Shown here: positions 1-64,000 of the stretch, in pieces
Position numbering within the stretch: the stretch's first letter is position 1
How the letters are laid out: the number at the start of each line of letters is the position of its first letter
Source: Obrimoposthia wandeli
Lineage: Eukaryota
NCBI GenBank assembly: GCA_977020255.1
Contig: CDROCS010000772.1
Coordinates: forward strand, 806,001-870,000
DNA length: 64,000 nt
Direction: 5' to 3'
Notes under the pieces: model-generated
Told to the model about the DNA's origin: nothing
Database searches by the model: none
Seen by the model: the letters and a program-made list of their open reading frames with translations, nothing else
Made by a program: the position numbers and the translations under genes

Positions 1-165
1 GAAATATCAAAACAACGCCAGACAACAAAGACAAAACGACATGACCAGAAACGGATCTATCTGAAACGAATAATAATCAAAACTGTTTGCAAAAGGACAA
101 CCAAGGCCCTGTGCACTGTCGTACAAGGATTGATCTACGGAGTAGTAATTGGATTGGTACTATAA
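1..165 (+). CDS. 3' end of a gene running in from outside the window; C-terminal hydrophobic tail (tail-anchored membrane protein)
   Basis: Frame 1 is open from base 1 to TAA at 163-165: ...TVCKRTTKALCTVVQGLIYGVVIGLVL*. Not in the ORF track because it lacks a start. Confidence 0.4.
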   Translation, partial: EISKQRQTTKTKRHDQKRIYLKRIIIKTVCKRTTKALCTVVQGLIYGVVIGLVL

Positions 166-189
166 GCCATTTCAACGAGTAAAGCTGAA

Positions 190-1503
190 TTGATGACGCT
201 AGCTGAATATAATCTACATTTGAGAAATCTAGACAACACCCTAGAAATAATCAAGACGTCTCACAGTAAAGCCGTGATGATCATGTGTGTGAAAGGATGT
301 CCAGGACGATTATGTATAATACCAGCGACAGAAATGAAAACACTAAATGGATATTATGGAGTTAGTGTTGTCACATGTGAAGGATACACATTTGGACAAA
401 CTAAACTAGTACTTCTCAGTGACATGTCCAAACAAAGCACACATAAATTTAAAATATTAACCATCAAAAGTAAAGAGATACAAGCAATACGTTATGGTAT
501 TCTAGAATTGGTTAATCCAATCCTGGCATTGATTATCGGAATCATAATATTAATATTGCTCATCTTGTTTAGTTGTACAAAGATCGAGCTGAAATCGAAA
601 AAGAAACGTCACGATCTTACAAGACGAACAGGTCAAATGAATTTACAAAATTTCGACACAACTATACTAAGACCAGCATTTATAAATGAACCAGAACCGG
701 AGTATCAGCCAACAATATATGAACATATCGAGGAAAGACCGTACTTCATGAGTAATTTGAGTTATCCCAGAGAAGTTCCTGAGATTCGGAACCGAACGAT
801 AATAGGAATCATGCTGATCATACAAATCACCACGACCGAGGCTGGTTACGAGATCATGATCAGTAAATGGAGACAAGATACGATACGTGCGTTATACATA
901 GAAATACCTCTACTAAAAATGAATCACATAGTAGACATTCAACTACAAATATCTGCAACCGAAAATGTCGATCAGAAATTGTATGTCATCCGCCAGATTG
1001 AAATAAATATTGACAAACATACACTTTACTACCGACTGATACTATTCTATTATGAAAAGGTATTATACCTACGAATAACAATATCAAAAAAGAAACGGAT
1101 TATCAAAATTATCCGAACAAAGTCAGTAATATTGTCTAACGACGAGCGCATCTGGAAAGTTATTGACATAATTATGGTCACAGGTAAACGACGTAAAACT
1201 GTATGGAATTCCGTTAATTTATTTATCAGATTGTTAGAAACTGACCAGGTAACAGTGGCGTGTCCCAATCCATATGACGGAATCAAATTCGCAATACAAC
1301 CCCAACTGTTAGTACCACATTATGATGCAGAATGTATATGTAACCGAATTTCCAGTAATGCTAAAGAAACCTCTACCGTAATCATAGTAATAACAGGTGA
1401 AATATTCTATATAACTCTAAGATACCAGACACGTCGATTTCGTGGACTGGGTATGAGGATCAGACCCAAGAAACTCCATTCCAAGAGACTAAAACAATCA
1501 TAA
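190..1503 (+). CDS. 437-aa hypothetical membrane protein in the accessory region of the LTR element
   Basis: Long open frame in AT-rich DNA; clear TM segment PILALIIGIIILILLILFSC followed by a basic stop-transfer stretch KIELKSKKKR. First ATG at 193. No family recognised. Confidence 0.6.
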   Translation: MMTLAEYNLHLRNLDNTLEIIKTSHSKAVMIMCVKGCPGRLCIIPATEMKTLNGYYGVSVVTCEGYTFGQTKLVLLSDMSKQSTHKFKILTIKSKEIQAIRYGILELVNPILALIIGIIILILLILFSCTKIELKSKKKRHDLTRRTGQMNLQNFDTTILRPAFINEPEPEYQPTIYEHIEERPYFMSNLSYPREVPEIRNRTIIGIMLIIQITTTEAGYEIMISKWRQDTIRALYIEIPLLKMNHIVDIQLQISATENVDQKLYVIRQIEINIDKHTLYYRLILFYYEKVLYLRITISKKKRIIKIIRTKSVILSNDERIWKVIDIIMVTGKRRKTVWNSVNLFIRLLETDQVTVACPNPYDGIKFAIQPQLLVPHYDAECICNRISSNAKETSTVIIVITGEIFYITLRYQTRRFRGLGMRIRPKKLHSKRLKQS

Positions 1504-2013
1504 AGAAGGCAAAGGTGAAAGGAAGAAAACGCCATTCCGAGAAACCAAACACCACAATAAAAAAGGCAATGGTGAAAAGAAAGAGCTCAATCCCCGAAAC
1601 CAAAGCACAATTATCGAGAGGACAAGAGTGAAAGGAATGATTCCACTGGATCTCAAATCTCGAATAATAATACCCTTTAGACAAAAACAAAATATCCGAA
1701 TCCGTGATTTAATAGAAAATCGGACATAATACACGGAAACCAAACAGCATCATTTGAGACGCCATTCAAACCAACAAACAACAAAATAAAATATGATTAC
1801 CAATCCTCAGACAGCGGGATAACTGCAGTCAATGCTTTAATTGTAATGGCCGTAGTGTCAACTGCAGTAGTTCTATTGACAATCGTGTGCGTGAAAGACA
1901 GACAGATATGCCCAAGAATACGACGAAGATGCAAAGAGCTACGATGCTGTAATACACCCATGGTGGAGGAAGTGGAATTGCGACCCTTACCTCCGCCTCC
2001 CATCAAGACATGA
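1503..2013 (+). pseudogene. Degenerate type-I membrane protein with TM segment and proline-rich tail
   Basis: Open from 1708 to TGA at 2011-2013: ...GITAVNALIVMAVVSTAVVLLTIVCVKDRQICPRIRRRCKELRCC...LRPLPPPPIKT*. In-frame TGA at 1705 corresponds to CGA in the inverted copy (ORF 28703-28948 and upstream). Confidence 0.5.
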
Positions 2014-2140
2014 CAAGTCAGAGGAAGTTGTAGATAAATTAGTGTGTAAAAATATGTAGAGATATGTAGAAGCGATTGTACAAACAAGTGTAGAATTATG
2101 TAAAATTCATGTAGAAATTAATTGTCATCATGTATTTAGA

Positions 2141-2440
2141 ATGACTGAGGAATGCCGAATATGTTTGAAAAATATAACCGAACGAAGAACAAGACCCAAT
2201 ACCTGCAACCATCTACACCACGAGGAATATTTATCAAAATGGATCACAACTTATGGAGAGTTCCCCCATCCAACATACCCTCGTTGCCCTGTATGCAGAA
2301 GACAATTCATAAAGTTCATCATAATAGAAACCAACCAAGAGGATGTAGATGTACAGGTGGAATTTTGTTGGAAAGATTTGAGAGAGTGTTGTTGTTTTTT
2401 CTGTATATCAGAACGACAAGATTCGACCACATTTGTGTAA
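2141..2440 (+). CDS. RING-H2 protein 1 (sixth ligand Cys changed to Tyr in this copy)
   Basis: CRIC-x13-CNH-LH-H-EE-Y...CPVC; the inverted copy reads HEECL. C-terminal Cys-rich motif FCWKDLRECCCFFC. Confidence 0.8.
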   Translation: MTEECRICLKNITERRTRPNTCNHLHHEEYLSKWITTYGEFPHPTYPRCPVCRRQFIKFIIIETNQEDVDVQVEFCWKDLRECCCFFCISERQDSTTFV

Positions 2441-2500
2441 ACATCACACAACAACCAACCCTCAATCGAGCCCAAATTCAACATCACCTCTCTCACAGCA

Positions 2501-2806
2501 ATGTCTGGAGAATGTTCCATCTGCTACGAGAACATCGATGACCTCTACACCAAATCCAACAACTGCGAACACAAATTCCATGTCCAATGCCTCGAGACAT
2601 GGATCCCAGTTGTCAACAGCAACAAGCCCCTCGACTACCCAACCTGCCCAATGTGCAGGGCATCCTTCTCGGTACACTTCGTATACAACCGAGACTGTCT
2701 TCAAGCAGTGGTACCCATCGTGTACTGTTGGAAGGACATCTGCGACTGCTGGTGCATGTTCAGCGTGGAGGAGCGACACACAGGCCAGCCCGACAGCCAA
2801 CAATAA
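2501..2806 (+). CDS. RING-H2 protein 2 (putative E3 ligase, all eight ligands intact)
   Basis: CSIC-x13-CEH-KF-H-VQ-C-LETW...CPMC; C-terminal YCWKDICDCWCMF. Confidence 0.9.
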   Translation: MSGECSICYENIDDLYTKSNNCEHKFHVQCLETWIPVVNSNKPLDYPTCPMCRASFSVHFVYNRDCLQAVVPIVYCWKDICDCWCMFSVEERHTGQPDSQQ

Positions 2807-3123
2807 TCGAAGGTAACTTTTTGACATAAACGTGACATCATGAACTAACCCTGTGTATCGCATACCGCGGTAAAATAGCTACCATAATTGTAATCATAAT
2901 TGTATAATCTTGTGAAACTGTAAAATGACCTTTACCATTTTTGTGTATGATGTTTATTTGAAATTGTAATTATTATACTGAAAATCCTAAAAGACACTTT
3001 TTATACTTAGAATGCGAAAAACATACCCAAAGAAAAGACAAAATTCGGTAGGTTAAAATATTAAGGTTTAAAATCATATAAACTTCAAATAAAAAGTGAT
3101 TTAACCGATACACCATTGTGCAG

Positions 3124-3654
3124 ATGATATGCTCGGTGTGCCTCAACAAAGTTCGGGACTCCTCGGCAATCCCTGCCGGGTGCTGTCACCGATTCCACGA
3201 AGCGTGCCACTATATGTGGGCCAAAGCTCGACCCGACGGCAACATCACATGCCCGATGTGCCGAGCACCTTTCACCGAGTGGACAATCCATTGCCGTGGA
3301 CGCTCAAAGGGCACCCGCTCACCTACCAGCTGTATTGGTGGCGAGTGGTGCCGATGCCCCATCTGCCCTATGCGCCGTCGCGACGCGCAGCGCAATATAC
3401 GAGAGGTGTGGCGGTCTAGCCGTGACCACCACTCGTGGCAGTACGCTCGGCGAGTGTGGCTCAGCAACCATGAGCAGCACAGTTCCGGCGCCCCCCTAAT
3501 CCGCCAAAGCCCGCATCTGAATATTTTCCAGCAGCTGGGGCTTTACCAGGGCGACACTCCAGTGTTCCCAACGTTGCCCCTGGAGTGGGTGATGCTATTC
3601 CTCGAGGAGTGGAATAGGCCAGTGCCCACCATCGACTTAACAATGGATGGCTGA
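3124..3654 (+). CDS. RING-H2 protein 3 with C-terminal extension
   Basis: CSVC-x13-CCH-RF-H-EA-C-HYMW...CPMC; ATG at 3124 (the track starts at GTG 3118); extra CRCPIC motif downstream. Confidence 0.85.
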   Translation: MICSVCLNKVRDSSAIPAGCCHRFHEACHYMWAKARPDGNITCPMCRAPFTEWTIHCRGRSKGTRSPTSCIGGEWCRCPICPMRRRDAQRNIREVWRSSRDHHSWQYARRVWLSNHEQHSSGAPLIRQSPHLNIFQQLGLYQGDTPVFPTLPLEWVMLFLEEWNRPVPTIDLTMDG

Positions 3655-3902
3655 TGGAACACTGACACTTACCCTTTCCTTCTCCTTTACCTTCTCTTAA
3701 CCTTCTCATTCTTAAAACATTCATTTTTGTAAAAATACATGTTTATTGAATATTCGTTGACCATGTCCGAATTATTCAAATAAGACCGAAAAATACCGAT
3801 TCTTGTCAACCAGTGGGTATGTTGAAGAGTAATTGAATGTTTGAAATTAAGTCGGGATGTTTTTTCTAAAATCTGGGACTAGTAAATAAAAATCGATACG
3901 TT

Positions 3903-3936
3903 CCGAGGACGTAACATTTTTGGAACCTCCGAGATA
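3903..3936 (+). promoter_or_regulatory. 3' internal terminus of an LTR element (degenerate PPT region)
   Basis: CCGAGGACGTAACATTTTTGGAACCTCCGAGATA directly precedes TGTTAGG. A CGAGGACG...T-run...PPT layout is typical just upstream of Gypsy 3' LTRs; the purine tract here is poor. Confidence 0.4.
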
Positions 3937-4372
3937 TGTTAGGATTAGGTTTTGAGTAATTTTAAATAATTAATTGATTTTATACTAAAATAAAAATCCT
4001 TGAAAGCAAGGTTATATTTAAAATAAAACTCATATTAAAATTAAATTGTTAAAATTAAGACGGGAATTAAATAATAGGACTACGAAGGTCATGTGTAAAC
4101 GTGTGCTGTATTTAAGGGATTTTAAACTTAACCTAAAGGCCCCAAAACGAAGTTAGCAAAGTATTGAAGAATTGATTAGAGGAAGAAGAAGGAAAATTAA
4201 AGAAAAGAAGAATATCGCAACAATCACAGCTGCCCCTGTCTGCTCTGTCTAAAAGTAAGAGCACTTATACTAAGTGCAAATTGATACAGTTTTTTTTAGG
4301 TATTGGACACAACCCACCTAACTAGTATATACTCACAACTACACTGTAATGATTCGAGATGAACCATACAGT

Positions 4373-5100
4373 TGTTGAGGATTCTAATTGAAACTCTTCT
4401 ATTAGATCCTCGTATGGAGGCCCCATCGTTAGTTCTGTAGCGATAGGGCTTACAGATGAATGTGGCCTACCTGTTCTTTTCTTACTTAATTCTAGTCTCA
4501 AATCTGAAGGTTTTATGTCTTATTGTCTTGTGGTGTGTTGTGTTCACAGAATAGCTAGTAGGACCCCAAAACTAGTGTGATGTGATATACGTTAGGTGGA
4601 TTTCTTATCAGCTGAGTTAGTTTTTAATGTTGGAAGGGTCTCGCAACACCGAGACCGAATATCAATGAAACAGAGCCGGGACCAATCGACGTAGACAATA
4701 CCCCTCTGAATCTGTCAGCACGTGAAATATTTTCTCGTGGGTTGTCCTTCGGCTAATCATATGTTAGAGGCACACGAATTTCACAAGGGAGTTAACTCGG
4801 AATGAATCTTCTATCGATTTCGCTAGAATAACTATAGTTAACTAAGTGCACTTAGAACTTCCCAAAATTACTACAGAAATACACAATATAGTTGGCACTT
4901 TTCTATGCGTATATTTTCATACGGCTCCTGCTATAATCACCCTTCAAATTATTCCCCGTGCCTTACTACTCGTCTAACTAACTATTTACTATTGTATACT
5001 ATCTCTACACTTATACAATATTATGGTAATTTCACTTTTACAATTATACTTTTACAATCAACGTAAATCAATTCTCTACTAGTTTAAGGTTTTACTCAAG
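4373..5100 (-). mobile_element. Inverted LTR fragment (3' end) of the same LTR family
   Basis: Reverse complement ends ...GGGGCCTCCATACGAGGATCTAATAGAAGAGTTTCAATTAGAATCCTCAACA and aligns by eye with 7992-8505. The inner boundary is approximate. Confidence 0.65.
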
Positions 5101-6303
5101 AATTATTTACTCCAATACACTTTTCAATTTAAAATGTAATTTTACTCAATAGCTTTTCAATTCAAAATGTTATTTTAGTCAATTCTAAATTATATGATTA
5201 TTTGTTATTACTAATATATATATAGTAACAACAAATAATCATGTAATTTAATAGAAAAACAAATTTTGATACCTTATTTGAGTAAATAATTGTTTATTGA
5301 ACAAATTATCTGAGAGAAACAGTGAAGTTATTTGGTTGAGGTTAGGAAACTAAAATAAAACTAAATAAATAAGTTAATTATAGGAAAAATTAACCTTAAA
5401 TAATGAAAGTTAAGAAAATAAATAAAATAATTTTTTGTATGAAAGCTTGAATTTAGAAATAAATAAAATATCAAGTAAGGTTAAAATATAGGTTAGAATA
5501 TGTGTATATAAGTTGAATAAATTGTGTAGAAAGGCCGAGAAAAAGATTAATAATTGCAAAATAGAATTGCAAGAGAAAAGAAAAGATAATAACATGGTAA
5601 AAATTGTTAAAGATAATTGTGTGAAATTAAGTGGCGGTTTCATTAGTCGTGAAGAGGAAATCTATTATTCGACATTGCAACGAGACATGGAAGTGCACTT
5701 AGGAGAATCAGTTAGTGCACTCAGGAATTATTAGCGACCGTGAAATCATCCAGGTGAGTTTTAGTATATAAAGAAAATGTATTATAACAAATTTCAGAAA
5801 ATTGATTGGCTTCAAGGAATTAATTTGCAATTTACGTGCATCGAATCGAGCTAATAAATCTGAGTCAAGAATCGATCTGAATTAATCTTGTAATATCCTA
5901 AATCGAATTAAAGAATAATAATTTAGTCGGATGTTAACCTTGTCAGAACATAATTGAATTTGAAATTAATATTTTAGCCAAGAAACCGACTAACCAGGAG
6001 AAAACAATAGGCTAAACTGCGTGAGAGACCCTCACCACATTAAGGATCGAATTGGAACTGGTGAGACCTCAATCCGAAATTAAAAGACAACATTTAGTGT
6101 CTTAAGATCGTAAACAATCCGGAATTTGAAGATAGTATTTTAATCGGAAATTAGTCTTGTACGATTGTGAGTTTTATTATAATATTATAGAAGTGTACGA
6201 AGCTAGTGGTATTATAATATACAAATTAGTTAGATAGACGAGTATTAAGGGACGGAAAATCTAGAAGAGTGAGCATAGCCAGAGACGTATAAAAGTATAA
6301 TCG

Positions 6304-7987
6304 TGTTAGGATTAAGTTTTGAGTAATTTTAAATAGTTAATTGATTTTATACTAAAATAAAAATTCTTGAAAGCAAAGTTATATTTACAATAAAACTCAT
6401 ATTAAAATTAAATTGTTAAAATTAAGACGGGAATTAAATATTAGGACCACGAAGGTCATGTGTAAACGTGTGCTGTATTTAAGGGATTTTAAACTTAACC
6501 AAAAGGCCCCAAAAAGAAGTTAGCAAAGTATTGAGAATTGATTAGAGGAAGAAGAAGGAAAATTAAAGAAAAGAAGAATATCGCAATAATCACAGCTGCC
6601 TGTCTGCTCTTACTAGAAGTAAGAGCACTTATACTAAGGGAAATTACACACATAAATTTATATATATAAATTGAGCGACCAGAAGTTGAGAGCCAGAAAA
6701 TCAGAATATAAGACTCGTGGATAAAATTCGAGCATTCACAAAAAACCCAATACAGATGTACAGCAGCGGTGAATCTCTTGACAATTGAAATCAGATCGAG
6801 GCAGTTCATCACACAAGGCGTCTCAAAAAAAAAGAAATCAGATCGAGGCTATCTGATAATCAATTGGATCGGATAAGGACGACACGAGGCAGTTCTTCAC
6901 ACAAGGCGTCTCTGCGGAATCGGAGCAAGGATATCCAGCGGTCAACCGGATCGAGACTGTCCAACAATCTCTGCGAAGGACGGTAAGAGCAGAGTGCGAT
7001 GTGTCGTTAAAATTGTTGATATTATTGATATTTAACTGCTCGAAAAAGTTGACATTCTAAAAGAATAGTCCTGTTTCTATAGAACTCACGTTGGGGCCCT
7101 CCATTCAGAGGATCTATATTAGAAACAGTTTCATATAGAAACCCCTGAAGAAAAATTAAATGAGTTATTGGTAAAATTTGATATCCTCATTGCTCATAAA
7201 ATTTGATATTAAAATTGTTTGTATAATTGATATTTTAACTGCTTGAAAAAGTTGACATTTCGAAAGAATAGTCTGAAGAAAATTAAGGGAATTATTTGTA
7301 AAAATTTGATATTCTCATTGGTCATAAAAATTGATATTCTAATTGTTTGTATAATTGACATTTTAAATGCTCGTAGAAGTTGACATTTAAAAAAAAAGGG
7401 TGAAGAAAATTTAAAAATTAAGGTATTCCCTTTTTAATTCGATATTCGATCAAAGTTATAAGAGCTGATCCCAGTTTAAAAGAAGAGTAACAAATTAAGT
7501 TATCTCAGTACATTTTCTATATTCTATCAATCTAAATTACTCCTAATTTTAGAGCAACAATCCCTCTAAACCTATTCCCTATTTTAGAGCAACCAGCTCT
7601 CCAAAATCCTATTACTTTAACCTTGTCACATTTTAGAGTAAAGTCTCTAGTAACCAACCAACCCTAAAATAAAATCGATAGATGGTTCATCTCCACTTGT
7701 GTAGAGACTTGGTGAAAGTCTTAGGAATAGTATTGTCATTATTAGAACATAATTAGAACGTGTTTAGCTTAGTGTGTTTAGTAATAAAAGATTTCCTACA
7801 ACTAGACAGCGTTGTTATAGATCCTTCCAATTTAAAAATAACAAACCTTCAGATAAGAATTGAGACAGGCAAGCATAACCTTAAGTAGGCCACAAACATC
7901 TACAAGTCCTGCTTCTATAGAACTCACGTTGGGGCCCTCCATTCAGAGGATCTATATTAGAAACAGTTTCATATAGAAACTCCAACA
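6304..7987 (+). mobile_element. Solo LTR (1,684 bp) inserted into another LTR
   Basis: TGTTAGG...CTCCAACA termini; 4-bp target site duplication ATCG at 6300-6303 and 7988-7991. Confidence 0.85.
7015..7420 (+). repeat. Three diverged copies of a ~128-bp unit inside the solo LTR
   Basis: Recurring TTGATATTT(T)AACTGCT.GAAAAAGTTGACATT core at about 7025, 7228 and 7357. Confidence 0.65.
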
Positions 7988-10900
7988 ATCGTAAGAAATG
8001 TCAATCCCATTGTGTACTTTGTAAGAATTTTTAGGAAGTTCAGTATACTAAGTTAAATATAGTTGTTTTAGCAAAGTCGATCGGAGGAGATTTCGAGTTC
8101 AATTTCTTGTGACATTTGCGTACCGTTAACATATAGATTAGCCGAGGGACAACCTACGAGATAATATTCCACGTGCCGAAGGATTCAGAGGAGTGTTGTT
8201 TACGTCAATTGATCCCGGCTTTTTTCATCGATAATATGTAATAAACTATTCGGACCTTCTGATATCAAAACTTAACCAGTCGATAAACGACCCACCCTGC
8301 GTTACACCACAGAACATTAGTTTTGGGGCATACTAGCTATTGTATGAACACAACTCTTTGAACACACCCCAAAACAATAAGACACAAATCCTTCAGATTG
8401 AGACTAAGATTAAGTAGGACACGAACAGGTAGGCCACATCCATATGTAAGCCCTATCGCTACAAAACTCACTTTGGAGGCCTCCATACAAGGATCTAATC
8501 GAAAATATTATTGTGATCCTATTTCCAAAAACCAGGGTTTTTATATCCTTTTAATTCCTATGTAGTGCCCGGGTCTTCCTGTCGGGACTTTTGATTTTAT
8601 TAGTTTAATCTAAATTGGGTTTGGTCCTTTTGATAATTTGCCCACTTAGGTTCCATCGGGTAACCCGTTAGTAGGTGTGTTTGCCTGCTAGTATTGTAAA
8701 GTTTTATGTACTTTCTTTTACTATAGGACTTTTTTACCCAAAGATGGGATTTTGATGAGCCGTACATTTTTCAATTGGAAATAATTTATGCTTTAAATGA
8801 TTGTTTGTTCATATATTTGCGACTTTATTTGTCTAGAAATTCTTCTTTAAAGTTTAATTAATTAACGTTTTAATTAACAAAAATCACATTTTTGTGGATC
8901 TTTCTTAATACGAAAGTTGAAAAACTTTCGAGCATACATGAAAAAAATCGATATTTCATTACTAATTTATGTGTAAATCAGATTTTGATCTAAGGTCTTT
9001 CTCTAAAAAGTTATTCCTAAAAAGGTGAATTTTACGCAAAATTAATTAATATTTTAAAACTATTATTCTTAATTGTGGGTCACTACATAACATTTTAATA
9101 AGTATTTCGGTATAAACTTTATTCATAACTTAAGCAATTGTTATTTATTTGTTTAAAGTTTTTAAGGATAGTTATTTAAATATTTGTTATTTTAAAGTTA
9201 TTTTAAATTTAACGGTAACAAATAAATATGTGGGTTGATTATCTCTCTTTCCTGTCATACCAGAACCAGTTTCTCCAAAGTTATAAATCTTTGCTTCTCT
9301 TATTCCAAGGACAGCTCATAATGTAATAAGATTTTTTTATTCTTATCGTTATACGTTGGAAATCAAGTCAAATGTTATTTTAACCTTATTTATGAATTTA
9401 CTAATAAAATTTTGACTGATTTGCATCGTTAAAGCTAAGCAAAAAAATGTCTTATTACTAGTGAATGTTAGTCGTATCAATTTTAATCTTATTTAACTTT
9501 TTTTGGGAGGGTACACCACAAATAATATTAACAGAGTAACAGTGACACCCCATAATTTATATTACTACCAAAACTTGACTTGATTTACCCCGATAGGATT
9601 GTTGTGTTTTATCAATTAAGAAATAAATAATTAAAATAATGAACAGAAATTCCCACAATCTGAGAGGCAAAATATTATTACTCTCCGATGAAGAAAAATA
9701 CCCCATTTCGTCCTGCCGAACTCTTTAGTAAGACGGCACGAATTTTTATCTTTGTCCTCACGGGTACTTGTCTATCGTAAAGTCGGAGATAAAACTGAAA
9801 AAAATAACATGGTGGTATTTCACCCATATAAACCTCCCTCTGTGTGCTGGTGGTGTCTTAGCCGTCTCTGTACCTGTCTAGATGTGTGAAAGATGAACAA
9901 ATCGAGTGGGCTGCGGCAACATCAGCTAACTCACTCCCAGTAGCATCGCCTAACACAACTGATTGTTCTGCTAACTATTGGCCAAATCTTTGTCTCTTTC
10001 TCCCTGCATCCAGTTTCCCCTTCACTGGAACTTCTTGCAGTGACATCTCCATCTGGGCTGCTTTTCTTTGAAATGTGCTGGCGAAATCAGCAAAAACACC
10101 GAAATCGGTAGCAACTTGTCGACGCTTTCCCTGAAAATATGGTTCCTCTAATCTCATTCTTCCTGTCTTCTCACCCATCTTCTTCCTCTCTCTACCGCAA
10201 CTGTGGGTCCTGCTGCTACCACTGCCATCTCTCATGGCCTCCGGTCCCTTTCCCTCACACAGTCACATCCGAGTCACACAGCTCTCTCTCTCATGTGTTG
10301 GTGCCTGTGTATTCATAATTTGTCTTCTGTGCTGTTTCTTCGGCATTCTCCATCTCTCCAATGTTCTCTCTTTAAAGCTTTCTCTCTGTATGTGTGCGAG
10401 TGTGTGTTCGTCAATGTGTATTGGTCACAATTGGATCACTTCAATTCAGCTCCTATTTTTAATCCCTGTACAAGTTTGGAAACAATAAAAAGAAAAAGAT
10501 TTATCGGATATCTTACAAAATTATTTGCAAACAAACTACGAATTTTATTTTTCGTACAAGTTTTGGAATAATAAAAAGAAAACAAATTTACCAGAAACAT
10601 TACAAATAAAACTTTATCAATAAAAGGCAAAATAAAGTTGAATTCTCGTTGTTACTATAAAGAAATGTTGCCAATTTAATTTTTATCGTTTAAATATAAG
10701 GAAATTATTTATAAGTATCAAAAAATACTATTTATTTAAAGAATCAAACTCCCACAATTTTATATGAATCTTTAACTATTCAAGATTTTGTCCAATTGAT
10801 TAAAAAACAATATTAAAATACTCTTTTTTCTTAGATCATCAAATCGTAGACCTGTACGAAAAATTATCATTTTTTATTAAAAACTTACCATTTCAAATGA

Positions 10901-11297
10901 TAACAATGTGAAAATATTTCTATTAAATTTGTAGAATATTTAACTAATAATAAACATATAAGAAGTTCATTTCATCAGAAATATTTACTAATTTAATTTT
11001 AAACAAGTTCTATATAGTTTCTGAATGTAAAACTTTACATTTTTCATACCTAATCAGCATATAATCTTAAAAATTACTGTACATTACAAAAACCTATTTT
11101 TCATTTTATCTTTTTATTTCATGGACTTAATATTTTTAATTCTTGAAACACAATTCAATGTAGTCTCGTTAATAAATTGAAAAGTCTTCAATTTACTTAT
11201 TTATTTATTTTTGAAAATTAGATTTTTATGAATTTTTATAATATATTCTACAATTTATCATATTTTTAAAACGTTTTGAAAGTTTAGTCAAAGTTTT

Positions 11298-12127
11298 ATG
11301 GATAATGTTTGGTGTGAACTACCATTTTTTGATAATTTCCTTTTAAAATTTTGGACTGACGAAGCCTTTGAGCAGTTTACTAACTTACTACGGATCAATG
11401 AGTTGGAGATTATTAATGCTCTCTATCCAACAAAATCATATGCAGAGTGTTGTGAGGCTCGCATTTTGGATAAAATACTAACACATATGAGAATGTCAAA
11501 TAAATGCGAAAATTTTAAGTTTTGTCAGGTAATTCCCATATGTTTAGCTTTGTATTAGGTATAAAACCATTAAAAAACCATTAATTGTATATTGTGTTAA
11601 TTTTTTGAGGAAACTTGAATTCAAATATCAGATATTATTGAAAACATCGGAATGTACTTGAAATTTAGATTTTAAACCTCTGTCGATGGAGCAAACAATA
11701 CAACTAATTGGAATTGTTTGTTTTCGATTAATACTTTGACTATTTTTATAAATAAATGGTTCTGGATTATAATTCCATGACAGCTGCTGCTTCGGATTAT
11801 CGCTTTAAAACCTTCTATTTTTGTATTCAGAATGTGCTCAAACACTCTCAAACCCAGTCTTGCTACACTGCAGCCAGTGTGCGGCAGCGGCTCATCGACT
11901 TTCCCAATGTGAGGGGTATGTTACAAGATGCCCAGTTCCAACGACAGGCCATGTCAAATCATTCAGAGTCAATGTTGAAACGCCAGAGACTAGGAGTATT
12001 GCTTTACCACATCTCACCAGAAGAAAGCCAGAATCAGGAGTCAACAAGTTCCTCAGACGCAGATGCTGGTCTATCGAATCACGTAATACAGGTCGGTGAT
12101 TGTGAGCAAATTAAACGTCTTCACTGA
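11298..12127 (+). CDS. Putative spliced gene, unknown product; exons 11298-11528 and 11831-12127
   Basis: CAG|GTAAT donor at 11529 and TATTCAG|AAT acceptor at 11830 join two track ORFs in frame (…NFKFCQ|NVLKHSQ…). Confidence 0.5.
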
Positions 12128-13361
12128 ACTTATGACAGTAAAATTAGAATACGATTTTTAGTTGATTATGCCGAGAACATCAAACCTCAATGGGTGAATT
12201 ATCAGTATAAATAGGCCGAATAGGTCTCAAACAGGGTCTTAGGCAGATTAACTCCCCCATAAAATAATTGAGTATTTCCTTAGATATATTAGGTTGACGT
12301 TAAAAATATTTTTAGAAATACAACATTTTTGATAATTATGAATATTAACAATTTACGTGGTCGTTTTTGTCATTTAAAAAATATTCGTTCTTTATTTTTT
12401 GTATAGTATTTAAGTTTTTTATGCAAAATTTAAAAACTAATTTTTGTGTGTAGATTTTTTTTTCAAAAATCTTTCAACTAACTTCTGGTTATATTCTCTT
12501 TTAGGAAAATCTTTTTAAATTAAAAACTTCATGGATGAAATCAAGACAATTGAATATATTTGAAAATAAAACTGAGGATATATTATTTGAATGTAAGAAT
12601 AATATAAACCGCACCAAAGTTAAAGAATCTCCATTGGTCCTACTTGTTATCAAAAATGTATTCTCTCTCTAAAGCCTGTAGATGATATTCTCCGGCCTGA
12701 TGCTGTGAACATCTTAAGAACAGCGATGGAATTCTCAAATAGCAAAATAAGTTAAAGAACATTTGAAATTTGTGCTCCAATTCCGTACAACAATTCACCA
12801 ATGAATTTAAGAAACTGTAACAATGTTGAAAAAATCAAGAAGCAACTGAAGACTTTACTATTCTGAAAATATTACGAAGAATAATGGAAAACATAAGTCG
12901 CTTTTGACTAATAAATCAGAGATTTTATTGTTTTGGAAACTATCTAAGTCTGTATTTTCACTTTTCGAAAGTAGGTTAGAAATTCCAATTTCTCTGAATA
13001 ATACTGATATGAAAATAATCCTTGTAAAGCCCTTACATCAACTTTAAGGAGATAAATATAAACCTCTATATATTGGTTTACTGAACATTTTCGAATTGAA
13101 TGAATTATATTTTCTTTGAATAGGTAGGTTCAAAATAGATAATCTATCTTCTAACTCCTTCTCACAAGTCTTAAGAATTCATACACTCAAATACAATGAA
13201 GATATCATCCACATATTTTGAAAAACGTGATTTGTTTCTAGTAAAATATTTATTTCCCAATTAGGCAAAAACAATTAAGTTAATATCGGTGCAAGTGGTG
13301 AGCGAATTTTCAAACAAGAACGAGTTTAATTAATTAACCGGACAAATAACCGTAATAATAA

Positions 13362-13633
13362 TGTCGGTGTGTGGCAATTTATTGCACCGTACCGCACCGA
13401 TTGAAGATTGTCAATTGTTGCTGAGCTTGAGGCTTCTGTAGTAAAGAATTGTTGGTTTGGAATTGCACCGTACAGATTGTTGATTGTTGCAGAGCTTGAT
13501 AATTGATTTGAGTTTGTTTTGAAATGTTGGCGACGCTAATTAAATTAACGATTTTGAATTTGATTAATTTTACAAATTTAATAAATTGATTTTTAATAAT
13601 TAACCAAATTATTAACTATTTTATATCACAACA
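13362..13633 (-). mobile_element. Candidate 3' LTR of the minus-strand Gypsy remnant
   Basis: TG...CA ends; preceded on the minus strand by PPT-like TAGGGGAAAGTTAAA, resembling TAGGTGAGAAGTTA before TGCTGTG at about 31,200. Confidence 0.35.
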
Positions 13634-13849
13634 TTTAACTTTCCCCTAAGTTACAGAGTAACAGAGAAAGAGTGAAACGAGAGAATGAAAGAAATAATGA
13701 AACAGATTAACAAGTGAGGTATCGGACATGTACAAGAAATTAAATAAAGTGGTTGTTTGGGTTGAATGAGATACGAGGTTATATAGTGATTATCCTGGTC
13801 CACGCTGATGAGTGGTGCTGTGTAGTTTTTATAGTGGTTATCTGCGTCC

Positions 13850-14960
13850 ACAACAATGTAGTTTTTGGCAGGTTGTAAGGTGTTTTGATGTTGAGACTTT
13901 AGTTGTTGATTGTTTCAGTGTTGCTCCTATTGCTGTGTTTGATGCGTCTGTGGTTAAGGTGATTTTTGTGTCGGTAAATGGATATGTTAGGGTTGTGGCG
14001 TTGAGAAGTGCGTATTTTGCGTTATCAAAATGTTACATTTGTTGTGGATCTAATTTGATTTTCGCTGTTTTATGTTTATCCTTGATCATATTGTTTAATG
14101 GAGCTAGGATGTGAGCGCAATTTTTGATATGTTCATGATGTTTAATGTTGTTTGGAGGTGGAAATTCCTTTATCATTTTCATTTTGTTCTCATTGAGTTT
14201 ATGCCATGTTTAGTCAGAGTGAATCCTAACATTTTTTTGTAGTATACACATTTTTCTTTGTTTGGTGTGAGGTTGTTGTCGATTATAACTTTTATGGTAT
14301 TGTTTATGTCTGTTTCGTGTTCTGTTTTGTTTTTGGTCGCTTTGTGTTTCGGAAGATGTTGTCCATAAATCTTTGGAAAGTGGCGGTGGAGTTTATTAAG
14401 CCAAATGGCATTTTGGTGTATTCAAACAGACCGAATGGTGTTATTATGGCGGAGTTTTGGATGTCTGCTGTATCTACTGGAATACGCTTTTTAAATCTAA
14501 TTTTGAAAATATTGTGGCTCCTATTCTACGTTGATGGGTAGGAGTCTGGTGTAGTTGATGCGTTAAGGCGGTAGTCGCCACAACAGCGCCATTCGCCTGA
14601 TGATTTCTTTTTCATGGTGAATCTGATGGTCTGATGGTATTGTCATTTATGAGGTTATTGAAAGTGTCTTTTGTATCTGCCAACTTATCTGGTGGTAAAG
14701 GTCGAACTCTTGTATGGCATGGATATCCCGTAGTTCTTATTTTGTGTGTAGTTGTGTTTGTCTTTCTTTGTGGTGTGGAAGTTGTGGGTGTTGTTGGGTC
14801 TTGAATTTGTAAATTATGTATGGGTTTATTTTTGTAAGTGTTTTCGGTTGTTGAAGTGTTTGTGGGTGTAATTTTGTAATTATGTGGTCTAAATTGTGTT
14901 GGTTTGCAAAGATTGGTAGTATGTAATGTATGTCGTGGTTTTATTGTGGCAATCAATTAG
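13850..14960 (-). pseudogene. Ty3/Gypsy pol remnant (RT and start of RNase H)
   Basis: HKIRTTGYPCHTRVRPLPPDKL...IRPSDSP, GEWRCCGDYR, TPFGLFEYTKMPFGLINSTATFQRFMD and ITLTTDASNTAIGATL, with stops, frameshifts and deletions. Confidence 0.9.
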
Positions 14961-15032
14961 TAAGTGTAAGTTTCCTAAAAATTCTGATCCTAGTATGGTT
15001 TGGTTGATGTCTGAAATTATGAAGTTCCAGTG

Positions 15033-15044
15033 GTTCGGGCGCCA
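15033..15044 (-). promoter_or_regulatory. Primer-binding site (tRNA-Lys-like) of the Gypsy remnant
   Basis: TGGCGCCCGAAC on the minus strand just upstream of the pol remnant; no matching 5' LTR seen. Confidence 0.55.
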
Positions 15045-15294
15045 AAATATTCTAGTTTAAGCTTAGATGGGTAAGTTAAAAGTAAGAATGAAAATATTTT
15101 TTTTTAATTATCTCTTATCTCAACCAACAATTATGTAAACTATTACAATAATTAAAAAATATCTTCTGATTTGGAGTGTCGTTTCTTATACTGGTCAAGT
15201 AGTAATACAATTTATTGATGGTACATTTTATTCAATTAAATATCAAAGTATTTTATAAAATTCATTGCCAGCTATTTTAAATCCAAACAACAAC

Positions 15295-15560
15295 ATTTCT
15301 ACCAAGGTAATGCTTCCCCACATACTGCCAAAGCCACGAAGGAATGGCTTAGTCGATAACAATCACTGTATTTAAGTGCCTTGATCAGAACGTAATGGAA
15401 AATATCTGGGGAATGCTGGTTGTAGATATTTTTTATGATGAAACTATTTCTGAGGATATTCAGAATCTCCTTAAAAATTGTATGAAAGCTTTACGAGTAG
15501 ACGTTTTACTGTTTATAGCTTAATAGAGCATTCCATGAAAATTATTAGTAAATATGTCTG
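15295..15560 (+). pseudogene. Tc1/mariner transposase remnant
   Basis: FYQGNASPHTAKATKEWL (QDNA.PHTA motif) followed by NVMENIWGML (DLNPIEN.W motif). Confidence 0.7.
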
Positions 15561-15828
15561 ATTTTAGTTTGTTTTTTGGTAAATTTTACACTTTTCTATA
15601 AAGTTCTGAGACACTTAGGAACAAAAATGTTTTTATTTATTTTGAACCTATGTTGAACAAATTTCTTACATTGTTTTAATCTAATTAAACAAAATTTTAT
15701 TTAAATATATTTAAGGGTTAATGAAATTCATTGTTATAATTGAGTAAAATCGCAATATCTAAATTCTGTAGTGTTCTGGGACAGGTTATATATATATTAG
15801 AAAATGATTTCAAACGTTCTTCTTGCAG

Positions 15829-16044
15829 TCGCTCCATGCCTTCTTCTATCTGTACACTGTGCCAAACCAAGAATCTCTTATGCTGACTGGAGTGTCGCGT
15901 TATGAGCGATTCGTACAAAAGCAGATTATGCGCAACACAGACGTCATTGTCATCCTCGTGAATTTGGCCATGAAGCGTCGTTGGCAGAAATCTGACGACT
16001 GTCTGACCAATGCCATGCTGCGTACACTCGGTTGGGCTCTCCAG
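15829..16044 (+). CDS. Candidate internal exon (216 nt, phase 0/0), unknown product
   Basis: TTCTTGCAG| acceptor, CAG|GTATCG donor, open frame SLHAFFYLYTVP...TLGWALQ. Confidence 0.4.
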
Positions 16045-19000
16045 GTATCGTCTGACTTTGGACACAAATTCCCGGAAACTTTCAAATTGCTATTATTTAA
16101 GAAACAGGATAAGTAGCTTTACAACTTCCAATGACTATAACTCAATATACTTATGTTATTGAACCAAAATTCACAGTATATAAAGAGAACATGTAAATAT
16201 TATCAATGTTCAAATTGATTTCCTTCAGCATTAAATTAATGCATTGGATAATGCGAATACTTAAAGAATTACACACGCGGTTGCACTTTTCATTAGACAT
16301 CATTTTAAAAGGACTTGTAATTCCTGTTTTAATTGACCGAGAGATTGCATTTTGTGTTTGTAAAGTCCATGGTTGATGCTAACGCAAAAATCCATTGGAG
16401 TTAGGTCATGTGATATTGCTGGACCTCTCCGTCCAAGCCAGTGGCCTTCAAAATGATTCTATACCATCCTACATGAAGCATAAGTGTTGATAATCTTCAT
16501 GTAAGTTGAATAAAGTGAGAAACCAGTTACATCACTTTAACCATTCACATTTTCATCAAAGAAATATAGCCCTATTAACCCACCACTGTAAGTGGCTCTC
16601 CAAATCCAAACACTAGGAGAGATCATTTATTTTGTTGAGATTATGTTTGGATTGTTTTTACACCAGTAGACACTGTTGTGGTGACTTACTGAACCATTTC
16701 ATGGAACTGCCTTATCACTCCACAAAATTCGATCCAATAGGCTCTGATTTTCATCTGGCAATTCCAGTTTTTGCGCTTATTTTCAGACTTTAATCTAAGT
16801 TTTGTGAGTTCGTTGTTTACAGTTTCAATTGATGTTTCCGTTGCATGACATGAGATGTTTGGAGGTATGCATCCAAAACGGTCTTGATGGTTTGGTTTAG
16901 GTGACTCCCAATCGAGCAGCATCTACTGCACTACCAGTAGACTTAAATTTGTTAAAGATCGCATTTATTGTTGAACATCTTTGCGGAGCAGTTTTAATCT
17001 ATTTCTTCTCGTGAATTACACTTAAACTTGAATCCTTTAACCGTAATTCTTGTATTGTTTAACGCTTTCCAACAGAAAGCCTTTGTATTATCTTTGATAA
17101 AATAGAGCAAAAATGTCGGTCAAAGTGATGCAGTAAAACAAAATAATGATTTTTTATTAAAATTTAAAGTTTTAAGTTACTTATTGAATGCCCTGTATAT
17201 ATATTAAAACAAAAGTAACTACATGCATATATGTTTTATGTATACATAGTTTCTTGTTTGTTTTTCAACACGTTCCTTCTAATGCATCGAAGCCATTTTT
17301 GAAGAATTCATTGGCTTATTTACCACAAATTGCATAACGTTTTCTTTCATTTCAAGTTGTTTTTTGTAATTAATCAAAAATAACAGGGGTCAGCCCTAGG
17401 TTGTGTCGAGGGTGTTGCAATCTCGCCAATCCACGTGACTCTATTGTGGATATTGTCAGTTTCTGCTACAGCCATGAAATCCATTATATGGGAACCTGTT
17501 AAATAGCTTACAAATACCTAAACCTGTAACTAGTTTTGCACTCTGTTAGATGATTTTCACGATGTTTATTTTATCATCACAAATTACTTAGGCATTTTTG
17601 TCTTATAATATTTGTTTTCTTGAATATTTTGCACAAATTTGAATTATTTAATAAATTTTTAAAATAGAAGTAAAATGTCTGATACTGAGATTATATGGCC
17701 AGTAGTTTTCTGAATTTTCATTGAACATCTGTTTATTTTGTGACATTTTTATTCAAATACTTTTTCAGATGTTCAATTGGACTTTAAATTATTTTTAAAA
17801 ATAGTAAATAAATAATAAAATTATATTTTTGTTCATAAGGTGTAAAGGTAATCAAGATCTCTAGTAATATTAATTGTTATATCAGATACTAGTCTTCTAA
17901 AAATGGAACATTTCAGGAATTGTATATTACAGGATTATGACATATCTGTAGTTTTAACTAGACTTTTTTGTCATCGTATTTTAGTTATTAATGCATTTAA
18001 ACAACCATCACACATTTAAACAATAATTAGAATATAAATATATTTACAGCGTAAATTTCTGATAATTTCTGCTTCGTAATATTTTCTAAATAGTGAAGTT
18101 TTCAGCTGCTATGGGATTTTTGTTTTAAATATTTAAAGCATAAATTTAAAATATTCCCTCACTCTATTTGCTATTTGAGAATTTCTTGACCAATCTGCAG
18201 TCATCACCATTGTTCCTAAGATGCATATACATGCTCACTGTGTCAGGCTCGAGAAGATCATATAAATATGTGGGCTCTTTGTGAGAGTATATATGTATTT
18301 TGATCATATGTAGATTCTTGAATTCAATTCAAAGAATTTGTCTGTAATACTATAAAAGCTTTATATTTATTCTAAATTGTGCAAGAATTAATAAGATTTT
18401 GCGGATGATAAGTCACAAAACTTCTATTCTATTTTTTTTTCAAATTTGACGCCGCAATGTAAATAATATGAGATTACTAATATATGATGAAGGATGTCGA
18501 AATTGAAGATATGTGTATTTAAGTGTTCAGTTTCTAAAAATAGACCACTGGATGCAATGATTCGATATTATTTGCTTAGACAAATTCAATAAATTTTAAT
18601 ATTAAGATTATGATCTATGCTAATTGATTTTAAAACTTTTGATGGAGGGTTCTTTCTGAAATAAAATGTTTTTTAAACACAGATTAAAGTCAATTTCCAA
18701 CCAAAATATTTATTGGACATATTAATTTTGGTCGCTGATCAGAGAAATCAAAGTAAATAGTATAAGGGTGTCACTTTAATCATATGCAAACACATTTAAA
18801 AGTATTTTATTTTCCCACCAGAGATTTAATCATTAAATGAATTTAAAAGTAAAACTATATTGTTCATCTGTATTTGTGTTATTTGATATATATAAATAGA
18901 TTAAGATAAAATATTCAACAGAAAACATAATTTTTTAGTATTAATTGTGGCTCTCAAATTATCTTTGAGAAAGCTAACTTTATGCGAAGTTGGAGCTTTC

Positions 19001-19919
19001 AATGCTAAACATCGTCAAACAGTATATTTACTATCTAGAACATTCATTATTGTTTATATCTTTCTAACAGATGAATTATTTATTTTTGCATCTTTTACAA
19101 TACGGGTTTTTAAATTTTTTTTATTCTTTACGCCCACAAATTTCCCGATCTTTTCCATAATTATAAATTTTGATATTATATTTAGGGGGTTTCCTTCTCC
19201 ATAGTTTATCAAATCCAACATTCTTCTTTCAAAAATACGTTTATTATAAAAAAAATTTAAATCATATTTTCTCTCTTAATATCATCAATTTTTGGGACAA
19301 TTTGAACTCCGAAATATATTAATTTCAATAATACATCGACTTAGGCAAAACTTCAACGAAAGATATTTCAAAATTTAGTAAAGCTTTTCATTTCAAATTA
19401 TTTGATTTTTTATCAATATTACAAAATACAATTACCATTGATAGACACATTTCATAAATTTACAGAGAAATGACTGGTCGCTTTTGGTTATTTGATTAAT
19501 TGAAACGTCGCTTAAACTTAAAGTAGGTCCTCAATTAAGTTATCAGAATGATGTCTGTAAATATAGTAATGAGACATACCTTAATAAAGTCTACTGGTAG
19601 GGAAAAACATAATTTTACTTTTGTTAAATCGTTATTTTTGCCTTCAGTTGCGACCAAAAGATTTTGCTAAGATAATATAGAAAGTAAATTTGATTATAGC
19701 AAATAAAAATAATAAAAAGTCTAAGTGATATATAAAGTTTTTAAGGATTTTATAAAATGTTCAAATAACGCATTTAGTTTTATTTTTCTAGTTTTTGTTT
19801 GAATCAAAAGAAAGTATCCACATTTTATGTGTATACTTTGTGAAGAAAGGAAATAAAAAATTGGCAAAAATATTTTTAAAAACATCGAATATCTGTATTA
19901 ATATTTTACATCAATTTTG

Positions 19920-20330
19920 TTGTTTAATTAATGCATTTCATCTTCTGGGAATTAGTTTGTAAAGATCTTTAGTCGCCCTTTGAGGAATCTTCTCCCATTA
20001 TTTAACAAAGATCAATAATTCATTTTCGTTTCAAGAAAATCCTTTACGGATATTATTCTTCAAAAGGGACTAAACATTTTCGATAATATTAATATTGTGA
20101 AGGCCAATTACATACAGAATGTATACCGCTGTTTTCTTTATGCTTATTATTTTGGCTGCTCTGTGAGCCGTAGCTCCAACTTGAATAAATTTCATGTTTT
20201 CATTTAATAGCATTGGCTTAACTTTATATAAAATTTCTATATAAGCACTGCTGTTCACTTTTGGTGCACATTTAATCAACGAGCAATTTCTACTATAATT
20301 TCTACATCCCCGAACCATTATTTTCACTGT
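19920..20330 (-). pseudogene. Tc1-like transposase remnant
   Basis: IMVRGC (VMVWGC), KVNSSAYIEIL, FIQVGATAHRA (QDGA..H), NIIENV, then WEKIPQ...LYKLIPRR. Confidence 0.8.
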
Positions 20331-20756
20331 GTTTTGTCACATTTCTATTTGAAAATCGATTACACTTTAATCTTCCAACTAATTGGCGCCAAAAAAGTTA
20401 TATTATTTTATCTTAATTTATCTTATTTCTTGCCACAGACCAAAATATCTCGGCGAAACTATTGAAATTAGAATTGGAATCATTACAGTTTTATGAATAT
20501 ATTAAAATAGCCTAAAATCTCGGTATTTATTAAATAATCTTTAGCAAATGTTCACAAAACCTTCCTCTAACAACGAAACCGGTCACAAAAATCGACAAAT
20601 ATCGGAGAATGTTTTTAGAGAGAATGTAATGGTTTTTATCATTTTTAGATGATTTTATTTACTTTCATATTTAACATTTAAAAGTCTCAAATTCTATTAT
20701 TCTACACAAAACTTTAATGTGGGATTAACTCATGCTAAAAATGTCCCATTTACCAG

Positions 20757-21336
20757 CCTCACATCCCTGTTACCACCAGCAAAATACACTGCTCGCCTCA
20801 GGAGCTTGGCTTGGCTACCCCAGTACATTAATTGCCCGAGTGACTTAAAACTAGTTAATTAATAATTATTAAGCTTCTCGTTGCTGTATTAAATTGCTAC
20901 TCATTGCCAGGTGCGGATAGTGCTGGTGAGCACCTGTCGAAACACAGACGATATTGTAGAGAGCATATACAAGTCACTGTGTCGTCTGCGCCAGCCATGG
21001 ATGATCAGTAGCCAGAGTATGATGCAGGCACCACACGGTCATCTGGTGACCATGGTGACACGGGCCAGTCGACAGAGCTGTGGTAGGTCTTTCAGTAGAA
21101 TATGGATGAGAGCCATCGACGTTTGCTGTTGCTGTCGACCGCTCAATGACGATCAGCATGATGAAGGCTCCCTAGGCATCGTTGAAGGGGAAACCGCAGT
21201 TAATGTGGCAGCTAATGAAGAGGAACCAACTAATATACCAACCAATGAGAATACAGCTGGAGTTATCCTAGCCATTGGTGATGTAGAGATGCAGCCATTG
21301 GTTGATAATGGTAATCAGACAATCAATGTTGTGTAG
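20757..21336 (+). CDS. Candidate terminal exons (20757-20853, 20911-21336) of an unknown gene
   Basis: AG acceptors at 20756 and 20910; a weak CTA|GTTAAT donor gives an in-frame 57-nt intron; CCCC motif and acidic tail in the last exon. Confidence 0.35.
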
Positions 21337-24300
21337 GTAATCATATGGATATCAAACTAACTAAATGGTTATTATTTAAATGGAAATAATTTGATTGGTA
21401 CTAAAGATTTTACCCTATTATTTTTTTGTGATTTTTAAAATTTATAATCTTATAATTGTTTAACTAATTTATTTAATTCTCTTCAAATATTAATATTTAA
21501 ATTTTAAAAGTTATCATCAAATTAAATATTTGCGAAATTGTCAGCTGTAAATAAAGAATTAATTCAAGCATATTTGTTAAACGATTATGATGTTATTTTT
21601 TAAAATTAAAAATGGATTTTTAAAAATAACTTTACAAACTGTATCCTAAGGCTTTATATGGTTTTAATGGTATTAATTAATAATGTTTACGGGCTCCTAT
21701 ATTTTAAATAATTCATTGTATTCCTGATTATTATATTTCACATGAGAAAAAAGAAAACTGTAATTAATATCTAAAATTGGCACAATTTTTTTTTTATATA
21801 TATATATATGGTTATTACATGAAATTTATCTTTATTAAAACAAAAAGATTGATCGCCTGATTTTGAATTTATAAAAAATTAAAATGTTAAGTTGGTATAT
21901 TCGCATTACTTTTAATTGTAAATAAGCTAAAGTTTTGATATTTAAGTGAATAAAGTGATATTTAAATCCTTATTTATTAAAACTGTATTTAAAAGGGATA
22001 TTTAAATCCTTATTTATTAAAACTGTATTTCGCATTTTTAATATCTTGAATATGGAAAGTAGCCTCAGTGAAATGTGTATAGCAATGCCTTTGTAGAGTG
22101 GTTTTTTTACCTGTTCCATTTCCATTTAAAAAACTGAAATAACTTTGTCCCTTTTGAGACCCCGCATTGTTAGATTAGTATGATTCATTTTCATTTGTTT
22201 CAACATGTCACTTTTTATATCGTTGAATTTCTTCGTTTTTTAGCGTACCAATGACTTTGTTACTAAACATGTTTTTTTTTGTAAAATAACCTAAAAATAT
22301 CTTTAATTTAATCTAAATTTCTCTATAAATACATTTTGGCTATATTTCTGTTTGTATTTTTATATTTTTCCATTGCCTTCTTTTACCTTTAAAACAGTGG
22401 ATACTGGTTTTGAATATTTTATGATTTTTAATAATATGACTTTCTTTTATTGTGTTGTTGATTTTTGTTTACCCAATTCTAGGACAAACATTCGGGATAA
22501 ATAAAATATATTGATAGGTAAATTTAGTTGTCTTATACCTTGAATCCTCAAAATTCAACGGTAAAATAATTTCTGGGCATATTTCTGCGATTGAAATTTT
22601 AAAAAATCTTTAAGAAAAATTTATCCTAAATATCATTTAAAACCTTCCATACATTTAAAAACTTTGCTAAGGACCTCGGGTTCATCTAGTTTCTAGAGAA
22701 AACCGCTTTTCGTCATTCAATATTCTACATTGCTATATACTTGGATCCTTGATTAGTAGATCAGGGGGAATTGAAATTCGTTTACTTTTGTGCATTTTTA
22801 GATTCTTTTGGAGTTTCAAATATGTTGAGGTTTCTAATAAAGAACCTCTGAATGGAGGCCTCCAACGTGAGTTCTATAGAAGCAGGACTTGTAGATGTTT
22901 GTGGCCTACTTAAGGTTATGCTTGCCTGTCTCAATTCTTATCTGAAGGTTTGTTATTTTTAAATTGGAAGGATCTATAACAACGCTGTCTAGTTGTAGGA
23001 AATCTTTTATTACTAAACACACTAAGCTAAACACGTTCTAATTATGTTCTAATAATGACAATACTATTCCTAAGACTTTCACCAAGTCTCTACACAAGTG
23101 GAGATGAACCATCTATCGATTTTATTTTAGGGTTGGTTGGTTACTAGAGACTTTACTCTAAAATGTGACAAGGTTAAAGTAATAGGATTTTGGAGAGCTG
23201 GTTGCTCTAAAATAGGGAATAGGTTTAGAGGGATTGTTGCTCTAAAATTAGGAGTAATTTAGATTGATAGAATATAGAAAATGTACTGAGATAACTTAAT
23301 TTGTTACTCTTCTTTTAAACTGGGATCAGCTCTTATAACTTTGATCGAATATCGAATTAAAAAGGGAATACCTTAATTTTTAAATTTTCTTCACCCTTTT
23401 TTTTTAAATGTCAACTTCTACGAGCATTTAAAATGTCAATTATACAAACAATTAGAATATCAATTTTTATGACCAATGAGAATATCAAATTTTTACAAAT
23501 AATTCCCTTAATTTTCTTCAGACTATTCTTTCGAAATGTCAACTTTTTCAAGCAGTTAAAATATCAATTATACAAACAATTTTAATATCAAATTTTATGA
23601 GCAATGAGGATATCAAATTTTACCAATAACTCATTTAATTTTTCTTCAGGGGTTTCTATATGAAACTGTTTCTAATATAGATCCTCTGAATGGAGGGCCC
23701 CAACGTGAGTTCTATAGAAACAGGACTATTCTTTTAGAATGTCAACTTTTTCGAGCAGTTAAATATCAATAATATCAACAATTTTAACGACACATCGCAC
23801 TCTGCTCTTACCGTCCTTCGCAGAGATTGTTGGACAGTCTCGATCCGGTTGACCGCTGGATATCCTTGCTCCGATTCCGCAGAGACGCCTTGTGTGAAGA
23901 ACTGCCTCGTGTCGTCCTTATCCGATCCAATTGATTATCAGATAGCCTCGATCTGATTTCTTTTTTTTTGAGACGCCTTGTGTGATGAACTGCCTCGATC
24001 TGATTTCAATTGTCAAGAGATTCACCGCTGCTGTACTTCTGTATTGGGTTTTTTGTGAATGCTCGAATTTTATCCACGAGTCTTATATTCTGATTTTCTG
24101 GCTCTCAACTTCTGGTCGCTCAATTTATATATATAAATTTATGTGTGTAATTTCCCTTAGTATAAGTGCTCTTACTTCTAGTAAGAGCAGACAGGGGCAG
24201 CTGTGATTATTGCGATATTCTTCTTTTCTTTAATTTTCCTTCTTCTTCCTCTAATCAATTCTCAATACTTTGCTAACTTCTTTTTGGGGCCTTTTGGTTA

Positions 24301-27144
24301 AGTTTAAAATCCCTTAAATACAGCACACGTTTACACATGACCTTCGTGGTCCTAATATTTAATTCCCGTCTTAATTTTAACAATTTAATTTTAATATGAG
24401 TTTTATTGTAAATATAACTTTGCTTTCAAGAATTTTTATTTTAGTATAAAATCAATTAATTATTTAAAATTACTCAAAACTTAATCCTAACACGATTATA
24501 CTTTTATACGTCTCTGGCTATGCTCACTCTTCTAGATTTTCCGTCCCTTAATACTCGTCTATCTAACTAATTTGTATATTATAATACCACTAGCTTCGTA
24601 CACTTCTATAATATTATAATAAAACTCACAATCGTACAAGACTAATTTCCGATTAAAATACTATCTTCAAATTCCGGATTGTTTACGATCTTAAGACACT
24701 AAATGTTGTCTTTTAATTTCGGATTGAGGTCTCACCAGTTCCAATTCGATCCTTAATGTGGTGAGGGTCTCTCACGCAGTTTAGCCTAATGTTTTCTCCT
24801 GGTTAGTCGGTTTCTTGGCTAAAATATTAATTTCAAATTAAATTATGTTCTGACAAGGTTAACATCCGACTAAATTATTATTCTTTAATTCGATTTAGGA
24901 TATTACAAGATTAATTCAGATCGATTCTTGACTCAGATTTATAGGCTCGATTCGATGCACGTAAATTGCAAATTAATTCCTTGAAGCCAATCAATTTTCT
25001 GAAATTTGTTATAATACATTTTCTTTATATACTAAAACTCACCTGGATGATTTCACGGTCGCTAATAATTCCTGAGTGCACTAACTGATTCTCCTAAGTG
25101 CACTTCCATGTCTCGTTGCAATGTCGAATAATAGATTTCCTCTTCACGACTAATGAAACCGCCACTTAATTTCACACAATTATCTTTAACAATTTTTACC
25201 ATGTTATTATCTTTTCTTTTCTCTTGCAATTCTATTTTGCAATTATTAATCTTTTTCTCGGCCTTTCTACACAATTTATTCAACTTATATACACATATTC
25301 TAACCTATATTTTAACCTTACTTAATATTTTATTTATTTCTAAATTCAAGCTTTCATACAAAAAATTATTTTATTTATTTTCTTAACTTTCATTATTTTA
25401 AGGTTAATTTTTCCTATAATTAACTTATTTATTTAGTTTTATTTTAGTTTCCTAACCTCAACCAAATAAATTCACTGTTTCTCTCAGATAATTTGTTCAA
25501 TAAACAATTATTTACTCAAATAAGGTATCAAAATTTGTTTTTCTATTAAATTACATGATTATTTGTTGTTACTATATATATATTAGTAATAACAAATAAT
25601 CATATAATTTAGAATTGACTAAAATAACATTTTGAATTGAAAAGCTATTGAGTAAAATTACATTTTAAATTGAAAAGTGTATTGGAGTAAATAATTCTTG
25701 AGTAAAACCTTAAACTAGTAGAGAATTGATTTACGTTGATTGTAAAAGTATAATTGTAAAAGTGAAATTACCATAATATTGTATAAGTGTAGAGATAGTA
25801 TACAATAGTAAATAGTTAGTTAGACGAGTAGTAAGGCACGGGGAATAATTTGAAGGGTGATTATAGCAGGAGCCGTATGAAAATATACGCATAGAAAAGT
25901 GCCAACTATATTGTGTATTTCTGTAGTAATTTTGGGAAGTTCTAAGTGCACTTAGTTAACTATAGTTATTCTAGCGAAATCGATAGAAGATTCATTCCGA
26001 GTTAACTCCCTTGTGAAATTCGTGTGCCTCTAACATATGATTAGCCGAAGGACAACCCACGAGAAAATATTTCACGTGCTGACAGATTCAGAGGGGTATT
26101 GTCTACGTCGATTGGTCCCGGCTCTGTTTCATTGATATTCGGTCTCGGTGTTGCGAGACCCTTCCAACATTAAAAACTAACTCAGCTGATAAGAAATCCA
26201 CCTAACGTATATCACATCACACTAGTTTTGGGGTCCTACTAGCTATTCTGTGAACACAACACACCACAAGACAATAAGACATAAAACCTTCAGATTTGAG
26301 ACTAGAATTAAGTAAGAAAAGAACAGGTAGGCCACATTCATCTGTAAGCCCTATCGCTACAGAACTAACGATGGGGCCTCCATACGAGGATCTAATAGAA
26401 GAGTTTCAATTAGAATCCTCAACAACTGTATGGTTCATCTCGAATCATTACAGTGTAGTTGTGAGTATATACTAGTTAGGTGGGTTGTGTCCAATACCTA
26501 TAAAAAAACTGTATCAATTTGCACTTAGTATAAGTGCTCTTACTTTTAGACAGAGCAGACAGGGGCAGCTGTGATTGTTGCGATATTCTTCTTTTCTTTA
26601 ATTTTCCTTCTTCTTCCTCTAATCAATTCTTCAATACTTTGCTAACTTCGTTTTGGGGCCTTTAGGTTAAGTTTAAAATCCCTTAAATACAGCACACGTT
26701 TACACATGACCTTCGTAGTCCTATTATTTAATTCCCGTCTTAATTTTAACAATTTAATTTTAATATGAGTTTTATTTTAAATATAACCTTGCTTTCAAGG
26801 ATTTTTATTTTAGTATAAAATCAATTAATTATTTAAAATTACTCAAAACCTAATCCTAACATATCTTGGAGGTTCCAAAAATGTTACGTCCTCGGAACGT
26901 ATCGATTTTTATTTACTAGTCCCAGATTTTAGAAAAAACATCCCCACTTAATTTCAAACATTCAATTACTCTTCAACATACCCACTGGTTGACAAGAATC
27001 GGTATTTTTCGGTCTTATTTGAATAATTCGGACATGGTCAACGAATATTCAATTAACATGTATTTTTACAAAAATGAATGTTTTAAGAATGAGAAGGTTA
27101 AGAGAAGGAAAAGAAGAAGGAAAGGGTAAAGTGTCAGTGTTCCA

Positions 27145-27675
27145 TCAGTCATCCATTGTTAAGTCGATGGTGGGCACTGGCCTATTCCGCTCCTCGAGGA
27201 ATAGCATCACCTGCTCCAGGGGCAACGTTGGGAACACTGGAGTGTCGCCCTGGTAAAGCCCCAGCTGCTGGAAAATATTCAGATGCGGGCTTTGGCGGAT
27301 TAGAGAGGCGCCGGAACTGTGCTGCTCATGGTTGCTGAGCCACACTCGCCGAGCGTACTGCCACGAGTGGTGGTCACGGCTAGACCGCCACACCTCTCGT
27401 ATATTGCGCTGCGCGTCGCGACGGCGCACAGGGCAGATGGGGCATCGGCACCACTCGCCACAAATACAGCTGGTAGGTGAGCGGGTGCCCTTTGAGCGTC
27501 CACGGCATTGGATTGTCCACTCGGTGAAAGGTGCTCGGCACATCGGGCATGTGATGTTGCCGGCGGGTCGAGCTTTGGCCCACATATAGAGGCACGCTTC
27601 GTGGAATCGGTGAAGGCACCCGGCAGGGATTGCCGAGGAGTCCCGAACTTTGTTGAGGCCCTCCAAGCATATCAT
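27145..27675 (-). pseudogene. Inverted copy of RING-H2 protein 3, second Cys lost
   Basis: ICLEGL instead of ICSVCL; otherwise an open frame. Confidence 0.75.
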
Positions 27676-27993
27676 CTGCACAATGGTGTATCGGTTAAAT
27701 CACTTTTTTATTTGAAGTTTATATGATTTTAAACCTTAATATTTTAACCTACCAAATTTTGTCTTTTCTTAGGGTATGTTTTTCGCATTCTAAGTATAAA
27801 AATTGTCTTTTGGGATTTTCAGTATAATAATTACAATTTCAATTAAACATCATACATAAAAATGATAAAGGTCATTTTACAGTTTCACAAGATTATACAA
27901 TTATGATTACAATTATGGTAGCTATTTTACCGTGGTATGCGATACACAGGGTTAGTTCATGATGTCACGTTTATGTCAAAAAGTTACCTTCGA

Positions 27994-28299
27994 TTATTGT
28001 AGGCTATCGAGCTGGCCTGTGCGTCGCTCATCCACGCAGAACATGCATCAGCAGTCGCAGATGTCCTTCCAGCAGTGCACGATGGGTACCACTGTTTGAA
28101 GTCAGTCTCGGTTGTATACGAAGTGTACCGAGAAGGATGCCCTGCACATCGGGCAGGTTGGGTAGTCGAGGGGCTTGTTGCTGTTGACAACTGGGATCCA
28201 TGTCTCGAGACATTGGACATGGAATTTGTGTTCGCAGTTGTTGGGTTTGGTGTAGAGGTCCACGATGTTCTCGTAGCAGATGAAACATTCTCCAGACAT
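27994..28299 (-). pseudogene. Inverted copy of RING-H2 protein 2 with premature stop after the RING
   Basis: NRD* (TGT to TGA) removes the Cys-rich tail. Confidence 0.8.
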
Positions 28300-28359
28300 T
28301 GCTGTGAGAGGGGTGATGTTGAATTTGGGCTCGATTGAGGGTTGGTTGTTGTGTGATGT

Positions 28360-28586
28360 TTACACAAAGTGGTCGGATCTTGTAGTTCTGATGTACAGAA
28401 AAAACACCAACACTCTCTCAAATTTTTCCAACAAAATTCCACCTGTACATCTACATCCTCTTGGTTGGTTTCTATTATGACGAACTTTGTGAATTGTCTT
28501 CTGCATACAGGGCAACGAGGGTATGTTGGATGGGGGAACTCTCCATAAGTTGTGATCCATTTTGATAAACATTCCTCGTGGTACAT
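28360..28586 (-). pseudogene. Inverted copy of RING-H2 protein 1, N-terminus deleted
   Basis: Starts at HEECLSKW; the segment matching left-arm 2130-2215 is missing. Confidence 0.8.
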
Positions 28587-29133
28587 AATGACAATTAATT
28601 TCTACATGAATTTTACATAATTCTACACTTGTTTGTACAATCGCTTCTACATATCTCTACATATTTTTACACACTTATTTATCTACAACCTCCTCTGACT
28701 TGTCATGTGTTGATGGGAGGCGGAGGTAATGGTCGCAATTCCACTTCCTCCATCATGGTTGTATTATAGCATCGTAGTTCTTTGCATCTTCGTCGTATTC
28801 TTGGGCATACCTGACTGCCTTTCACGCACACGACTGTCAAAAGAACTTCGGCCATTACAATTAAAGCATTGACTGCAGTTATCCCGCTGTCTGAGGATTG
28901 ATAATCGTATTTTATTTTGATGTTTGTTGGTTTAGATGGCGTTTCCATTGGTGCTGTTCGGTTTCCGTGTATTATGTCTGATTTTCTAATAAATCGCGGA
29001 TTTGGATATTTTGTTTTTTATCTAATTAATCGAGATTTGAGATCCTGTGGAATCGTTCCCTTCACTCTTATCCTCTCGATAATTGTGCTTTGGTTACTGG
29101 AATCGAGCTCATTTCCTTTCACCTCTGCCTTTT

Positions 29134-30159
29134 TTATGACTGCTTTTGGTTTCTCGGAATTGAATTTTTGGGTCTGATGCTCATACCTAGTCCACGAAAT
29201 CGACGTGTCTGGTATCTTAGAGTTACATAGAATATTTCACCTGTTATTACTATGATTACGGTAGAGGTCTCTTTAGCATTACTGGAAATTCGGTTACATA
29301 TACATTCTGCATCATAATGTGGTACTAACAGTTGGGGTTGTATTGCGAATTTGATTCCGTCATATGGATTGGGACACGCCACTGTTACCTGGTCAGTTTC
29401 TAACAATCTGATAAATAAATTAACGGAATTCCATACAGTTTTACGTCGTTAATGACCATAATTATGTCAATAACTTTCCAGATGCGCTCGTCGTTAGGCA
29501 ATATTACTGACTTTGTTCGGATAATTTGGATAATCCGTTTCTTTTTTGATATTGTTATTCGTAGGTATAATACCTTTTCATAATAGAATAGTATCAGTCG
29601 GTAGTAAAGTGTATGTTTGTCAATTGTATGATCAGTATGATTCCTATTATCGTTCGGTTCCGAATCTCAGGAACTTCTCTGGGATACCTCAAGTTACTCA
29701 TGAAGTACGGTCTTTCCTCGATATGTTCATATATCGTTGGCTGATACTCTGTTTCTAGTTCATTTATAAATGCTGGTCTTAGTATAGTTGTGTCGAATTT
29801 TTGTAAATTCATTTGACCTGTTCGTCTTGCGAGATCGTGACGTTTCTTTTTCGATTTCAGCTCGATCTTTGTACAACAAAACAAGATGAGCAATATTAAT
29901 ATTATGATTCCGATAATCAATACATGTCACTGAGAAGTACTATTTTAGTTTATCCAAATGTGTATCCTTCACATGTGACAACACTAACTCCATAATATCC
30001 ATTTAGTGTTTTCATTTCTGTCGCTGGTATTATACATAATCGTTATGGACATCCTTTCACACAAATGATCATCACGGCTTTACTGTGAGACGTCTTGATT
30101 ATTTCTAGGGTGTTGTCTAGATTTCTCAAATGTAGATTATATTCAGCTAGCGTCATCAA
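29134..30159 (-). pseudogene. Inverted, internally deleted copy of the 437-aa membrane ORF
   Basis: Track ORFs 29594-29920 and 29134-29406 match parts of ORF 190-1503; deletions break the frame. Confidence 0.8.
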
Positions 30160-30384
30160 TTCAGCTTTACTCGTTGGAATGGCTTGTACAATGGTTTCTG
30201 TCTTTGACTTGAGATTTCTGATTCCAGCTTTATTCTCTCTTTACAAACCTGGTTGATTAATATGTTTTTCGTCGAAACGCCATTAGTTGCACGAACATCC
30301 AATGAAAAATGAGAAACGTATCAATTGAAAGTGTTGGTTGAATATGCTTAAAGTGAACTAAATCAATACATCCATTTTCATCTC

Positions 30385-30940
30385 ATTCTGTACAGTTTTT
30401 ATCACAGACACATACCAAACTGCGCAGGGACACAAGCCCCTCTACACGACTTAATCAAAAACATGCACAAACAAGAAAGATCACACTAACCGACATCAAC
30501 ATAAAACATTTCAATACAGCCAAACAAGCACTCACAGACGCTACAACATTAATTTTCTTAATTCCAAACGCACCATTTACGCTCACCACAGACGCTTCAA
30601 ATTACGCAATAAGAGCAGTTTTAAATTAAACAACAGAAACCACACCACAACCAATTGCATTATTCTCAAAAAAACTGAAAATACACCAGTCCAAATACTC
30701 AACATACGATAGAGAATTATTGGCCATATACGAGACCATAAAACACTTCGAAACACATCTAGAAGGAAACACTTTCACAATTTACACAGATCATAAACCA
30801 CTTCTACACATCATCACCATGAAAATACCCTCGTCATGCCAAATCAGACAGATTAACTACATCTCGTAATTCAATTGTACTATCAAATACATCACTGGAA
30901 ACACAAACATCGTAGCAGACACACTCTCACGCATACATAA
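30385..30940 (+). pseudogene. Ty3/Gypsy RT-connection and RNase H remnant
   Basis: YSFYHRHIPNCAGTQAPL, FTLTTDASNYAI, YSTYDRELLAIY, FTIYTDHKPL and NIVADTLSR, with stops. Confidence 0.9.
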
Positions 30941-31287
30941 AAAATAAACAACCATCACTCACTAGACCCAAAATATGAGGGTCCATACACCATCATCCGA
31001 CACAACACCAACAATACAACGATCATCAACAAAAACCAAAAGCCAACGCTTATCAATAACATAAATTTGAAAATCACCCACCCAGAGAAACACAAAACAT
31101 ATCACAAACACACAAAAGCAAGACAGTCAAATTCACCACCGAAACACGTCCGACAAACACCACTTATTCCATAACTCCGTTATCATAGGTGAGAAGTTAT
31201 GCTGTGAACCTATCCTTCCACTATCCCTCTTTCATCACTACCTTGTGTTTTTATGCGAGTTTTGTATACTTATTTTGCATACTTGTT

Positions 31288-31560
31288 ATGTATTATGTGA
31301 ATTGTATTTCGATGAAACGTTGTTTACTGATAAACTGCTTGTAAACTCAATAGTTAAGTTCATTTTAAAATTATTCAAAGATTTCTTTGCTGCTAATATT
31401 GATGCATTTGCATCACACAAGGCGCCTATTATAGTTAGACATTCCAGAGGGTTTTCTGCTTTTATAAAAAAGGAAATTGATTATCCTGTTTAGCCGTCGA
31501 TTGTGTTGTTCACCAGCAGCATTTGATGACTAAAGTATAAAAGACAAACTAAAAAATGCA
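31288..31560 (+). pseudogene. hAT (Buster-like) transposase fragment
   Basis: Roughly 85% identical by eye to the reverse complement of 39,300-39,555; RGFSAFIKKEIDYPV...VDCVVHQQHL motif. Confidence 0.7.
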
Positions 31561-34449
31561 ATCACTGTTTTTCAATGTAGTTCAATTAAAGTAAACCAAA
31601 ACGACAAAAACTGTATTGTATTAATACTGGGATATTCAATTTAAATCTACTTTTAAATTCTAATAAATACAGTATTGAACTGTCATGGTGCCAAAAATGC
31701 AAGTTTGGTTTTCAAACTGAACTTGCATTTATTAAATATATCACACATTGTAATATATCAACCCCTTTGAAAATAAATAAAACTCTTCCACAAAGGACTC
31801 TACTAAATCTGCTGGGTAAGCTACTACTAACTTTTGCTTTAATTGAGATATGATCACTGGTAATAAGAATCACTTAGCGACAGTGGAGAAAATCAGACGA
31901 GGTAAAATTGTTTATAAAAGAAAATTTTATTTACCAATTCAAGCAGAATCTAATTAATCTTTGAAATCAGGATCGAAAAAATCTCGGAATGGAGAAATTT
32001 CTCCGCACGTCTCCTCAGTTAGCTGAGTTCCTGCATAAAAGCATTAATACAATCTGATAAAATATTTATTTAAAAAACATTAATAATTTTTTTAAAAATT
32101 ACCTCAACAATGGGATAAGGAAATTTATCCTGCCGCTCCATCGATACCTCGGTAGACTTGAGCAGATTGGATTTTGCCTTTTTAGAGCGCTTGTTTTTCG
32201 TACCACCGCCCTCTACTTCTAAGTAATTTACTACTATAACAGGAAGATTTTCCTGTTTCACCAACTTGGCCTTTTTCCGGTGGACCGTCTGGGTTTTGAC
32301 TCGATGTTTTCAAGTTTTCTTAACCACCGCTTGCTTCCTAACCACCGGTAGAATAGGTACCGCCTTCTCCAGAATGTCCTCCACTAGATCGTCTTCCTTT
32401 GTTAGCAATCTTAGCAAATTGCAAACTTATTGGCTGCAATATAGCGAATTTGAATGTAGGCTAAAATTTAATTGTGAGTTTTGCAATTTGGCGATGGACA
32501 CCGATTCATTTTTTCTAGAATGTAAGAATGTAAACAATACAGTCTTATTATCCAAAATTAATTAGCCAATCAAATATGCAATGACGTTTTTAAAAGCATC
32601 ATTGGAAAATTCAAGGATGAAAGTGTTGGCACCGTCTTGTTTGATGAATCTGTATTCCTGAAACAAAAATTTAATTCTATAAAAACTAGTATGAGGGCTA
32701 AAGAGCTTTCACTTTGCTAAACTGATATCCATCATGAACACTATTTCAAATTCTACGAGACTGGTGAAGTGTTGAGTGTTGGTCAAACCCGTATGTAAAG
32801 TTGCGACCAACAAATATATACTTTTGTCAGTGATAAAGTCGCGCTCAAATCATATAACGACAAATAAGAGTGGGTCTCAAACAAAATTTGGTACCGACAT
32901 TATTACCTCAGACTAAATTATTAACAACTAGATGTTTAAAAATTGTATAACCATATCATTTGTATGCACTTTTTATTGTATGTTCTATATTTTGAATTTG
33001 CAAAGACTTTTATTTTATACTGTACAATTTATATTATGGCATTGCCTACATGATTGAATATATTAAAAAATTGTTTGTTTCAAAAATTCTTTATTCTAAA
33101 TTTTTATTTTGTACACATTATAATTTGTTAGTTTTTTTGTTGTTATGTACCATTTTAATAAAATCGTTTCTTAAGTTTCTCGTTTCTTACCTTATCTTTA
33201 ATAAAAGCGTCAATCAGCTCATCTTGGCTAACATTGTTTTCCATCATGGCATCAACTAGTTTTCTTATTCTAATGCTGAACGCTGAGAATCGTTCGCCAT
33301 ATCAATGCTTAACCTTTGATAGTTCACATACTTCAATTGCTGAATTTATCGTTGACTGGCATCCTTCCATAATAATGCAGCTTCATTGGACAACAACAAA
33401 TCAAGGGAATCTCTGATATTAAAACCCACTCTTCTATATCTTTAAACCCATTTTTCACCTTTCTTTGAAATCGTTCCATCGTATCTTTTTATGTTGTACT
33501 TCAACATCATTCTAATCTCTTTTGGAAGATACTCGAGAATATTCTTCTTTGATTGATTTCTCGTCAATACATTTATTTCGGCGAGGTCGCCAGTTATGTT
33601 TTCCATTGTAGACATAATTCAAATGTCAGATTCTACAGACACAAGACTTATTTATGTACACAGGGATTTTATGAACGGATATTCTCAGTAGGATATTTCC
33701 GGCTTTTATTTACATAACTGTAAATTACATGAATTAATTGTAATTCAAGTTTTGTATTGAAACATTCACTTTCTTCAACTCGAATAACTTTAGTTGTTTA
33801 AAATCTAGAATTACAAATTGTACTTTTGCTTCCAACGGTCTTTCCGAGAAAGTAATGAGTTTGCTAAAAGGTGCTTGAACTATTGACAACATCTACTGAC
33901 AAACCATTAAAACGTAACATGTTAGAAGACTTTCATTATCTACTGTATTTATGCAATTTTTAAACTTATGAACAATCTTCAGTTTACCGTCTACAACGGA
34001 TATTTTCAAATCTTTTATACAAATCTATCATTTTAACATTAACACTATCCATCACTTTGATTTTTTGTTGATAAACCACATATTTGTGGATGGACTAACA
34101 TGTGATGTTGCATTATCATGTTGATATGATATATTGAGATCACCAATTTCATTAATATATGGCACCAAATAACAACTCACTGGTAGAATATAGATGTCAG
34201 TTCCTCAAAGATGTCTTATATTAATTTTAAAATAGAATTAGATGAGTATTGTTTTTTTCAAATTCATCTATTATAGTAGATTAAACGAGAAATATAATCA
34301 TGCTATTTTTATTTATAATTAATTATTTACGAAAACATTTATTTTCTATAGCAACGTTTTCGTTAAATTTATTACTCACCAGGAAACATTCTTAATATAA
34401 AAAGTTGATAAAAATCACTTACTGACAATTATAATTGCATAATCCCAAT

Positions 34450-34522
34450 TCAAAAATAGTTCAGTGGTAGAATACACGACTTGCTAGAAGTGAGATTATT
34501 GGTTCAATTTCCGGTCGCGGCA
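34450..34522 (+). pseudogene. Degenerate tRNA-like sequence (tRNA pseudogene or SINE head)
   Basis: A-box TAGTTCAGTGGTAGAAT and B-box GGTTCAATTTCC at tRNA spacing; the 5' acceptor strand does not pair with the 3' GGTCGCGGC. Confidence 0.55.
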
Positions 34523-34992
34523 TTTAAATTTCTTTCGAACGTAACAGAACTATGAATGAGGAGTGAATTAAGAGAATATCGTCTGCAACTTCGAGTTTTA
34601 TATCAGTCTTGAATTTAAAATTTTCTGTTTTGAAGTTTGATAACAGAGGATGTTATCAAATGATAAGGTGCCAAATAAATATCTTAGTACATGTTTATTT
34701 AGTATAATGTATTTTTTTTAATTTAGACTTAAATTTATGAATTGTAATCTCTAAAATGTCTCTTTCTTTTCGTCTGGTCGACGTCAAAAATTATATATTT
34801 TGAACTATAATTTGTCGAGAAAGAAACTTATCATCAATTATATATAACCTACGCAAACAAATACGATAATAAAATATTCTTTTTGAATTATTATAATTCA
34901 CAGAAGTTGAGGTTGGTTCACTATCTGTCTACTCCATGCACAAATTGTCGTATACATCCTCATCGTCACTGCCATTAAGTTGGCGTGACGTA

Positions 34993-35529
34993 CTAGAAAA
35001 TGTTGATGCCTTCACGGGGATCTGGATCGCAGGAATTGATAGATTTCTTGAAAATACACATAACCTGTAGTAAGCAGGAAATCATCACAAACAGAAGCAG
35101 TATCGTGAATTTGCGGTTCTGAGGATTAAAACTAGTTTCAATAATAGCCAATAGCTGATAAGAAAGGGTTGCGTACTTGGGAATAGAAGACGGTTCTTCG
35201 CCACTGTTTTGGATGACAGTTGTCTGGGTCAATGTGGATATCTTGTCGACTGATGTAAGTTGTTCATTCTTCGGAGAAGAAGATGGCAATCCTTCGATGA
35301 TCGACTCCACCCCAAATTCGGTGTTGGTTAGTGGAGCACCTTCTGTGAATATTACTCCAAGTTCACCGTTTATTTCGCTGTCAATACTGCCAGAGGTCTT
35401 GGTCTCTCGTCGTTGGACATCTTCGCTGGAGTTTGTCACGATTACGTGCGGATTCTTGTCGGATACCGGATTCATGAAATGCACTGTTGCTGTGTCTGCG
35501 TCTTCTTTGTGTAAGCCTACCTGGTACAA
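34993..35529 (-). CDS. Orphan membrane protein with Ser/Thr/Glu-rich stalk and C-terminal TM (possibly a last exon)
   Basis: 178-aa open frame; TM FTILLLFVMISCLLQVMCIF; TTG start only. Confidence 0.45.
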   Translation of the reverse strand: MYQVGLHKEDADTATVHFMNPVSDKNPHVIVTNSSEDVQRRETKTSGSIDSEINGELGVIFTEGAPLTNTEFGVESIIEGLPSSSPKNEQLTSVDKISTLTQTTVIQNSGEEPSSIPKYATLSYQLLAIIETSFNPQNRKFTILLLFVMISCLLQVMCIFKKSINSCDPDPREGINIF

Positions 35530-36668
35530 TGCTTTCGAATCATTAAACCGGTATTGATTTCATTAATTCATAGATTTAGCTAATGTATTTCGGTTTTAGA
35601 TGTTAAATAATTGAAAACACCAAATAATTCTAAAATACATTTTGAAATAATGACAAAAAAGACATATAGTATATCCAAAATTATCTCCATGTCTATTTTT
35701 CACTTCAAACATTTCAAAATCATATTTTAAAAAATCACAAATTAAATTTGTATTTTAATTATGCAAAAGTCGTTCATTGAAGTTTTGTTTAATCTATTTA
35801 TTATTGAAATTAATATATTTGAGTTTAACCCGCCCTAAAAAGACATCCCTAGTAATAATATTTATAAATATCTTCATTCATTTTCATTTATTATATTATA
35901 ACAGAAAATAAATTTCAAAAGTTTGTTTAATAATAAACGTTTATAGTAAGAAGAATGTTTTAAAGAAATATCTAAGGCAATGAGAAATTTTGGAAATAAT
36001 GTTAATAATATATTCCGATAATATCAACATATATTTCAAATATTGAAGTAAATATCCGCAATGATAGTGGGATACCGATTAATTTTGCTCATAACACAAA
36101 AACTAGTTTAACCCTATTATTAATATTAACATTATTTAAGTAAAATAATAAAAAATTATATTAAAAATTGTTTTTCATGAGAAAGCTTCTAACTTGGACT
36201 TTGACAATTAAATTAACGTTTACATACAGATGAATAATACAAAAATACCATACTTTAGAACAAACTTTTGTGTTCCAGTTCAAAATAATCTGTTTTACAC
36301 ATAAAGTGGTAAAAAATATATATTTATTTTATTTCTATTAAAAGGAAACTAATTTTAAATTTATTACATTAACATTTATCTTAAATATTATTATTGTAAA
36401 ATTTATTGTCCTCATGCTCGAATGTACTAAAAAATAATACGCAGTTTTCAATTATAAAACTGTAGAACAGATGTTTCGAACCGTTTTGATATCATGCCCT
36501 AGATGGGTACTGATTAACTAATTAGATTTAGGTAACCAATAGTTCTACAAATAAAGTTGTTTCGAAATTATTAGATAGTTTAAAAATGACTACTTAGCAT
36601 TTTCTTATCATATATTTTGTTACTTGTTTCCCTTTTTAAAAATACTATAACGACTTTTAGATTCTTTA

Positions 36669-38391
36669 TGTTAGGATTAGGATTTAAAAAATTAATTAAT
36701 TATATATATAGAAAAAATAGAACCCCGAAAACAAAGTTAAATAAAATAAATAAATTTTAAAATTAAAATAAAATTTAATTTAATAAGATTAAAATAATTT
36801 TGGGACATAAAGAGGTCATGTGTGTTGTGTGATATATATAGGAAATGATTTTATTACAAAGGGCCCAGAAAATTACAATTATTAAGAAATAAGAAGAGAG
36901 AAGTAATTACGAAGAAGACAGAAAAAGGAAAAATCCATTAGTTCAAGTCGCGAGACATCTCAAATCCATTAGTTTGAGTCACGAGAAGCAGCCATCTTTC
37001 GTGATGTGAGAACAAACTAGCTCAATCCATTAAACTAGTTGTTTCTTTGCAGGTTGATATATATAAAAAGGAAAAAAGAAGATTGATAAAAAAGATAAAA
37101 AGGAAAATTTGGAATTATCGTAGAGAACACAGATAGCCAAGAAAATCAGTGATTACTAGTTAATTGGTAAGCAAGCGCATTAATTTTGTGTACATTAAAA
37201 TTTAGTCAGCGATATAAATATAAAAAAGGAAAAAGAAGATTGGAAAAAAGGGCAAATTTCGAGTTATTGAGAAACCACAAAAACGAAGAAAATCAGCAGT
37301 TGCCGTTATTTCGATAAGCGCGCGTAGAAATTTTAGTGACCTTGAATTTGAGTTATTGAATCAGTGAATTCGGACAAAAGTATCCTAACCAGCGGATCCG
37401 GACCGCCACCGGAGGATTTTATTAATTGGTAAGTTTGCATCTAAATTTGAATTGAAATAAAGAAATTTTGTGCATATTTTATGTATCTAAATTTGAATCG
37501 AAGTAAAGAAATTTTGCATCTAAATTTAAATTGAAATAAGAAAATTTTGTGTATCTAAACTTGAATTAAAATAAAGAAATTTTGTGCTTCTAGAATTGAG
37601 ATCAGATAAGGAAATTTTGTGTATCTAAATTTGAATTGAAATGAAGAAATTTTGTGCATCTAAATTTGAATTGAAATAAATAAATTTTGCGTTACAAAAT
37701 TTGAATTGAAATAAAGAAATTTAGTGTATCTAATTTTGAATTGAAATCAAGAACAATTAAAAAACTTCATCGTGAATTATAATGGAATTTTATAAAGTGG
37801 TTATCGTAATTGAATTTATAGATGGTTAGTTTTTTTCAACTTTCAAAAACTATACTTGATCCTTACAAATTTTTACTTCACTGAGTAAGGTCAACTCGGA
37901 GAATAGAAGTTAAGAGATGTTGAAAAGGAGAACCTTTAGAATTAATAGGTCAAATTAAAATCAATACGTTAGGTTAAGGTCATATTTGTTTACCACTTGT
38001 GGAAACGAGCCTAGCTGGACAAATTATTGTCAGTTGTAGGACTTTTTTAGTTAAGCGCGAATTATTGTTGTTGTCACACCTTTTAGTTAGATGTGAATCA
38101 ATATATTATTTTCTACACATCAAGTAGAGTCAATTGATCAACCAACATAGGGCTAGGGATATACGAATTTCATTATATACGACCTTAAATTAACGGAAAA
38201 CCATCTGGTGTACTACAAACATCACTCTCTACACAACTGCAATACAAACTCAAAAAAGAAACCCTTCAAAACTGGGACTAAGTGAACTAAACCAGAAAAG
38301 ATAGGCCACATACATCGGTAATCCCTATTGCTACAGAACTCACACTGGGGGCCTCCATACGAGGATCTAGTTTCAAATAGAAACCCCAACA
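36669..38391 (+). mobile_element. Solo LTR (1,723 bp) related to the LTRs at 3.9-8.5 kb
   Basis: TGTTAGGATTAGG...GAAACCCCAACA; 4-bp TSD TTTA on both sides; same 3' terminal motif. Confidence 0.85.
37437..37752 (+). repeat. About nine copies of a 35-bp unit inside the solo LTR
   Basis: Consensus GCATCTAAATTTGAATTGAAATAAAGAAATTTTGT. Confidence 0.85.
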
Positions 38392-39049
38392 TTTATAGCA
38401 GCATAAAGATACATTTTAAAAATCTAATACATAATGCAAAAATACTACTTGAAATCAACACAGCGCATTTGGTTTGAATTTGTCATGTTTATCCACATAT
38501 CGCCTCACTCAGTTAACAATTGTCAACTTATAATCTTTCTCATAAGAAAAGTGTCATCGCCGAACCCAGCATATACTAAATTTGACGTCGGAAATACAAA
38601 CAAAAGTAAATAGTATGATGGTACCACATCCTTCTGTACAGCCGACACTGCGTTGATACGTCGTAATGATTTGAAAACTCAATCATGTTCTCTTGCCTCT
38701 TCGTCACAGTCTGAGGTTATGACATCAAAAGAGTCGCAATGCCAGATTGGTACAGGCCATGACTTATTATCCTGGAAGCGTTGTACCATGTCATTTTGAA
38801 GTCCCTGCGAATAAACTCGACATGAAATGATATCTTCTTCCACAATATCGTCAGCCAGGTTCTCCAATCAATGGAATTTACAGATTTGATGTCTACAGAT
38901 GTTCATTCTGAATATTTTTAATTTGAAAATGAATGACATTAGCAATGTTTTACATTCGACAAGTGTCTCTATATACCTTGCAGCGAAATATTATGGTCGT
39001 TACATTTCTCAAATATGTCACAATGAAAAGATATTTACCATATTAGAGG

Positions 39050-40150
39050 AAAGATAAAATTGAAGAAAAATAACTATTTTGTCAAAGAGTTCTACCACAT
39101 GAGCAACGCAGTTTCCCTTTGACAGCTAATGAACTTCAGTGTGATACAACAAGGCATAATCATCGTCATTATCGAAACACAGATAAAACAGAGGTTGATG
39201 TAGAATTTGTGCTTGTTAATATATCTTTAAATTGTTAAAATCAATTAATCTTACAATGAGCTGTATTTCATTTTGTTCGCTGAATTAATAACTAAATGCA
39301 GTAAATCATGAAGCTTGTCGTTTATACTTAAGCCACCAAATGCTGCTGGTGAACAGCACAATCGACGGTTAAACAGGATGATCAATTTCTTTTTTAGAAA
39401 AGCAGAAAGCCCTCTGGAATATCTAACTATAATAGGCGCCTTGTCCGATGCATATGCATCAATATTAGCAGCAAAGAAATCTTTGAAAATTTTAAAATGA
39501 ACTTAACTCTTAAATTTACAAGCTTTTTATCAGTAAACAACGTTTCATCGAACGGTAGAGGATCATGGTTGAAATATTGAACATTAAACATAATCAAGCA
39601 CTGATGATCTACCACAGTTGACCTATCCAACTACATAGAAAACTCAGAAGATTAAACAAGATCAATGAGTTGGTGTTTGAGGTCATCTCCCATCTCATCA
39701 ATTCGTCTACAATTTGTCTTATTACTGAGATAAATCGTCTTGTTAATTGTGTCCGATTTCTCATGCATAACAGTGGAGTGCACTTCTCTAATAACTTTTG
39801 GCACAAATAACTTTTCTCGAATAGTGTGAGACCTACCGACTGTTATAAGTAGCACAATGTTGTACGATGCAGTCAGACCAAAATCCTACTATACAGCTGT
39901 ATTTTGATATATTCCGGTTTCTTCAATTAGGTCTTTATGTGTAGAAATTAAGATATACGCCTGTCTGTAACTTAGCGCATTTGGAATATAAATGAGACTT
40001 CCATGACCTCGTTTCTCTAAGTCTGATTACAAACAATACACATTGGTAATTGGAAAATGTCAGAAAAGTAATAAATCCCTAAGCCAAATAACCAATGATG
40101 TATTGACGACAAACATTTTTCGTTGGAGGCATAATGCTCTGCCAAAATTC
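39050..40150 (-). pseudogene. hAT/Buster-type transposase pseudogene
   Basis: PMCIVCNQTL (N-terminal Zn finger), LTVDCAVHQQHL and YHTEV.*LSKG (YHTEVRWLSRG motif). Confidence 0.8.
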
Positions 40151-40966
40151 ATTACAAATATTACCAACACAACATTTGAACGTATGCTTCGTTTCTCCAT
40201 AAACAATGTTTATATCCAAAATCTAATTGGTGCTTTATTTGAAGCTCCGTAAATGAAATTTTTGACTTTTTAATCCAGCATATTTTATTCGTCTAATAGT
40301 CATGATTGATCAGACAAATTTCAATATATTTTTAATTCACAAGTGATGATAATTCTATTTTATAAAACGAAACGAATTATGTGTTTATCAGTTTCTTAAA
40401 TGTACTTTAGGTCTATCAGATCCTTCCATTCTTTGAACCGAAAACTCGTTCCATATCATGTCTGAAGGCACTTCGATTATTTCAGATTTGTTGTATTATT
40501 TCCTATACTGACCGTCATAATTTTTTATTTGTGTGATGTAAGAATATAACTATTAAATTATATTTGCATAACATTTATCCTTTAGAAGTTTCAATCAGTT
40601 TCTAAATGAAATGTGTGAAGTCTAATTAGAAATAATTATATATAATTCCGTATTTTAACAAAATTTTGCTTAATCTTGTTCTAACATGACCATATTAATT
40701 GAAAATTATTTTTCTTTCTTAGAAATTCATAGAATCAATTGCTTTTGTAAACTAAGGAATCTTTTTGAAATATATTCGAAAATCAAACAACAGCTACACT
40801 GAGATAAATAAAGCTACTTTCTCAAATACTTTACAAGCTCAAAAACTTAACAAAAATTAATGTAAACTAATGAATCTATTTGTGTTTATTTATTTTGAAA
40901 AATCGCGGTTGTGTTCTTTTTTGATATAGTTAAACAAAAAACTTCTGCGGCCTCGTTTACTTGCAA

Positions 40967-42150
40967 TTAACAATTAGGTACAATTTTAATTGCAACATAT
41001 TCTCTCCTTGATTGAACCTTAATCAACAATACAATAAGGAGCATGTCACAAAATATTACTACTTGAACAGAGAAAACAAATCCACATAGAACAACAACAC
41101 CAAAAAGAAAACCCTCTCTCTCTAATACTCGACATAAATTTCTTATAGACTTCGTCTTCTCTTTCCCCTGCTCCATCAATCTGACTACCCGTACCAATCC
41201 ATCTTGTCCCTCCATCAATTTCAGTATTCTCGCTAGAGGCCATTTTCTTTGCTCATTTTTCTTTTCCAATACCAGTACAAAATCATCTACTTTCAATGGT
41301 TCCCGCGTTTCCCACCATTTTTGTCTAACTGCTTACATTGGCAATATCTCATCCATCCACCTTTTCCATAATTGTTCCATCAAACCTTGTAACAACTTCC
41401 ACCGATGTTTCACATTATTCGTGGTCAAGTCGCAATTCACCGTACCTCCAGGTATCAATAAACTATTGGGCGTCAATGAAATAATTTCTTTATTATCTTG
41501 ACTCACATAACTTCATTCCACGATCTCGCTATAATTTGTGCTAGATTGATCCCTTCACATGCATCCATTAATTCCAATTTCGGAATACTCACTGTTTTCA
41601 ACGGTGTTACTTTCGATTTCGCTGTTATTAACACAATTTTTACTTTCCTTTTTTTCCTTATCCTTAGATAACGGACCCACGAATCCTAAAGGATCAAATA
41701 CTGTGGACAAAATACTTAAGAATTCTCGCTTACTAATATTGATCCCATAATTTACTTTAGTTTTAAAAATGAAATAATCTTCTTGAGGATCCCATTGAAT
41801 ACCTAATGTCTTGACTTGACGTTCTTCATCTTTGATTCGTAATACCTTTGCTTGGTCCGATAATGGAATCTGCTTCTTAATTTCCTCACTACTCGTTATC
41901 CATTTTTTGGCTTCCATTTTCGCTCCTCGCCATATTTCTTTCACTTCTAACATTCACTAGATCCTCTGTATCTACTGAGCACAAAGTATCATCCATATAA
42001 GTATTCTCCAAGATTAATCTCGCACTATCTGTATACTTCTCTTGATATCTTCCTGCGTTTCCCTTGATACCATCTGTGCCAAAAATGGCAATGCAATTAA
42101 CCCGAACACTATCCGTTCGTATTCATAGGTCACTATAGTAGGTGGATGTG
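40967..42150 (-). pseudogene. BEL/Pao LTR retrotransposon remnant (RT, peptidase A17/RNase H-like region, integrase C-terminus)
   Basis: TYEYERIVFG and YMDD (RT); KTLGIQWDP and SILSTVFDPLG (Pao-type); LWKRWMDE...VDDFVLVLE...WPLARI...DGLVRVV (DUF5641-like). Internally deleted. Confidence 0.9.
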
Positions 42151-42211
42151 TGTCTTTCGGAACAAAGACATTTGAGCCCCCCCCCCCCGAGGGATTTTTT
42201 TTTTCCCACGG

Positions 42212-42690
42212 TGATGAGTCATCGAACAAAGACCATGAGTCATCGATGAGTCATCGATGAGTCATCGAACAAAGACCATGAGTCATCGATGAGTCATCGA
42301 ACAAAGACCATGAGTCATCGAACAAAGACCATGAGTCATCGAACAAAGACCATGAGTCATCGAACAAAGACCATGAGTCATCGATGAGTCATCGAACAAA
42401 GACCATGAGTCATCGATGAGTCATCGAACAAAGACCATGAGTCATCGAACAAAGACCATGAGTCATCGAACAAAGACCATGAGTCATCGAACAAAGACCA
42501 TGAGTCATCGAACAAAGACCATGAGTCATCGATGAGTCATCGAACAAAGACCATGAGTCATCGATGAGTCATCGAACAATGACCATGTGTCTTTCGGAAC
42601 AAAGACCATGAGTCATCGAACAATGACCATGTGTCTTTCGGAACAAAGACCATGAGTCATCGAACAAAGACCATGAGTCATCGATGAGTA
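42212..42690 (+). repeat. Tandem array of 21-bp and 11-bp units with about 24 TGAGTCA motifs
   Basis: Units GAGTCATCGAACAAAGACCAT and GAGTCATCGAT in irregular order; counted by eye. Confidence 0.95.
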
Positions 42691-42728
42691 ATGTCTTTTG
42701 TCATGCGACCGTGGGAACTTTCCCATGA

Positions 42729-42886
42729 GCGCAGGAACTTTCCCACGGTCTTGAGAATTTTCCCACGCTCAAGTCCTTTGTTCTAATAATTTTCTCAAGA
42801 TCTACTATAGTAGACATGTACTTTGCAGCTCAACCATAGATGCTATTGACAAGCGGTCTTCACCAAATGATACATAAGAGTTCGGA
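42729..42886 (+). repeat. Left terminal inverted repeat (matches 54,629-54,790)
   Basis: Reverse complement of the right-end segment with few differences. Confidence 0.9.
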
Positions 42887-44312
42887 TCAAATTAGTGAAT
42901 ATTAATTACAAGGGAATGGTTGTAAGTAACATTCAACACTTACCATTTCGGACTTCGAAGCCTCATCAGTATCGACTCAAGTGTGAAGGTTACACTATTA
43001 TCATTTTCAAATCTGGTAATTTATATTTACATTTATATATAATTCTAATTTAGGTACATGCAGAATAATGGGTTGCAAAACAGTGCTGGATGAAAGCAGT
43101 CTTCCTTTTGATATAAAAATCGAAAGAATCCAATCAATCAGTCTCAGCAGAAATCTAGAAACATCGATAAACCTAAACAAGATGAGCAAGAGTATGGGAT
43201 CAGAAGCTGTTTACGAGCCAGAAATCTTCCCGGGACTTCGATACGTCAAATACAATCCCCTATGCGTGAACATTTTTGCTAGCGGGAAGATTATGATACT
43301 CGGTGTTAAATCTTTAAACTATGAGTATCTGATTGAATGTATTTTGTTTAATATAGATCTTCACACTTGTGTTATTTATTTCCTAAACCAAATAGTTTTA
43401 AAAATAGATTTCTCTTAGAGACAAAGACATCACATGTCATTACTTGCAAATAGTTGCAAATAGTTGTAATGTGGTCTAAAAATAGATTGTTCATGGGTTA
43501 TAAACAATATTTGATTTGCTTTATCATAAAATGGATGAAATTATTGAATGTAAAGAGGTTCAGGATGCATTAAAAGATCTTGCTTCAGTTATTCTCAATG
43601 CTTTAATTAGGAAAAATAATCATGAGTAATATTTATATGTAGTTTATTTAACTCTTTAGGTTACGTCATCAACTACATTTACATGAGATGTTAAATACAA
43701 TGGAAAGGTTGAATAATACTCCAATCAAATCATATGATGAAACTGATGCTCCAATGAAATCAAACCTTGTTTAATATATAAGACTAAATTGACTCGGAAT
43801 TGATAAAATGGAGAAAATCGATTCAGCACCAGAAGCAACATCATCATCAGTAACATCATCACCACCAGCAACAACAACAACAGTTATAAGAAGAGAAGAA
43901 ACTATTGATGAAGTGACGATAGAAGAAGAAATTATTATAGATCCAATTATTGAAGATAAGAGACGGATAGATTTTTAAATGCTTTGGCTTTTATGGAACC
44001 CATAATAGCTCATGCTTCGAGTATGGAAATGAACCACATGACCCATCTTTTTGATAGTTTGTTTAGTGCTAGATTTACTCAACTTAATGTAGAAAAGTTA
44101 AACAAAACCGCGATGAGTGAGATTTTAGTAAATCAATTATATATTGGTAATTATAGAGATGGGTTTGATGAAACTAATCTTTTGAATTCCAATTTCACTC
44201 ATGTAATCAATACATATATACTGGATAAAATATCTTATAAGAAATTAAAATATACTTCTGTCTTTGTAAACTCAAAATTAGGAGAAACAATAATGAAGTA
44301 TTATAAACAGAC
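42886..44312 (+). repeat. 1.43-kb inverted duplicate of 50,329-51,756 (5'-truncated TBP-like gene, 69-aa gene, 3'-truncated phosphatase-like gene)
   Basis: I saw only about three differences; lengths are 1,427 vs 1,428 bp. Confidence 0.95.
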
Positions 44313-44317
44313 ATTTT

Positions 44318-44716
44318 TTATAGCAATAATTTTATTTGATATTGTTTATGCTTTAACCAAAGCAGACAGAGTTGTCCACATGACTGTGTTAAAACATTTT
44401 GATAATGTTTCTTACTAAAATGTACTTTCTTTCCAGAATCAAGTACTGTAGATACTAATTTAGAAGGGTAATATATCCCAAAGGGATCAAAAACAAAGAT
44501 TTCATTTTCTTTAACATGTATTGCAATCCAATGTTCACCACGCAAATTAGATGAATGTGTATTGATTACATATCCACCTAGTCGAGTCAAAGAGGGGATG
44601 TGATCAAGGCTGTAGACTCCATTGAAACGCGAACCGAGTAGTTTTCTTCCGCTTTTTGTTATCTCGTCCGAACTAGAATATATATTAATTAATAAATTCA
44701 AACTGACTTACTTCAT
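44318..44716 (-). CDS. Adenain-like cysteine (maturation) protease; 39-nt intron at 44673-44711
   Basis: GEHW, FDPFG and Q...SCGQLC catalytic motifs. ATGAA|GTAAGT...TTCTAG|TTCGGAC gives MNSDEI... in frame. Confidence 0.9.
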
Positions 44717-44751
44717 TTATATATATATCTTCTTTATTGTTTTCATTCTGT

Positions 44752-45981
44752 TTATACTAGTACTGTTCCTCCCTTGGTAATTTGAACCTCAGAATCGAAT
44801 ACTCCATAGATTATAATATTAGTAGGATGTTCAAGTGCTTTTGAAAACTTGATTTCTACTTTCAAATTTCCCTGTTTAGGTATTTGAGCTTGATTAATAT
44901 CGAAATCAGGAGAGAGAACAAATGTGAACAGTGTATACTTGTCCTTGAAATCAGTCATTGAAATTCCAATATTAGCATCCTTATCCAAATGACCAAGATT
45001 TCTAATTAAAGATTGCACATAAGAAAACACATAATCATCGTTTTCAAAGTCATTCGTATAAGATTCTTGATAATCAATATTTCGTGCAAGTTTAATTGAA
45101 CTCACATTCATGTGTCCAAATTGAGAAACCTCATTTTTAGACTCACCTCCATAGGTAGAAGTGTTTTGGAAAGCAATTAAAACAAAGTTTGGAAGTTGCA
45201 TATCACCAAAAATCTGATCCTTGTAATAAGATAGTGCTCCTGTAGGGATAGCGTGAGAAACAAGATTAGTTTTTCTAATAGGATAACATGCATTTTGCTT
45301 CTCCAACCCCATTCGATGTGCAACAAGTACAGATGGTTCCACCTTTACTCTTCGAACCAGCAGTTTTGCTTCCGTAATCTCAATTGCGGTTTTAATAGTA
45401 TCAGCGCAAACAACACTAAAACCTACTGGATTTCTCTTCATCCGAATATGTGCACTTACACCGGGTAAAAGATACTTTGGTTGCTTAAAGAAATCCAAAT
45501 GGAGACTCCCACAAAGTGACAATACTTTAGACTTTGCAATCGAAGCAATTCTTCTTTTTTCATCATTGTCAAACCCAATTGCATCAAGATTAATCAATTT
45601 CGTATCATTACCGTAATTCAACAATGTTTCAATCATTGCTTTATGAGTGTAGCTAGTATTATTTCCCTCAACTTTCACATTATTGAGACTGAGAATCACA
45701 TCCTTGAAAAGAGTATGCAACATGTAATTAGCTGATTTGATATCCATACCATCATCCAAATCACCTCCACCTTCCTTTGTAACTTTCAATTTAACGAGAA
45801 ATAAACTATCATTCAAATCAAGATATTGAGTATTGGATCCATTAATATTGAATTCTAAATCCGGAGAAGATGTCCCGTTAACCGTATTTGTCGGAAATAT
45901 TTCTTCAAAACTAGCACTATCAACCACAACCTGAGGTATAGGTTTATCGAATATACACAATTCAGTTTTAGCACAACTCAT
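44752..45981 (-). CDS. Major capsid protein (double jelly-roll, Polinton PY-type)
   Basis: 409 aa; N-terminal KTELCIFDKP.PQ...FEEIFP and LEFNI...YLDLNDS motifs typical of Polinton MCPs; position next to the protease. Confidence 0.85.
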   Translation of the reverse strand: MSCAKTELCIFDKPIPQVVVDSASFEEIFPTNTVNGTSSPDLEFNINGSNTQYLDLNDSLFLVKLKVTKEGGGDLDDGMDIKSANYMLHTLFKDVILSLNNVKVEGNNTSYTHKAMIETLLNYGNDTKLINLDAIGFDNDEKRRIASIAKSKVLSLCGSLHLDFFKQPKYLLPGVSAHIRMKRNPVGFSVVCADTIKTAIEITEAKLLVRRVKVEPSVLVAHRMGLEKQNACYPIRKTNLVSHAIPTGALSYYKDQIFGDMQLPNFVLIAFQNTSTYGGESKNEVSQFGHMNVSSIKLARNIDYQESYTNDFENDDYVFSYVQSLIRNLGHLDKDANIGISMTDFKDKYTLFTFVLSPDFDINQAQIPKQGNLKVEIKFSKALEHPTNIIIYGVFDSEVQITKGGTVLV

Positions 45982-46343
45982 TACTTAAAAATTGTTCCAC
46001 CTAGTTTCAAACGTTTGTTTATACCCGATACTTTAGATGTTTTCTTACGTTTATAACCACTTCCCTTTTGAGTTTTCTTTTTCAAAAATTCAGCTAGACT
46101 TGGTGAAATTTCATTCACCTGATCCAAGGCTGCTTCCTTTAGTGTGGGAAGAAATTTCTCATCACTTGACAAGTATTTTGATCCAACATTAGCAATAAAT
46201 TTCCCGAGTCGCTTGAGTAGTGGGAAAGCAAAGCGACCAAAAACCTTCATCCATCCTGATCCATACTGTTTTCCGGCAAAATAAGGCAAATCACCTCCTT
46301 GCATCGGTTTACTATATGCATCGATTATACTTGAATCAATCAT
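45981..46343 (-). CDS. Small basic virion/core-type protein
   Basis: Q.GG and QYGSGW...FGRFAFPLLKRLGK amphipathic motif common in Polinton small ORFs; TAATG coupling to MCP. Confidence 0.65.
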   Translation of the reverse strand: MIDSSIIDAYSKPMQGGDLPYFAGKQYGSGWMKVFGRFAFPLLKRLGKFIANVGSKYLSSDEKFLPTLKEAALDQVNEISPSLAEFLKKKTQKGSGYKRKKTSKVSGINKRLKLGGTIFK

Positions 46344-47387
46344 AATTTACGAAAATGAACCGTTAAACTTGTTTTAGCTCCGTAAGCAAATGTAATTAAT
46401 CTTCCAGAATCATTACGTATATTAACTTCAATATTGTTTATAGAAGAAGAACTCACGGGAATATACATTGGATTTTCAATTGGAATATGTATAACATCAC
46501 CATACTTGTGCTTTTCCTGTTGAACCCAAATTGCTTTAATTAGGTGAAGTTTCCTTCCTCCTACGAATATTGGTTCGGTAATACTCGTGTAGATATAAAT
46601 CTGATTATATGCATTAGTCATTTTAGGAATAATCTTTGCTTTGAAAACCTCATTTTTATTTTCAAATTCATTTTCATCAAAACCGATAATTGAGGCTAAT
46701 GATTTATCCATGATGATTTTATCAATATTGGATTTCAATTTGAAATGAATCAATTTATTAACTAGTTTAAAGTTTTCAAATACATTTGGTAACACTGTTT
46801 TAAAATGTTTACACATACTTTTGCTATCGGCAAAAAAGAAAATCATTGGGAACTGAATATATTTTCCTCTCGCGTTTAACGAATCTATTTTTTATCTTGA
46901 ATGTAATTATCGGATACTTGACATGATTATCCATAATTTTTGAAACTGCATGCTTACCTTTTTCAACGTTAGGCGGAAATCCATATTGTTCTGCAACAAT
47001 TTCATCATTAAAAACTATTTCAAAATTATCCCCTTTTCCCATAATTTGAATTCGATTCTCTTTATTTAAAAAGATTGTGAAATCATCGCCCGCCTTAATA
47101 CGAGCCAAATCCATTTGACCCTTATCAAATAGTAAAGTCACATCAGTTACTTTATCAACTTCACGTTGGGTAATATATTCAATCTCAGTTTCACTTTGAA
47201 TAGATAGAGGAGAGTAATTGAAAGAAAATTCCGTAAGAGCAGCTTCCCAACCACCAGGTAAATTGATTGAGCTTTGATAATCAATACTAAAACTATTAGC
47301 AGTATTATTCGGTTGAGTTAATGGCGAACCATTACTTGGTAATACAACATACATTGAGTTCATTCTATTTGAGAAGCTAATATCCAA
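46340..47387 (-). CDS. Minor capsid (penton-like, PX-type) protein split by a single-base frameshift
   Basis: N-terminal YVVLPSN...NTANSF...WEAALTEF; C-terminal IYIYTSI.EP.FVG...PMYIPV...IEVNIRNDSG...LHFRK-type end. The frames overlap at 46824-46846 in a T run. Confidence 0.8.
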
Positions 47388-48388
47388 CTAGGTTCAGTAT
47401 ATCCATGCCACTTAACATGATATTGTTTATGCTTTCCTCTACCTTTTGTCTCTAAAATTTCTTGGATTCTATATACATTCGGTTTCTCAGGCAAGACTTG
47501 TAATTCCTCATGATAAAATTTACCCGTGATTACCTTATTGGTTTCATCCTCAATGAAATACATTACCGGCATACGTTTATTATCAATTTTAGTTATACGA
47601 AATACTTCATCACTCCAATTCTCTTTGAAATTCTTTATAAAAGGAGTAGTACTAATTTGAGAAATACGTACATAATCACCAACTTTATACTTGGGTTTCC
47701 GCGCAACTTGACTTTGGTTACGGCGTTGCCAAATTGCCATAGCATTCTCATCTGTAACATCAACGGGTCTCTTTCGGTCTAATGATGAGTGTTCACTATG
47801 ATTGTATGCATGTATTATTTGAGGTAAAACAGTAACCCAGGACTTATTTCCCTGCTTTGTGAAATACTTTTTCAAACGATCTCTCAATGTTCGATTAAAA
47901 CGTTCAACTAAAGCGGCTTTATATTGGGAAAATACTGAGTAATGATTAATATTATGTTTTTTCAATAGTGTTTCAACATGTTTATTATAAAACTCCTTTC
48001 CACTATCCGTTTGGAAATTTCTTGGTTTTATTTCTTTAATCAAAAGCTTCATTGCGGTTAAAACATCGGTACCAGACTTAGACTTTAATGGAATAGCTCG
48101 CGCGAATCTGCTAAAGACATCAACACAAGTTAAAATATATCGATATCCGTTGTTAATACTCGCATACGGAATCATTTCCATCAAATCTGCTTGCCATAAA
48201 TCATTCGGGCCGCTCGTTTTGTATGATCTCGTTGGGAACCGACGTCTCATTGGTTTGTTTAAGCTGTAAGCTAATTGATTTCTCAACCACGCCTGAGTTT
48301 CCTGCTTTGTCTTCTTTGTCTCTTTTGCTAATTTTGAAACCCCTGTGTAACCAACGGGATGACTTGGATCGAACCATATTTTCTCCAT
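47360..48388 (-). CDS. Retroviral-type (rve) integrase with C-terminal chromodomain
   Basis: WQADL, FQTDSGKEF and VERFNRTL (DDE); YRIQEIL...YHVKWHGY...SW chromodomain. Confidence 0.95.
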   Translation of the reverse strand: MEKIWFDPSHPVGYTGVSKLAKETKKTKQETQAWLRNQLAYSLNKPMRRRFPTRSYKTSGPNDLWQADLMEMIPYASINNGYRYILTCVDVFSRFARAIPLKSKSGTDVLTAMKLLIKEIKPRNFQTDSGKEFYNKHVETLLKKHNINHYSVFSQYKAALVERFNRTLRDRLKKYFTKQGNKSWVTVLPQIIHAYNHSEHSSLDRKRPVDVTDENAMAIWQRRNQSQVARKPKYKVGDYVRISQISTTPFIKNFKENWSDEVFRITKIDNKRMPVMYFIEDETNKVITGKFYHEELQVLPEKPNVYRIQEILETKGRGKHKQYHVKWHGYTEPSWILASQIE

Positions 48389-48485
48389 TGCAGCAAGACG
48401 ATTTGATTTTTAAATTGAATTTAGGAATAGATGGAAGTGATCCCATATATAAATTCATATTATTGATTCGAATTTATGTTTATAA

Positions 48486-48908
48486 TCATCGGTTAATTAG
48501 TCTACTAGCAAGTGCACCAACTATTGAGCTAATAATTGGTACGAGAAATCCTAAAAATCCACCACTTTGCTTATAAAGCAACTTACGTTTACCGATTCGT
48601 GTTTTGGCATGAAACAAAGCAAGTAGAGGTTTCTTATGCCGATTCAGGTTAGCCTTGACAATTATTTTACCAGAAACTATTTTCTGTATCATATTAAGTA
48701 AATCATCAATTACAAAAGTAGGGAATGATTTAAGAATAGCTGGGCGGCGAACAGCAGGTGCACGCATGAGAGAATTGAAATAGGCAGTACTCCTAGATTT
48801 CCTAACAACAGTTCTTTTCGATTTTTGAGCAACCATTTTCCTTGCACTTAAAACTGATTTAATCAATTTTTTAACTTCGGGTTTAACAGTTTCCTTTTTA
48901 AAATTCAT
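48486..48908 (-). CDS. Basic Polinton virion protein with GGFL motif and hydrophobic C-terminus
   Basis: KRKLLYKQSGGFLGFLVPIISSIVG, a motif widely seen in Polinton small proteins and a possible protease site; ATGA overlap with the ATPase. Confidence 0.7.
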   Translation of the reverse strand: MNFKKETVKPEVKKLIKSVLSARKMVAQKSKRTVVRKSRSTAYFNSLMRAPAVRRPAILKSFPTFVIDDLLNMIQKIVSGKIIVKANLNRHKKPLLALFHAKTRIGKRKLLYKQSGGFLGFLVPIISSIVGALASRLINR

Positions 48909-49555
48909 CTTCTCAAAACTGGTTTCTTTGTTTGTTTATAGATGGTTATTCCCGATGGATTGAATACATCAGTTCTAACTCTAAAGTCATCGGGACAATC
49001 TTGAGTAAAATCAATAAAAATGTATCCATGAGGAATAGTAGTTGCATCTTGAAATGAATCAATTAAAAACTTTCTATTATTCGGGTAAGCTTGTCTTGAA
49101 ACAAAATCAACAACCGTCTGATCACGTGGATTCTTGAAGAGAACAAGGTAATGTACATTTAAATTACGAGTTCTATGGTTCCCTCCTTGATGAAATAGAT
49201 TTTGTGTGATGAAAATAACAGTTACTTCCCGATGTCGTGCTATTTTAGTGAATAAATTATTGAAATCACTCTCTTTATTTGCTTCTTGATATAAATCATC
49301 AATAACAATAACATCATGTCGTTGTAATCGCTCAGACCAATTATCATCGAATCCATTAATGACTTTTATATTTTTGATTTTCTTAAACTCTTTACTGGTT
49401 AAACCAGCTTCTCCATCTCCTCCCTGATGCCAGTATATTTTATTAAACTTAAAACTAAAGTATTTATTATTTTGCAGTAATTTACATACAAAATGTGTTT
49501 TCCCACTACCACTAGGACCTACAATCTGAAAAACTGAATTATTTTTTAAGTTCAT
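48905..49555 (-). CDS. A32/FtsK-like DNA packaging ATPase
   Basis: Walker A GPSGSGKT, Walker B VIVIDD, ARHREVTVIFITQN and FKNPRD. Confidence 0.95.
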   Translation of the reverse strand: MNLKNNSVFQIVGPSGSGKTHFVCKLLQNNKYFSFKFNKIYWHQGGDGEAGLTSKEFKKIKNIKVINGFDDNWSERLQRHDVIVIDDLYQEANKESDFNNLFTKIARHREVTVIFITQNLFHQGGNHRTRNLNVHYLVLFKNPRDQTVVDFVSRQAYPNNRKFLIDSFQDATTIPHGYIFIDFTQDCPDDFRVRTDVFNPSGITIYKQTKKPVLRR

Positions 49556-49598
49556 ATTAAAAATATTAGATTATCGGGATAATGTTTATAAGACAAAA

Positions 49599-49880
49599 CT
49601 ATTTAAAATATTTTATTACTAAACATCCAGCAACAAACAATAAAAAACTCTTCTCGTAGAAAAAGCTACTTTTCTCTTCTTTGTTTGCGAGTTTCTTCTG
49701 ATTGTATCCCTGAATGAGAAGATTGACTGCCTTGTCATGCACCATTCTTCTTACGTGCTCCTCCAGGGGTAGATTTGAGACATCAATGAGTTGCAGGACA
49801 TCTGGTTCTATGACATTCTTCGAGATGAAGCTCTTCACCGCCTTGTCAACATCTTGCTTGAAATAGTTTGGAGTAGACAT
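49599..49880 (-). CDS. 93-aa tail-anchored hypothetical protein
   Basis: C-terminal FLLFVAGCLVIKYFK; TATATAAG upstream at 49928-49935. Confidence 0.6.
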   Translation of the reverse strand: MSTPNYFKQDVDKAVKSFISKNVIEPDVLQLIDVSNLPLEEHVRRMVHDKAVNLLIQGYNQKKLANKEEKSSFFYEKSFLLFVAGCLVIKYFK

Positions 49881-49959
49881 AATGATGATGAAGAAGTAAA
49901 AAAAAAAAAAAAAAAAAAAGTAATCTGCTTATATACTATATACCTGAAATCTGATTGGT

Positions 49960-50100
49960 TAATAAATACACTGACTAATAAAGACACTAAAGACACTGAC
50001 TAATAAAGACACTAAAGACACTGACTAATAAAGATACTGATTAATAAAAACACTGATTAATAAAAACACTGATTAATAAAAACACTGATTAAAGATAAAG
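49960..50100. repeat. Short tandem repeats (25-bp and 16-bp units) in an intergenic spacer
   Basis: ACACTGACTAATAAAGACACTAAAG x2-3, then ACACTGATTAATAAAA x3-4. Confidence 0.8.
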
Positions 50101-50111
50101 ACGAATAAAAT

Positions 50112-50834
50112 TTACACATGATAACGATTAAAAATACGTATTTGATGAAGCATAGCTTCATTAGGAGCAGCAATAGTCCGTTTAGCTTTAACAAGATTCG
50201 AAGCAGCAGTAACACCAATCGAATGAGATAAAAATGCAATAACAATGCAAGCAGCATGTAAACTACCATAATGACCACATACTAAAATCTTACCACCATT
50301 TTCGATAGTTTCTTTAATTATATTATTAGTCTGTTTATAATACTTCATTATTGTTTCTCCTAATTTTGAGTTTACAAAGACAGAAGTATATTTTAATTTC
50401 TTATAAGATATTTTATCCAGTATAGATGTATTGATTACATGAGTGAAATTGGAATTCAAAAGATTAGTTTCATCAAACCCATCTCTATAATTACCAATAT
50501 ATAATTGATTTACTAAAATCTCACTCATCGCGGTTTTGTTTAACTTTTCTACATTAAGTTGAGTAAATCTAGCACTAAACAAACTATCAAAAAGATGGGT
50601 CATGTGGTTCATTTCCATACTCGAAGCATGAGCTATTATGGGTTCCATAAAAGCCAAAGCATTTAAAAAATCTATCCGTCTCTTATCTTCAATAATTGGA
50701 TCTATAATAATTTCTTCTTCTATCGTCACTTCATCAATAGTTTCTTCTCTTCTTATAACTGTTGTTGTTGTTGCTGGTGGTGATGATGTTACTGATGATG
50801 ATGTTGCTTCTGGTGCTGAATCGATTTTCTCCAT
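50112..50834 (-). CDS. Dual-specificity phosphatase-fold protein, predicted inactive
   Basis: SEIL..QLYIGN, FTHVIN and GGKILV...GS...A.IVIAFL; the HCX5R loop reads CGHYGSLH. Confidence 0.85.
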   Translation of the reverse strand: MEKIDSAPEATSSSVTSSPPATTTTVIRREETIDEVTIEEEIIIDPIIEDKRRIDFLNALAFMEPIIAHASSMEMNHMTHLFDSLFSARFTQLNVEKLNKTAMSEILVNQLYIGNYRDGFDETNLLNSNFTHVINTSILDKISYKKLKYTSVFVNSKLGETIMKYYKQTNNIIKETIENGGKILVCGHYGSLHAACIVIAFLSHSIGVTAASNLVKAKRTIAAPNEAMLHQIRIFNRYHV

Positions 50835-50867
50835 TTTATCAATTCCGAGTCAATTTAGTCTTATATA

Positions 50868-51111
50868 TTAAACAAGGTTTGATTTCATTGGAGCATCAGT
50901 TTCATCATATGATTTGATTGGAGTATTATTCAACCTTTCCATTGTATTTAACATCTCATGTAAATGTAGTTGATGACGTAACCTAAAGAGTTAAATAAAC
51001 TACATATAAATATTACTCATGATTATTTTTCCTAATTAAAGCATTGAGAATAACTGAAGCAAGATCTTTTAATGCATCCTGAACCTCTTTACATTCAATA
51101 ATTTCATCCAT
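50868..51111 (-). CDS. 69-aa hypothetical protein; 34-nt intron at 50983-51016
   Basis: CATGA|GTAAT...CTTTAG|GTTACG joins MDEIIECKE...NNHE|LRHQLHLHEM...NLV* in frame; TATAAA upstream. Confidence 0.6.
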
Positions 51112-51223
51112 TTTATGATAAAGCAAATCAAATATTGTTTATAACCCATGAACAATCTATTTTTAGACCACATTACAACTATTTGCAACTATTTGCAAGT
51201 AATGACATGTGATGTCTTTGTCT

Positions 51224-51771
51224 CTAAGAGAAATCTATTTTTAAAACTATTTGGTTTAGGAAATAAATAACACAAGTGTGAAGATCTATATTAAACAAAA
51301 TACATTCAATCAGATACTCATAGTTTAAAGATTTAACACCGAGTATCATAATCTTCCCGCTAGCAAAAATGTTCACGCATAGGGGATTGTATTTGACGTA
51401 TCGAAGTCCCGGGAAGATTTCTGGCTCGTAAACAGCTTCTGATCCCATACTCTTGCTCATCTTGTTTAGGTTTATCGATGTTTCTAGATTGCTGCTGAGA
51501 CTGATTGATTGGATTCTTTCGATTTTTATATCAAAAGGAAGACTGCTTTCATCCAGCACTGTTTTGCAACCCATTATTCTGCATGTACCTAAATTAGAAT
51601 TATATATAAATGTAAATATAAATTACCAGATTTGAAAATGATAATAGTGTAACCTTCACACTTGAGTCGATACTGATGAGGCTTCGAAGTCCGAAATGGT
51701 AAGTGTTGAATGTTACTTACAACCATTCCCTTGTAATTAATATTCACTAATTTGATATTATGAAGTAGCAT
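51224..51771 (-). CDS. TATA-binding-protein-like protein (169 aa); 38-nt intron at 51589-51626
   Basis: The spliced product has both TBP repeat signatures: TIIIFKSG|TCRIMGCK and YEPEIFPGLRY...VNIFASGKIMILGVKS. The intron has GT, CTAAT and AG. Confidence 0.85.
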
Positions 51772-51834
51772 TTCTGATTATTATAAACTGATTTCTTCTA
51801 TTTATACAATTTGAACATATATTTTTAGATTTGC

Positions 51835-52835
51835 TTAATTGCCTATGCTATGAAATCTAATATTTCTTACTCGTCTAATGATAATTGTCTTGCAATATGG
51901 ACATGTAATAAAACGATCTGAACATTTAATACACGTGTTTAAGTGACCGCATGGTAAAAATGCCACGGAAATCGCATCACTCATGCAAACAACACATTCG
52001 GGATTTGGTAAGAGGTACTCGAGATAATTTATCCGATGTTTTGGTTCAGATTTTATTTCTAAAGACCTTAAATCCGTTATAAACTCATATATAGAATCAT
52101 ATTTATTACCGAATGTTTTAAACCTATTAACTAAAACGGCTTTGATTCTATCATGGCTGTAATCACGTTTCAGCAAAACTATTTGACGAGTTTCCATCTG
52201 GGCATCAATTTCATCATTACTAATATGATATTCAACAATACATCCGTTCTTGATTCCCATACTAGATGCTTTACAATCTCGAGTATGAAAGATTCTTTCG
52301 GGCATAGTATCAATAAGGTCAAGTCGGGGTACTGCTTTCCGACAGAAACAACATCGATAAGAATCATTCCAAATATATACATGATCGAAAATCGATAATG
52401 TAGGTATTTCAATATCATTAGAATAATTATTGCGCACAATAACTACTTTATCCATTGGAGTTGTATCAAAATCAATTTGGGTGGTGCTGGAATCAATTAT
52501 TGGTACGTTTGAAACATTCATTTTCAAAACAAACGGGCATCTTGGGAAAAATAGCTGATGTTGCTTCATTGGTTTCAGATAGTACTCCCATCCTGATATT
52601 CCTCCTGACAGTAAATACACTTTACATTATCTTTCGAATCATCGTGCTTGTAAAATCCTGCTTTTGCTAAAGCTTTCTTATGGGCTAAACCAGTAAACTT
52701 TGCTTGTAACGATTCTAATCTTCTTTCTTCATATATCATATTTTCATTTATTCTTGAAATATTATCAAAACGCCGTCGTCTAATGGTGAGTTCTCCGTTT
52801 TCTGAAACATAATGTGCAATAAATTTAGTAGTCAT
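51835..52835 (-). CDS. Inhibitor-of-apoptosis protein (BIR, degenerate BIR, RING-HC) split by one frameshift
   Basis: EERRLES...LAKAGFY...DNVKCIYC / GGISGWE...H...FPRCPFV; second CCFC...H...C; C-terminal CVVC...FLPCGH..TC..C....CPYC. Confidence 0.9.
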
Positions 52836-52880
52836 AACAAAATTGAATGATGAAATTGTCTAGCTTATATAGTAAGTGAA

Positions 52881-52922
52881 AATCTATTTTTAGACCACAT
52901 TACAACTATTTGCAACTATTTG
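52881..52922. promoter_or_regulatory. 42-bp element also present at 51,154-51,195; candidate shared promoter
   Basis: AATCTATTTTTAGACCACATTACAACTATTTGCAACTATTTG, located 43-46 nt upstream of two minus-strand ATGs. Confidence 0.6.
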
Positions 52923-52947
52923 TCTTAGTATAAACAATATTTTGATA

Positions 52948-53628
52948 ATGGATAATCAAAATAATCAAAATAATGAAAGTAGAGCTAGTACATACATAGG
53001 TTCCAGTAGTAATTTATATTCTAATATGAATTATAATAGAAATAATCAGAGAGAAAATATTAATCCATCAAGTCAAACAATAACAAGTCCTACGCGCGTA
53101 ACCGAAGAACGTGAGCCCTTTAAGGATATGACTAATACTAGACGATAAACAAGAATGTTAAGCAATTGAGACTAATCGACCAATTAGAATCGAGCTTTAG
53201 AGGATAAACAATTGAATATTTCAATTTATAATTGTCAATATGAATTTCGAAAAGCTATATCAACCTATGCATACATATTTTGGATATGAGATGCACTTTT
53301 TGAAAAAGCTCATAACTATAATTTTATTTTTCCTATCAACATCGAGCCGCTTAAATTTGATTTTGAAATATCAAATTTGACTTCTGTGGATAAAGAGAGA
53401 ATCAATATTCTCTTGACTCAATTCGGAATCAACTATGCACTTCAGGAAAACAAATTCGTAATCAAAGGATCAACTGCCACTTTCAAGCATGAGAATGGAA
53501 CAATATACGAAGCACCTCCTCCTAAGCTAGAATGGATTATCTCAATCAGAATTCAAGGATGCAAGATCGGGCCCAGTGGATTGGAAACTCCGATATGGAA
53601 AATAATTGATGCTGTTAGAGTTGACTAA
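52948..53628 (+). pseudogene. Frameshifted hypothetical gene, possibly an OB-fold ssDNA-binding protein
   Basis: Several frame breaks; C-terminal WIISIRIQGCKIGPSGLETPIWKII loosely resembles viral SSB C-termini. Confidence 0.3.
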
Positions 53629-53715
53629 TAAATTTTTGTGTCTTTATTTGTATTATTTTATATATATATTATTTATTATTATATTATAAACAATAGTGAT
53701 ACTTTAATATTTATT

Positions 53716-53880
53716 ATGAAAATGACTAAAAAACCTACTAAATCATTAAAGACTAGGGTTAAAAAGACTATGAGTAAAAAGACTATGAGTAAAAAGAAAA
53801 TCATGGAAGGTTTGGGTATTCATATGATGGCAGCAAATCTTTTAGGTAGATGGTTTGGGGAGTTGATAAAAAATCTATAA
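53716..53880 (+). CDS. Small Lys-rich protein with amphipathic C-terminus
   Basis: MKMTKKPTKSLKTRVKKTMSKKTMSKKK...MAANLLGRWFGELIKNL. Confidence 0.45.
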   Translation: MKMTKKPTKSLKTRVKKTMSKKTMSKKKIMEGLGIHMMAANLLGRWFGELIKNL

Positions 53881-54059
53881 AGCACAAAAGAATGTGGATT
53901 ATTTGAGAGGTATACAAAATCAGAAACGAGTGCAAAAAGGAGATGGTATACAAAAAGGGGATGGTATGCTTGATATTTTTGTAAAATTAGATAAACTTAC
54001 AAAAGCATTTGAAAAGGATCTAGTGCCTATCTTGGTCCAAAACTAAACTTTTTAGCAAA

Positions 54060-54630
54060 CCGACCAAAAACTTAAATTTTGAAGAAAATAATTTTTTGAA
54101 AATAAATTTTTGAAGAAAATAAATTTTTTGAAAATAAATTTTTTTTGAAGAAAATAAATTTTTGAAGAAAATAAATTTTTTAACTTTTAGGAAAAAATAA
54201 ATTTTTTGAAGAAAATAATTTTTGAAAGAAAATAAATTTTTGAAAGAAAATAAATTTTTTAACTTTTTAGAAAAATAAATTTTTTGATGAAAATTTTCAG
54301 AGGCAAACAGAAATGTTTTCATGTACAAAAATTTTTTTGCAAAAATGATGTACAAGTGATTTAGAAACTTTAATTTTGGCGCCAAAATTTTTGAAAATTT
54401 AAACAAAATATTTTGAAAAAATAATTTTAACTTTTTGGAAAAAATAAAAAATTTGAAAATTTTGAAGGTTTTTGACCCTTGAAGGTCCTTGGAAGGTCGG
54501 ACCAACCTCGACCAAGTCCATTATCCATAACATCAAAAAGTAGAAAAATAAAAATTTTTGAACCCTTTGAAGGTTTTTGATCCTTGAAAGGTCCAACCCT
54601 CGAAGGTCTGGTCAACCCCAGTCGAAGGTC
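54060..54630. repeat. Subterminal low-complexity repeats
   Basis: Many AAAATAAATTTTTTGAAG-type units (54060-54450), then GAAGGTC/GAAGGTT-type units (54460-54630). Confidence 0.8.
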
Positions 54631-54790
54631 CGAACTCTTATGTATCATTTGGTGAAGACCGCTTGTCAATAGCATCTATGGTTGAGCTGCCAAGTACATG
54701 TCTACTATAGTAGATCTTGAGAAAATTATTAGAACAAAGGACTTGAGCGTGGGAAAATTTTCTTAAGACCGAGTAGGAAAGTTCACTGCG
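54629..54790 (-). repeat. Right terminal inverted repeat, truncated by the foldback
   Basis: Matches 42,729-42,886 until the mirror point. Confidence 0.85.
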
Positions 54791-54794
54791 CCTT

Positions 54795-57700
54795 CTGCTT
54801 GAACTTTCCACGGTCTCTTAACTCCCCCTCAAGATCTATAATGAACATGTTTAATTGATCTTCACTAAATACATAAGTTCGGACCTCTAGTGACAGGCAA
54901 CTCGGGGTAAAAACTCAGGATTCAGAACTTTTTCTGCACTTTTGATGTTATGGACTGGACTTGGTCGAGGTGGCCTTCAGGGCCTTCAGGTCAAGCCTTC
55001 AGAGGCACAAATTTATTTTTCAAAGAGACAAAAGAGTATTTTTTCAAAAATATTTTGTTTATTTCTCAAAATTTGGCATAAGTAAAGGGCTAATCACTTA
55101 TTATCATTTTGCAAAAAAAGAGTACGTACGTAATTGCCTCTGAATTTTCATCAAAATTATTTCAAAGTTGAAATTATTTTCAAAGGTATTCAAGTATTTG
55201 CACTCAAAAATTTTCTAAAGAGACAAAATTGTTTTCTTCAAAACATTTTCTTCAAAAGAAATTGTTACCTGTCAAAGAACATTACTCAAAATTGACCTGT
55301 CAAAGAAACCCGACCTCAAATATTTTTCTTCAAAATTTAGTTTTGATCGGATTTTAAATGCTGTAGTTTATCTGAACACAAAATATCAGCGCCATCACTT
55401 TGGCATACCTAAGATTTAACAAACCTTCCGCCGATTCTGCTCATGGTCTTTGCTGGTCTGTGATTGGTGGGTTTCATGAAGTATCACTTGTGGGTGTAAT
55501 AATAGTAATATGTAAACAATGCAAATCTCAAGAACACAAAAATTGTCAGTCAACTCTAACAGCATCGGTGACGCCGCCAATCCGCTGGGCCCGATCTTCG
55601 TCGCGGAGTCGGTTGGTAATCCCGATGCAGAGAATCATGCTGGTGGCGATGGAACACGAACTGAGCACTGGTCGCCAGTTATTCGAGCCAGTCAGAAGAA
55701 GATATTGATTCTCTTTATCCACAGAGACATCAAGACTGATATTCAAATCAGAGACTAACAGCCTCGTAATTGACTAGAAAAAATGGAAATTATGGTGCTC
55801 TCAAGAGATACATCTCATATCCAAAATGTATGCAGACGATATAACAAAATATATTATTCGAGCCGTTTATCCTCTAAACTCGATTCATTAATCTCAATTA
55901 ACTAACATTCTTGTTTATCGTCTAGTATTAGTCTGTCATAAAGAGCACGCGCGTAGGACTTGTTGTTTGACTTGATGGATTAATATTTTCTCTGATTAAC
56001 TATTATATTCATATTAAATATAAATTACTACTGGAGACTAGCTCTACTTTCATTATTTTGATTATTTTGATTATCCGATATCAAATATTGTTTATACTAA
56101 GACAAATAGTTGCAAATAGTTGTATTGTGGTCTAAAAATTTTTCACTTACTATATATAAGCTGAACAATTTCATCATTCAATTTTGTTATAATACTAATT
56201 GTGCATTATGACTCGAAAACGGAAAACTGCGTTGACGGCGGTGGCTTCAGGAAAATGAAAAAGGTAAATTTGCTAAGCTACTGGTTTAACCTGCTTTAGC
56301 AAAAGCAGAGACTGCACGGTCGAAAAATAATGTAAAAGTGCTAATATCAGAGGATGGGGAAGTACTATCTGAGCCAATGGTGGCTGTTTCCCAAGATGCC
56401 GTTGTTTGAAAATGGTGAAACGGCAATAGTGATCGCGCAAGTGATCCAATGGATAAGCCCCGGTATTAGCGCTGTGTTGTGATATTAATCTGCATTATCG
56501 TTACCGATATATATATTTGGAATGATGCTGTCGTGTTGTCAGCTGTACCCGGCGACTGCTGTGCTATGCCTGATGCCATACTCGAGGTGTAAGCTCTGAG
56601 GAATCAGAAAGTAGTCTTGTGATTGGTATCATATTAGCTAATGATGAAGTGCCAGATAAACTCATATCTGACCCAACCATGATAACCGGCCACAGTGGAG
56701 TTGCGTGACCGACTTCATTCTATATATGGTTAGATTCATCAAAATCTGAACAAGCGCTCGGATAAATCTCGGTACTCTGCAAATGAAATGTGTTGGGCTA
56801 CATAGTGACATTCAGCAGGCTCACTAAACACGTGTATTCATTCAGATCGTTGTATGTCCCATATTACTGGAGCAATTATCATTGGGCAGTAGAAAATATT
56901 AGATTTCATAGGCAATTAAGCAAATCTAAAAATATATGTTCAAATTAACATAAATAGAAAGAAATCGTTTATAATAATCAGAAATGCTACTTCATAATAT
57001 CAAATTAGTGAATATTAATTACAAGGGGAGACTGGTTGTAGTAACATTCAGCACTACCATTCGAACTTCAAGCCTCATCAGCCAATCAAATTTAGTACCG
57101 ACACAAATCTGTTATTATGACTACATTTATATACTAATTCTAATTTAGGCTGCATCTGAAATAATGAGTTATAGCTGATGCTGGATAACAGTCTTCCACG
57201 ATATAAAATCGAAGAATCAATCAATCGATACCAGCGGCAATCTAAAGCATCGACCAAACCTAAACAAGATGAGCAGAGTATCCGGGATCGAAGCTGTTTA
57301 CGGCCAGCGTCGGGACTTCGATGCGTCAAGCAATCCCTAATGCGGCACATTTTTGCTGGCGGGAAAGATATGATACTCGGTGTTAAATCTTTAAGCGTGG
57401 TACTCTGATTGAATATATTTTGTTTAATATAGATCTTCACTGTTTAAAATAGACTACTCTTAGAAATTAAAGGCATCACATCGTATTACTTGCAAAATAG
57501 TTCCAAATGGTAACAATAATGATCTAAAAATAGATTGTTCATGGAGTTATAAGCTAATATTTGTTTACAACATCATAAATGGATGAAGTATTGAATATAA
57601 GAGGTTCAGGATGCGATAGATATCTTTGCTTCAGTGAAAATGCTTTAATTAGAAAATAATCATGAGCATAATATTTATAGTTTATTTGGCACTCTTTGGG

Positions 57701-60700
57701 ATTACGTCATCAACTTCTACATTTTACATGAGATGTTAAATACAATGGAAAGGTTGAATAATACTCCAATCAAAATCATATGATGAAACTGATGCTCCAA
57801 TGAAATCAAACCTTGTTTAATATATAAGACTAAATTGACTCGGAATTGATAAAATGGAGAAAAATCAGTTGTTCAGCACCAGAAACATCATCATCAGTAA
57901 CATCATCTACCAGCAGCAACAGCAACAGTTATAAGAAGAGAAGAAACTGATGAAGTGACGATAGAAGAAGAAATTATTATAGATCAATTATTGAATAAGA
58001 GACGGATAGATTTTTAAATGCTTTGCTTTATGGAACCCATAATAGCTCATGCTTCAGTATGAAATGAACCACATGACCCATCTTTTTGATAGTTTGTTTA
58101 GTGCTAGATTTACTCAACTTAATGTAGAAAAGTTAAACAAAACCGCGATGGGTGAGATTTTAGGAAATCAATTATATATTGGTAATTATAGAGATGGGTT
58201 TGATGAAACTAATCTTTTGAATTCCAATTTCACTCATGTAATCAATACATCTATACTGGATAAAATATCTTATAAGAAATTAAAATATGCTTCTGTCTTT
58301 GTAAACTCAAAATTAGAGACTTAATAATGAAGTATTATAAACAGACTAATAATACTATAATTAAAGCTTATCGAAAATGGTGGTAAGATTTTGGTAATGG
58401 TCATTATGGTAGTTTACATGCTGCTTGCATTGTTATTGCATTTTTATCTCATTCGTTGAATTACTGCTGCTTCGAATCTTGTTAAAGCTAAACGGACTAT
58501 TGCTGCTCTAATGAAGCTATAACTTCATCAAATACCGTATTTTTAATCGTTATCGTATTATATTTTATTCGTCTTTATCTTTAATCAGTGTTTTTATTAA
58601 TCAGTGTTTTATTAATCAATCTTTTGATATTAGTCAGTGTCTTTAGTGTCTTTATTAGTCAGTGTCTTTAGTGTGCTGATAGTCAGTGTATTTATTAACC
58701 AATCAAATTTCAGGTATATAGTATATAAGCAGATTACTTTTTTTTTTACTTCTTCATCATCATTATGTCTCTCCAAACTATTTCAAGCAAGATGTGACAA
58801 GGCGGTGAAAACTTCATCTCGAAAGAATCATAGAACCAGATGTCCTGCAGCTCATTGATGTCTCAAATCTACCCCTGGAGGAGCACGTAAGAAGAATGGT
58901 GCATGACAAGGCAGTCAATCTTCTCATTCAGGGATGCAATCAGAAAAGAAACTCGCAAACAAAAAGAAGAAAAGTAGCTTTTTTCTGCGAGAAGAGTTTT
59001 TATTGTTTGTTACAGATGTTTCGTAATAAAATATTTTAAATAGTTTTGTCTTATAAACATTATCGATAATCTAATATTTTAATATGAACTTAAAAAATAA
59101 TTCAGTTTTTCCAGATTGTAGGTCCTAGTGGTAGTGGGAAAACACATTTTGTATGTAAATTACTGCAAAATAATAAATACTTTAGTTTTAAGTTTAATAC
59201 ATACTGGCATCAGGAGAGAGATGGAGAAGCTGGTTTAACCAGTAAGAGTTTAAGAAAATCAAAAATATAAAGTCATTAATGGATTCGATGATAATTGGTC
59301 ACGAGCGATTACAACGACATGATGTTATTGTTATTGATGATTTATATCCAAGAAGCAAATAAAGTGATTTCAATAATTTATTCACTAAAATAGCACGACA
59401 TCGGGAAGTAACTGTTATTTTCATCACACAAAATCTATTTCATCAAGGGAGGAACCATAGAACTCGTAATTTAAATGTACATTACCTTGTTCTCTTCAAG
59501 AATCACGTGATCAGACGGTTGATGATTTTGTTTCAAGACAAACTTGCGAATAATAGAAAGTTTTTAATTGATTCATTTCAAGATGCAACTACTATTCCTC
59601 ATGGATACATTTTTATTGATTTTACTCAAGATTGTCCCGATGACTTTAGAGTTAGGAGCAGTATTCAATCCATCGGGAATAACCATCCATAAACAAACAA
59701 AGAAACCAGTTTTGAGAAGATGAATTTTTAAAAGGAAACTGTTAAGCCGAAGTTAAAATTGATTAAATCGGTTTTAAGTGCAAGGAAAATGGTTGCCAAA
59801 AATCGAAAAAAGAACTGTTGTTAGGGAAATCTAGGAGTACTGCCTATTTCAATTCTCTCATGCGTGCACCTGCTGTTTCGCCGCCTTTATTCTTAAATCA
59901 TTCCCTACTTTTGTGAGTGATGATTTACTTAATATGATACAGAAAATAGTTTCTGGTAAAATAATTTATCCAAGGCTAACTGAATCGGCATAAGAGAAAC
60001 CTCTACTTGCTTTGTTTCATGCCAAAACACGAATCGGTAAACGTAAGTTTATAAGCAAAGTGGTGGATTTTAGGATTTCTCGTACCAATTATTAGCTCAA
60101 TAGTTGGTGCACTTGCTAGTAGACTGAGTAACCGATGATTAAACATAAATTCAATCAATAATATGAATTTATATATGGGATCACTTCCATCTATTCCTAA
60201 ATTCAATTTAAAATCAAATCGTGCTGCAATGGAGAAAATATGGTTCGTCCAAGTCATCCGGTGGATTTTTAGGGGTTTCAAAATTAACCAAAGAGACAAA
60301 GAAGACAAAGCAGGAAACTCAGGCGTGGTTGAGAAATATATTAACTAGCTTAAACAAACCAGTGAGACGTCGGTTCCCAACGAGATCATACAAAACGAGC
60401 GGCGAATGATTTATGGCAAGCAGATTTGATGGAAATGATTCCGTATGCAGTATTAACAACGGATATCGATATATTTTAACTTGTGTTGATGTCTTTAGCA
60501 GATTCGCGCGAGCTATTCCATTAAAGTCTAAGTCTGGTACCGATACTAACCGCAATGAAGCTTTTGATTAAAGAAATAAAACCAAGAAATTTCAAACGGA
60601 TGATGGAAAGGAGTTTTATAATAAACATGTTGAAACGCTATTGAAAAAACATAATATTAATCATTGCAGTATTTTCCCAATATAAAGCCGCTTTAGTTAG

Positions 60701-63700
60701 ACGTTTAATCGAACATTGAGATCGTTTGAAAAAGTATTTCACAAAGGGAAATAAGTCCTGGAGTTACTGTTTACCTCAAATAATACATGCATACAATCAT
60801 AGTGAACACTCATCATTAGACCGAAAGAACCCGTTGATGTTACAGATAGAATACTATGGCAATTTAACTTAACGCCGTAACCAAGTCAGGGTGCGCGAAG
60901 CAGAAAGTATAAAGTTAGTGGAACCGCGTATTTCTCAAATTAGTACTACTCCTTTTATAAAAAATTTCAAAGAAGGGTAGGTGATGAAGTATTTCGTATA
61001 ACTAAAATTGATAATAAACGTATGCCGTGTGTATTTCATTGAGGATGAAACCAATAAGGTAATCACGGAGTAAATTTGAGAATTACAAGTCTTGCCTGAA
61101 ACCGAATGTATATAGAATCAAGAAATTTTAGAGACAAAGGTAGAGGAAAGCATAAACAATATCGTGTTAAGTGGCATGGATACTGAACCTAGTTGGATAT
61201 TAGCTTCTCAAATGGAATAGACTCAATGTATGTTGTATTACCAGAAGTAATGGTTAAAACCATTAACTCAACCGAATAATACTGCTAGTTTTATTGATTA
61301 TCAAGCTCATCAATTTACCTGGTGGTTGGGAAGCTGCTCTTACGGAATTTCTTTCAATTACTCTCCTCCTATCTATTCAAAGTAAACTGAGATTGATATA
61401 TTACCCAACGTGAAGTTGATAAAGTAACTGATGTGACTTTACTATTTGATAAGGGTCCAAATGGATTTGGCTCGTATTAAGGCAGGCGATGATTTCACAA
61501 TCTTTTAAATAAAGAGAAATCGAATTCAGAATTATGGGGAAAAGGGATAATTTTGAAATAATTTTTTAATGATGAAATTGTTTGCAGAACAATATGGATT
61601 TCCGCCTAACGTTGAAAAGGTAAGCATACGGTTTCAAAAATTATGGATAATCATGTCAAGTATCCGATAATTACATTCAAGATAAAAAATAGATTCGTTA
61701 AACTGAGAAGGAAAAATATATTCAGTTCCCAATGATTTTCTTTTGCCGATATAGCAAAAGTATGTAAACTTATTTTAAAACAGTGTTACCAAATGTATTT
61801 GAAAACTTTAAACTAGTTGTCAAATTGATTCATTTCAAATTGAAATCCAATATTGATAAAATCATCATGGATAAATCATTAGCCTCAATTATGGTTTGAT
61901 GAAAATGAATTTGAAAATAAAAATGAGGTTTTCAAAGCAAAATTATTCTAAAATGACTAATGCATATAATCAGATTTATATCTACACGAGTATTACCGAA
62001 CCAATATTCGTAGGAGGAAGGAAACTTCCCCTAATTAAAGCAATTTGGGTTCAACAGAGGCTTACAAGTATGGTGATGTTATACATATTCCAATTGAAAA
62101 TCAATGTATATTCCCGTGAGTTCTTCTTCTATAAACAATGAAGTTAATATACGTAATGATTCTGGAAGATTAATTACATTGCTTACAGGCTAAAACAAGT
62201 TTAACGGTTCATTTTTCGTAAATTATGATTGATTCAGTATAATCGTGCATATAGTAAACCGATGCAAGGAGGAGTGATTTGCCTTATTTTGCCGGAAAAC
62301 AGTATGGATCAGGATGGATGAAGGTTTTTGGTCGCTTGCTTTCCCACTACTCAAGCGACTCCGGAAATTTATTGCTAATGTTCAGATCAAAATACTTGTC
62401 AAGTGATGAGAAATTTCTTCCCACACTAAAGGAAGCAGCCTTGGATCAGGTGAATGAAATTTCACCAAGTCTAACTGAATTTTGAAAACTCAAAAGGATT
62501 TATAAACGTAAGAAAACATCTAAAGTATCGAGGTATAAAACAAACGTTTGAAGCAGGTGGAACAATTTTTAAGTAATGAGTTGTGCTAAAACTGAATTAT
62601 TAATATTCGATAAACTTCTACTAGGTTGTGGTTGATAATTAACAGTTTTGAAGAAATATTTCCGACAAATACGGTTAACGGGACATCTTCTCGGATTTAG
62701 AATTCAATATTAATGGATCAATAAATATCTTGATTTGAATGATAGTTTATTTCGTTAAATTGAAAGTTACAAAGGAAGGTGGAGGTGATTTGGATGATGG
62801 TATGGATCAAATCAGCTAATTACATGTTGCATACTCTTTTCAAGGATGTGATTCTCAGTCTCAATAATGTGATTGAGGAAATAATACTAGCTACACTCAT
62901 AAAGCAATGATTGAAACATTGTTGAATTACGGTAATGATACGGGAGTGATTAATCTTGATGCAATTGGGTTTGACAGTAGAAAAAAAAGAAGAATTGCTT
63001 CGATTGCAAAGTCTAAAGTATTGTCACTTTGTGGGGAGTCTCCATTTGGATTTCTTTTAAGCAACCAAAGTATCTTTTTACCCGGTGAAGTGCACATATT
63101 CGGATGAAGAAATCAGTAGGTTTTAGTGTTGTTGCGCTGATACTATTAAAACTTTCCAATTGAGATTACGGAAGCAAAACTGCTAGTTCGAAGAGTAAAG
63201 TGGAACCATCTGTACTTGTTGCACATCGAATGGGGTTGGAGAAGCAAAATGCATGTTATCTATTAGAAAAACTAATCTTGTTTCTCACGCTATCCCTACA
63301 GAACACTATCTTATTACAGGATCAGATTTTTTGGTGATATGCGCTTCCAAACTTTGTTTTAATTGCTTTCCAAAACATACTACCTATGGAGGTGAGTCTA
63401 AAAATGAGGTTTCTCAATTTGGACACATGATGTGAATTCAATTAAACTTGCACGAAATATTGATTATCAAGAATCTTAGCAAGAATGACTTTTGAAAACG
63501 ATGATTATGTGTTTTCTTATGTGCAATCTTTAATTAGAAATCTTGGTCATTTGGATAAGGATCTTTAAGATTCAATGACTGATTTCAAGGACAAGTATAC
63601 ACTGTTCACATTTGTTCTCTCTCCTGATTTCGATATTAATCAAGCTCAAATACCTAAACAGGGAGATTTGAAAGTGAAATCAAGTTTAAAAGCATGGCAT

Positions 63701-64000
63701 CCCACTAATATTATAATCTATGGAGTATTCGATTCTGAGGTTCAAATTACCAAGGGAGGAACAGTACTAGTATAAACAGAATGAAAACAATAAAGAAGAT
63801 ATATATATAAATGAAGTAAGTCAGTTTAATTTATTAATTAATATATATTCTAGTTCGGACGAGATAACAAAAGCGGAAAACTATAGTTCGCGTTTCAATG
63901 GAGTCTACAGCCTTGATCACATCCCTCTTTGACTCGACTAGGTGGATATGAAATCAGCTTTGACTATCTAATTTGCGTGGTGAACATTGGATTGCAATAC
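54795..64000 (+). other. Error-rich mirror copy of 44,519-54,790 (probable foldback read artefact)
   Basis: Colinear reverse complement of the Polinton genes, all frameshifted; 9.2 kb versus 10.3 kb for the template. Confidence 0.85.

Follow-up and report, generated by a model that had tools for sequence, protein, structure and literature searches.

Burro/GYPSM1 comprises giant planarian Gypsy elements, for which the review passages dealing with them propose a role in apoptosis and ubiquitination (PMC6431247). In the main text of a survey of errantiviruses, GAG-ENV-POL members with an ENV of the HSV/gB type are reported from Platyhelminthes, Nematoda and Bryozoa (PMC13524379), and extra 3' ORFs of rotifer LTR elements are described in the text devoted to them as normally spliced (PMC5408684). 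The window analysed here is a 64,000-nucleotide stretch of an Obrimoposthia wandeli contig (CDROCS010000772.1), and in its 5' part lies the 3' terminus of a giant Ty3/Gypsy LTR element of Burro-like design, which has an env and carries three small RING-H2 genes immediately before its 3' LTR (Table 1). The sequence-only reading had placed the LTR start correctly and had attributed the RING genes to a giant Gypsy element; this linkage holds genome-wide, and the contig sequence adjoining the window on its left contains gag-env-pol as well as a 5' LTR. The env, IAP, Bcl-2-like and phosphatase domains lie outside the window and were thus invisible to that reading.

Three young elements measure 23.3-23.8 kb, and the window copy is ∼27 kb long after subtraction of an insertion. 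The coding plan is a single polyprotein of ∼5,480 codons, a length pieced together from two copies whose natural frames, of 3,323 and 3,306 codons, overlap, none of the fetched copies being fully open. Its domains follow the order Gag, ubiquitin-like, Bcl-2-like, fusion glycoprotein, IAP, PR-RT-RH-IN, phosphatase, pseudophosphatase and membrane cargo, with the PR-RT-RH-IN arrangement that defines Ty3/Gypsy elements. Between gag and pol lies a fusion glycoprotein of class III type, which matches PF24664 with an E value of 1.6e-94 in a natural frame that also contains the Gag knuckle, RT and RH, and a BIR domain (PF00653, E 5e-12) is followed by an IAP-type RING. The ubiquitin-like (E 0.0035) and Bcl-2-like (E 0.038) matches are weak, both being under the cut-off, and precede env in the expected order; PDB gave many ubiquitin-fold matches and none for Bcl-2. 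A dUTPase-sized spacer between PR and RT gave no Pfam match, nor was a MATH domain or ankyrin repeat matched by Pfam in any scanned frame. Ankyrins are present in the database relative P0004, for which a search of viral contigs found nothing. The DSP of the phosphatase cargo retains its active site. The primer site matches genomic tRNA-Met(CAT) genes, and two young elements have LTR pairs of 99.95% and 99.7% identity with 4-bp target duplications; in the window copy no such duplication could be discerned.

Exact motifs counted over the genome (12,110 for the RING1 and RING2 tails together, 5,654 for RT and 5,584 for DSP) correspond to about 5,600-6,000 copies, and the ratio of RING to RT to phosphatase is close to 1:1:1. 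The near equality of these counts led to the rejection of RING-only, non-autonomous elements as the predominant form. In a position-ordered sample, 44 of 57 cassettes are preceded by an exact RT or DSP motif no more than 10 kb away (against 1 in the control), and among 39 fetched copies 30 continue into pol-frame sequence and 36 into the LTR. Junctions at which the LTR precedes the cassette (loci L038, L049 and L052) would fit nested insertions. No intron-bearing host orthologue of the RINGs turned up in the genome similarity search, which was saturated by element copies, all 150 of the 150 scored matches being full-span at 86-100%. The family falls into two subfamilies, the partner used for comparison with that of the window being termed subfamily B. 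At 5,654 x 23.5 kb, the element would account for up to ∼1/10 of the 1.35-Gb assembly, which is a maximum, as the numerous deleted copies are reckoned at full length and duplicates from the two haplotypes may be included; the RING ligases may help to explain the spread of the family to such a share.

Table 1. Features of the analysed window; coordinates are counted from its first nucleotide.
Feature	Position	Strand	Remarks
Polyprotein C-terminal end, ∼670 codons	1..2013	+	omega 0.18-0.55 vs subfamily B
Signal-peptide-like hydrophobic segment before ectodomain 1	106..180 (hydrophobic 106-162)	+	hydropathy 2.25; putative signal role
TM helix ending first type-I membrane cargo unit	520..576	+	hydropathy 3.41; helix pLDDT 87-92 in those blocks
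Second signal-like segment (799-843) and beta-rich ectodomain 2	799..1488	+	799-843 by eye, below hydropathy threshold
Last TM helix, Cys-rich juxtamembrane tail, polyproline end	1837..2013 (hydrophobic 1837-1893)	+	hydropathy; stop 2011
Candidate splice acceptor TAG, 1 nt upstream of RING1 ATG	2136..2140	+	in 42/42 other copies, also subfamily B
RING1: RING-H2 and four-Cys tail, 99 aa	2141..2440	+	Pfam zf-RING_2 E 2.6e-6, above cut-off
Overlapping 225-codon candidate frame (-1) across RING1 and RING2	2152..2829	+	open in each subfamily; window copy broken at 2539
Candidate splice acceptor CAG, 2 nt upstream of RING2 ATG	2496..2500	+	YAG in 43/43 other copies
RING2: RING-H2 and four-Cys tail, 101 aa	2501..2806	+	Pfam zf-RING_2 E 7.3e-9, above cut-off
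Candidate splice acceptor CAG abutting RING3 ATG	3121..3123	+	in 41/43 other copies
RING3: RING-H2, four-Cys motif, 125-aa tail without known family, 176 aa	3124..3654	+	Pfam zf-RING_2 E 2.2e-6, above cut-off
46-nt block, not purine-rich, at the place of the PPT	3891..3936	+	conserved between subfamilies; short hairpins possible
3' LTR, TG...CA, 4,051 bp here with internal duplication	3937..7987	+	∼2 kb in subfamily B
Second cassette and LTR copy, 5'-truncated, internally deleted	22810..30188	-	LTR 99.4% identical to 3937-7985

The region upstream of the RING genes had been read as at least three ORFs with transmembrane segments. Hydrophobic segments are indeed present, but they do not belong to separate genes: positions 1-2013 are the broken tail of the polyprotein, because the natural 3,306-codon frame spans the IAP region, pol and the stop equivalent to 2011-2013. 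That stop is common to 41 of 42 copies; a stop near 163 is private to the window copy (found in 1 of 31 others), whose frame, compared with that of most copies, is also broken near 1490-1690. Signal peptidase would most likely cut this C-terminal cargo into type-I membrane proteins. Ectodomain 2 has no family match and an omega of 0.55 (p 0.011, window vs subfamily B). The ectodomain fold prediction is of low confidence (mean pLDDT 40), and the Atlas matches, none above 0.90 (recognition 1319), can be taken only as leads. At the other edge of the cassette, the PPT-like site proposed before the LTR was not borne out, no purine run of ≥8 being found in the 300 nt upstream of the LTR in either of two copies, the window and a young one.

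All three co-oriented, intronless RING-H2 ORFs named in the sequence-only reading were recovered, and the Cys-rich tail it had noted in RING1 and RING2, which are paralogues, is found in RING3 as well. The spacing of the tail, C-x5/6-C-x-C-x2-C, is fixed across the three genes. In all five young elements the RING ORFs are whole, with the eight C3H2C3 ligands of each gene in place, and the polyprotein frame of each of these elements is broken at least twice. RING1 of the window is without the sixth zinc ligand. Over all copies found, a whole ORF with eight ligands occurs in 22 of 46 for RING1, 24 of 49 for RING2 and 15 of 48 for RING3, most older copies being decayed. Read-through from RING1 into RING2 as the norm was rejected, the RING1 stop being kept in 41 of 43 copies. 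Trp, Pro and Arg residues, which form the usual E2-binding face of RING domains, are invariant. The RING core was modelled at pLDDT 72-92 with fold matches to RING E3s, and the four-Cys tail poorly (∼48-60); for this tail, binding of a second zinc is more likely than a role as palmitoyl anchor. At ∼0.70 vs 0.29-0.36 for the element, the GC3 of RING2 and RING3 makes these genes look acquired. Homologues of RING3 and RING2 were not found in a search by shared words, and RING2 gave no match against PDB (phmmer). The RING profile search returned 1,070 matches, confined to the RING core, with the four-Cys tail in none of the best 150; four weak RING loci were seen in metagenome contigs. By fold as well as by language model, the top neighbours of RING2 are RING E3s of large DNA viruses, but since the viral matches are limited to the RING core, viral descent does not follow.

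Comparison between the subfamilies indicates that RING2 (omega 0.14, p 1e-7) and RING3 (omega 0.17, p 2e-13) are clearly under purifying selection, RING3 keeping its frame, its length and its ligands at an identity of 58% and a dS of ∼2. The dN/dS analysis suggested by the sequence-only reading is ambiguous for RING1 (0.5-1.0), for which purifying selection is at most weakly indicated: the window pair gave an omega of 1.03 (p 0.94), other pairs lay at 0.47-0.92, and the median over 14 pairs was 0.68. The low dS of RING1 could come from constraint by the overlapping frame or from recent exchange between subfamilies. In the comparison of copies, the RINGs gave 0.17-0.30 for shared changes, 0.65-0.81 for private ones and 1.1-1.8 in the off-frames; shared changes in spacers, read in an arbitrary frame as controls, also yielded 0.49-0.71, so that the shared-change test is soft by itself.

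The RINGs are probably element E3 ligases, predicted to be made from spliced RNAs as part of an anti-apoptosis and anti-defence kit. Subgenomic RNAs spliced from an upstream donor to the acceptor before each ATG would give the proteins. A YAG lies 0-2 nt upstream of all three RING ATGs vs 8-11% of the ATGs of the region, although the paralogy of RING1 and RING2 means that the acceptors cannot be counted as three separate events. The RING3 acceptor is present in subfamily B despite a differing upstream spacer, and the start, stop and acceptor sites of the RINGs are common to both subfamilies. In four runs of one sample (contigs, kind unrecorded), no joint or loose end at the acceptors was among those listed, which speaks neither way on expression. 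It is less likely than not, though quite possible, that the ORFs are reached via trans-splicing, internal promoters or leaky scanning rather than by cis-splicing from the LTR or leader. An acceptor adjoining the ATG is typical of spliced-leader addition; an AATAAA stands at 3088, 36 nt upstream of the ATG of RING3, subfamily B has a comparable signal, and the spacers are conserved above synonymous sites. However, both subfamilies have donor-like sites in their LTRs and next to the primer site, though short motifs of this sort are common by chance.

As for what the proteins do, the RING core would recruit a host E2, the four-Cys tail would bind a second zinc as well as substrate, and the ligases, acting with the IAP, Bcl-2-like, ubiquitin-like and phosphatase domains of the element, would ubiquitinate host factors that silence the element or kill the cell. 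Selection data cannot separate such host targets from targets of the element itself, and with a fusion glycoprotein (PF24664) and several membrane cargo units at hand the RINGs might serve the element's own cycle, by ubiquitinating Gag, Env or membrane cargo in trafficking and budding, or as non-catalytic zinc scaffolds; this seems unlikely, as the remaining cargo (IAP, Bcl-2-like, DSP with active site) is of a host-manipulating type and the nearest folds, generic though such RING matches are, belong to viral E3s (iridovirus RING proteins, ICP0, PE38). Tethering of the ligases to membranes by palmitoylated Cys tails, as the sequence-only reading had suggested, with a resulting decrease of surface proteins, would agree with the Cys- and aromatic-rich tails of RING1 and RING2 and with the membrane cargo. 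It is nevertheless quite improbable, since hydropathy reveals no TM segment in any of the three RINGs and the fixed four-Cys spacing in three paralogues fits metal binding; the Cys run beside the last TM helix of the polyprotein would be a better candidate for palmitoylation. That the ORFs are captured passengers without present function is very improbable, although the GC3 of RING2 and RING3, the omega near 1 of RING1 in one pair and the many broken copies point that way: the conservation of RING3 at high divergence, the low omega of RING2 and the sites common to the subfamilies argue against it, and for RING2 and RING3 it is already largely refuted.

Taken together, and only tentatively, the element may be viewed as enveloped and possibly infectious, with a gene content resembling that of large DNA viruses, which would block apoptosis and defence at several levels through a Bcl-2-like protein, an IAP, a phosphatase with its decoy, surface proteins, three RING-plus-Cys4 E3s of a new type made from spliced RNAs and an overprinted gene; its second strand would be primed without a polypurine tract, and its IAP and phosphatase genes would have been exchanged with Polintons inserting into the element. 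Meddling of Burro-type elements with host apoptosis and ubiquitination was proposed and left untested in the review text (PMC6431247). With three stand-alone ligases, signs of selection and two subfamilies that together number thousands of copies, the idea becomes directly testable, and the substrates of the RINGs would name host anti-retroelement factors in a little-studied animal group.

No account of RING-H2 ORFs in LTR elements, or of this cargo, was found in the literature searched, Burro being compared via a review. By that description (PMC6431247), the layout of the element is Burro-like, as the sequence-only reading had surmised: both have a single polyprotein (∼5,000 aa in Burro, ORF1 4,900-5,100 aa) in which env is read in frame after gag and ahead of pol, as well as a BIR, long LTRs, accessory ORFs and thousands of copies. 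The ubiquitin-like and Bcl-2-like domains that Burro has upstream of env may have counterparts here in the two matches under the cut-off. Unlike Burro (>30 kb), the present element is 23-27 kb long, has no MATH or ankyrin match and has one CCHC knuckle; the Burro text, compared by description, names neither a DSP with a pseudo-DSP, nor C-terminal membrane cargo, nor three stand-alone RING-H2 genes. As to the host, its mitochondrial code agrees with that of flatworms or of echinoderms. With the gB-type GAG-ENV-POL errantiviruses, as portrayed in their main text (PMC13524379), it shares Gypsy pol, gag-env-pol order, LTRs, a primer site and a fusion protein of the chuvirus/Monjiviricetes type. 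The nine flatworm entries of that paper are, in contrast, 12-18 kb long and name no tRNA-Met primer, and the words RING, phosphatase, accessory and Burro are all absent from its main text. The rotifer LTR elements with captured extra ORFs, in the text describing them (PMC5408684), likewise have 3' ORFs that form units of their own, there as a rule made from spliced messages, RING, ubiquitin and phosphatase being absent from that text. The combination of RING and four-Cys tail sets the ligases apart from all of the best 150 profile matches; with small E3s of large DNA viruses (iridovirus RING proteins, herpesvirus ICP0, baculovirus PE38/IE2 and poxvirus p28) they share a short or N-terminal RING and a beta extension. 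Three ligase genes, at least two of them preserved by selection, suggest that the element may disarm host defences much in the manner of large viruses.

The three small RING-H2 genes downstream of the polyprotein of this giant env-bearing Ty3/Gypsy element are real, element-borne and largely under selection. The sequence-only reading had described them as intronless and as followed by an LTR start, and both points held, with domain scores exceeding the Pfam cut-off; extension to the left found gag, the pol domains and a 5' LTR upstream of the window. A genome-wide search for copies with the same cassette likewise confirmed that the cassette travels with the element. Among 39 other copies fetched via the cassette, the retrieved stretch extends into pol-frame sequence in 30 and into the LTR in 36. 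By exact motif, the RING1 and RING2 tails have 12,110 matches between them, RT has 5,654 and the dual-specificity phosphatase (DSP) 5,584; the reversed-pattern controls gave 0. Of the 57 cassettes represented by the first 100 tail matches listed, 44 are preceded, within 10 kb and in the same orientation, by an RT or DSP motif, the usual distances being about 7.8-8.2 and 3.8-4.1 kb; one cassette has such a motif on the wrong side or strand. A RING motif lies downstream of 39/48 RT matches. The cassette belongs to the element.

Coordinates of the element and associated features (window positions unless a contig of assembly G000 is named; the window itself is C772:806001-870000)
Feature	Position	Remark
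Hydrophobic segments	106-162, 520-576, 1837-1893	
Frame breaks	near 1490-1690	window copy, relative to most copies
First stop common to copies	2011	41/42 copies
RING1	2141-2440	sixth ligand absent in window
Overlapping frame	2152-2829	225 codons, open in both subfamilies
RING2	2501-2806	
RING3	3124-3654	
RING3 and 3' spacer	3124-3936	compared with subfamily B
3' untranslated stretch	3763-3936	copy at C772:768014-768187 (L014) precedes 5' LTR
Conserved 46-nt block	3891-3936	where polypurine tract is absent
LTR	3937-7987	
Second copy	22810-30188	
Polinton/Maverick-like ORFs	42000-64000	some in rearranged inverted copies
Polinton IAP and DSP-like ORF	51835-52626, 50112-50849	also locus L020
18.6-kb insertion	C772:769319-787976	L012-L014; terminal inverted repeats, apparent 6-bp duplication
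Broken copy	C144:326604-350178	LTRs 99.95% identical
tRNA-Met(CAT) tandem array	C2252:200-11858	period about 284 bp, 38 pattern matches

Left of the window lie the 5' LTR, gag, a Monjiviricetes-type fusion glycoprotein, a first protease-like domain and BIR plus IAP-type RING, then protease, RT, RNase H, integrase, a DSP with catalytic motif and a pseudophosphatase. Matches in the gag-env interval to ubiquitin-like (E 0.0035) and Bcl-2-like (E 0.038) domains were weak; a comparison against PDB agrees on the former, and a PDB search of the latter region returned no match. Natural frames of 3,323 codons (gag to RNase H) in one copy and 3,306 codons (from the IAP region up to the stop that corresponds to 2011) in another imply a single polyprotein of about 5,480 codons, pieced from two copies, none of those fetched being open from end to end. 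Its tail looks like a series of repeated units of signal-like segment, ectodomain and TM helix, which signal peptidase would cleave. The membrane ORFs proposed earlier are thus not separate genes, because the stop at 163 is present in just 1/31 other copies, the window copy is frame-broken and the first shared stop comes only at 2011. Nine metagenome pol proteins fall in one clade with the element (support 100/100). Of the 11 closest matches examined (P0001-P0009, P0011, P0014), 8 have a C-terminal TM helix, in most cases following a signal-like segment and an ectodomain, so pol-fused membrane cargo is a mark of a wider clade.

Subfamily B is the younger subfamily: its 40 scored copies are 98-99% identical to one another and about 81% identical to the window. 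Of the five B elements fetched, three are covered from LTR to LTR and are 23.3-23.8 kb long; two have LTR pairs 99.95% and 99.7% identical with 4-bp target duplications. The primer site matches genomic tRNA-Met(CAT) genes, and the tandem array of these is the likely source of the primer tRNA. The PPT-like site had to be abandoned, no purine run of at least 8 being present within 300 nt 5' of the LTR in 2/2 copies tested. A conserved 46-nt block occupies that place instead, in an element that inserted very recently (LTR pair 99.95%).

The RING core, invariant Trp, Pro and Arg residues and the tail C-x5/6-C-x-C-x2-C are found in all three RING proteins; the Cys tail noticed in RING1 and RING2 therefore extends to RING3. 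The structure model of RING2 has high confidence for the core but low confidence for the tail; its fold neighbours are RING E3s, the best among viral ones, and the language model places it nearest to small viral RING proteins. Word, profile (best 150 of 1,070 matches) and metagenome-contig searches found no relative with the four-Cys tail. GC3 of RING2 and RING3 is about 0.70 versus 0.29-0.36 in the element, a sign that both may have been captured.

Purifying selection is clear for RING2 and RING3 and ambiguous for RING1. In a codon model of the window against one B copy, omega was 0.14 for RING2 (p 1e-7), 0.17 for RING3 (p 2e-13) and 1.03 for RING1 (p 0.94), with 0.05 for RT, 0.13 for IN, 0.13 for env, 0.12 for DSP and 0.18-0.55 for the membrane tail. 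Fourteen other pairs, not independent as one partner is common to all, gave medians of 0.19 (RING2), 0.23 (RING3 5' part) and 0.68 (RING1). For changes common to at least three copies the ratio was 0.17-0.30 in RING2 and RING3, 0.46-0.51 in RING1 and 0.49-0.71 in the spacers, a softer control; private changes gave 0.65-0.98 and off-frames 1.1-1.8. Each of the three ORFs is intact and keeps its eight ligands in 5/5 B elements; among all copies found this holds for 22/46 (RING1), 24/49 (RING2) and 15/48 (RING3). RING2 and RING3 are very probably functional genes of the element, and that the RINGs are inert passengers is most improbable. RING1 is probably functional too, because every ligand and the full length are conserved even at 71% identity; its low dS may stem from the overlapping frame or from recent exchange.

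YAG stands 0-2 nt before every RING ATG (RING1 42/42, RING2 43/43, RING3 41/43 other copies) and is kept in subfamily B, the background being 9/85 and 10/134 ATGs of the region, which suggests that the messages are spliced or trans-spliced. The RINGs would act as E3 ligases whose four-Cys tails would select substrates and, beside the IAP, Bcl-2-like, ubiquitin-like and phosphatase domains, would prevent death of the host cell and keep it permissive, a chain that, taken whole, we regard as fairly likely. Action on the element's own proteins is unlikely. Palmitoyl tethering, suggested earlier for the Cys tails, is less likely still; a hydropathy scan detected no TM segment in RING1, RING2 or RING3.

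No open run comparable to the overlapping frame exceeds 89 codons in the other parts of the polyprotein frames; for the overlapping frame the chance of being stop-free is 0.002 for the RING1 part and 0.08 for the RING2 part, omega is above 1, and Pfam gave no match. Between the window and subfamily B, dS is about 2 from RING3 to the LTR and 0.2-0.3 in pol, and a third RING3 type occurs in loci L038 and L052, which suggests that the 3' end may be exchanged as a module.

The Polinton/Maverick-like neighbours comprise integrase, A32-type ATPase, TBP-like, pseudo-DSP and IAP-type RING ORFs. Their IAP matches the element's BIR-RING over 290-345 aa (31-34%, E 1e-36) and their DSP-like ORF matches the element too (32%, E 1e-18 to 1e-20), and host genes may be the common source. 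A retroelement with a large-virus-style defence kit, partly common to Polintons, and without a polypurine tract is a rather doubtful reading. The 5' LTR of the element whose 3' end lies in the window is interrupted by the 18.6-kb insertion, and the target duplication is unreadable at that end because it is rearranged; Polinton-like ORFs also break an element copy in C2730, with a similar end after the 3' LTR in C1384. The polyprotein frame of the C144 copy is broken several times, which may reflect a defective copy moved in trans or assembly indel errors. The LTR of the second copy in the window is closer to the window 3' LTR (99.4%) than is the 5' LTR of the first element (93.5-98.7% in pieces), and the internal part of the second copy is at 94-97%, which suggests local duplication or conversion. 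The assembly is mixed (loci L093, L094, L086), with many stop-free bacterial-type COX1 and other animal DNA; multi-copy mitochondrial COX1 reads by code 9, the flatworm/echinoderm code (AAA at conserved Asn, ATA at Ile positions), and its divergence makes a flatworm the probable source, while a second animal-type COX1 uses another code.

We found no literature on RING-H2 ORFs in LTR elements; the original Burro description and figures lay outside this survey, so Burro's own 3' ORFs may include RINGs already. In the portions consulted, PMC13524379 reports that flatworms have gag-env-pol elements whose ENV is of gB type, its main text mentioning neither RING nor phosphatase, PMC5408684 describes extra 3' ORFs as typically spliced, and PMC8532177, PMC11410931 and PMC13238120 add nothing on cargo. 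Burro, as described in PMC6431247, exceeds 30 kb, has an ORF1 of 4,873-5,140 aa in which env stands in frame, after gag and before pol, and carries BIR, Bcl-2-like, ubiquitin/SUMO-like, MATH and ankyrin domains. The present element works like Burro but differs in size and in MATH/ankyrin; since it departs on these points and the comparison is with the published description, we call the element Burro-like and not a member of Burro.

Follow-up and report, generated by a model that had tools for sequence, protein, structure and literature searches.

Mavericks/Polintons and adintoviruses of animals share AG...CT ends, a 6-bp target site duplication (TSD), an RVE integrase, an A32-type ATPase, a pX-like protein, a protease and accessory regions. 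An IAP has been reported amongst the accessory genes, and TBP and SSDBP appear as figure labels (Starrett et al., PMC8502044; Barreat and Katzourakis, PMC8097293). Intact vertebrate elements have terminal inverted repeats (TIRs) of 46–1447 bp and no introns (PMC8502044; PMC8097293). A preprint on butterfly polintons describes 2-kb gene-bearing TIRs and active forms without polB (bioRxiv 10.1101/2025.02.07.637071). The element described here differs from known Mavericks in several respects: its arms of ~5 kb carry genes, PolB is absent, core genes contain candidate introns, a mini-TBP is conserved and there is a second class of promoter. The original prediction knew of no Polinton with this combination of IAP, TBP-like and DSP genes. 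An IAP was already in print for adintoviruses, and the legend of a figure on related elements mentions a TBP.

The block of accessory genes in the window (the whole 64,000-nt stretch of DNA that was analysed) belongs to a young Maverick/Polinton, a virus-like transposon whose accessory arm it forms. The assignment to the Polintons made earlier is upheld by the RVE integrase and A32-like packaging ATPase, and by AG...CT-ended TIRs with a 6-bp TSD in 25 of 29 end pairs. The element is inserted into a Pao retrotransposon remnant. Its left terminus (42137–42886, plus strand) comprises an AGTAG end, a run of C, 21/11-nt tandem repeats and an inner TIR segment; the genome contains 363 instances of the terminal 24-mer. 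Next to it lies a remnant of the left TIR arm (42886–44312, plus strand), an inverted copy (99.8 %) of 50329–51756 which contains the TBP-like gene and, at its 5' end, part of the DSP gene's coding sequence. The window copy lacks this arm's outer ~2.9 kb. The right arm (50329–54791) measures 4.46 kb up to the inner TIR segment, and in other copies the arm reaches ~5 kb with its terminal repeats. The TIR boundary at 50329 cuts the DSP gene. The block had been placed between the ATPase and the right TIR; this is incorrect, since from 50329 onward it lies inside the TIR arm. The right end of the window copy is lost, and in its place is a gap-rich mirror image of the element (54929–64000; 68–93 % identical, with gaps and mismatches at about 2:1) which extends to the contig end. 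This is likely to be a long-read sequencing fold-back, outside the element proper.

The core genes all lie on the minus strand. They encode an A32-like packaging ATPase (48905–49555; Pox_A32, 3.9e-6), a pX-like basic protein (48486–48908; Adeno_PX, 0.006, below the cut-off), an RVE integrase with a chromodomain-like end (47360–48388; rve, 3.3e-14), a 120-aa basic ORF with QxGxG motifs together with a likely penton (45981–47363), a putative major capsid protein of 409 aa (44752–45981) and an adenain-type protease read from its motifs (44345–44716). The penton is 340 aa in other copies and frameshifted in this one. A Pfam scan gave no match for the capsid and penton ORFs, which are named from size, order and conservation. 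Short GT-AG intervals at conserved positions, here regarded as candidate introns, interrupt the TBP, protease and PolB genes; in the protease the interval is 39 nt (44673–44711, after codon 2). Those in the protease and PolB would argue against intronless core genes and, if real, explain why these two frames are scored as broken. Four sequencing runs covered genes and spacers alike; in the entries listed, none of the candidate introns was spanned by a joint, and the runs are uninformative on splicing.

The accessory arm is doubled in a PolB-less subfamily, and we consider it probable that the mini-TBP encoded in the arm acts as a late-gene switch, reading the variant box TATAAACA at capsid and packaging genes. 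Protein-primed PolB was found neither in the window element nor in its subfamily, and for a distant PolB remnant in the window no good copy was found. The parents carry PolB, one arm and the same block; the subfamily is therefore a non-autonomous derivative. In it, an inverted copy of the accessory arm stands in place of the PolB end, so that the arm is doubled as a ~5-kb TIR. The junction at which the parent's PolB/exonuclease end is replaced (44303–44322) has a 10-nt microhomology and is found in exactly this form at 36 genome places, with parent-type sequence at 803. All five full copies checked at both ends have two arms, no PolB and a TSD, and measure 15.4–16.7 kb; the two arms are 99 % alike. 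These counts exclude the idea that all 363 end motifs belong to PolB-less copies. A 21-kb end pair, considered as the autonomous parent, proved to be a rearranged PolB-less copy without a TSD. The subfamily may have arisen by a template switch at the microhomology, whereby the accessory end was copied over the PolB end. One end is likewise replaced by the inverted other end, with dependence on a helper, in defective or copy-back genomes of linear DNA viruses and in poxvirus mutants with terminal duplication and deletion; here the arrangement has become fixed in a germline, in integrated families that bear target duplications. The butterfly polintons resemble the subfamily in doubling genes in their TIRs and in spreading despite polB loss. 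Their TIRs carry hexon and adenain and polB loss accompanies TE cargo, whereas here it is the accessory arm that has taken the place of the PolB end, and the counterparts that are PolB-only or near-empty have the same ends.

The same termini are found on forms that are complete, PolB-less, PolB-only or near-empty and palindromic, most of them 14.5–16.7 kb long; some near-empty elements retain only a TBP gene. All 7 PolB-only and all 9 near-empty elements have a TSD, and none has an integrase match. That unit-length defective forms integrate with no integrase of their own is evidence, at the sequence level, of action in trans, and may also point to a size limit on packaging. The window copy is likely to depend on relatives with the same ends: PolB supplied in trans by these would copy the subfamily, which could supply integrase and capsid in return. 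There is a somewhat better than even chance that each of the reduced forms (PolB-less, PolB-only and near-empty) parasitises complete elements on its own, and that their length results from end-copying or chance rather than from packaging or mutual help. Since there are complete elements with these ends (22 marker matches), mutual dependence of the defective forms is not required. The PolB-only and near-empty forms have a different parent (against the complete form, 82 % for PolB and 72–79 % for TBP), the first 15 nt of the ends recur in families C and E, and shorter forms of 6.4–8.7 kb also bear a TSD; among the 32 end pairs listed, nine are shorter than 13.7 kb. Against such independence, three separately derived forms are all near unit length, none of the 25 end pairs with a TSD exceeds 16.7 kb, and forms A and P complement each other in gene content and have similar marker counts (36 and 34). 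A broader reading, which we advance tentatively, is of an invertebrate Polinton clade with an early/late programme run by the smallest known TBP and TATAAACA, with short spliceosomal introns gating protease, polymerase and TBP, and with complementary capsid-sized palindromic genomes (capsid, integrase, TBP and IAP; polymerase only; TBP only) that would amount to a multipartite DNA virus forming in the germline. Common ends and complementary genes, as in a multipartite virus, are present; a complete genome, which such a virus would lack, is present too.

The mini-TBP, the centre of the reading preferred here, is encoded in two parts on the minus strand (51224–51771), with a candidate 38-nt intron (51589–51626) and a canonical TATAAATA 35 nt upstream; the TBP family match covers 51224–51622 (7.5e-13). 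The gene lies in two frames with the 38-nt GT-AG interval between them at all 12 loci, and the protein is ~150 aa long. The model, folded from an intronless relative, has a pLDDT of 93 and helices in the C-lobe only; residues 1–75 have no helix and the N-lobe is shortened. The best 44 Foldseek matches are all TBP. The saddle fold and family match of a TBP are thus seen, and two complete repeats with two helices each are not; because the N-lobe has no helices, the protein is classed as a reduced TBP-like protein. Of the four intercalating Phe residues, three are found in 10/10 mini-TBPs and the first in 3/10, the N-lobe alignment being unsure. The TFIIB-contact Glu pair is kept (9/10 and 10/10), and the Asn and Thr groove contacts are replaced by Ser and Leu/Met, respectively. 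These replacements leave room for weak or absent DNA binding. The mini-TBPs form their own clade outside cellular TBPs (support 100/97), with a dN/dS of 0.12. A TBP without N-lobe helices represents a natural deletion mutant for the question of the minimum needed for Pol II initiation.

Two classes of box precede the genes. As originally predicted, TATATAAG stands on the sense strand at 49928, 50860 and 52864, 48, 26 and 29 nt ahead of the ATG of the 93-aa ORF, the DSP and the IAP, respectively. Of 2000 Markov resamplings of the block, 1.7 % contained at least three TATATAAG, irrespective of position (mean 0.54). The variant TATAAACA lies 29–53 nt ahead of the ATG of the ATPase (8/8 elements; 49583–49590 in the window), pX (8/8; 48933–48940), capsid (7/8; 46016–46023) and exonuclease (4/4) genes. 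Within 60 nt of the start it is often missing for integrase (2/6), penton (3/8), protease (3/8) and the 120-aa gene (2/6). Ahead of the TBP gene it is absent (0/7), and a canonical box is found there in 5/7. All ten TATAAACA in the window element are on the coding strand. ATAAAC, first spotted by eye, is also the top 6-mer in an unbiased count of upstream windows, occurring in 41 of 72 on the sense strand and in one on the antisense strand (mean 4.1 and maximum 13 in mononucleotide shuffles; the eight elements used are related). It is likely, from its placement, that TATAAACA is a late promoter element read by the mini-TBP. Scans of viral contigs turned up no Maverick capsid or ATPase, and the TBPs they yielded were all distant and unaccompanied by Maverick genes; the scans thus supplied no TBP-less control.

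The beta- and gamma-herpesviruses have a TBP-like late factor (BcRF1/ORF24/UL87) that acts on TATT boxes (PMC4893493). The likeness comprises a viral TBP-like protein, canonical early boxes, a variant box on capsid genes and host Pol II; in the Maverick, the division into canonical early and variant late boxes is a pattern in the DNA, 'late' being assigned from gene type. The Maverick differs in that it has a free TBP of ~150 aa with clear sequence likeness to cellular TBP, no six-protein complex was seen, and the variation is at position 7 (TATAAACA) rather than position 4; the viruses are unrelated, and only a similar way of working is suggested. Host TBP and Pol II would transcribe the early set under canonical boxes, namely the genes for mini-TBP, IAP, DSP and the 93-aa ORF, with splicing by the host, and the mini-TBP would then bring host TFIIB and Pol II to TATAAACA promoters. 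The IAP may keep the cell alive, the dead phosphatase may hold phosphoproteins without turnover, and the SSB-fold protein may coat displaced strands.

It is unlikely that host factors, such as a forkhead protein or a low-affinity host TBP, read TATAAACA and that the mini-TBP does other work, for example end binding or competition for TFIIB that damps host transcription. ATAAACA presumably also fits a forkhead site, and a conserved Glu pair combined with altered groove residues would suit a TFIIB decoy. The near-empty elements with a TBP gene only indicate that the gene is valuable without giving the reason. However, the box keeps to a narrow position and a strict strand and does not precede the TBP gene, a pattern that looks like a core promoter, and three intercalating Phe are invariant. 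The TBP-like protein had been thought to be aimed at host transcription; the two box classes make service in the element's own late transcription more likely. This bears on particle formation and gene timing in animal Polintons, and late transcription by a viral TBP with a variant box could be tested with one small protein and one 8-mer.

The IAP, TBP-like and DSP-fold genes named earlier are confirmed by BIR, RING, TBP and DSPc family matches. The IAP (51835–52835, minus strand), with one BIR (CCHC) and a C-terminal RING, matches BIR at 52575–52859 (1.8e-6) and RING at 51835–52626 (8e-12). It is frameshifted within the BIR in the window copy and open in 7 of 11 other loci; another copy has a 333-aa frame with the BIR pattern C-x2-C-x16-H-x6-C and the RING. 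Many BIR proteins do not block apoptosis. The DSP-fold protein (50112–50834, minus strand; 240 aa, DSPc E 4.8e-13) has a Ser/Thr-rich N-terminus and the loop VCGHYGSLHA, in which the His-Cys and Arg of HCxxGxxR are replaced and a Cys one residue early remains; lacking the signature, it is filed as a pseudophosphatase. It has its fold in common with STYX-type pseudophosphatases and atypical DSPs (DUSP19, DUSP22, STYX). STYX has Gly at the catalytic Cys position, as here; the block protein differs in that the signature His and Arg are also gone and in being encoded by a mobile element. All 150 genome matches listed for the DSP are identical over 162 aa. Protein searches, of limited sensitivity, gave no relatives of DSP and IAP among 498 and 694 candidates, respectively.

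Five Maverick families of the genome, and metagenomic Mavericks as well, have the mini-TBP and the neighbouring SSB-fold gene in conserved form; of 28 metagenome loci with a mini-TBP, 17 have the SSB and eight the ATPase. The IAP is found in two lineages and at 0/28 metagenome loci, and the DSP in one lineage and at 1/28, many of these loci being short. The original prediction treated IAP, TBP-like and DSP genes as one host-manipulation module, and their co-inheritance as such now appears quite improbable. In the A/A2 lineage the three are adjacent, co-oriented, under purifying selection and preceded by canonical boxes, and TBP, SSB and an active-site DSP occur together at one metagenome locus. 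The wider survey speaks against a module: family B has TBP and IAP in a different order and no DSP, and families C, D and E have neither IAP nor DSP near TBP. Judged by this distribution, IAP and DSP are variable cargo and the mini-TBP and SSB-fold gene are the conserved part; the gene set is consistent with the virus-like life originally proposed. Recent neutral capture of the genes, or an origin of the giant TIRs as assembly fold-backs, is already largely refuted and very improbable: the assembly does contain fold-backs (54929–64000) and many copies carry scattered frameshifts, but one exact junction recurs at 36 places, TSDs have unique flanks, the arms are nearly identical, accessory genes have dN/dS far under 1 (0.12–0.39, against 0.24–0.35 in core genes) and the mini-TBP stands outside cellular TBPs.

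The predicted ssDNA-binding protein (53240–53628, plus strand) is 129 aa in other copies and frameshifted in the window copy. Its best four structural matches of 48,161 chains are one family, T7 gp2.5/Enc34/ASFV CP312R (Z 7.2–7.8, below the caution level of 8; next Z 5.4), with an rmsd of 2.6–4.0 over 102–124 residues. It differs from these in its length of only ~110–130 aa and its identity of 5–10 %, and binding is predicted. This gene, the giant TIR, the loss of PolB and the candidate introns had been overlooked. The SSB-fold protein more likely serves replication and the particle, as does, probably, the basic protein.

Pfam gave no match for the SSB family or for the 93-, 66- and 120-aa ORFs. 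The small membrane and basic proteins noted before are present as a 93-aa ORF with a hydrophobic C-terminal tail (49599–49880, minus strand; dN/dS 0.57) and a basic ORF with two QKGDG motifs (53716–54068, plus strand), which is 120 aa in 8 of 12 loci and, through a frameshift, 54 aa here; the latter may possibly be a protease-cut core protein. A small two-part ORF (50868–51126, minus strand), with a candidate 34-nt intron (50983–51016) and TATAAACA at 51136–51143, was found in the A/A2 lineage only. A 66-aa Asn-rich ORF (52948–53148, plus strand) follows TATAAACA at 52929–52936 and is under weak constraint (dN/dS 0.83).

Domain searches place DSPc (50112-50834), TBP (51224-51622), RING (51835-52626) and BIR (52575-52859) matches in the accessory block (49599..53880) of the Maverick/Polinton, and ORF reading adds small ORFs. 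Three TATATAAG boxes lie on the sense strand 26-48 nt upstream of the ATGs of the IAP, DSP and 93-aa ORF; at least three boxes of this type in the block arise in 1.7% of resamplings. The host genome is AT-rich, at 1.35 Gb. To the left lie ATPase, pX-like, RVE integrase, likely penton and capsid genes, and a protease called from motifs; no PolB was found within the window element. The window's right 9 kb is a mirror image of the element (68-93% identity, gap letters about twice as frequent as mismatches) that runs to the contig end and is likely a long-read fold-back.

The three gene matches and the boxes of the original prediction are thus confirmed, but its placement of the block outside the terminal inverted repeat (TIR) is not. 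There are 40 near-identical places in the genome, many of them in inverted pairs spaced by 8 kb and beginning exactly at window position 50329. The IAP is a single 333-aa frame in seven of 11 other loci, and the TBP-like gene is split in the same two parts in all 12 loci. Six copies fetched whole have two arms of ~4.5 kb (plus 0.6 kb terminal repeats) flanking a 6-kb core, with arm-to-arm identity of 99.0-99.6% in three of four copies and 96.6% in the other. The TIR thus includes the SSB-like, IAP and TBP genes and a portion of the DSP gene, each present twice. Five full PolB-less copies checked at both ends measure 15.4-16.7 kb, all with 6-bp target-site duplications (TSDs). Other Mavericks adjoin or enclose three of the six fetched copies (L015, L016, L019, L052), and nesting is common in further loci. 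A Pao/BEL retrotransposon remnant (weak match, 41000-42136) is the insertion site. Terminal 21/11-nt tandem repeats (42203-42692) are based on the palindrome GATGAGTCATC, which includes an AP-1-like TGAGTCA; related repeats occur at the ends of other families.

Two complete relatives carry PolB. The older family A2 (15.4-15.9 kb, 91-97% identity) has a single copy of the block and TIRs below ~1 kb; its protease is followed by PolB and an exonuclease-like ORF. The younger complete form has the window element's own termini, TIRs of 650-720 bp and a total of 16.1-16.3 kb, and is 99.1-99.2% identical to it over TBP-IAP. At the PolB-less junction, the exonuclease start and the DSP gene share 10 nt of microhomology; the exact junction sequence occurs at 36 places in the genome, versus 803 for parent-type sequence. 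A single template switch probably replaced the PolB end with a copy of the accessory end, preserving length.

The terminal 24-mer occurs 363 times in the genome. The first 100 of these motifs alone give 32 end pairs, of which 17 span 14.9-16.3 kb, five 13.7-14.5 kb, nine are shorter and one is longer. TSDs flank 25 of 29 pairs examined. These 29 comprise two complete elements; nine PolB-less elements (five full, two deleted, one rearranged, one by junction only); seven PolB-only elements (PolB, exonuclease and an ATPase fragment; TIRs of ~5 kb; 14.5-15.6 kb), in which searches for integrase, capsid and protease gave no match; nine near-empty palindromes of 6.4-16.2 kb, six of which keep a TBP gene, either 72-79% alike or of weaker likeness; a hybrid; and one unread pair. 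Exact-match marker counts, which are lower bounds, are 22 (complete), 36 (PolB-less), 34 (PolB-only) and 36 (near-empty). None of the 16 PolB-only and near-empty elements has an integrase gene and all are flanked by TSDs, which comes as close to demonstrating integration in trans as sequence can. PolB for the PolB-less subfamily is probably supplied in trans; the first 15 nt of the window element's end recur in families C and E. The PolB-only and near-empty forms descend from another parent, and complete elements exist, so the forms need not depend on each other. Many end motifs without a partner are found 3-13 kb from the start of a contig, and the palindromic end-sharing elements seem to break the host assembly.

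The mini-TBP is uninterrupted, at 150-154 aa, in PolB-bearing families. It has 16 close relatives, and 52 clusters at E <1e-30. Among 28 metagenome loci encoding it, 17 have the SSB gene, eight the ATPase and three a Maverick gene row. The predicted model (pLDDT 93) has helices in the C-lobe only, and its 44 significant Foldseek matches are all TBPs. Three of the four intercalating Phe residues are invariant in 10/10 mini-TBPs and the remaining one, the first, is variable; the stirrup Glu pair is conserved in 9/10 and 10/10, and the Asn and Thr contacts are replaced (roles presumed from known TBP). In a tree of 88 second-repeat columns, with cellular rows labelled by eye, 34 mini-TBPs group in a single clade (100/97) separate from 13 cellular rows; host TBP1, whose second repeat is split, was omitted. 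Pooled pairwise dN/dS against A2 copies, decayed copies included, is 0.12 for TBP, 0.35 for IAP, 0.39 for DSP, 0.40 for SSB, 0.24-0.35 for core genes, and 0.57, 0.79 and 0.83 for the 93-, 120- and 66-aa ORFs. The host has two head-to-head TBP genes plus TLF-like and other TBP-like genes (L087-L092); Maverick mini-TBP genes make up ~140 of the 150 TBP matches listed in its genome.

Two promoter classes were found across five families and three metagenome elements, with no TBP-less Maverick among them. ATAAAC occurs on the sense strand in 41 of 72 upstream windows, versus one antisense (shuffle mean 4.1, maximum 13). It appears mostly as TATAAACA, 29-53 nt before ATPase (8/8), pX (8/8), capsid (7/8) and exonuclease (4/4), and ATAAAC is found upstream of integrase in 2/6, penton 3/8, protease 3/8, SSB 3/6 and IAP 1/2. 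Upstream of the TBP gene it occurs in 0/7, and a canonical box in 5/7. In the window element, 10/10 TATAAACA are on the coding strand. The N-lobe of TBP touches the 3' half of the TATA box; this is the deviating half of TATAAACA, and the N-lobe is the remodelled lobe of the mini-TBP. The C at position 7 departs from the consensus TATA(T/A)A(A/T)(A/G) in the accessible text of PMC2396422. Herpesviruses, according to the accessible part of PMC4893493, express late genes via a TBP-like protein and TATT boxes. Together, the two box classes, the altered 3' half and N-lobe and this precedent suggest, as the best reading, that TATAAACA is likely a late-gene box read by the element's mini-TBP. A forkhead factor may read it instead; this rival and the composition of the sample leave real gaps in the argument. 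A 43-nt direct repeat (51152-51195 and 52881-52922) precedes two TATAAACA promoters, and low-depth contigs join near these two places, skipping TBP and IAP.

Candidate introns occur in three genes. The TBP gene of families A, B and C, and of the near-empty form, is interrupted within one and the same Gly codon by a GT-AG candidate of 38-40 nt, whose sequence differs between them; it is absent in families D and E. In the protease, ATG-AA is followed by a GT(A/G)A...AG candidate of ~35-41 nt, which occurs in families A, A2 and B-E and in two of the three metagenome elements. A PolB candidate of ~110-150 nt is present in the younger complete, PolB-only and A2 elements and absent in families B-E. 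A 47-nt intron of the same style lies in a host TBP gene. At least 14 database mini-TBPs (P0043, P0045, P0049 and others) start at a Met just behind the candidate intron position, where a gene caller would be expected to truncate a gene with an intron.

The IAP has one CCHC BIR and a RING; the DSP loop reads VCGHYGSLHA instead of HCxxGxxR. The suggestion that the block is a host-manipulation module holds in part: a Polinton does combine the three folds. In family B an IAP (42% identical) follows TBP, and a metagenome DSP relative that retains the active loop sits next to TBP and SSB. The predicted fold of the 129-aa gene (pLDDT 92) resembles T7 gp2.5, Enc34 SSB and ASFV CP312R (Z 7.2-7.8; next 5.4), as well as giant-virus proteins. 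Two QKGDG motifs in the 120-aa basic ORF resemble those of core proteins and are presumably protease cleavage sites as in the latter. A metagenome Maverick with mini-TBP and SSB (L073) has an ORF resembling, by eye, ubiquitin-conjugating E2 (222-719) and two penton-like genes.

Several of these features are already known. In the accessible text, Starrett et al. (PMC8502044) report Bcl2 and IAP in adintoviruses and name TBP in figure legends; 'phosphatase' and 'intron' have no match there or in the preprint. Gene-bearing 2-kb TIRs and polB-less yet active polintons appear in the accessible part of the Pannagram preprint (bioRxiv 10.1101/2025.02.07.637071). As far as their accessible text goes, Barreat and Katzourakis (PMC8097293) give TIRs of 46-1447 bp and no introns, and Widen et al. 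describe intronless core genes and intron-bearing cargo. The literature searched yielded no description of late boxes paired with a Polinton TBP, of introns in core genes, or of end-sharing forms that complement each other; statements of this kind may stand in Repbase notes, preprint supplements or subscription papers.

Elsewhere in the window, 161-7985 and 22808-30188 are inverted copies of each other, 98.6% identical over 5.8 kb and separated by 14.8 kb; this very long repeat has a RING ORF (3124-3654) and a 436-aa ORF without family, and may be either a real element or an assembly fold-back. Decayed PolB (~34% to family D) and penton-like fragments (31674-32876 and 36009-36092) are flanked by inverted repeats of 243 bp (at 31308 and 39312); this region is the remnant of a distant Maverick, and the genome contains one further long match to it.

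Follow-up and report, generated by a model that had tools for sequence, protein, structure and literature searches.

A reduced TBP gene conserved in a Maverick lineage and its probable role as a promoter factor of the element

The gene and the element around it

The window analysed here is the whole 64,000-nt stretch of contig CDROCS010000772.1 (806,001-870,000), numbered so that position 1 is its first letter; on its minus strand it holds a gene, mini-TBP, that runs from an ATG at 51771 to a TAG at 51224 and comprises 510 nt (169 codons and a stop) once a short predicted intron is taken out. The list of open reading frames cuts this gene into ORFs of 60 and 116 aa. An earlier note, made from the letters, had removed a 38-nt intron to obtain a 169-aa TBP with a short first repeat and without an N-terminal extension, and had assigned the gene to a Polinton/Maverick element; the exons, the reading frame and the Pfam and PDB matches agree with this, the short repeat and the absent extension prove to be common to the whole family, and rve, A32 and capsid-type neighbours are indeed seen. 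The gene, its promoter and its additional copies are laid out as follows.

51627..51771, minus: mini-TBP exon 1, 145 nt, encoding a reduced N-lobe (S1, S3, S4) without helix H1 and strand S2
51589..51626, minus: predicted mini-TBP intron, 38 nt, GT-AG, phase 1, AT-rich
51224..51588, minus: mini-TBP exon 2, 365 nt, encoding S5, a short linker replacing helix H2, the complete C-lobe, the TFIIB stirrup and the stop
51799..51806, minus: canonical TATA-like box TATAAATA, 35 nt upstream of the mini-TBP ATG
42886..44312, plus: inverted duplicate (99.8% identity) of mini-TBP and of part of the phosphatase gene
56984..57440, plus: third mini-TBP copy, decayed or poorly assembled, 80% identity with 57 gap columns

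The Pfam TBP family (PF00352) matches exon 2 with an E-value of 6.6e-13 (48.8 bits, cut-off 22.9), and the ORF of exon 1, searched by itself, matched no Pfam family; intronless homologues reach 59.7-63.8 bits against PF00352, in the C-lobe only, and the PDB sequences of solved TBPs align with mini-TBP at a best E-value of 1e-14. The duplicate mini-TBP (42886-43418) is without the first 15 nt and the promoter, and the third copy sits within an inverted copy of the element. The rest of the element reads as follows.

42137..42885, plus: left terminal inverted repeat, AGT start, tandem-repeat array
44321..44716, minus: putative capsid-maturation protease, with a 39-nt intron directly after the ATG
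44673-44711, minus: that protease-gene intron; like introns occur in L060, L071, L050, L037 and L101
44752..45981, minus: putative major capsid protein, 409 aa, with YATAAAC at -42 and -74
45981..46343, minus: conserved 120-aa virion-module gene, with YATAAAC at -99, within the upstream ORF
46340..47363, minus: putative minor capsid gene, two ORFs in the window copy, with YATAAAC at -68
47360..48388, minus: rve integrase (rve 3.3e-14) with a chromodomain-like end and YATAAAC at -96
48486..48908, minus: basic core protein, weak adenovirus pX match, with YATAAAC at -32
48905..49555, minus: A32-type packaging ATPase (A32 3.9e-6), with YATAAAC at -35
50112..50834, minus: dual-specificity phosphatase, with TATATAAG at -33
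51835..52835, minus: IAP-like gene (BIR and RING), two ORFs in the window copy, with TATATAAG upstream
53240..53628, plus: predicted gp2.5/Enc34-type SSB gene, frame-shifted in the window copy

The element is a copy, lacking PolB, of a Maverick/adintovirus family. Several genes of the window copy are split, and other copies of the family carry a protein-primed PolB (PF03175, 2.3e-10 in L036); a sister copy on G000:C1312 has terminal inverted repeats that start with AGT and a 6-bp target duplication, and the window contains the left terminus only. The protease and major capsid labels follow from motifs that we take to be diagnostic, together with synteny with relatives, and the minor capsid label is likewise our assumption. 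No Pfam family matched the 409-aa capsid protein, including PF21738, which the capsid-distinct Maverick family of the same host used below as a control does match.

The SSB gene is a frequent neighbour of mini-TBP in many relatives, and the model of this neighbour (pLDDT 93.8) fits gp2.5/Enc34-type SSBs with middling Z scores of 7.3-7.6, for which reason the idea that it might be a TFIIB-like cofactor was dropped; a search of the ESM Atlas with it returned no usable match. The window copy (42137-54791) and that on G000:C1312 (L041-L043) represent a PolB-less subfamily in which two long arms, inverted relative to each other, repeat the accessory region; at least 10 contigs carry two TBP copies in inverted orientation with a spacing of about 8 kb. 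Of 30 copies, 9 (L110, L111, L114, L119, L126, L131, L133, L134 and L137) have lost both the TBP and the IAP gene by a recurrent 1.7-kb deletion between two direct repeats (window 51223-52919), and the joint of this deletion is present in all four run assemblies. The tandem array of the terminal repeat (42203-42692) is rich in TGAGTCA, presumably an AP-1-like site. Elsewhere in the window, 161-7985 and 22808-30188 form a large inverted duplication of up to 98.6% identity with RING-finger ORFs, unrelated to the Maverick, and a metagenomic relative carries a gene for a ubiquitin-conjugating E2 (L071, 225-722, minus strand).

The predicted saddle and the word YATAAAC

The protein that was folded is a 151-aa homologue (L056), 54% identical over 142 residues, with an alignment of 72 sequences. 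Its model (pLDDT 97.6, pTM 0.86) retrieves TBP as the top Foldseek match in PDB (E 2.6e-10, TM 0.72-0.77), and VIA superimposes it on TBP with Z 13.7 and an rmsd of 2.3-2.6 A over 146-148 of its 151 residues, the next unrelated structure standing at Z 6.9. The structural comparison with the TBP saddle that had been proposed thus comes out positively for this homologue, which is predicted to form the two-lobed saddle. In the model the C-lobe is complete, and H1, S2 and H2 of the N-lobe have shrunk to turns (helical turns of 3 residues); the N-lobe spans have medians of 38 and 58 residues (n=25), whereas the same spans measure 47 and 69-71 residues in three canonical TBPs.

Residues are numbered as in yeast TBP, after Table 1 of PMC12529657. 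Counts refer to 38 homologues below 80% identity that passed a score and coverage filter. The numbers given to I194 and to the stirrup glutamates are ones we presume. The window protein retains N69 (N10), F116 (F46), F190 (F107), P191 and F207 (F123) as well as both stirrup glutamates, E103 and E105, which are kept in 37 and 36 of the 38 homologues, respectively; the equivalents of F116, F190 and F207 are found in 37, 38 and 37. F99, by contrast with these, is Pro in the window protein and in 37/38 homologues, leaving three of the four intercalating Phe residues. Further along the DNA face, and alike in the window protein, V71 has become Asn (38/38), V122 Arg (37/38), T124 Met (38/38), N159 Ser (35/38), I194 Arg (35/38) and L205 Asn (37/38), and the window protein has Gln at A101 (Gln or Met in homologues) and Ser at V161 (Thr or Ser in homologues), such that seven of nine DNA-face changes are identical in 35-38 of the 38 homologues.

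The earlier note had pointed to the intercalating Phe residues and to the TFIIA and TFIIB surfaces as places to look, and both give a divided answer: F116, F190 and F207 are kept, but F99 is Pro and the DNA face is rebuilt; the TFIIB glutamates are kept, but the N-lobe helices that form the TFIIA surface are missing. In canonical TBP, a basic patch of the N-lobe serves TFIIA, TAF1, Brf and Mot1 (passages of PMC7221094). The TFIIB surface of mini-TBP is, from its residues, likely kept, and binding of TFIIB is predicted.

A candidate target for such a saddle emerges from the upstream regions of the element's genes. Windows from -120 to -10 before the ATG were scanned for capsid, minor capsid, 120-aa, core, ATPase, integrase, protease and exonuclease-like genes from 19 loci, with starts that were guessed and with ten genes dropped that had no Met near the expected start. 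The word YATAAAC lies upstream of 37/46 of these virion and integrase genes and of 0/46 on the antisense strand, and 300 shuffles gave a mean of 2.1 and a maximum of 7; by gene, the ATPase has it in 10/11 cases and the capsid in 6/6. It precedes TBP genes in 0/19 cases, SSB genes in 1/9 and PolB in 0/2, and 9 of the 19 TBP genes have a canonical TATA in the scanned window, the remaining 10 being without one. Sites cluster at -32 to -53, and many others lie 70-105 nt before the ATG; in the window family, YATAAAC also precedes PolB, a lysine-rich gene and two small genes. Given these exceptions, the SSB gene and the TBP genes without TATA, the word divides early from late genes imperfectly. In the control family no TBP match was found in the nine loci examined and YATAAAC was present in 0/32 of the upstream windows listed, these being copies of one family and some of them short or non-genes; protein and word are accordingly linked by co-occurrence in one clade, set against one control family. 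As an observation on the control family itself, its integrase ORF has a phospholipase-A2-like domain (L090, 8335-9633, minus strand).

The earlier note had pointed to TATATAAG as the DNA on which to look for binding of mini-TBP. Three sites of this kind occur in the window, before the IAP gene, the phosphatase gene and a 93-aa gene and none before virion genes, and TATATAAG was set aside; the upstream counts of the virion genes make YATAAAC the candidate instead. A reading of YATAAAC as a poly(A) signal fits poorly, because the site at -99 is located in the upstream ORF, some 95 nt short of the stop codon, and because the word precedes divergently oriented genes. YATAAAC differs from TATA by its C, which falls in the 3' half of the box, the half that the N-lobe contacts in canonical complexes.

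The alternative that fares best, improbable as we hold it to be, is that a host factor reads YATAAAC, be it a forkhead protein or a host TBP that accepts C at position 7, and that mini-TBP is a helper or acts elsewhere. ATAAACA matches what we take to be the forkhead consensus. The many sites at a greater distance from the ATG would suit such a factor. A host-type TBP binds in crystals a box whose position 7 is C, the C(-25) box, by the title of PDB entry 1qn3 and by a passage of PMC4402545 that treats Hoogsteen pairing on TBP and this box; its activity is reduced, PMC10005294 giving 27% for TATAAACG. Against a host factor, the antisense count of 0/46 and the proximal cluster of sites fit a core-promoter element, the control family, a Maverick of the same host in which no TBP was found, does without YATAAAC, and the word is wholly missing before the TBP gene itself.

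The earlier suggestion that mini-TBP might be a dominant-negative decoy, sequestering TFIIB or occupying host TATA boxes and thereby dampening host transcription, seems to us slightly less probable again. It would be in keeping with the kept TFIIB glutamates, with the loss of one intercalating Phe and with the position of the gene among the host-modulating IAP and phosphatase genes; however, a decoy has no need for near-invariant new residues on its DNA face, host regulators bind the very basic surface of the N-lobe that is lost here (PMC7221094, in part), and a matching private promoter word exists. The decoy fits less well because the regulator surface of the N-lobe is absent and the DNA face tightly constrained.

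We consider it quite unlikely that mini-TBP is a non-transcriptional DNA-bending protein that binds the termini for replication, integration or packaging, a view favoured by its frequent place beside the SSB gene, by its head-to-head arrangement with PolB in two families and by the occurrence of TBP-like lobes in other nucleic-acid proteins (passages of PMC7221094), but one in which the TFIIB stirrup, conserved like the fold core, would be purposeless.

Probable splicing, coding constraint and spread

Mini-TBP is a real, conserved and constrained gene, and very probably a spliced one, with a 38-nt GT-AG intron removed by the host, as judged from the following comparisons. Separate alignments of the two exons to contiguous homologues of 151-156 aa abut with neither gap nor overlap; such intronless homologues make up 3/4 of the first matches and are found at most of 24 metagenomic loci, and two other Maverick families of the same genome carry an intronless mini-TBP. 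At the same codon and in the same phase, GT-AG introns of unlike sequence are present in two other lineages, measuring 40 nt in the metagenomic element L078 and 39 nt in L033 and L107, which belong to another family of the host genome. Short introns are, moreover, the norm in this setting: the protease gene of the element and of most relatives has one of 36-40 nt, and those of the host TBP genes measure 47-48 nt.

Constraint was assessed on 30 copies chosen through the adjacent phosphatase gene, of which 19 hold a whole mini-TBP, 1 a partial one and 10 none. GT and AG are retained in all 19 full-length copies, and 13 of these have no exonic indel or stop. The distinct exonic changes are 22 synonymous and 21 non-synonymous, where 20.6% synonymous would be expected (p 9e-6, or p 0.003 if the expectation is put at 30%), and the three exonic variants that are present in at least 12 copies are all synonymous. 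In four run assemblies (contigs from one sample), five exonic variants, again all synonymous, were seen among 40 of the 190 matches listed; none of these 40 skips the 38 nt, which has no bearing on expression. That the gene is broken or unexpressed and its 38 nt an inactivating insertion is very improbable: although the putative intron is shorter than those of the host TBP genes (47-48 nt) and intact vertebrate Mavericks are described as intronless in a passage of PMC8097293, the same-site introns of unlike sequence in two other lineages, the short protease-gene intron kept by most relatives and the synonymous excess in the spliced frame all speak against it.

Short introns recur around this gene. 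The protease gene begins with ATG-AA followed by a GT-AG intron of 36-40 nt in 5/7 loci by pattern and in L101 by eye, in L054 the ATG is missing but an intron of this kind is present, and L076 has no intron in this gene; in L036 (2600-2760, minus strand) a short GT-AG intron apparently follows directly on the ATG of PolB, and TATAAAC stands upstream of it, and a possible small spliced gene, also with TATAAAC upstream, lies between mini-TBP and the phosphatase (window about 50868-51111, minus strand). Given the short introns in the TBP and protease genes, ORF-based annotation overlooks such genes. The host itself has two TBP genes placed head-to-head about 1.2 kb apart, and intronless TRF-like genes (L021/L022 on G000:C238, L024, L025, L023).

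The earlier note had regarded TBP as no core Polinton gene; here it is no one-off cargo, the gene being conserved throughout a Maverick lineage. Exon 2 has at least 150 matches of 98-100% identity in the 1.35-Gb assembly, and at loci chosen for their PolB or capsid genes, independently of TBP, mini-TBP is present whole or in pieces in 5/5, from three families. Profile searches yielded 45 clusters (50% identity) at E < 1e-30 and 400 proteins at E < 1e-20, the sources listed being almost all metagenome or run assemblies, and the same Maverick gene order is found on the longer metagenomic contigs examined; together they form a widespread element-borne clade of TBPs of 144-155 aa, separate from host TBP. 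Searches of IMG/VR that started from TBP, capsid and ATPase sequences detected no relative, and a phage collection had no mini-TBP match.

The phylogeny called for in the earlier note bears out this separation: on a quick tree of 69 rows, rooted at the midpoint, mini-TBPs and a less reduced group split off with an SH-aLRT of 100, and host TBP, host TRF and archaeal TBP lie on the opposite side of this branch. The separate clade on this tree suggests that the gene is old in the Maverick lineage; a recent capture from host TBP was rejected on the same tree. The less reduced group comprises a subset of proteins P0108-P0154, TBP-like, of 150-200 aa and with a partly reduced N-lobe, which joins the mini-TBPs.

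Proposed role and comparison with known systems

The reading we favour is that mini-TBP, a reduced and in all likelihood spliced TBP, is probably the element's own promoter factor for its capsid, packaging and integrase genes. More broadly, a lineage of animal Mavericks may run its own transcription cascade, with a regulator-proof minimal TBP of altered DNA specificity, the private word YATAAAC and the TFIIB and Pol II of the host, a proposal for and against which the balance appears to us about even. On the favoured reading, host TBP, acting at an ordinary TATA box, would first have the mini-TBP gene transcribed, after which the short intron would be taken out by the host spliceosome; mini-TBP would then sit on the minor groove of YATAAAC by means of the polar, rebuilt saddle that the model predicts, and its retained glutamate stirrup might recruit host TFIIB and Pol II. 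As the N-lobe helices are missing, it would escape control by TFIIA, TAF1, Mot1 and Brf. The earlier idea that the protein redirects Pol II to element promoters survives as the likely role, in view of the promoter word and the kept TFIIB glutamates, its binding being predicted.

TBP and TFIIB are a textbook pair whose association is DNA-dependent. The scan of the element's ORFs gave no match to TFIIB, several small ORFs being without assignment, and the whole host genome has 12 matches to PF00382 (TFIIB) as against at least 150 to mini-TBP. Mini-TBP is not needed in cis, as 9 of the 30 copies have lost the gene by deletion, which is as expected for a factor that acts in trans.

If the proposed cascade exists, it would provide evidence that so-called transposons keep a timed viral life cycle. 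With a promoter factor of the element's own and a word to match, questions on Maverick gene control and a staged cycle could be tested using one small protein and a reporter. Mini-TBP is also a natural deletion experiment, a saddle without N-lobe helices and without one intercalating Phe whose TFIIB surface is intact and whose DNA face is changed; it could thereby reveal the minimal needs of a TBP, and an orthogonal promoter system for Pol II could be built on it.

With other Mavericks/Polintons (adintoviruses) the element's family shares pPolB (missing from the window copy), the rve integrase, the A32 ATPase, the capsid, the protease, the AGT termini and, in a sister copy, the 6-bp duplication, and it differs from the intact vertebrate Mavericks (intronless in the part of PMC8097293 concerned) by its short introns. 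The legend of Fig. 5 in PMC8502044, and in its preprint, carries the gene label 'TBP', and one supplement of that paper had no match. In the literature searched, with most subscription journals and Repbase outside it, neither a family of Maverick TBPs nor a reduced lobe nor a promoter word for it was described. Our results suggest a viral TBP mimic in a virus group where, apart from that figure label, none is described in the literature searched.

Cellular and archaeal TBPs and the TRF/TBPL proteins (PF00352; 1mp9, 5fur, 7o4i, 1qna) share with mini-TBP the two-lobed saddle (Z 13.4-13.7), the equivalents of N69, F116, F190, P191 and F207 and the TFIIB glutamates. Mini-TBP is nonetheless about 30 residues shorter, with N-lobe elements H1, S2 and H2 reduced to turns, has Pro for F99 and Asn, Arg and Ser/Thr for hydrophobic residues of the DNA face, and stands as a clade apart from host TBP and TRF on the quick tree (SH-aLRT 100).

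The TBP-like proteins of NCLDVs, among which poxviral VITF-3 may be counted, likewise combine a viral TBP fold with an eroded regulatory surface of the N-lobe (PMC7221094). In BFVD, the homologue model has matches from E 5.5e-9 with identities of at most 20%. NCLDV TBPs are as a rule accompanied by a TFIIB of the virus, and the first glutamate is present in only about 40% of them (PMC7221094, in part), whereas no TFIIB was found among the element ORFs scanned and the glutamates of mini-TBP are nearly invariant.

A further parallel is the vTBP of beta- and gammaherpesviruses, for instance KSHV ORF24, which is described in the relevant sections of PMC12529657 as a TBP-fold factor of viruses without their own RNA polymerase, with a DNA face rich in polar residues and a private TATA variant before structural genes. 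There vTBP is a proven late-promoter factor, polar at V122, T124, V161, L114 and L205 (PMC12529657, Table 1). ORF24, however, is in those sections a multidomain protein of 752 aa that has all four Phe residues, lacks the TFIIB glutamates and works within a viral complex, whereas mini-TBP is a bare saddle of 144-169 aa in which the glutamates are kept and for which no partner was found. If the proposed transcription cascade exists, Mavericks would have evolved, independently of herpesviruses and giant viruses, a late-gene switch consisting of a single protein.
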